This document shows, piece after piece, positions 1 to 25,733 of a DNA stretch of 25,733 nt. The notes below the pieces were generated by a model. That model was not told the DNA's origin and searched no databases. It saw only the letters and a list, made by a program, of their open reading frames with translations. The stretch is from a virus (taxonomy: Duplodnaviria; Heunggongvirae; Uroviricota; Caudoviricetes). Position numbers and translations under genes: made by a program. How positions within the stretch are numbered: the first letter of the stretch is position 1; each line of letters begins with the position of its first letter. The stretch spans positions 1 through 25,733 of IMG/VR virus record IMGVR_UViG_2585427772_000005; one strand, given 5' to 3'.

Positions 1-1131
1 TCAAATGACCAGTTTTTTCCATTCCTTACCGCGTGCGTCGTTGTAAATATCGGTCATTTTTTGATTCGAATGGCCCAGCAAAATTTTGGTATCAACCCCC
101 TGCTCTCTGAACAATCGCTCTGATAAAGATCTCTGCTCATGGAAAGAGGGTGGGGTGCCATTAGCACGCCAGTTGTAATCCACAGAATCCCGGGCTTTTT
201 TAAATGCAACGGTTAATGTTGCTGGCTTAACCATCCCGCCGCGCTTAGCTGTCCCTTTCGCGTGATGGTGGTGCAATAGCCACGGACTAAGAACGCAATC
301 GCGGCAGGATGACACTACATCATCCAGGGTGAGATTTAATTTATCGCAACGCAGAGCCAGAGGGATGGCAATCCGGGTTCCTGTTTTTTGCTGTTCGACA
401 TGAAGATAACCATCCCGGATATCCGAAAATTGCATTTTGCAAATATCTGAAAGGCGCTGGCCTGTCATCAGTGCCAGCAGCATACCGCGCTGTAAAAAGT
501 AACCATCCTTTTCCGCTGCGTTATAAATCATCATCCACTCATCAAAAGTCAGTCGCTGTCTTGATATCCGCACCTGCGGTTTTTTTGCCGATTCTGCAGG
601 GTTAAAGCCTGGCGGGACATCGCCCGTTTGCTGAGCTTCCCGGAAAACATCGATCAGTACTTTCCTGAAAATTTGTCCCATTCTGTTATGTCCTCTGGCC
701 TTGTACTCTTCCAGTACTGATACCACATCTTTTACGGTTATGGCATCTAACGGTCTGGTGCCAAAACGTTCATCAAATACCCTGAGAGGGGCCGCTTTCT
801 GTTTCAGCGTGTTGAGTTTGATCTCGCCGTTTTCATATCTTTCCTGTTGAATTTTTCTGTAATTATTCAGAAAAATGGTAACGGTTGATGAACCGCCGGT
901 ATCACTAATAATTTTCTCCTGCAGACTGAGCATTTGTTCCATTTGCTGCCGGGCAAGACGGCTGTTCGCTTCTGCTGCAATAGTTTCTGCCAGTTTCTGG
1001 TCAATACTGCCGAGACCGTGATTTTTGCCTGTTATGGGATGCCTGTAACGCCAGTAAACTTTGTTATTTCTTTTGTCAAAATACGGAGATAATCCCGGAA
1101 CATCGGTTTTATATTTTCGCGGGCGCGCCAT
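1..1131 (-). CDS. int: Phage integrase, tyrosine recombinase family
   Basis: 376-aa ORF at the prophage end. C-terminal region has the catalytic pattern of lambda-family integrases (HEQRSLSERLF ... LLGHSNQKMTDIY with the terminal Tyr). GAGGA lies about 10 nt upstream of the ATG. The stop codon is at window position 1-3, so the att site would lie just outside the window. Confidence 0.9.
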   Translation of the reverse strand: MARPRKYKTDVPGLSPYFDKRNNKVYWRYRHPITGKNHGLGSIDQKLAETIAAEANSRLARQQMEQMLSLQEKIISDTGGSSTVTIFLNNYRKIQQERYENGEIKLNTLKQKAAPLRVFDERFGTRPLDAITVKDVVSVLEEYKARGHNRMGQIFRKVLIDVFREAQQTGDVPPGFNPAESAKKPQVRISRQRLTFDEWMMIYNAAEKDGYFLQRGMLLALMTGQRLSDICKMQFSDIRDGYLHVEQQKTGTRIAIPLALRCDKLNLTLDDVVSSCRDCVLSPWLLHHHHAKGTAKRGGMVKPATLTVAFKKARDSVDYNWRANGTPPSFHEQRSLSERLFREQGVDTKILLGHSNQKMTDIYNDARGKEWKKLVI

Positions 1132-1357
1132 CTTCCAGTATCCTCTTCAAAGCAGGGTGATCTGTGGCGATCACCTCCGGCTTGTTTACCATTCCGACAA
1201 AGCGAGCTTGCGGATCCACTCGCCAGCGTCTTCCAACTTTTTTGGGGAGAGGAAATATCATTCCGGCTTTAGCGTATTTACTTAACGTACTCGGAGTTGG
1301 GACCGGTTCACTGAATTCCTCTTTTGCCCACTCAGTGAGCAGAATAAGTCTTGCCAT
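1109..1357 (-). CDS. xis: Excisionase-like DNA-binding protein (Xis/AlpA-type)
   Basis: 82-aa ORF immediately upstream of int and overlapping its start by 23 nt, the usual xis-int arrangement. The sequence (LTEWAKEEF...KVGRRWRV) resembles lambdoid prophage excisionases as I recall them. The SD is weak. Confidence 0.7.
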   Translation of the reverse strand: MARLILLTEWAKEEFSEPVPTPSTLSKYAKAGMIFPLPKKVGRRWRVDPQARFVGMVNKPEVIATDHPALKRILEDGAPAKI

Positions 1358-1421
1358 GGGCGTCGTTCGCTAATCATGGTCGCCGCCACTATAGTTGGTG
1401 GGCAACGACCGGGGTTGAACA

Positions 1422-3896
1422 TTAAAAATCAGCCTGACTCGGGATCAGTTTTTGCCAGATAACTGAAACGTATTTTGCCTGGTAACGGGCGTCATCAAGT
1501 GCATTATGGCGCTCACCTTCGAATGGAATAGCCGTTCTGGCATCGAAGTCTATGGCTTTCCCCAGCTCAACGATTGTGCGTACATCGCGATCGTTGTAGT
1601 AACGCCACGGGTAGGGGATCCCCTGCCGTTCGTATGAACGGCGCAAAATCGTGTTGTCGAAGTTGGCTCCATTTCCCCAAACCTGAACAAAAAATTCACC
1701 GGAGTTTTCGTCGATAAATTCCCGCAATTGTAACAGTGCATCATCTAACGGGATTTCATCGGTCATAATGGCAGATTGCGCTTCGCGTGATTGCTTAAGC
1801 CACCATTTAATGGTGTCCCGATCAATGACTCCGCCAGCAGTTTCCAGATCGATAGTCTTACTAAATTCCGGTCCCATATCTCCGGTTTGCGGATCGAAAA
1901 ATATTGCACCTATTGAGATGATCGGGGCATCAGGATTTTTTCCCATGGTTTCAAGGTCGATCATTAGATGGTCACACGTCCTGCTGGTGGATGTGATTTC
2001 TTGATGACCGTTCACCTTAATTGAGTGATCTGCCGTCTCGCCAGTTTCATTATCGCTATCGTGATGCTGATTGCCGTCAGTGTTCTCCTTGTGTGGATGT
2101 TCAGCGCCTTCCATTTCCTCCGGATCATCTTCCTGAACTTCAACCTGATACTCTTCATCGAATGTTTCCTGGTATGTTGCGTCGCCCATCACCGCGCCAC
2201 AATCAGGGCAGTTGCCGCCGCCGGTCTGACCGCAGGCGGTGCAGACTTTTTCCACTTCCTGTTGCGCCACTGGTTCAGGCTGTTTCGTTTCTGGCTCGTT
2301 TTGTAACGCATTTGGGCTGTTTTGTTCCGCTTTCTGGCCGTTCTGTTCCGTTTCTTGCTGGTTCTGATTCACTGAATCGCGGGTTTCAATCCCCTTCACC
2401 CATTTCGGATCATTCGGGTCGCTAATCCCTGCAACAAATTCACCACGTGATACAGCAAGCAACTTATTGGCGTCAGGCTGGCTGATATTGGCTGCCTGCA
2501 TAATTTTGTTTACTTCGTCAGCGGTAACTTTTACCGGCTCTGGTTGTGCGATCGTGTCAGATGCACCAGTATTTTGTTGTGAACCTGAGTACGTGCCGTT
2601 TTTACGTGCGAAGTATTCCTCTTTTGTGATTTCCGTAGCTCCCAGGGCCAGTGCTTTTTCCAGACCAGAAAGTTTGTTTGCGCGACCGTATTTTTCGCCG
2701 TCCTTATCGGTGAAAAGGAAGTAGAACGGTCCCTCACGCTCTACAGATGGTTCGTCTTCCACTTCGCATTCGTTTTTTTCGTTGTCCGGCATTGCCGTTT
2801 CCACTGCATCAGTTTCTGGTACTGGTGACGGGAGAGTACCAGCTGTGCCCTGATTTGTTCCTTCGTCATCTTCAAACACGCCCTTGGTAGTCAGGTATTC
2901 AGTGATGTATTTGTTCAGTGCTACGGGATCTTTGTGAATGTCGATCGGACGCTCACGGACAAGGCCAAAAATAGTCTGACGGTCGTAGCGAACGGCATCG
3001 GGTTGTTTGCGCATTGATGCGGAAATGCGCTTCCAGTCTTCGCGATCTTTGTCGATAACTTCATTTTTTGCCCAGCGATGGATGCTGCCGTCAATGTTTC
3101 CGGTATCAATATCGCCAGGCCAGAGAGCGTAGGCCAGTTCTTCATCCAGCGTTTTCCATGTCTGCTTGTATTCGCGACAAATGGCGGCAGTGACTGGGTT
3201 GATTTTTCCTGCTGAGTTTTCAGTGTTCTGTTGATTGACTCTGGCGCTGGCGAGATCAACAACAGACGTGTATTTTCCAGTCTCTTTGCGCTCTGCGTCC
3301 TGCCGTTTTTTCCAGTTACGTAATTCAGCCTGAATTTCGGGCCATTTGGCACCCGGATTACATTTGTGTTTAACCCATCCGATAGCGAACAGTTTGCGTT
3401 CCGGATACATAGCGTTAATTTCAGGCGTTTTCATCAGTGCTTCAACGATATGCCCGTCAAAGGTAGCAACGTCTTCCTGCAGTAATTCCTGCGCGTCAAT
3501 CGCCATATCAACGGTGATGTTTTCACATGTACCGAACTTAACCAGGACCGCGTTCTGTACTTCAAGGGACAGCTTGTCAAAATTGACGTTCATCGGATCG
3601 GATTCTGGTTCGACCGGAATAAAGGAAGCGGATTCCTCATCCCAGCGGTTTTCCTGCATATATTCAGCATCCCAGGAATCGAGGGCAGGGCGGGGTATAC
3701 CGGGTTTATCCTCGCAGACAAGAAATTTATAAGCGCAGTCCTGAGCAGCCGGATAATGTTCCAGGAATTGCCAGTGAAATTTTGCGCGGGCGCGACGTTC
3801 ATCACCGGCTTCAATGGCAGTGGCTACAGCGACGGCACCTTCTTCCTTTATTGCCTGTTCGTCCGGAATGGCGGCGCAAATAAAGACTTTACTCAT
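1422..3896 (-). CDS. Exodeoxyribonuclease VIII-like protein with a C-terminal DEDDh-type 3'-5' exonuclease domain
   Basis: 824-aa ORF with an SD (TGAGGT) about 9 nt upstream. The C-terminal ~190 aa carry DEDD-type exonuclease motifs (DLETMG ... HNALDDA). The central acidic, Q/E-rich low-complexity region contains a CxxC-N9-CxxC zinc-ribbon-like motif (CTACGQTGGGNCPDCG). The family is common in enterobacterial lambdoid prophages at the exo/recE position. Confidence 0.8.
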   Translation of the reverse strand: MSKVFICAAIPDEQAIKEEGAVAVATAIEAGDERRARAKFHWQFLEHYPAAQDCAYKFLVCEDKPGIPRPALDSWDAEYMQENRWDEESASFIPVEPESDPMNVNFDKLSLEVQNAVLVKFGTCENITVDMAIDAQELLQEDVATFDGHIVEALMKTPEINAMYPERKLFAIGWVKHKCNPGAKWPEIQAELRNWKKRQDAERKETGKYTSVVDLASARVNQQNTENSAGKINPVTAAICREYKQTWKTLDEELAYALWPGDIDTGNIDGSIHRWAKNEVIDKDREDWKRISASMRKQPDAVRYDRQTIFGLVRERPIDIHKDPVALNKYITEYLTTKGVFEDDEGTNQGTAGTLPSPVPETDAVETAMPDNEKNECEVEDEPSVEREGPFYFLFTDKDGEKYGRANKLSGLEKALALGATEITKEEYFARKNGTYSGSQQNTGASDTIAQPEPVKVTADEVNKIMQAANISQPDANKLLAVSRGEFVAGISDPNDPKWVKGIETRDSVNQNQQETEQNGQKAEQNSPNALQNEPETKQPEPVAQQEVEKVCTACGQTGGGNCPDCGAVMGDATYQETFDEEYQVEVQEDDPEEMEGAEHPHKENTDGNQHHDSDNETGETADHSIKVNGHQEITSTSRTCDHLMIDLETMGKNPDAPIISIGAIFFDPQTGDMGPEFSKTIDLETAGGVIDRDTIKWWLKQSREAQSAIMTDEIPLDDALLQLREFIDENSGEFFVQVWGNGANFDNTILRRSYERQGIPYPWRYYNDRDVRTIVELGKAIDFDARTAIPFEGERHNALDDARYQAKYVSVIWQKLIPSQADF

Positions 3897-3975
3897 TTTG
3901 TTTTACCTCATTACAGATTTAAGGGTGAACAAATCCCTGCCATTGCTGGCATATAAAAATGAAACTGGATATTAA

Positions 3976-4179
3976 TTACGGCGCTGTTTTTAATCCTGCC
4001 GGGATTTCGTTATTGTCCATGTGAATAACTTTATCGACCGGATAACAGTTGCCGGGAATTTTCTGTTCCGCTGCGGCAGCCATGCATTCTTTCATTGAGT
4101 TGTACATGCCGGTGATTGCATCAAGCGACTCACCAGTATTGAGATGTACAGTCAGAATGAGTACGAATAATGTGTTCAT
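3976..4179 (-). CDS. Small exported protein of unknown function (prophage early-left accessory gene)
   Basis: The start ATG overlaps the stop of the upstream 62-aa ORF (ATGA), which argues for translational coupling and for ATG at 4179 rather than the GTG at 4185 used by the ORF track. The N-terminus is hydrophobic (NTLFVLILTV), consistent with a signal peptide or membrane anchor. Confidence 0.5.
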   Translation of the reverse strand: MNTLFVLILTVHLNTGESLDAITGMYNSMKECMAAAAEQKIPGNCYPVDKVIHMDNNEIPAGLKTAP

Positions 4180-4364
4180 CGCCACTCTCCGAAAATACCG
4201 AGTTTAAGAAGGGCAATTCTGGAGAGTATGGAATTGTCATTCAGCAGGTAGGGTTCATATTTTCTCATATTGATTGCATCCTCGGTGAAATCCCTGTTAC
4301 TGAGCAGAACACCAATATTAAAGCACCCGTCAGACGTATTAACGTTTGGTAGTGACGTTTCCAT
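4176..4364 (-). CDS. Hypothetical protein, 62 aa
   Basis: Co-directional with its neighbours. GAGGA lies 7 nt upstream of the ATG and overlaps the Rha stop codon; its own stop overlaps the next gene start. Confidence 0.5.
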   Translation of the reverse strand: METSLPNVNTSDGCFNIGVLLSNRDFTEDAINMRKYEPYLLNDNSILSRIALLKLGIFGEWR

Positions 4365-4374
4365 TATCGCGTCC

Positions 4375-4932
4375 TCAACAATGAATTTTTAGCAATTGCT
4401 CCACAGTCATATTTTTAATTGCGCTCCGGTTTACAAGAGTCCATCCTTGTTTCTCCAGATAAAACCGGAAGGTATCCAGGGTGCAGACCATTGCGCCGTC
4501 AGGAACGGTTTCAGTGAATTTGATATTGCCGTGTTCGTCGAGACGGATAACCAGGGTGCGTCCGTCCCCGTGAATCATTTTGTCGGGAGACGGGGCGTTA
4601 TTCTGGCGCAGTTCTGCTTCCATGCGGTCGAACTCAGCAATGTATGCCTCTTTAAATGCAGCGGCTTTTTTGCCAGTGAAGCCCATCACCAGGAAAACGA
4701 AGCCGTTTTTGGTGATTTGGTACATTGGGAGTTTGCGCCCGGTTGAGTCGGTGTATTCGCTCGACACAAAATTGTGCTCAGTGAATTTTGCTGAACAGTC
4801 CAGATTGCGAATTTTATCCAACACTCGTTCGTGGCGTTTGCCAAAGAACTCGGCGATCGCAACAGACGTAGTGACAGCGCGACCATTTTCGATGGTTACG
4901 TCAGGGTGAGAAAGGGTAAGGATAGTAGCCAT
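4375..4932 (-). CDS. Rha-family phage regulatory protein
   Basis: The ORF track extends this to 5229, but the internal ATG at 4932 is preceded by GGAGG at an 8-nt spacing, and the conserved Rha N-terminal pattern (AIAEFFGKRHERVLDKIRNL ... MYQITKNGFVFLVMGFTGKKAAAFKEAYIAEF) begins just after it. The upstream 99 codons look like a non-coding in-frame extension. Confidence 0.7.
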   Translation of the reverse strand: MATILTLSHPDVTIENGRAVTTSVAIAEFFGKRHERVLDKIRNLDCSAKFTEHNFVSSEYTDSTGRKLPMYQITKNGFVFLVMGFTGKKAAAFKEAYIAEFDRMEAELRQNNAPSPDKMIHGDGRTLVIRLDEHGNIKFTETVPDGAMVCTLDTFRFYLEKQGWTLVNRSAIKNMTVEQLLKIHC

Positions 4933-5775
4933 GATGGCAGCCTCCGCGATGAATTTGATTAACTCACCACCGAGGTTTTCCACGACCATAAGGGTGGTGA
5001 GACGTACAGGGGTGGAAATACCGGTCATCACGGAACCCGGCCAGCCTTGCGGCTGCCCTGCACGCCCCACCATAATGCGAATGTGGCTGTGCTTAACGCA
5101 TAAAAAAACCGCCTGAGCGCGGTTATGCGCCGTGAATGATTTCGGGTTTCCACGCCCGGCACCCGTTTTATGAGGTGCAGGTGCACTATAATTCCACCCG
5201 TTCTGGTTTTCAATAGCTACATTCAACATTTTCTCTACCTTTCATCACCGAAGTGAACTTTGTTGATGCGGTGCCTGGTGCCTCCAGGTGACGTTAACCA
5301 GTTAACAATTAACGTCGGATACAGAGCATTCCCGTTACGCCCGTAAAAGACCGCTTGTTTTAACTGTTCCGCGTGCGCTGAGCCGCATTCACCGCATCAC
5401 AAAATTCACTTTAAAAAGGGCGGCAGAGCAGTCACGGAGTAGAACTGATACCGCCAAAAGTCACCAGAAAATTGATAACAGAGGGCGTTGCAGCGGAGTT
5501 GTCACTTAAGCGTATGGTCAACCTGACAACCCGGTGTCCTCAACGGGGGAAGAAATACCCCCGCCATACTTACCGCCGCGCCATTTCGCGGATTGCCACA
5601 ACCGGAAGCGCACGATCGAATTAAATTTAACGACGACCTATACAGAGAGACTAACTTCTCCGGGCGCTTTCGTGTTATGCCCTGACTTTTCAGGGATATA
5701 TCCTTTTCAGTAAACTGTCAGTGCCGGATTCTTATCCGTGTCCGGCGCACGCACTCTACCTCACCTGTGAATAAA

Positions 5776-6150
5776 TTAATGATTAATTGATATTTTGTTG
5801 TTTGATTCAACTTTCCCATCGGATGTGTGATGCTTTAAATCACAGGAATTAATACTGCTCGCTGTAAAATGATTTTCAAGGGGAGCTATTCGAATCCCTT
5901 TCTTTTTCATTAACAAGCCAAATCCTTTATTAATGATGTCCATTAATTCCAGGAAGTATTTTTCATGTAAATCCTGGTTATCAGAGAGCTGCTTCTCTTC
6001 GTACAGACCGATAAAGGCACGACGCACGTTACCGGATATAGTATCGATGGTTTCTTTTTCTACGGTACTCAGGTCAAGAGTCGCCAGTTGAGAGCGAACC
6101 ACATTCGATGCCATTTCCTGGAATGGTACTGGTAAATCTTTAAATTCCAT
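5776..6150 (-). CDS. Hypothetical protein, about 124 aa (repressor-proximal accessory gene)
   Basis: GAGG lies 7 nt upstream of the internal ATG at 6150; the track start at 6162 lacks an SD. The 3' third of the gene is AT-rich. I recognise no family. Confidence 0.55.
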   Translation of the reverse strand: MEFKDLPVPFQEMASNVVRSQLATLDLSTVEKETIDTISGNVRRAFIGLYEEKQLSDNQDLHEKYFLELMDIINKGFGLLMKKKGIRIAPLENHFTASSINSCDLKHHTSDGKVESNNKISINH

Positions 6151-6161
6151 CGTCAACCTCA

Positions 6162-6314
6162 TCAGTCAGTGTTTCTGGTTAACCAGCGACGCGCGCCAGC
6201 TTCAGTTTTAAACGTTTTGCTTCTGGTATACGTCATCGCGGTAAACGTGCCGTCCTGGTTGGGAAACACGCCGTACACCAGAGATTCGTTGTTGCCAAGA
6301 TCGATAGTATCCAT
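6162..6314 (-). CDS. Small hypothetical protein, 50 aa (below the ORF-track size cutoff)
   Basis: ATG at 6314 with GAGG about 8 nt upstream. The translation MDTIDLGNNESLVYGVFPNQDGTFTAMTYTRSKTFKTEAGARRWLTRNTD has balanced composition. Its TGA stop overlaps the SD of the downstream gene. It sits where Rac-type prophages carry small ydaF/ydaG-like genes. Confidence 0.45.
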   Translation of the reverse strand: MDTIDLGNNESLVYGVFPNQDGTFTAMTYTRSKTFKTEAGARRWLTRNTD

Positions 6315-6519
6315 GCTGACCTCATTTCCCCTTAACGCCGGGTGGCGGAACTAAAACCTACAGCGCCGTGCTGTTCTTGATAGAAATATTAGTAACGCGG
6401 ATATTTTAAGTCAACAGTATGGCGTATGATATTTTTGATTTGGTAACTATGTAAATGTTTTTTCAAGGGAAAAATATTAGTTATACAGCTGATTTGCAGA
6501 AGTTATGGCACAAAAAAAC

Positions 6520-6553
6520 CAACTAAGACGTCGGTTTTTTTGTTGTGGATGGG
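6520..6553 (-). terminator. Candidate weak intrinsic terminator 3' of the repressor gene
   Basis: An A7CC ... GGT8 inverted repeat (9-bp, mostly A-U stem) around a GACGTC palindrome, immediately downstream of the repressor stop. The symmetric structure could act on either strand. Confidence 0.3.
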
Positions 6554-6567
6554 GTAGTGAGCGGTGG

Positions 6568-7029
6568 CTACTGGTTACGTTTCTTTAGTGCCAGCATGTT
6601 CTCGAAGGCTTCCTCGTAGAGCTTGTTTAGTCCACGTAGCTGGTTAAGGAGTTTGGCTTTTTCTGACGCAGGTAGAATCTCGAAGAGGTTAAGTAACTCT
6701 GCCTGTTCTTCATTGACCAGCCTCCATCCTTTGCCTGAAAAGTTATCATCATAAGTATCTGATGATCTTACATAATTCATTAAGTCTTTAAGGTCTTCTC
6801 GAATGTCCTCTGGTTTTACCTTTAACAGAGCCGCAAATTTTAGCGCAGCGTCGGTATTTACCGGTATCTTGCCGTTCAGATACTGGCTAACGGTGCCTTG
6901 AGATTCGAATCCCAACAACTCAGCCGCCAGCTCTTGAGTCAGCTTCAGCTCTTTTTTTCTTGCATTCCATGCGGCTTTTAAATTCTTGCTCGCTTCTGGA
7001 GTTGCAATCACTTCGCGTGTTTTTTTCAT
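6568..7029 (-). CDS. XRE-family HTH transcriptional repressor (CI/RacR-like prophage repressor, no S24 peptidase domain)
   Basis: 153-aa ORF with an N-terminal HTH (LTQELAAELLGFESQGTVSQYLNGK). It is transcribed divergently from a Cro-like gene across a 107-bp operator-bearing intergenic region. Confidence 0.75.
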   Translation of the reverse strand: MKKTREVIATPEASKNLKAAWNARKKELKLTQELAAELLGFESQGTVSQYLNGKIPVNTDAALKFAALLKVKPEDIREDLKDLMNYVRSSDTYDDNFSGKGWRLVNEEQAELLNLFEILPASEKAKLLNQLRGLNKLYEEAFENMLALKKRNQ

Positions 7030-7136
7030 ACATAGAGTTTATTTGTTTTACCAATATTATCAAAGATAGCCTGGCTATTGATCTTTAAAATTAGCGGGGC
7101 TAATATTTGCTCGAGGCATAACGTAGAAGGTTGGCT
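7030..7136. promoter_or_regulatory. Divergent immunity promoter/operator region between the repressor and the Cro-like gene
   Basis: AT-rich 107-bp spacer with inverted repeats (AAAGAT ... ATCTTT flanking AGCCTGGCT; AATATT palindromes) placed like OR/PR/PRM. Confidence 0.5.
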
Positions 7137-7412
7137 ATGAACTTAAGAGACTATTTAAAAGAGAAACATATCACCCAGCTACAGTTTGGGAAGCTAACGG
7201 GTTTATCTCAGGTGCATGTAAGTCGAGTGCTGGGGGGCTATGAAAGATTCAGCCCTGAAAAAGCATTACGTGTTGCTGAAGTAACGAATTTCGAGGTTAC
7301 ACCTCATGAACTCCGGCCTGATATTTACCCGAATCCAACCGACGGCTTACCTGTTGGATTCAAGGCTAACACACCAAATGCATCGGAGTTGATTCATGAA
7401 AATCAGGCATGA
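7137..7412 (+). CDS. Cro-like HTH protein (YdaS-type)
   Basis: ATG at 7137 with GAAGG 8 nt upstream; the track start at 7131 is a TTG. HTH pattern (QLQFGKLTGLSQVHVSRVL). It sits in the cro position. Confidence 0.7.
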   Translation: MNLRDYLKEKHITQLQFGKLTGLSQVHVSRVLGGYERFSPEKALRVAEVTNFEVTPHELRPDIYPNPTDGLPVGFKANTPNASELIHENQA

Positions 7413-7821
7413 GCACATCCGCATGGCGATGAATGCCTGGGCGCATCCGGACGGTGAAAAAGTTCCGGCAGCTGAAATAACCCGGGCTTATTTTGAGCTT
7501 GGTATGACGTTCCCGGAATTATATGACGACAGCCATCCGGAAGCCCTGGCTCGCAATACCCAGAAAATTTTCCGCTGGGTGGAGAAAGACACTCCTGATG
7601 CGGTTAAAAAAATTCAGGCGTTGTTACCAGCGATCGAAAAAGCAATGCCGCCTCTGCTGGTGGCCCGAATGCGCAGCCACAGTTCAGCTTATTTTCGGGA
7701 GCTGGTGGAGACGCGGGAACGACTGGTGAGAGACGCTGATGATTTTGTCGCAGTGGCGATCGCTGGTTTCAACCAGATGAATCGTGGTGGCCCGGCGGGA
7801 AATATTGTGGTTGTGCATTGA
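7396..7821 (+). CDS. YdaT-like protein (cII-position regulator or toxin-like protein of Rac-type prophages)
   Basis: 141-aa ORF overlapping the YdaS-like gene by 17 nt, with GGAG 7 nt upstream. The sequence (MKIRHEHIRMAMNAWAHPDGEKVPAAEITRAYFELGMTFPELYDD...) matches my recollection of Rac YdaT-family proteins. Confidence 0.7.
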   Translation: MKIRHEHIRMAMNAWAHPDGEKVPAAEITRAYFELGMTFPELYDDSHPEALARNTQKIFRWVEKDTPDAVKKIQALLPAIEKAMPPLLVARMRSHSSAYFRELVETRERLVRDADDFVAVAIAGFNQMNRGGPAGNIVVVH

Positions 7822-7892
7822 CTGACAATATTCATACCGGATCGCTTCCGGTAATTCGTGAGTAAAAAGATTCGGTATCAGAAGAGGTGAGT

Positions 7893-8933
7893 ATGGCTAA
7901 TGCCTGGCTCAGGTTATGGCATGACATGCCAAATGATCCTAAGTGGCGAACAATTTCCAGGGTGTCAGGACAGCCAATTGCAACAGTGATGGCGGTGTAT
8001 ATCCACCTTCTGGTGAGCGCGTCACGAAATGTCACGACATGTCACGGCGTGTCACTACGTGGTCACATTGATGTCACGACGGAAGATTTAGCAAGTGCGC
8101 TTGATGTGACGGAAGAAGTAATTGATTCAATTTTACAGGCAATGCAGGGGCGGGTACTTGATGGAGATTTAATCACCGGATGGGAAAAACGCCAGGTACT
8201 GAAAGAGGACAATGGCAACGTTTCACAAACCGCGAAATCCCCGGCAGAGCGCAAGAGAGCGCAGCGCGAGAGGGAAAAATTACGAAAACAGAATGAGGGG
8301 TGTCACGACGAGTCACGCATATGTCACGACATGTCACGACGAGTCACGACAGATAAAGATACAGATAAAGAATTAAACCCCACACATAACGCGCACGTGC
8401 GCGAGAGTGCTCCGACCAGTGAGTCGAGTGGTACGCCGTTGCAGGCAGCAGAACCTGCATCCCTGGATGGACTGAGCGAACCCATCGGGAAATTTCCGAT
8501 GGTCGATGACTGGCATCCGTCGCCGGATTTTCGACGACGGGCTGCGTTGTGGGGGATGGCTTTGCCGGAGCCGGAATTTACACCTGCTGAACTTGCCGCT
8601 TTCCGGGACTACTGGGCAGCGGAGGGGAAAGTTTTCACGCAGGTTCAGTGGGAGCAGAAATTCGCCCGTCACGTAAATCACGTCAGGGCGCAGGTTAAGC
8701 CAGTCAGCAAGGGGGTAAACCATGCAGCAGCACCAGGTGGCACCGCATCACGGGCAGTTCAGGAAATTCGGGCAGCACGTGAGCAGTGGGAACGTGAAAA
8801 CGGATTTATCAGCGACGGAAACGGTCTGGAAGCTGTGGGAACTCATGGGGGAGGTTTATTCGAACCGCTGGACCCAGAAGAACGGGGCCGCACCTTCGAA
8901 GCTCTGGATTGCACAGATTGGCGCGATGACTGA
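7893..8933 (+). CDS. Replication initiator (lambda O-like replisome organiser) with the origin embedded in its coding sequence
   Basis: N-terminus (MANAWLRLWHDMPNDPKWRTIS) resembles phage replisome-organiser N-domains. Two iteron clusters followed by an AT-rich block lie inside the ORF. The 3' end is uncertain because the last ~210 nt overlap the P-like gene in another frame. Confidence 0.7.
   Translation: MANAWLRLWHDMPNDPKWRTISRVSGQPIATVMAVYIHLLVSASRNVTTCHGVSLRGHIDVTTEDLASALDVTEEVIDSILQAMQGRVLDGDLITGWEKRQVLKEDNGNVSQTAKSPAERKRAQREREKLRKQNEGCHDESRICHDMSRRVTTDKDTDKELNPTHNAHVRESAPTSESSGTPLQAAEPASLDGLSEPIGKFPMVDDWHPSPDFRRRAALWGMALPEPEFTPAELAAFRDYWAAEGKVFTQVQWEQKFARHVNHVRAQVKPVSKGVNHAAAPGGTASRAVQEIRAAREQWERENGFISDGNGLEAVGTHGGGLFEPLDPEERGRTFEALDCTDWRDD
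8021..8082. repeat. Iteron cluster 1: six direct GTCAC(G) repeats at roughly 10-11 bp spacing
   Basis: Direct reading: GTCACGAAAT GTCACGACAT GTCACGGCGT GTCACTACGT G GTCACATTGAT GTCACGACGG. Confidence 0.75.
8302..8380. repeat. Iteron cluster 2 (five GTCACG repeats) followed by an AT-rich block; candidate origin of replication
   Basis: GTCACGACG A GTCACGCATAT GTCACGACAT GTCACGACGA GTCACGAC, then AGATAAAGATACAGATAAAGAATTAAA. The layout resembles the lambda ori inside gene O. Confidence 0.7.
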
Positions 8934-9387
8934 GCAGCAAATCCGACAGGTCTGCCGCCAGTGCATGGACCGCTGCCGGGCGGGTGAAACATGGCCTCCG
9001 GACCTGGCTGAGTTTGTGGCGCTGATTTCGGAGAGCGGAGCCAATCCATTCGGTCTGACGGTGGATGCTGTGATGGAGGAGTACCGCCGCTGGCGCAATG
9101 AGTCCTGGCGATATGACGGAAGTGATAAGTACCCGTGGCCTCAGCCTGTGCTGTATCACATTTGCCTTGAGATGCGTTCAAAGGGGATTGAGCGCCAGAT
9201 GACCGAAGGGGAATTAAAACGGCTTGCAGAACGGCAGCTGACGAAATGGGCAAAGCATGTTAGTAACGGCCTGAGCGTTCCGCCAGTCCGGCGACAACTG
9301 GCGGCACCCAAACGCCCGTCGGGGCCAACGCCAATTGAGTTGCTGAAACAGGAATATGAACGCCGGAAAGCGGCTGGGTTTGTCTGA
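8722..9387 (+). CDS. Replication protein P-like (helicase loader, lambda P family)
   Basis: 221-aa ORF with AAGGGGG 6 nt upstream of the ATG at 8722. Similarity to lambda P runs from near the N-terminus (WIAQIGAMTEQQIRQ ... PDLAEFVAL ... YPWPQPVLYHICLEMRSKG against lambda P WVLAFRENGITTMEQV ... PGQFVAW ... YPWKSNAHYWLV). Confidence 0.65.
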   Translation: MQQHQVAPHHGQFRKFGQHVSSGNVKTDLSATETVWKLWELMGEVYSNRWTQKNGAAPSKLWIAQIGAMTEQQIRQVCRQCMDRCRAGETWPPDLAEFVALISESGANPFGLTVDAVMEEYRRWRNESWRYDGSDKYPWPQPVLYHICLEMRSKGIERQMTEGELKRLAERQLTKWAKHVSNGLSVPPVRRQLAAPKRPSGPTPIELLKQEYERRKAAGFV

Positions 9388-9419
9388 GTTGAGAAGTAAT
9401 TTTTACCGGGAGGAAATTT

Positions 9420-10172
9420 ATGGAGACTGTTTTTGACGCACTGAAAGCGATGGGAAAAGCCACGTCGGTAGAGCTGGCTGCGCGACTTGATATCAGTCGT
9501 GAAGAAGTGCTGAACGAACTATGGGAACTGAAAAAGGCTGGTTTCGTTGATAAAAGCGCGTACACCTGGCGTGTGGCTGATAACAACGTTCAGCAGGAAC
9601 AGCCAGCGCAGGCAGAACTGCCGGAAGAAACCACCACAGCAACAGTAGCGAAAATCTCAGAGTGCGATTTAACCGCAACGATTGAACAACGCGGACCACA
9701 AACGGCGGATGAACTGGCTACGTTTTTCGGCATCACATCACGCAAAGTGGCTTCAACGCTGGCAATGGCAATCAGTAAAGGTCGTCTGATTCGCGTTAAT
9801 CAGAACGGTAAATTTCGTTACTGCATGCCGGGCGATAATTTACCAGCAGAGCCGAAAGCTGCATCGGTAGCGGAAACTGATGGTAAAGCCTTTCCTCAGC
9901 CAGCCGGTGTTGCGTTACCAGTACTGGAAGCTGCAACACAGGAAGATATTAAAACCGAAACTGTGGCGGACATTGTGCAGTCGTTGCCATCGTTTACTGA
10001 AACGCAAGCGGATAACCTGATTTTACCATCGCTGCATATAGCAAATCGTGAACTGCGTCGGGCGAAAAGTCATGTCCAGAAGTGGGAACGAGTCTGCACC
10101 GCGCTGCGGGAGCTGAACAAGCACCGGGATATTCTTCGGGATATTACCGCGACCGGAGAGCTGCAGCGGTGA
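9420..10172 (+). CDS. Prophage protein with an N-terminal winged-helix-like domain (DUF1627-like)
   Basis: 250-aa ORF with GGAGG 7 nt upstream. The N-terminus ([29 protein letters not shown]) looks like a winged-helix DNA-binding domain. Conserved hypothetical of E. coli lambdoid prophages, from memory. Confidence 0.6.
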
Positions 10173-10486
10173 GTGGCTGGAAGAAGTGGTACGAGGCTGA
10201 AATCATGATACTCCGGCAGTGTGCGGGAACGATGACGGTCGAAAGCATTGGGAGGCTGACCGGTCGTACAGGTGATGCTGTCAGAACGAAAGCGCGGGAA
10301 CTGGGTGTCAGCCTGATGTTACGGGGTGATTATCACCAGTCAACAAAATATCCGCAGAGTGATATTGAACTGGCGCGACAGCTGCATCAGCGTGGCGTAC
10401 CCAGGAGAGAAATCGCCAGAAAATTTGGAATGCCGTTGCGCACAGTGAATAACTACGTTTATTTCGACAGGAGAGTTCAGGAGTGA
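10169..10486 (+). CDS. Small HTH DNA-binding protein
   Basis: GTG start overlapping the upstream stop (GTGA); the track start at 10082 lies inside the upstream gene. C-terminal HTH pattern ([21 protein letters not shown]). Confidence 0.5.
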
Positions 10487-10779
10487 GGGTGAGAGTTTAT
10501 ATTGCCGGTCCAATGACCGGGTATAAAAATTTCAACCGTGAGGCGTTCCACAAGGCGGAAGAGGAACTGAAACGGGAAGGGCATACAGTCTTGAACCCGG
10601 CAGTACTTCCGGATGGGCTGACACAGCCGCACTACATGGATATTTGCATGGCAATGATTCGTTGTGTGGATGCGATTTACATGCTGAAAGGCTGGCAGCG
10701 GTCAGCAGGTGCTAAGGCAGAACTGGCGCTGGCGGAGAAACTGGGGCATGCAGTTATTTTCCAGGAGGAGGTACAGTGA
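10483..10779 (+). CDS. DUF4406-like protein (nucleoside 2-deoxyribosyltransferase-like fold)
   Basis: 98-aa ORF with CAGGAG upstream. The N-terminal motif VYIAGPMTG is typical of this family. Confidence 0.7.
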   Translation: MRVRVYIAGPMTGYKNFNREAFHKAEEELKREGHTVLNPAVLPDGLTQPHYMDICMAMIRCVDAIYMLKGWQRSAGAKAELALAEKLGHAVIFQEEVQ

Positions 10780-11051
10780 ATATCGACGCAACAATGACGA
10801 TTGGTACGGCCCTCAATACGGGGTTGGCGCTTCTTGGTTGGTGCTACATCATGTTCTGCTCATGGCGGTGGCTGTCACTGATGTTACTGAAAGAATGGAA
10901 TAAACGCTGTAAACAGACGCAGCGGCAGAAGGCAATGAATGCGTTTTTTGAGACCTTCGATATTGACAGTATAGAACCAGGAGAGCCAGCTCGCGTGATT
11001 AGCAGAGGTGACGTTGTAATTCTTGTATACCGGAGTGAAGAGAAAGCATAA
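10776..11051 (+). CDS. Hypothetical small membrane protein
   Basis: GTG start overlapping the upstream stop with GGAGG upstream. One predicted transmembrane segment (LALLGWCYIMFCSWRWLSLMLL). Confidence 0.45.
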   Translation: MNIDATMTIGTALNTGLALLGWCYIMFCSWRWLSLMLLKEWNKRCKQTQRQKAMNAFFETFDIDSIEPGEPARVISRGDVVILVYRSEEKA

Positions 11052-11156
11052 TCCAAATCTGAATAATTAAATCCAGCACTGTAAATAAAATTTAATCCTT
11101 AACCGGAGGGATTTCTGCACCCTCAGAACATCAGGAGGCCGCCTGAAAGGGCGGTA

Positions 11157-11579
11157 ATGAAAATGACTGAATTAACAAAAGAACAATTAATCGAAGAAGC
11201 CAAATTAAAAATAGCGATTACGAAATGCCACCCCAATTCAGGGATGGCGCGAGTAGAGGGCGAGTTATTCAAAATTGCACTGGCATCGCTGGAAGCAGAG
11301 CCGATAGCGTGGCGATATCGCTACGTGAAAAAAGGTGTTATGGACTCTCAGGGGGAGTTGTGGGTTGGTGACTGGAAATATGTACCGAAAAAAGAGGATT
11401 GTAACGACAGGCCGAACTATGAAATTCAGGCCTTATTCACTGCCCCACCAGTCCCGGTTACATCAGAAGAACTGGTTAAAGCTGTGCACTTTTATGAACA
11501 ACTAAAACGCGAAAATCCACCAGCATCCGGCAACCAGATTAATGGGTTAACTATGCCGGTTAAACGACCAGCCGACTGA
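11157..11579 (+). CDS. Hypothetical protein, 140 aa
   Basis: AAGGG about 7 nt upstream of the ATG; protein-like composition. I recognise no family. Confidence 0.55.
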   Translation: MKMTELTKEQLIEEAKLKIAITKCHPNSGMARVEGELFKIALASLEAEPIAWRYRYVKKGVMDSQGELWVGDWKYVPKKEDCNDRPNYEIQALFTAPPVPVTSEELVKAVHFYEQLKRENPPASGNQINGLTMPVKRPAD

Positions 11580-11790
11580 AAAACGGAAACCTGATTACAG
11601 ATTCCCAGATAAGGCAATGAGCTACCTGGCGTAGAGTGGGCTGATAAGTATGGGGAATGTTTTACGATGAATATTTAGACTAAAGAGTTTGTAACGCTAT
11701 GTAAGTGATTTTTTCTGGTTTAGATATTTATATGTCCGGCCAAATTGAGGTGTGTTTAAATGTAATTGCACATTGATTGTAGGGGGAATA

Positions 11791-11970
11791 ATGAAAAACG
11801 CATTGCAGTTTTTGTTTGTTGCGTTCTGGTTGTTCGCATCATGTATGCCCATCATCTTCACAGCAAGGTATATGGAAAAAATTGATGTTTTGATATTAAT
11901 GTTTGGACATATAAATGCCCTTTTTTTAGGGGTGTTCATGGCGGTCACGTGCATTGAATACTGGCGGTAA
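11791..11970 (+). CDS. Small hydrophobic (two-transmembrane) protein, 59 aa, in an AT-rich insert
   Basis: AGGGGG lies 4 nt upstream of the ATG at 11791. Two hydrophobic stretches (LQFLFVAFWLFASCMPIIF; LFLGVFMAVTCI). The overlapping minus-strand ORF 11697..11954 lacks comparable signals. Confidence 0.4.
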   Translation: MKNALQFLFVAFWLFASCMPIIFTARYMEKIDVLILMFGHINALFLGVFMAVTCIEYWR

Positions 11971-12229
11971 ATACAGCGAACGCTATTGGTTTAGTTGGAT
12001 ATTTACTGTGCCGGACAAAAACGGTTTGCAGGGAAATCTTAGTTAAGTAGAATGACTGTGGGTGCTTGAGGCTATCTGTCTCAGGCATGAACACCAAAAG
12101 GCAGATAGAGAAAAGCCCCAGTTAACATTACGCGTCCTGCAAGACGCTTAACATTAATCTGAGGCCATATCTATGCTCTACACACGTAGGTTAGCCTCTT
12201 ACGTGCCGAAAGGCAAGGAGAAGCAGGCT

Positions 12230-12385
12230 ATGAAGCAGCAAAAGGCGATGCTAATCGCCCTGATCGTCATCTGTTTAACCGTCATAGTGACGGCACTGGT
12301 AACGAGGAAAGACCTCTGCGAGGTACGAATCCGAACCGGCCAGACGGAGGTCGCTGTCTTCACAGCTTACGAACCTGAGGAGTAA
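12230..12385 (+). CDS. hok: Hok/Gef-family type I toxin (HokD/RelF-like, 51 aa)
   Basis: The translation MKQQKAMLIALIVICLTVIVTALVTRKDLCEVRIRTGQTEVAVFTAYEPEE has the Hok-family hydrophobic helix and conserved LC-E-R core, and matches the chromosomal HokD/RelF sequence as I recall it. The track ORF starting at 12173 is an in-frame upstream extension. A strong terminator follows. Confidence 0.8.
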   Translation: MKQQKAMLIALIVICLTVIVTALVTRKDLCEVRIRTGQTEVAVFTAYEPEE

Positions 12386-12452
12386 GAGACCGGGCGGGGG
12401 AGAAATCCCTCGCCACCTCTGATGTGTCAGGCATCCTCAACGCACCCGCACT

Positions 12453-12483
12453 TAACCCGCTTCGGCGGGTTTTTGTTTTTATT
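12453..12483 (+). terminator. Rho-independent terminator downstream of hok
   Basis: ACCCGC-TTCG-GCGGGT hairpin followed by TTTTGTTTTTATTTT. Confidence 0.7.
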
Positions 12484-12604
12484 TTCAACGCGTTTGAAGT
12501 TTTAGATGGTGCCGGAATAGAATCAAAAATACTTAAGTAGCGCGCAGGGAGAAGAGGGATGGACCCCGAAGGGGAAGAGCTATTTATCTGGAAGGATTCT
12601 GAAG

Positions 12605-12778
12605 ATGAAAATCGAAGAATTACGTGAAATTTTTAGTGAAGATGGCCTCTATGCTGTGCGCGTTGAGAATGGGGGTATTACCTACACAGCGTTAATTCCT
12701 GATGATCATGTAGTGTTATCTGTTGAGGCATTCATTGAATACTTGGAAAGACTCGGTTTCAAGGTAGTTCGGGAATAA
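12605..12778 (+). CDS. Small hypothetical protein, 57 aa (below the ORF-track cutoff)
   Basis: ATG at 12605 with GAAGGA 8 nt upstream. The translation MKIEELREIFSEDGLYAVRVENGGITYTALIPDDHVVLSVEAFIEYLERLGFKVVRE has balanced, protein-like composition. Confidence 0.35.
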   Translation: MKIEELREIFSEDGLYAVRVENGGITYTALIPDDHVVLSVEAFIEYLERLGFKVVRE

Positions 12779-12837
12779 GTTATAATACGTGAGCCAGCCT
12801 GAACAACTGGCAACCTGCAGCGCCATTGGAGATGACA

Positions 12838-13110
12838 ATGGCGCATAATTTCAAATTTCGCAATTCTGATTCTGCCTTTGCCAGCAGGCACGGGTGGCGT
12901 TCTCACGCATTCAAATATGACTGGTATCAGCACGATCCCTGTACTGAAGAACAGGCCGAATGGCTGATTCATAACTACCGCAGACGTGGATATGAGTTTA
13001 GGAAAGCCCTCACCCTCGATTATCGTCACTGGATAATCTACGTCAGACTCCCTTATTCCGAACGCCCACCGCGTCCGTCCCGCACATTCCAGCAACGCAT
13101 CTGGAGGTAA
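12838..13110 (+). CDS. Hypothetical nin-region protein, about 90 aa
   Basis: GGAG 6 nt upstream of the ATG at 12838. It ends 1 nt before the DUF968-like gene on the same strand. The larger antisense ORF 12706..13236 has low-complexity S/T/R-rich composition. Confidence 0.5.
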   Translation: MAHNFKFRNSDSAFASRHGWRSHAFKYDWYQHDPCTEEQAEWLIHNYRRRGYEFRKALTLDYRHWIIYVRLPYSERPPRPSRTFQQRIWR

Positions 13111-13111
13111 C

Positions 13112-14158
13112 GTGCGGGTATTACTTCGACCTGTTCTGGTACCGGAACTCGGGCTGGTGATCGTTAAGCCGGGCCGTGAATCCATGCCGGTATTCCACAA
13201 TACCCGGGTACTGGTGGAGCCGGAACCGAAAAGCATGCGTAATCTGCCGTCCGGGGTCGTTCCTGCCGTTCGCCAGCCGCTGGCGGAGGATAAATCATTA
13301 CTGCCATTTTTCAGCGACGAACGAGTGATTCGTGCTGCTGGTGGCGCTGGCGCATTGTCTGACTGGTTACTGCGCCATGTTAAATCCTGCCAGTGGCCAC
13401 ACGGCGATTATCACCACAGTGAAACCGTCATTCACCGTTATGGTACCGGCGCAATGGTGTTGTGCTGGCACTGCGACAACCAGCTGCGCGACCAGACCTC
13501 CGAATCACTCGGGCAACTTGCTCACCAAAACCTGTCTGCATGGATGATTGACGTCATACGCCATGCAATGAATGGCTCGCAGGAACGGGAATTATCGCTG
13601 GCTGAATTATCCTGGTGGGCGGTCCGCAATCAGGTGGCGGACGCGCTACCGGAAGCGGTATTACGTCGTTCGCTGGGGTTGCGTGCGGAAAAAATCCGCT
13701 CAATGTACCGTGAAAGCGACATCGTACCGGGAGAGCAGACCGCCACCAGCATACTGAAGCAGCGCACAAAAAATCTTGCGCCGCTGCCTCACGCCCACCA
13801 GCAAAACCCGCCACAGGAAGAGACGGTGGTCAGCATTGCCGTTGATCCTGAGTCTCCGGAATCTTTCATGAAACGACCTAAACGTCGCCGCTGGGTTAAC
13901 GAGAAATACACACGCTGGGTGAAGACACAGCCGTGTGCGTGTTGTGGTAAGCCAGCCGACGATCCCCATCACCTGATTGGTCATGGTCAGGGCGGAATGG
14001 GGACAAAATCTCACGATATTTTCACGCTACCGTTGTGTCGGGAGCATCACAACGAGCTTCATGCGGATCCTCTGGCGTTCGAAGAAAAGCATGGTTCTCA
14101 GGTTGATTTAATTTTTCGTTTTCTTGATCACGCCTTTGCAACTGGCGTGCTTGGGTAA
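13112..14158 (+). CDS. DUF968-like prophage protein with a C-terminal HNH/zinc-finger-like motif
   Basis: 348-aa ORF. The C-terminus has CACCGK...DPHHLIGHGQGG...LCREHHNELH, the Cys/His pattern typical of DUF968 proteins (YdfU-like) that sit upstream of rusA and Q in E. coli prophages. Confidence 0.7.
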   Translation: MRVLLRPVLVPELGLVIVKPGRESMPVFHNTRVLVEPEPKSMRNLPSGVVPAVRQPLAEDKSLLPFFSDERVIRAAGGAGALSDWLLRHVKSCQWPHGDYHHSETVIHRYGTGAMVLCWHCDNQLRDQTSESLGQLAHQNLSAWMIDVIRHAMNGSQERELSLAELSWWAVRNQVADALPEAVLRRSLGLRAEKIRSMYRESDIVPGEQTATSILKQRTKNLAPLPHAHQQNPPQEETVVSIAVDPESPESFMKRPKRRRWVNEKYTRWVKTQPCACCGKPADDPHHLIGHGQGGMGTKSHDIFTLPLCREHHNELHADPLAFEEKHGSQVDLIFRFLDHAFATGVLG

Positions 14159-14170
14159 AAGAGGTGACTG

Positions 14171-14545
14171 ATGCTCATAGATTTGGTTTTACCTTACCCG
14201 CCGACGGTGAACACTTACTGGCGACGCCGTGGCAGCACATATTTTGTATCAAAAGCCGGGGAGCGTTATCGCCGGGCAGTGGCGCTTATTGTTCGCCAGC
14301 AGCGGCTGAAATTAAGCCTGTCCGGAAGGCTGGCGATAAAGGTGATTGCAGAGCCACCGGATAAGCGTCGTCGCGACCTGGACAATATCCTGAAAGCACC
14401 GCTGGATGCGCTGACGCATGCGGGAGTGTTAATGGACGATGAGCAGTTTGATGAAATCAATATCGTTCGTGGTCAGCCAGTATCTGGTGGACGTATGGGG
14501 GTGAAGATTTACCCCATAATGCATGAAGAGCAGGTCAAAAAATGA
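14171..14545 (+). CDS. rusA: Crossover junction endodeoxyribonuclease RusA (Holliday junction resolvase)
   Basis: 124-aa ORF with AGAGGTG upstream. Conserved RusA pattern (PPTVNTYWRRRG ... DKRRRDLDNILKAPLDALTHAGVLMDDEQ). Confidence 0.85.
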   Translation: MLIDLVLPYPPTVNTYWRRRGSTYFVSKAGERYRRAVALIVRQQRLKLSLSGRLAIKVIAEPPDKRRRDLDNILKAPLDALTHAGVLMDDEQFDEINIVRGQPVSGGRMGVKIYPIMHEEQVKK

Positions 14546-15363
14546 AACTGGAAGATTTACCGAAATACTACTCCCCAAAATCCCCTGGCCTGACCGATGC
14601 ATCGGCCTCAACGTCAAAAGATGCGCTGAGTATCACTGATGTGATGGCCGCGCAGGGCATGACACAGAATCGGGCTGAGATGGGGTTTTCTGCGTTCCTG
14701 GGGAAAATGGGCATCAGTATGAATGACAGGGCGCGGGCAACAGAATTACTGGCAGATTATGCACTCAGTCGGTGCGATCGTGTGGCGGCGTTGAGAAAAC
14801 TTCCGGCAGAAATAAAACCGGTAGTGATGCGCATTATGGCTTCGTATGCGTTTGAAGATTATGCCCGTAGCGCGGCGAGCAAAAAACAGTGCCCCTGCTG
14901 TCACGGAAAAAAATTTATTGAAAGCGAGGTTTTTACAAACAAGATCCAGTATCCGGATGGTAAGCCACCAGTGTGGGCAAAGTGCACAAAAGGCGTGTAT
15001 CCGTCTTACTGGGAAGAATGGAAAAAAGTCAGGGAGGTGGTAAAAGTTGCCTGTCCGGAGTGTGGCGGAAAGGGTGAGGTTTCCACCGCCTGTAAGGATT
15101 GCCGTGGGCGTGGTGTCGCCATTCATCGTGAAGAGTCGGTAAAACGTGGTATGCCTGTTATCAGAGATTGCCAGCGTTGTGGTGGTCGTGGCTGTGAAAG
15201 GCTGCCATCAACGGAGGCATTTAATGCCATATGCAAAGTGACGAGTGCTATCACGCTTGATACGTGGAAAAAATCAGTGAAACGCTTTTACGATACGTTG
15301 GTGGTTCGGTTTGACATTGAAGAGGCATGGGCGGAGCGGCAGTTAAAGAGGGTAACGCGATAG
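14542..15363 (+). CDS. Late-gene antitermination protein Q (Cys-rich zinc-binding Q family)
   Basis: 273-aa ORF coupled to rusA by an ATGA overlap. Multiple CxxC pairs (CPCCHGK, CPECGGKGE, CKDCRGRG, CQRCGGRGC), placed immediately upstream of a PR'-like promoter. Confidence 0.8.
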   Translation: MKLEDLPKYYSPKSPGLTDASASTSKDALSITDVMAAQGMTQNRAEMGFSAFLGKMGISMNDRARATELLADYALSRCDRVAALRKLPAEIKPVVMRIMASYAFEDYARSAASKKQCPCCHGKKFIESEVFTNKIQYPDGKPPVWAKCTKGVYPSYWEEWKKVREVVKVACPECGGKGEVSTACKDCRGRGVAIHREESVKRGMPVIRDCQRCGGRGCERLPSTEAFNAICKVTSAITLDTWKKSVKRFYDTLVVRFDIEEAWAERQLKRVTR

Positions 15364-15368
15364 TGTTG

Positions 15369-15397
15369 TTGATTTTTCCCGAATCTGTGGTAAATTT
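15369..15397 (+). promoter_or_regulatory. Candidate late promoter PR' / Q-utilisation region
   Basis: TTGATT, a 16-nt spacer, then TAAATT preceded by TGTGG. Lambda PR' also has a TAAATT -10 element. It starts 6 nt after the Q stop. Confidence 0.45.
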
Positions 15398-15443
15398 GCT
15401 CTAACGATGGGCGTTTTATGCCTGACGTTAGAAGATTTTTTAC

Positions 15444-15469
15444 ACCCCGCCGCCTGGCGGGTTTTTTAT
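15444..15469 (+). terminator. Rho-independent terminator (tR'-like) downstream of the candidate PR'
   Basis: CCCGCC-GCCT-GGCGGG hairpin followed by TTTTTTAT. Confidence 0.6.
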
Positions 15470-15589
15470 GACTGAAATCGCGTCAGTACAGTAAACGCGC
15501 TGGTGGCGGTGAATACCTGTCTTTCAGCTTGCTGGCTTTTTCGACAAGAGTTATTGGTGTGTCACGTTAACCGGAAAAGGGAAAAAGAC

Positions 15590-15787
15590 ATGCTAAAACA
15601 GCAGGATATGACAGAAACCGCCAGAGTGGTGTTTAATGAATTAAGCGTTACCGAACCGGCGACAGTCGGGGAGATAGCGCAGAATACTTACCTTTCACGC
15701 GAACGCTGCCAGTTAATACTGACCCAGCTGGTTATGGCGGGTCTGGCAGACTATCAGTTCGGTTGTTACAGACGCCTTCCGCAGTGA
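15590..15787 (+). CDS. Small putative winged-helix DNA-binding protein, 65 aa, in the late leader
   Basis: AAGGG 8 nt upstream of the ATG at 15590; the track start at 15503 lacks an SD. HTH-like segment TVGEIAQNTYLSRERCQLILTQLVMAGLADY. It is bracketed by two intrinsic terminators. Confidence 0.45.
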   Translation: MLKQQDMTETARVVFNELSVTEPATVGEIAQNTYLSRERCQLILTQLVMAGLADYQFGCYRRLPQ

Positions 15788-15799
15788 AGGCTTTTTTAT
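15774..15799 (+). terminator. Rho-independent terminator overlapping the stop codon of the small winged-helix ORF
   Basis: GCCTTC-CGCAGT-GAAGGC hairpin followed by TTTTTTATT. Confidence 0.6.
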
Positions 15800-15814
15800 T
15801 TGTGGTAAATGGGC

Positions 15815-15845
15815 GGCTGGTGGGTGTTAGGGGCACCCACCAGCC
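15815..15845 (+). other. 12-bp perfect-stem hairpin (GGCTGGTGGGTG / CACCCACCAGCC) with a 7-nt loop
   Basis: Direct reading. No U-tract follows. It lies just after a second copy of TGTGGTAAAT. Confidence 0.5.
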
Positions 15846-15937
15846 ATCTGCTCATGCGTTGGGTTCACAAGCAAACCTCAGGCCCACTGCTTTGCGCAAA
15901 AGCAGAATGAGCCTATCAGAGACAGGCTTAATGATCC

Positions 15938-16987
15938 ATGCTTAATACTGTAAAAATATCCAGTTGTGAGTTAATCAACGCCGACTGCCTGGAATTTATC
16001 CGGTCGTTACCCGAAAATTCTGTTGACCTGATAGTCACGGACCCGCCGTACTTTAAAGTGAAGCCTGAGGGCTGGGATAACCAGTGGAAGGGCGACGATG
16101 ATTACCTGAAGTGGCTGGACCAGTGTCTGGCGCAGTTCTGGCGGGTGCTGAAACCTGTCGGAAGTCTTTACCTGTTCTGTGGTCATCGCCTGGCATCTGA
16201 TATCGAAATCATGATGCGTGAACGCTTCAGTGTGCTGAACCATATTATCTGGGCGAAGCCGTCCGGACGCTGGAACGGATGCAACAAGGAAAGCCTGCGG
16301 GCGTATTTCCCCGCCACAGAGCGCATTCTGTTCGCGGAACATTATCAGGGGCCGTATCGTCCGAAAGATGCCGGGTATGCGGCGAAGGGCAGTGCACTGA
16401 AACAGCATGTGATGGCCCCGCTGATTTCTTACTTTCGTGATGCGCGCGCGGCCCTGGGGATAACGGCAAAACAGATTGCAGATGCCACAGGAAAGAAAAA
16501 CATGGTGTCGCACTGGTTCAGTGCCAGTCAGTGGCAGCTACCGAACGAAAGCGATTATCTGAAATTACAGTCGCTGTTTGCCCGGGTGGCAGAAGAGAAA
16601 CATCAGCGCGGTGAACTGGAAAAGCCCCACCACCAGCTGGTGGATACGTATACGTCACTGAACCGGCAGTATGTGGAGCTGCAGAGTGAATATAAGCATC
16701 TGCGGCGGTATTTTGGTGTGACGGCGCAGGTGCCGTACACGGATGTGTGGACACATAAACCGGTGCAGTTCTATCCCGGGAAACATCCGTGCGAAAAACC
16801 GGCAGAAATGCTGCAGCAGATAATCAGCGCAAGCAGTCGTCCGGGTGACCTGGTTGCAGATTTTTTTATGGGCTCAGGTTCAACGGTAAAAGCTGCACTG
16901 GCGCTCGGGCGTCGTGCGATTGGCGTTGAACTGGAGACCGGACGTTTTGAGCAGACAGTCAGGGAAGTTCAGGATTTAATCGTTTGA
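15938..16987 (+). CDS. Orphan DNA methyltransferase (probably N6-adenine; DPPY motif IV N-terminal to FxGxG motif I)
   Basis: 349-aa ORF. DLIVTDPPYF near the N-terminus and DFFMGSGSTVKAA near the C-terminus. No restriction-endonuclease-like partner ORF is adjacent. Confidence 0.85.
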   Translation: MLNTVKISSCELINADCLEFIRSLPENSVDLIVTDPPYFKVKPEGWDNQWKGDDDYLKWLDQCLAQFWRVLKPVGSLYLFCGHRLASDIEIMMRERFSVLNHIIWAKPSGRWNGCNKESLRAYFPATERILFAEHYQGPYRPKDAGYAAKGSALKQHVMAPLISYFRDARAALGITAKQIADATGKKNMVSHWFSASQWQLPNESDYLKLQSLFARVAEEKHQRGELEKPHHQLVDTYTSLNRQYVELQSEYKHLRRYFGVTAQVPYTDVWTHKPVQFYPGKHPCEKPAEMLQQIISASSRPGDLVADFFMGSGSTVKAALALGRRAIGVELETGRFEQTVREVQDLIV

Positions 16988-17036
16988 AACGGATGAGATT
17001 GCAGAATTAATTACGCACCATTATTATTCTGCTTCC

Positions 17037-17112
17037 GGCCCTTTAGCTCAGTGGTGAGAGCGAGCGACTCATAATCGCCAGGTCGCTGGTTCAAATCCAG
17101 CAAGGGCCACCA
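17037..17112 (+). tRNA. tRNA with CAU anticodon, most likely tRNA-Ile2 (lysidine-modified, reads AUA)
   Basis: Cloverleaf read by hand: acceptor GGCCCTT/AAGGGCC, D-arm GCTC..GAGC, anticodon loop CTCATAA, T-arm GCTGG-TTCAAAT-CCAGC, encoded CCA. Closely resembles E. coli tRNA-Ile2 as recalled. Confidence 0.85.
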
Positions 17113-17212
17113 TCACAAACCGCCATTAGCTTATCAGGAAGAGCAGACGACACGATAACAGGGTTGTTGGTGCGGGGGCGGGTCCCCGATGACGGTCCAT
17201 TATCGGTATTCA

Positions 17213-17289
17213 GCGTTGTTAGCTCAGCCGGACAGAGCAATTGCCTTCTAAGCAATCGGTCACTGGTTCGAATCCAGTACAGCGCGCCA
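17213..17289 (+). tRNA. tRNA-Arg (anticodon UCU, reads AGA/AGG)
   Basis: Cloverleaf: acceptor GCGTTGT/ACAGCGC with one G-U pair, anticodon stem ATTGC/GCAAT, loop CTTCTAA, T-arm ACTGG-TTCGAAT-CCAGT, encoded CCA. Confidence 0.9.
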
Positions 17290-17396
17290 TATTCATTCTT
17301 CCAGATTCCTTTCGGCAGAGCCTTATACTGAAATATACCTGGCTCAGGATATTGTTGAAAATATTATATGTTTGTCAAAAATAAAAGTTCTGTTAA

Positions 17397-17753
17397 GTGT
17401 TGATTGAGTGTTTGTTATACGGTCTAATGGTTTTTTCAGCATTAAATATTTATCATTCATATGGTGTGGGTAGAGTGAATATTGATGAGGCGTCGGGGTG
17501 TTTCATCCTTAGGCAGCGTATTGATATAGTCAATGCAGAACGAGCAAAGGCCTTCAGCCGTTTGACAGTTTTGTTCTGTACTCCTGATCGTCTTTCGGGA
17601 AGAGACGTTATTATTCTGAATAGTGATGCTATACAGAGGGTTTGCGATGAGTTCATGGTGGCTAATTCAGAATTATTTGCTCTTGTTCAGGAGTACAACA
17701 GAATAGCCAGGACCTGTGGTATGGATGAACTTCGGATTACTCATCTGGGGTAG
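17397..17753 (+). CDS. Hypothetical cargo ORF, up to 118 aa; start uncertain
   Basis: Open frame in the AT-rich segment. No convincing SD before either the GTG at 17397 or the ATG at 17427. Composition is protein-like. Confidence 0.3.
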   Translation: MLIECLLYGLMVFSALNIYHSYGVGRVNIDEASGCFILRQRIDIVNAERAKAFSRLTVLFCTPDRLSGRDVIILNSDAIQRVCDEFMVANSELFALVQEYNRIARTCGMDELRITHLG

Positions 17754-18144
17754 ATACATATCTGGATTATCACCGGTTACGGTAAAAAGTGATTGCTTAC
17801 TGTTTTTGTGAATGGCATTGCAGCAGCCGGATAATGTCAGTGCTGGCTGACGGTGTGCTGGTGGCGGGGGTGGTGGTTGCTGCTTTCCCGTTGCTGAAAA
17901 AGAAAACGCCAGACTGTTAGCCGGGTATCAGTTAGCGGGAGAAATTTTTAAATACTTCACAATTCAGGCGGTTGACTGTTGTCTGGTTTGCGGGGAGTTT
18001 GTTAAAAGAAACTGGCATGGTGAATCCCCCTGTGCGGAGGGGCAATCAGCGAGTAGGTATATGGGATAATCGCGGATTCAGGTGCTGGTACTGAATTCAC
18101 CGGGAGGCACCCGGCACCATGCAATGGCACATAGCGCCACTCTC

Positions 18145-18178
18145 CAGCCCCTCTCCGGAGGGGCTGTTTATATTGATT
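18145..18178 (+). terminator. Strong rho-independent terminator
   Basis: 9-bp perfect GC-rich stem CAGCCCCTC / GAGGGGCTG with loop TCCG, followed by TTTATATTGATTTT. It lies 23 nt beyond the 3' end of the minus-strand ORF 18201..18536. Confidence 0.65.
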
Positions 18179-18200
18179 TTGTCAGATGTGAGTAAACTCC

Positions 18201-18536
18201 TTATGGACTTTGTTGTTTTAGCCCATAAGGACATATTTGCAGAGTGCAACGGTTATTAAAGCATTCATTCAATACGTTATCTGTATTTGTAGGGCATTCC
18301 TGGCTGTTTTTGATTAAATTCCAGAATGTTTTATTGAATGGTACTACGTTGTAAATGGTTACAGGCAGCACTTTGTTATTGAGCATGATGCCTGTGTGAG
18401 TCAGTGTAAATATACTTTCAGGAGGTAAGAAAGCATCCGATTGATACCAGATTATTAATTTTATTTTACTCCATATGACTGAAAAAGATATTCCGCATGA
18501 TGGCTGGATAACTGTATCAATCACAATCCACTTCAT
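18201..18536 (-). CDS. Hypothetical AT-rich cargo protein, 111 aa, on the opposite strand to the late operon
   Basis: AAGGAA 6 nt upstream of the ATG at 18536. Cys-containing C-terminus ([16 protein letters not shown]). A 245-bp AT-rich promoter-like region lies upstream. I recognise no family. Confidence 0.5.
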
Positions 18537-18781
18537 TTAGTTTCCTTGTTTATGCCTTGCTGGTGATGTTCTGAAAAGTATAAATGATATTTTTGATTGT
18601 AAACCATAGAGCAGAATTATTTTTCTGATGTTGTTTATTGTTTATTTAAATGCAGGGTGGTTTATATCTCGTCTTGTAGTTTATCCATGCATATCTGCTT
18701 GATGATGAGGTTTTTAATTAAGGTATGGTTTTGTGTTTTTTCTGTATTACATGTCAGGTATTTTAAAGAATCATTTTTCAG

Positions 18782-20647
18782 ATGGTGGAAAGAACCATGG
18801 CATTTAAACACTATGATGTTGTCAGGGCGGCGTCGCCGTCAGATCTTGCGGAAAAGCTGACACATAAACTGAAAGAGGGCTGGCAGCCGTTTGGTAGTCC
18901 GGTGGCCATAACCCCTTATACCCTGATGCAGGCGATTGCAGCAGAAGGTGATGTGGTCGTCAGTGGTGCAACTGAGCCGGAGTGGTACTACGTCATCGTA
19001 CTGGCCGGGCAGTCCAATGCCATGGCTTACGGTGAAGGGCTTCCGCTTCCGGATTCATACGATGCGCCCCATCCGCGCATTAAGCAACTGGCCCGTCGTA
19101 ACACAGTGACTCCCGGTGGTGAAGTATGCGTATTTAACGACATCATTCCTGCTGACCATTGTCTGCATGATGTTCAGGATATGAGTACGATTAACCATCC
19201 CCGGGCTGACCTGAGCAAAGGGCAGTACGGCTGTGTCGGACAGGGCTTACATATTGCCAAAAAACTGCTTCCGTATATCCCTAATAACGCGGGGATCCTG
19301 CTGGTACCATGCTGTCGTGGTGGTTCGGCATTCACCCAGGGCACGGAGGGGACATTCAGCGAGTCCACGGGGGCCAGTCAGGATTCGGCTCGCTGGGGAG
19401 TGGGTAAGCCGTTATATCAGGATCTGCTTTTCCGCACGAAGGCAGCATTGCAGAAAAACCCGAAAAACGTTTTGCTGGCGATATGCTGGATGCAGGGGGA
19501 ATTCGATATGACGAATGCCAGTTACGCCCAGCAGCCAGCAGCATTTCTTGCAATGGTACAGCAGTTCCGTGCTGACCTTGCCGGGCTGGCGGCGCAGTGT
19601 CACGGTGGAAGTCCGGCATCAGTCCCCTGGATTTGTGGCGACACGACATACGCGTGGAAACAAGAACACGGTACGCAATATGAAGTGGTATATGGTGCAT
19701 ATAAAGGTAAAGAATCCCAGCAGATTTATTTTGTTCCCTTTATGACCGATGGTAGCGGAGTTAATACACCGACAAACAACCCGTCAGAAGATCCTGATAT
19801 TGTCGGGTCTGGTTATTACGGTTCGGCATCCCGAACGAACAAAAACTGGGTATCATCAAATCGCCCGACGCATTTCAGCTCATGGGCGCGTCGTGGCATT
19901 ATTCCCGATCGTATGGCAACCGCTATTCTGAACGCAGCCGGGCGCACCTCAGCCTTCATCAGTGGTAAGGCACCGGAAATCAAACCCTCGCCCGGCGGCG
20001 ACACGCCATCGGGTCCGTCTGCAGATACGTCCGTTCGCACAATCTCCCTGCTGCCGACAGCCGGAGAGGCTGCTGCGCAGGGCTGGAGCATTAAGAATGG
20101 CGGAATTCAGTTGTCAGATGGTGTATTTAAGATCACCAAGCAGAGCAATAAAGCCTGGTCCCTGACGCGCCCGGTGGATGACGCAGTCTCCCTGCTGACA
20201 CGGGGTGGCAGACTGAGCTGTAAGTTTCGACTGTCAGGCGCACTGACCAACAACCAGTTCGGTCTGGGAATTTATCTGTATACCGATGTAGCGTTACCTG
20301 ACGTCGTGGCGATGACCGGGACTGGTAACCCGTTCCTGATGTCGTTCTTCACCCAGACCACAGACGGCAAACTGAATCTGATGCATCACAAGAAAGCCGG
20401 AAACACAAAGTTGGGCGAGTTCGGGAATTACAGTAACGACTGGCAGACGCTGGAGCTGGTGTTCACCGCCGGCAGTGCCACGGTTACTCCGAAACTGAAT
20501 GGAGTGGCTGGCCCGGCATTCCAGGTCATAAAAGACAGTCTGACACTGGGGCTGAATGCGCTGACGTTAACTGATATCACTAAAAATGCCGCGTACGGCG
20601 TCGATATCGGCAGCCTGGTGCTGGAAATCAATAATCCCGCAGCATAA
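18782..20647 (+). CDS. NanS-p-like sialate O-acetylesterase (DUF1737 N-domain, SASA/SGNH esterase domain, C-terminal lectin-like domain)
   Basis: 621-aa ORF. VIVLAGQSNAMAYGEG is the SGNH/SASA catalytic-serine motif. Same architecture and position (after the tRNAs) as the nanS-p/yjhS-like genes of Stx phages. The alternative start at 18797 (MAFKHYDV) has a modest SD. Confidence 0.8.
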   Translation: MVERTMAFKHYDVVRAASPSDLAEKLTHKLKEGWQPFGSPVAITPYTLMQAIAAEGDVVVSGATEPEWYYVIVLAGQSNAMAYGEGLPLPDSYDAPHPRIKQLARRNTVTPGGEVCVFNDIIPADHCLHDVQDMSTINHPRADLSKGQYGCVGQGLHIAKKLLPYIPNNAGILLVPCCRGGSAFTQGTEGTFSESTGASQDSARWGVGKPLYQDLLFRTKAALQKNPKNVLLAICWMQGEFDMTNASYAQQPAAFLAMVQQFRADLAGLAAQCHGGSPASVPWICGDTTYAWKQEHGTQYEVVYGAYKGKESQQIYFVPFMTDGSGVNTPTNNPSEDPDIVGSGYYGSASRTNKNWVSSNRPTHFSSWARRGIIPDRMATAILNAAGRTSAFISGKAPEIKPSPGGDTPSGPSADTSVRTISLLPTAGEAAAQGWSIKNGGIQLSDGVFKITKQSNKAWSLTRPVDDAVSLLTRGGRLSCKFRLSGALTNNQFGLGIYLYTDVALPDVVAMTGTGNPFLMSFFTQTTDGKLNLMHHKKAGNTKLGEFGNYSNDWQTLELVFTAGSATVTPKLNGVAGPAFQVIKDSLTLGLNALTLTDITKNAAYGVDIGSLVLEINNPAA

Positions 20648-20670
20648 GGAAGAGCAGGAGAGCAAAACAG

Positions 20671-21138
20671 ATGCTTAAGACAAACAGTCTGCGAGAGTCC
20701 ATGCTTCATGGGTGTCGGTGGTGCCAGGCTAATCCCGAGAAATTCACCATTTTCGTGGAGAGCGGCAACATTGAAACGACCGGAGAAGCGCCCTCGTTTG
20801 TTTACCGCTATCAGATGGTGATGTTTGTCATGGATTACGCCGGAGAGCTGGACGACCTCACGCTGCCGCTGCTGGCGTGGTTATCCGAAAATCAGCCACA
20901 GTTGTTGCTCAATCCGGAGCGTAATCAGGACATCAAATTTTCTGCCGTTATCAATGACGATGACAGCGCCGATCTCCTGTTTACGCTCCCCCTGCGGGAA
21001 CGCGTTCGCATCACGCGCAACAGTCAGGGCACACCGCAGGCAGAACACCTGCCGGAGCCAAAACCCCGTCTGCCCTCTTCCGAAGGCGACTGGTCGCATG
21101 TATTCCAGGATGTGACGTGGGGTGAAAGCGATGGATAA
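20671..21138 (+). CDS. P2 gpR-like tail completion protein
   Basis: 155-aa ORF with AGGAG upstream. Similar in length and sequence to P2 R as recalled (LPLLAWLSENQP against P2 VPVLAWLRENQP). Confidence 0.75.
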   Translation: MLKTNSLRESMLHGCRWCQANPEKFTIFVESGNIETTGEAPSFVYRYQMVMFVMDYAGELDDLTLPLLAWLSENQPQLLLNPERNQDIKFSAVINDDDSADLLFTLPLRERVRITRNSQGTPQAEHLPEPKPRLPSSEGDWSHVFQDVTWGESDG

Positions 21139-21766
21139 GGCATTCACCAGCGTGGATGAAACCTTTGAGGCTATCCGCGACAGCCTGAATCAGCAGGCCA
21201 TCAATAACATCGCCAGAAAGCTGGCACAGGATTTACGTCGCGCCCAGCAGGCACGTATCCGATCACAAAAAGCGCCGGACGGGACCGAATGGACACCACG
21301 CAGACGCCGCGTAACCCGGATACAGGAGCGCATTCGCTTTATCTGGAATAACGAAGCACGCACGCTGAAAAACTGGCATCACGACACGGGGAAATACGGG
21401 CGAACCATTACCGGGTGGGATGAGGATAAAAACAATATCCGCACGTTTTACCGGGATGACATCGACCGTTTTCTGGAAATACGCACCCGGCGCATCAACC
21501 AGGACAGCACAAAGCGCGTCCCCATGTTCGTAAAACTGCGCACCGCCCGCTACCTGAAAGCCCGTGCAGATGCCTCCGGTGTGACGGTGGGTTACAGCGG
21601 CGTGGCCGCACGTATTGCACGCGTTCATCAGTTCGGTGAGCGCGATCAGGTTGCGCCGGGCATTTTCACCGATTACCCGGTACGTGAGCTGTTGGGTATC
21701 AGCCAGGCAGATGAGCGCCTGATTTATAACACGGTGCTGGGCCGGATTGCGGAGGCTGTACGGTGA
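21131..21766 (+). CDS. P2 gpS-like tail completion / virion morphogenesis protein
   Basis: ATG overlaps the R stop (ATGGATAA). Position between R and V and family resemblance; longer than P2 S. Confidence 0.65.
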   Translation: MDKAFTSVDETFEAIRDSLNQQAINNIARKLAQDLRRAQQARIRSQKAPDGTEWTPRRRRVTRIQERIRFIWNNEARTLKNWHHDTGKYGRTITGWDEDKNNIRTFYRDDIDRFLEIRTRRINQDSTKRVPMFVKLRTARYLKARADASGVTVGYSGVAARIARVHQFGERDQVAPGIFTDYPVRELLGISQADERLIYNTVLGRIAEAVR

Positions 21767-22344
21767 GCGCAGAACTCATGCGACTGCTGAGCAACATCAT
21801 CCGCACCGGGATCATCTCTGAAGTTGATGAGAAGTCCTGGCGCGTGCGCGTTCGCAGCGGCGAACTGGAAACAGGCTGGTTGCGCTGGAACACCACGCGC
21901 GCGGGAGCCTTCAATGTGTGGCTGCCGCCATCACCAGGCGAACAGGTGGTAATTGCCTGCATTGGCGGCAACCCGGAAACCGCCATGATAATTGGCAGCC
22001 TGTGGAGTGATGCCAGTCCGGCCCCCGGCAAAAGCCTGAAAGAAATCGTGGTCAGCGCGCCGGATGGCGCGGTGTTCCGCTACGACGCAGACGCTGGCGC
22101 ACTGAGCGCCAGCGGCATGAAAACAGCCACCCTGCAGGCATCCGTCAGCGTGACACTGGATACGCCCGTCGTGGAATGCACAAACCTTCTGAGAACAGCG
22201 ACGCTTGACGTCACAAAAGGGGGAAAGATGAGCGGCAATATCACGCACAGCGGCGGCAACTTCACCTCAAACGGCATCACAGTGCATACGCATAAACACG
22301 GTGGTGTGAAAGGCGGCAGCGATTCGACAGGAGGCCCGCAGTGA
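21763..22344 (+). CDS. Baseplate assembly protein V (P2 gpV-like spike)
   Basis: Strong similarity to P2 V across the length (IRTGII ... GEQVVIACIGG ... PDGAVFRYD ... TLDTPVVECTN ... KGGKMSGNITHSGG ... HTHKHGG). GTG start overlaps the S stop. Confidence 0.85.
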   Translation: MSAELMRLLSNIIRTGIISEVDEKSWRVRVRSGELETGWLRWNTTRAGAFNVWLPPSPGEQVVIACIGGNPETAMIIGSLWSDASPAPGKSLKEIVVSAPDGAVFRYDADAGALSASGMKTATLQASVSVTLDTPVVECTNLLRTATLDVTKGGKMSGNITHSGGNFTSNGITVHTHKHGGVKGGSDSTGGPQ

Positions 22345-22691
22345 CAACCCGCTACACAGGAATGAATCCGGACGGGACGGGAAACCTGAATGATATGGAG
22401 CACCTGAAACAGTCAGCCAGGGACATCCTGACCACCCCGCTGGCCAGCCGGGTTATGCGACGGGAATATGGCAGCCTTGTACCTGATTTGATTGACGAAC
22501 CCATGAATAACACCACGCGTCTGCAATGCATGAGTGCTGCCGTGATTGCGCTGACACGATGGGAACCCCGCATTGCCCTGGACGCCATCGACGTTGTCTG
22601 GAAAGCGGGAGGCCGCGCCGGGGTGACGCTGTCGGGCACTGTCATGCAGACCATGCAGAATGTTGAGTTAACCATCACGCTGAGGGAGTAA
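22341..22691 (+). CDS. Baseplate assembly protein W (P2 gpW, gp25-like)
   Basis: VTTRYTGMN ... RVMRREYGSL ... WEPRIAL against P2 W MTARYLGMN ... RVMRRDYGSL ... WEPRVTL. GTGA overlap with V. Confidence 0.85.
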   Translation: MTTRYTGMNPDGTGNLNDMEHLKQSARDILTTPLASRVMRREYGSLVPDLIDEPMNNTTRLQCMSAAVIALTRWEPRIALDAIDVVWKAGGRAGVTLSGTVMQTMQNVELTITLRE

Positions 22692-22694
22692 ATC

Positions 22695-23591
22695 ATGCCT
22701 GCTGTTGACCTTTCCCAGTTACCGGAACCCGCCATCATCGCGAAGCCTGATTTTGAGGCAATTCTGGCTGACACAAAGGCCATGATGATTGCGTCCTATC
22801 CTGCCGAACAGCGTGAAGCCGTCTCCGCCGCGCTGGAGCTGGAATCGGAACCCCTGAACGTTATCGCCCAGACAACAGCGTTTCGTGAAATGCTGTTACG
22901 CCAGCGGGTCAATGAGGGTGCACGCGCCTGCATGTTAAGCCACAGCGCCGGGACAGACCTGGACAACCTCGCGGGCAATATGAACACAAAGCGCCTGGTT
23001 ATCACTCCGGCAACGGATACCACCGACGCGGTGATGGAAAGCGACACATCGCTGAGACTGCGGGCGCAACGGGCGTATGACGGTCTGAGTGTTGCTGGCC
23101 CGTCAGGCGCATACGAGTATTTTGCACGCAGCGCCAGCGGTCTGGTACGCGACGCGCGAGCCATCAGCCCGTCTCCGGCCAACGTGACGGTTTCCATCCT
23201 GTCCACTGAAGGCGACGGCACAGCAACGGAGGCGTTGCTTAATACCGTTCGCGCCGTTCTGAATGCAGAGGATACCCGCCCGGTGGCCGACCGCCTGACC
23301 GTACAGAGCGCCAGAATCGTGACATGGCGGCTGAATGCAAAACTGTACTTTTACCCCGGCCCGGAATCCGAACCTATTCTGGCCGCGGCTGAATCGTCGT
23401 TCAGGAAGTGGCTGGCTGAGCAGGGGCTTATCGGTCAGGACGTGGCGTTGTCCGCCATTGCTGCCGCACTGCATGTGCACGGTGTGCAACGCGTGGAGAT
23501 AATCGAACCCACACAGAATATGGCCATCAGCGACATACAGGCGGCGCGCTGTGAGTCATTCACCATCAGCGAAGGTGGACGCAATGAGTAA
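22695..23591 (+). CDS. Baseplate assembly protein J (P2 gpJ)
   Basis: Near-collinear similarity to P2 J (LPEPAIIAKPDFE ... RQRVNE ... DGLSVAG ... YEYFARSA ... RPVADRLTVQSA ... YPGPESEPI ... LHVHGVQRVE). GGGAG upstream. Confidence 0.9.
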   Translation: MPAVDLSQLPEPAIIAKPDFEAILADTKAMMIASYPAEQREAVSAALELESEPLNVIAQTTAFREMLLRQRVNEGARACMLSHSAGTDLDNLAGNMNTKRLVITPATDTTDAVMESDTSLRLRAQRAYDGLSVAGPSGAYEYFARSASGLVRDARAISPSPANVTVSILSTEGDGTATEALLNTVRAVLNAEDTRPVADRLTVQSARIVTWRLNAKLYFYPGPESEPILAAAESSFRKWLAEQGLIGQDVALSAIAAALHVHGVQRVEIIEPTQNMAISDIQAARCESFTISEGGRNE

Positions 23592-24192
23592 TTCGTTGTT
23601 ACCACCATCAGCCAGCAATTTCATGCGTTGTGCCGAAGCCGTCGGAACACGCATTACAGACATTCCGGTAGACCTCAACACGCTGTGGTCGCCGGACACC
23701 TGCCCGGTGCATCTGCTGCCTTATCTCGCCTGGGCGTTTTCCGTTGACCGCTGGGATCGCAACTGGCCGGAAGAGACAAAGCGACAGGTGATTCGTGATG
23801 CATGGCTGATACACCGACACAAAGGGACCATCAGCGCACTGCGAAGAGCCGTGGAGCCTCTCGGCTACCTGATTGAAGTAAAGGAGTGGTGGCAACTCAA
23901 CGAGGAGCCGGGAACATTTCGCATTGTTGTCGGAGTACTTGATCAGGGCATCACCGATGAAATGTATCAGGAACTTGAGCGCCTTATTGCGGATGCAAAA
24001 CCAGTAAGTCGCCATCTGACGGGGCTGGCGATCAGCCTGAGTGTGAACGGAAAGATTTTCGTTGGTACGGGATGCTATCACGGCGATGCCCTGACGGTTT
24101 ATCCCTACACCCCGGAGTCCATTATTGTCGAAGGGGATTATTTCCCTGCCCCGGCCATTCATTTAATTGATAATCTGAGAGTAAACGCATGA
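23584..24192 (+). CDS. Tail protein I (P2 gpI)
   Basis: ATG overlaps the J stop (ATGAGTAA); the track start at 23551 lies inside J. Similarity to P2 I (WSPDTCPVHLLPYLAWAFSVDRWD ... HKGTISALRRAVEPLGYLI ... IADAKPVSRHL). Confidence 0.85.
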   Translation: MSNSLLPPSASNFMRCAEAVGTRITDIPVDLNTLWSPDTCPVHLLPYLAWAFSVDRWDRNWPEETKRQVIRDAWLIHRHKGTISALRRAVEPLGYLIEVKEWWQLNEEPGTFRIVVGVLDQGITDEMYQELERLIADAKPVSRHLTGLAISLSVNGKIFVGTGCYHGDALTVYPYTPESIIVEGDYFPAPAIHLIDNLRVNA

Positions 24193-25733
24193 CAGTGAAA
24201 TACTACGCCATTCTGACTAATCAGGGCGCGGCACGACTGGCTAACGCGACGATGCTCGGCAGTAAGCTGAATCTGACGCGAATGGCCGTTGGTGATGCAA
24301 ATGGTGTGTTACCAACACCAGACCCTGCACAAACAAAACTGATTAACCAGAAACGCATTGCACCGCTGAATCTTCTGAGTGTTGACCCTAACAATCAGAG
24401 CCAGATTATTGCGGAGCAAATCATCCCTGAAAGCGAGGGTGGATTCTGGATCCGTGAGATTGGTCTTTATGATGATAAAGGTGTACTCATTGCGGTGGCA
24501 AACTGCCCGGAAACGTACAAACCGCAGTTGCAGGAAGGCAGTGGACGCACCCAGACTATCCGCATGATTCTGGTTGTCACGAACACCGAAGCCATCACGC
24601 TGAAAATCGACCCGTCTGTGGTTCTGGCAACCCGCAAATATGTGGATGATAAAATCTCAAAGCACGAGCAGTCACGACGTCACCCGGACGCCTCGCTGAC
24701 CGCAAAAGGCTTTGTTCAACTTAGCAGTGCCACGGACAGTCAATCAGAAACTGAGGCTGCCACGCCGAAGGCTGTGAAAATCGCGTATGATCTGGCCTGG
24801 GGAAAATACACAGCCCAGGATGCAACAACGACCCGTAAAGGGATCGTACAACTGAGCAGTGCCACCAACAGCACCTCTGAAACGCTGGCCGCCACACCAA
24901 AAGCCGTCAAGGCGGCATACGACCTTGCAGCCGGCAAGGCCCCCGTCAGCCACACTCACCCATGGAGTCAGATAACGGGAGTGCCTGCTGCCTCGCTGAC
25001 GGCAAAAGGCACCGTACAACTGAGCAGTGCCATCAACAGCACGTCTGAAATACTGGCCGCCACACCGAAAGCGGTCAAGGATGCATACGATCTGGCAAAC
25101 GGAAAACAACCGGCAGATGCCACGCTCACTGCTCTGGCAGGACTTGCCACTGCAGCAGATCGGTTGCCTTATTTTACCGGAGCAGACCGCGCAGCGCTGG
25201 CAACCCTTACAGCTATTGGTCGCGCTATTATCGCTAAGGGCAGTATAAAAGATGTCCTCAATTACCTTGGTTTGGGGGAAGGCTCTGCATTGCCTGTTGG
25301 TGTACCGGTTCCGTGGCCCACCGCCACACCGCCAGAAGGCTGGTTAAAGTGCGACGGGCGCGCCTTTACAAAAGAACAATATCCTGTTCTGGCCAGAGCC
25401 TACCCGACCCTCCGTCTTCCCGATTTACGCGGTGAATTTATTCGTGGCTGGGATGACGGACGTGGTGTGGATGCCGGGCGACAATTATTATCTTCACAGG
25501 GGGATGCAATAAGAAATATTGAGGGATTCGCAGATGGCGGGATCGGTATGTCTTTTGATGCAATCAGAGGGGCTTTTTACGATGCAGGAACACGATCAGC
25601 GAGAATGCCGAATAACACAACTACTATAGACAAAACCGATGACCTTGGATTCGACGCCTCTCGTGTCGTGCCAACAGCTAATGAAAACCGTCCTCGTAAT
25701 ATTGCCTTTAATTATATCGTAAGGGCGGCATAA
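24189..25733 (+). CDS. Tail fibre protein (P2 gpH-like N-terminus, three tail-fibre repeats, C-terminal collar/receptor-binding-like domain)
   Basis: ATGA overlap with I. The N-terminus matches P2 H (GGFWIREIGLYDDKGVLIAVAN ... YKPQLQEGSGR ... KYVDDKISKHEQSRRHPDASLTAKGF). The stop codon is at the last three bases of the window. Confidence 0.85.
   Translation: MTVKYYAILTNQGAARLANATMLGSKLNLTRMAVGDANGVLPTPDPAQTKLINQKRIAPLNLLSVDPNNQSQIIAEQIIPESEGGFWIREIGLYDDKGVLIAVANCPETYKPQLQEGSGRTQTIRMILVVTNTEAITLKIDPSVVLATRKYVDDKISKHEQSRRHPDASLTAKGFVQLSSATDSQSETEAATPKAVKIAYDLAWGKYTAQDATTTRKGIVQLSSATNSTSETLAATPKAVKAAYDLAAGKAPVSHTHPWSQITGVPAASLTAKGTVQLSSAINSTSEILAATPKAVKDAYDLANGKQPADATLTALAGLATAADRLPYFTGADRAALATLTAIGRAIIAKGSIKDVLNYLGLGEGSALPVGVPVPWPTATPPEGWLKCDGRAFTKEQYPVLARAYPTLRLPDLRGEFIRGWDDGRGVDAGRQLLSSQGDAIRNIEGFADGGIGMSFDAIRGAFYDAGTRSARMPNNTTTIDKTDDLGFDASRVVPTANENRPRNIAFNYIVRAA
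24690..25110 (+). repeat. Three tandem roughly 145-bp in-frame repeats in the fibre gene (TAKGxVQLSSAxNSTSExLAATPKAVKxAYDLAxGK)
   Basis: Direct reading of DNA and protein. The repeats also create the spurious antisense ORFs 24740..24955, 24744..25109 and 24968..25150. Confidence 0.8.

Follow-up and report, generated by a model that had tools for sequence, protein, structure and literature searches.

The window analysed here, one 25,733-nt stretch of DNA taken as a whole, places a lambdoid prophage arm directly upstream of a P2-family tail block, with a NanS-p-type esterase gene between them. Its features are as follows.

1..14545, no strand assigned: lambdoid early arm (Pfam; flank of identical integrase)
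14542..15363, plus strand: lambdoid late-gene antiterminator Q (Pfam Antiterm, PF03589, E=2e-49; RefSeq homologue 'antitermination protein')
15446..15461, plus strand: candidate tR'-type terminator, a GC-rich hairpin and T-run ~80 nt after Q (terminator scan, consensus match only)
15938..16987, plus strand: DNA methyltransferase in the late leader between Q and the esterase (Pfam N6_N4_Mtase, E=2.7e-44)
17037..17289, plus strand: tRNA island (ARAGORN; RefSeq annotation of L001; 933W annotation)
18201..18536, minus strand: iraM, an anti-adaptor of the PmrD family, in the stx slot (RefSeq product name in L001, L007 and L008; PF11183)
18797..20647 (longest ORF from 18782), plus strand: predicted NanS-p-type sialate O-acetylesterase gene, 616 aa, with lambdoid 5' part and P2-family 3' part
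18797..18961, plus strand: DUF1737 N-domain (aa 1-55), lambdoid allele (Pfam; identity to lambdoid copies)
18983..19936, plus strand: catalytic SASA/SGNH type II domain (3PT5 alignment, residue mapping)
20057..20644, plus strand: C-terminal lectin-like jelly-roll domain, DUF6645/NanS-p CTR (6YP6, Pfam)
20171..20545, plus strand: crossover zone, 375 bp identical to lambdoid L007 and P2-family L025 (base-by-base comparison)
20546..20670, plus strand: P2-family 3' end of the esterase (last 33 codons and stop) with the 23-nt spacer (base-by-base comparison)
20671..25733, plus strand: P2-family tail/baseplate block (Pfam; 100% identical to P2-family contig L025)
20671-21138, plus strand: gpR (PF06891)
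21122-21766, plus strand: gpS (Pfam)
21763-22344, plus strand: gpV (Pfam)
22341-22691, plus strand: gpW (Pfam)
22695-23591, plus strand: gpJ (Pfam Baseplate_J)
23584-24192, plus strand: gpI (Pfam)
24189-25733, plus strand: tail fibre H (Pfam)

Pfam places an ompW-site integrase (1-1131, minus strand), excisionase, exonuclease, Rha/Ash, cI-like and cro-like regulators and YdaT in the early arm, together with O (DnaT-like), P, hok, Rem, DUF968 and RusA; elsewhere an identical integrase is flanked by ompW/yciCBA/tonB/opp. Lysis, terminase and head genes were found by Pfam nowhere in the 25,733 nt. The whole lambdoid arm has no match among 5426 complete E. coli genomes, where coverage reaches at most 88% at ~96% identity.

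From Q onwards the order is Q, a small ORF, methyltransferase, tRNA(CAT) (17037-17112, homologues of which are annotated tRNA-Ile, like ileZ), tRNA-Arg(TCT) (17213-17289, both by ARAGORN), DUF3927, iraM on the minus strand, and the esterase. Phage 933W reads Q, ileZ/argN/argO, stxAB, L0105, whereas the window has DUF3927 and iraM in the stx slot. The preliminary description had put the gene at the nanS-p position of Stx phages, and the match to 933W in gene order downstream of Q and the tRNA island bears this out. The upstream half of the esterase slot (Q, tRNAs, iraM) is that of a lambdoid late region, but the downstream neighbour is P2 gpR, not holin S. Gene order firmly places the esterase in what would be the late leader, under Q control, of a lambdoid prophage at the ompW site, with Q the presumed driver of its transcription.

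Downstream, a 23-nt spacer separates the esterase from gpR, and the terminator scan found no terminator-like site in 20546-20670. The P2 order R, S, V, W, J, I, H is kept, with matches to PF06891, PF05069, PF04717, PF04965, Baseplate_J, PF09684 and PF12571.

Domain architecture and catalytic residues

The esterase is one unbroken plus-strand ORF of 621 aa (18782-20647) in the ORF list of the window. Its true start is likely the ATG at 18797, giving 616 aa, since a GGTGGA motif precedes it by 8 nt, the RefSeq homologues begin there and the N-terminus (MAFKHYD...) is identical to that of 933W L0105. An exact protein look-up matched records for the 616-aa product and found nothing for the 621-aa one.

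Three Pfam domains exceed their gathering cut-offs (621-aa numbering): DUF1737 (PF08410) at aa 8-55 (E=1.8e-15, 57 bits against a cut-off of 24), SASA at aa 71-267 (E=1.4e-12) and DUF6645 at aa 472-582 (E=2.1e-19). Searches of PDB sequences matched E. coli NanS/YjhS (3PT5) to aa 64-384 (E=2.7e-122) and the NanS-p C-terminal domain (6YP6) to aa 426-618 (E=1.4e-29); being alignments to solved structures, these are already decisive for two of the three domains. PHROG 143 matches over the full length with 1134 bits. The matches for the ORF, the domains and the downstream genes all lie far above chance level. Profile search and PDB matches agree with the initial assignment, a SASA/SGNH esterase flanked by a DUF1737 N-domain and a C-domain resembling a lectin. 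By its sequence the gene is clearly an intact three-domain member of the NanS-p family: first a predicted DUF1737 anchor, then a NanS-like esterase of SGNH type II with the Ser/His pair, and last the lectin-like domain.

In 616-aa numbering, Gln72-Ser73-Asn74 (GQSN) are encoded at 19010-19018 and His359 (RPTHF) at 19871-19873. Gln72/Ser73 and His359 align to 3PT5 chain residues 29/30 and 312, which are NanS 18/19 and 301 after an 11-residue tag offset. Ser19 and His301 are the catalytic residues of NanS and Gln18 forms its oxyanion hole (PMC9063846); the equivalents of all three are intact in the window. A mutated catalytic motif had been named beforehand as grounds for rejecting the assignment, and neither GQSN nor RPTHF is altered in this copy. 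The RPTH variant of block IV is known from the NanS-p of Stx2 phage 86 (PMC10462455).

All tested NanS-p alleles of EDL933 and O104:H4 are active esterases (PMC8065619) and are induced alongside late genes (PMC10462455). NanS-p alleles let E. coli remove O-acetyl groups from host sialic acids, as documented in Stx and non-Stx prophages. By analogy, Q-antiterminated transcription would on induction produce the esterase, which would cleave 9-O-acetyl groups from sialic acids (Neu5,9Ac2, mucin glycans) through Ser73/His359, with the C-domain directing it to glycans. As an enzyme the window allele is a routine NanS-p of an already known gene family.

Its designation as an auxiliary metabolic gene is incomplete, since the phi24B homologue, gp84, is a virion protein that decorates the capsid and is anchored there by DUF1737 (2026 preprint, 10.64898/2026.04.10.717836). 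The N-domain of the gp84 type forms a hexamer in the central pore of capsid hexons, is held by the loop aromatic Tyr42 and is later cleaved off (10.64898/2026.04.10.717836). Compared with gp84, the window allele has Tyr41, a loop four residues shorter and no SISSP-type motif. In an intact phage the N-domain may likewise tether the esterase to capsid hexons. In the window, which lacks cognate head and lysis genes downstream, transcription would instead run into the P2 tail genes R and S.

A crossover zone inside the esterase gene

Base-by-base comparison found no difference between the esterase and lambdoid L007 over 18797-20545, and none between the window and the P2-family prophage contig L025 over 20171-25733. 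Identity to the P2 parent begins 477 nt ahead of the esterase stop codon, and in the last 102 nt of the gene 27 positions differ from lambdoid copies and none from the P2 copies L006 and L025. At the other end, the N-domain is 100% identical to lambdoid copies and 29% identical to P2-family copies. Since the exchange zone lies inside the esterase, the gene itself is the lambdoid/P2 joint, and at the level of sequence it is a single-crossover chimera of lambdoid and P2-family copies. The view of the gene as the last lambdoid one before the P2 block holds for its 5' part only: the switch falls within 20171-20545, and bases 20546-20647, with everything downstream, are P2-family sequence.

The notion that the esterase had simply been retained also requires correction. 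P2-family prophages (P88-like, Peduoviridae) carry their own homologous esterase between lysC, which it overlaps by 4 nt, and R, from which a 23-nt spacer separates it; this accounts for the esterase being the exact point at which the two phage modules meet. The same placement is seen in intact prophages and in Peduoviridae records, and the P2-family copy is present in 375 of 5426 complete E. coli genomes (about 7%). Between the P2 copy L002 and the lambdoid copy L008, identity is 98-100% across a gene body of ~1.45 kb, and the N-domain, the 3' end and both flanks are unrelated. The esterase body would thus be a cassette common to lambdoid and P2-family phages, with an N-domain that stays family-specific.

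The P2-family esterases are annotated 'DUF6645 domain-containing protein' (WP_110046521.1, WP_021533420.1, WP_023363135.1; also vB_EcoM-569R5/705R2 and PV468777). The RefSeq names 'DUF6645' and 'SASA' do not tell the phage type apart. Located in the P2 late operon after lysC, these proteins draw their catalytic and CTR parts from the same allele pool as the window gene, but have their own DUF1737 allele (29% identity to the window; MTSKNFALITAM...), which turned up only in P2-family contexts; when distant relatives of this N-domain were sought, nothing but truncated versions of the protein itself came up. The CTR and C-terminal end of the window gene are 99-100% identical to the ST131 P2-family copy, and its 3' end, the spacer and the gpR-H block are identical to the P2-family copy. 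Any novelty of nanS-p outside Stx phages is removed by its thorough documentation in non-Stx prophages (PMC10462455, PMC8065619). Our literature search found no paper that describes the P2-family esterases as NanS-p. What is new, to a modest degree, is the P2-family copy and the part it plays in bridging recombination, and prophages of that family, those of ST131 included, would possess a NanS-p homologue not described so far, whose N-domain is its own and of the capsid-anchor type.

Origin of the joint

We consider it fairly probable that the intact NanS-p chimera was made by homologous recombination between a lambdoid and a P2-family prophage, most likely through a chromosomal inversion of which the window would be one joint. 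RecA-type recombination inside the 375-bp identical stretch of the two paralogues would have fused the left arm of the lambdoid prophage, from int through Q to the esterase, to the right arm of the P2 prophage (R, S, V, W, J, I, H and onwards).

The exact 616-aa product in the context iraM-esterase-gpR occurs in GCA_000713185.1 (a 133-kb contig), GCA_043074155.1 (a TPA assembly) and the ENA metagenome ERZ27246364 (a MEGAHIT contig), all three of them short-read assemblies in which the 375-bp identical zone exceeds common k-mers and reads. The joint-bearing contigs L003, L004 and L005 are near-identical to one another; with the invertible fibre segment excluded, L004 differs from the window at 2 of ~6400 positions. 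None of the 5426 complete E. coli genomes has the joint (best match over 19800-21000, 98.8%), though these genomes also lack a full counterpart of the lambdoid arm; a two-gap DNA pattern that recovers the window itself found no joint in IMG/VR or JGI metagenomes. The predicted reciprocal product, built from four P2 parental variants, is absent from a collection of 15 billion proteins. A reciprocal-type DNA query (P2-like body, lambdoid 3' end, holin) gave many full-length matches, all ordinary lambdoid prophages on inspection, and a second fusion candidate, P0011 (616 aa, ending ...APAA, from a long-read NCTC genome), was rejected for its normal lambdoid context.

The strongest competing explanation, unlikely in our judgement, is a misassembly of short reads: two unremarkable prophages, one lambdoid at the ompW site with a holin after its esterase, the other of the P2 family with its esterase between lysC and R, would have had the wrong arms connected across the identical 375 bp; the esterase would then still be a normal NanS-p gene, but with a lambdoid 3' end. 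Such an error would fit the restriction of the joint to short-read assemblies, its absence from all 5426 complete genomes, the unrecorded reciprocal product and the existence of both parental types with exactly the required sequences. The esterase is moreover a notorious assembly breakpoint: sister assemblies break at the zone (L024 begins at 20547, L028 at 20402), the vB_EcoM-569R5 record stops inside the gene, and many 'partial' proteins lie at contig ends. Those same breaks indicate that a contig does not by default continue across the zone. As TPA assemblies of related strains break there, the run-through in L004 suggests read support or a single-copy zone, and MEGAHIT contigs are unscaffolded across forks, which argues that the sample behind L005 had no competing branch. 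An assembly error is further disfavoured by the identical joint in three assemblies from three assemblers, once within a 133-kb contig, and by the near-identity of L003, L004 and L005, as expected of one lineage with a real rearrangement. In practice, the recurrence of breakpoints here calls for caution where a predicted prophage ends, or changes type, at nanS-p.

If the recombination is real, its topology has to be read from map positions in other strains and from general knowledge of K-12 gene order and essentiality. On the K-12 map the 0.4-0.5 Mb between the ompW-site lambdoid and the serS/ihfA P2 sites contains essential genes. The P2-family prophage adjoins serS in L002, and in AP028869 both parental copies are present, inverted and ~430 kb apart. 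Inversion is the most likely outcome because the serS-site P2 copy and the lambdoid copy point in opposite directions and enclose ~0.4 Mb that includes essential genes. The same prophage also integrates beside ihfA in direct orientation, where the same crossover would be lethal. Simple deletion between the two prophages was rejected, as the serS and ihfA intervals span 0.4-0.5 Mb with essential genes, and so was a double crossover whose second exchange, in the tail-fibre genes, would have swapped out the lambdoid right arm, as L004 runs on into P2 gpU and the tape-measure gene.

A real recombination of another topology is improbable. It might have inserted a circular P2-family genome, in Campbell style, into the resident lambdoid prophage by way of the esterase homology, giving a nested prophage with a second joint ~33 kb downstream, or deleted the DNA between close direct prophages to leave a single-copy defective hybrid. 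The up to 1.45 kb of near-identical esterase body common to the families and the more than one attachment site of the P2-family prophage (serS, ihfA) would permit this, and a single-copy hybrid would fit both the run-through contigs from three assemblers and the lack of a reciprocal product. However, in none of the genomes seen were the two prophages neighbours, deletion at either P2 site would, on the K-12 map, cost hundreds of kilobases including essential genes, integrase-mediated integration normally outcompetes the homologous integration needed for nesting, and L004 excludes a second crossover in the tail-fibre genes. That a complete lambdoid nanS-p acquired the P2 tail block downstream by an unrelated illegitimate event, as gene order seen from sequence alone had suggested, is refuted by the 27 mismatches to lambdoid copies and the P2 identity of the final 102 nt, and by the onset of P2-parent identity well ahead of the stop codon.

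More tentatively, and with less expectation that it will hold than for recombination through inversion, we propose that NanS-p is modular virion-decoration cargo of two unrelated temperate phage families, its body moving as a cassette and its DUF1737 domain fitted to each capsid. If the family-specific DUF1737 does adapt the cassette to each capsid, the capsids of some P2-like myoviruses would bear a tethered esterase acting on mucin/sialic acid. If so, the near-identical cassette would also constitute portable homology for recombination between lambdoid and P2-like prophages; in this lineage the outcome would have been either a genuine large inversion or a defective prophage of hybrid make-up, with both phages disabled. 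The window would then be a concrete case of a cargo gene bridging recombination between phage families otherwise without shared homology; through a bridge of this kind, chromosomes can be rearranged or two prophages disabled in one step.

Comparison with known systems

The NanS-p proteins of 933W (L0105/z1466) and phi24B (vb_24B_21 = gp84) share with the window gene the DUF1737-SASA-CTR architecture, the catalytic motifs and the position after Q and the tRNA island. At the nucleotide level the window gene is 86% identical to Stx1 phage copies and 94.6% to phage 86. The catalytic domain of 933W L0105 is 70% identical to that of the window, whereas the CTR of the 933W/phi24B type is only 35% identical and the second half of the 933W N-domain is unlike that of the window. 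The proposed sugar-binding aromatics of the 933W/phi24B CTR, Y510, Y515, Y540 and F611, correspond to F, Y, F and L, so that three of the four positions are aromatic. The window gene further differs from Stx-phage NanS-p in having no stx upstream, gpR instead of holin S downstream and a last 33 codons of P2-family origin. NanS/YjhS (3PT5) has a homologous SGNH type II domain, of which the VPCCRGGSAF and WMQGEFD blocks are conserved in the window, but it has neither the DUF1737 N-domain nor a lectin-like C-domain, and it is not phage-borne.

In E. coli, prophage-mediated chromosomal rearrangements arise when recombination of repeated prophage DNA joins halves of two prophages. The present joint, known from short-read assemblies, differs in that the repeat is not supplied by two related lambdoid prophages but is a single cargo gene of the lambdoid and P2-like families.

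The esterase gene and the junction within it

The esterase is encoded by a single unbroken ORF (18782-20647, +; 621 aa). The true start is likely the second ATG, at 18797, which gives 616 aa, because it is preceded by GGTGGA, RefSeq homologues begin there and the resulting N-terminus, MAFKHYDVVRAASPSDLA, is shared with 933W L0105. The NanS-p-like esterase with DUF1737 N-domain and lectin-like C-domain read from the sequence alone is borne out: DUF1737, SASA and DUF6645 all exceed the curated Pfam cut-offs, PHROG 143 matches end to end, and sequence searches of the PDB identify E. coli NanS/YjhS (3PT5, E=2.7e-122, aa 64-384) and the crystallised NanS-p C-terminal domain (6YP6, E=1.4e-29, aa 426-618). 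The family assignment is solid. NanS relies on Ser19 and His301, with an oxyanion hole of Gln18 and a Gly and no catalytic Asp (PMC9063846). Gln18-Ser19 align to Gln72-Ser73 of the 616-aa esterase (motif GQSN, nt 19010-19015) and His301 to His359 (motif RPTHF, nt 19871-19873), so the catalytic motifs are unmutated.

A lambdoid early region takes up the left 20 kb of the window (integrase, excisionase, exonuclease, Rha/Ash, cI-like and cro-like regulators, YdaT, O, P, hok, Rem, DUF968, RusA and Q), and the identical integrase always adjoins ompW-yciCBA-tonB-opp. An 824-aa early protein (1422-3896, -), YdfE-like in relatives, has an Rv2179c-like 3'-5' exoribonuclease domain at its C-terminus (E=3.5e-67); its gene is split by an IS element in one relative (L016). 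Downstream of Q lie terminator-like hairpins, a DNA methyltransferase, two tRNAs, DUF3927, iraM on the opposite strand and the esterase.

17037-17112: tRNA, anticodon CAT; homologues annotated tRNA-Ile
17213-17289: tRNA-Arg(TCT)
18201-18536 (-): iraM, RpoS-stabilising anti-adaptor, PmrD family

The tRNA pair, between the methyltransferase and DUF3927/iraM, corresponds to ileZ and argO upstream of stx in 933W. iraM fills the slot held by stx in Stx phages, but on the other strand, and a strong hairpin (18145-18166) closely follows its 3' end. Set against the 933W order (Q, pR', ileZ/argN/argO, stxAB, L0105, S), the preliminary description was right to put the esterase at the nanS-p position and something other than stx in the stx slot. 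This arrangement is common. Many complete E. coli genomes have prophages that match positions 15500-20632 at 99.4-99.5% identity and continue past the esterase with holin, lysozyme, terminase and head genes.

The same description stands on family, slot and intact motifs; its view of the esterase as the last lambdoid-type gene before the P2-type block does not, as the junction lies within the gene. All lambdoid matches in complete genomes end at 20632, and matches of the P2-type block to complete genomes begin 5' of the esterase stop codon. Compared base by base, the window matches the lambdoid copy of strain JBEHAAB-19-0176 without a single difference over 18797-20545, and likewise the P2-family contig BGLZ01000041.1 (L025) over 20171-25733. 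Lambdoid copies depart from it at 27 positions over the final 102 nt of the gene, and P2 copies at some 350 before 20171. Given the overlap of two difference-free stretches, the window esterase is, to judge from its sequence, a perfect single-crossover recombinant with an exchange zone of 375 bp (aa 459-583). Compared with its lambdoid parent, the protein is changed only over its final 33 residues, with six substitutions and a tail one residue shorter. The fold should be undisturbed, since the same C-terminal lectin-like domain (CTR) and C-terminal end occur naturally in P2-family copies.

The P2-family esterase

A P2-family NanS-p paralogue with its own N-domain exists, an additional finding of moderate interest. 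Intact P2-family prophages in the matched complete genomes bear their own esterase of 625-626 aa, with DUF1737 (weak, E=3e-7), SASA and DUF6645 in Pfam. Because there is a 4-nt overlap between its start codon and the stop of lysC (P2-family loci L002, L006 and L021; e.g. L002, 18268) and it ends 23 nt 5' of tail gene R (gpR), it is part of the P2 late (head, lysis, tail-completion) operon and no free-standing moron with its own signals. The copy is found in 375 of 5426 complete E. coli genomes and in the Peduoviridae records vB_EcoM-569R5, vB_EcoM-705R2 and PV468777; our literature search found no paper linking P2-like phages to such an esterase. A near-identical prophage occupies two chromosomal sites, adjoining serS (L002) and ihfA/pheT (L030), with the esterase in opposite orientations relative to the ompW-site lambdoid prophage. 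The ihfA-site copy has an extra DUF3800 gene between gpD and ogr (L030 34651-35820), which the serS-site copy lacks.

Reality, origin and consequences of the joint

The exact 616-aa product is on record (WP_032218146.1 / KEM64561.1 / HFH2736047.1), and three assemblies contain it in the iraM-esterase-gpR context.

JORM01000015.1: 133-kb contig, evidently the source of the window, which it matches at 100% identity
DAYBYU010000043.1: 32 kb
Metagenome MEGAHIT contig: 2.9 kb

Over 18223-24655 DAYBYU010000043.1 differs from the window at two positions, and its remaining differences all fall within the invertible tail-fibre segment. With so few differences outside that segment, the three assemblies are compatible with one lineage sampled three times. 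All topologies taken together, the joint is probably a real recombinant. That an assembler made it is unlikely: the joint recurs in three assemblies, one of them a long contig, and related assemblies that leave the zone unresolved break at this very place (L024 begins at 20547 and L028 at 20402). In favour of such a chimera, the joint is found in none of the 5426 complete E. coli genomes and not in IMG/VR or JGI metagenomes, and a collection of 15 billion proteins has no entry for the reciprocal product that the exact parents would give. Those complete genomes, however, also lack the window's lambdoid arm as a whole. The joint, like the P2-family paralogue and the exchange of the esterase body, is of moderate interest and needs read-level or long-read confirmation. 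The esterase is a recurrent assembly breakpoint: the Peduoviridae record ON470599.1 (6557-7807) ends inside it, and the TPA contigs L024 and L028 start there.

The lambdoid prophage site is ompW, and the best-matching P2-family arm among complete genomes adjoins serS. The two esterase copies of JBEHAAB-19-0176 lie ~430 kb apart in inverted orientation, and we infer that a crossover between copies so arranged would invert the interval, creating two joints.

Joint 1, that of the window: ompW, int ... Q, esterase, R ... ogr, serS
Joint 2, reciprocal: P2 int ... head, lysis, esterase, lambdoid holin ... tail

Alternatively, though less probably, the joint could stem from a nested Campbell-type insertion or belong to a single-copy hybrid. 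Deletion is implausible, as on the K-12 map essential genes lie between the ompW-site and serS-site prophages, and equally so with the P2-family prophage at the alternative ihfA site, where the two copies are in direct orientation and essential genes again lie between.

We propose that upon induction Q-modified RNA polymerase from pR' would read the leader and the esterase gene. As the terminator scan found no terminator-like site between the stop codon (20647) and gpR (20671), P2 genes R and S, having lost their own late promoter, would become part of the lambdoid late transcript. The enzyme would remove acetyl from 9-O-acetylated sialic acids, like its homologues. To be released, and to be tethered to a capsid if it is at all, it would need lysis and head genes that no longer lie next to it. 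A real joint means that neither prophage can function as an independent phage.

At its 3' end (25267-25733), gene H for the P2-type tail fibre has a Cin/Gin-type invertible host-range segment; related loci carry a 100% identical inverted copy slightly downstream, beside a resolvase/invertase gene.

L002: 26397-26863 and 26930-27529
L004 (DAYBYU010000043.1): 8535-9001 and 9068-9667

The source contig ends 74 nt beyond the window, probably owing to this repeat.

Exchangeable bodies and known phage esterases

The esterase body has been swapped between lambdoid and P2 phage families, a further finding of moderate interest. Across ~1.45 kb of gene body, the P2-family copy in NZ_OZ040015 shares 98-100% identity with the lambdoid copy in strain MLI114, but their first 200-300 nt, last ~100 nt and flanks on both sides are unrelated (25-50% identity). 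An ST131 P2-family copy has the window-type CTR, and other lambdoid alleles (L008, from MLI114, and P0011, from an NCTC genome) have partly P2-like 3' ends. The P2-family N-domain is essentially one allele in all four copies examined (three identical, L025 with one substitution) and shares 29% identity with the lambdoid allele. Only three of 50,697 phage genomes have it, all of them P2-family records, and a search of 5.8 billion proteins returned nothing beyond truncated copies of the same protein. Most matches to it (P0031-P0040) are 'partial' proteins at contig ends.

In phi24B gp84, DUF1737 is a capsid-decoration domain whose hexamer plugs the central hexon pore with a Tyr42 anchor, the esterase and lectin parts being cleaved off later (2026 preprint, 10.64898/2026.04.10.717836). 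A family-specific N-domain on an exchangeable body would fit an anchor matched to the capsid. Two different head-gene sets (L001 16635-21133 and L022 15324-21851 versus L008 12971-19205) lie downstream of lambdoid DUF1737 alleles that differ by only 1 aa, which is awkward for an N-domain strictly matched to one capsid type.

Head set 1: lambda-like, Nu1/A/W/portal/S49/D/E
Head set 2: HNH endonuclease, terminase, 645-aa major capsid protein, large portal

As an enzyme the window gene is ordinary. Every NanS-p allele tested from EDL933 and O104:H4 is an active esterase on Neu5,9Ac2; these alleles de-O-acetylate mucin glycans and are induced alongside late genes (PMC8065619; PMC10462455). By homology the window allele would be active too. 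Its closest deposited phage allele is that of Stx2 phage 86 (94.6% nucleotide identity); both have the RPTH variant of block IV, already known from that phage (PMC10462455). The CTR is of a divergent type, only 35% identical to that of 933W, and of the four sugar-binding aromatics proposed in phi24B three are still aromatic in the window (F, Y, F) and one is Leu.
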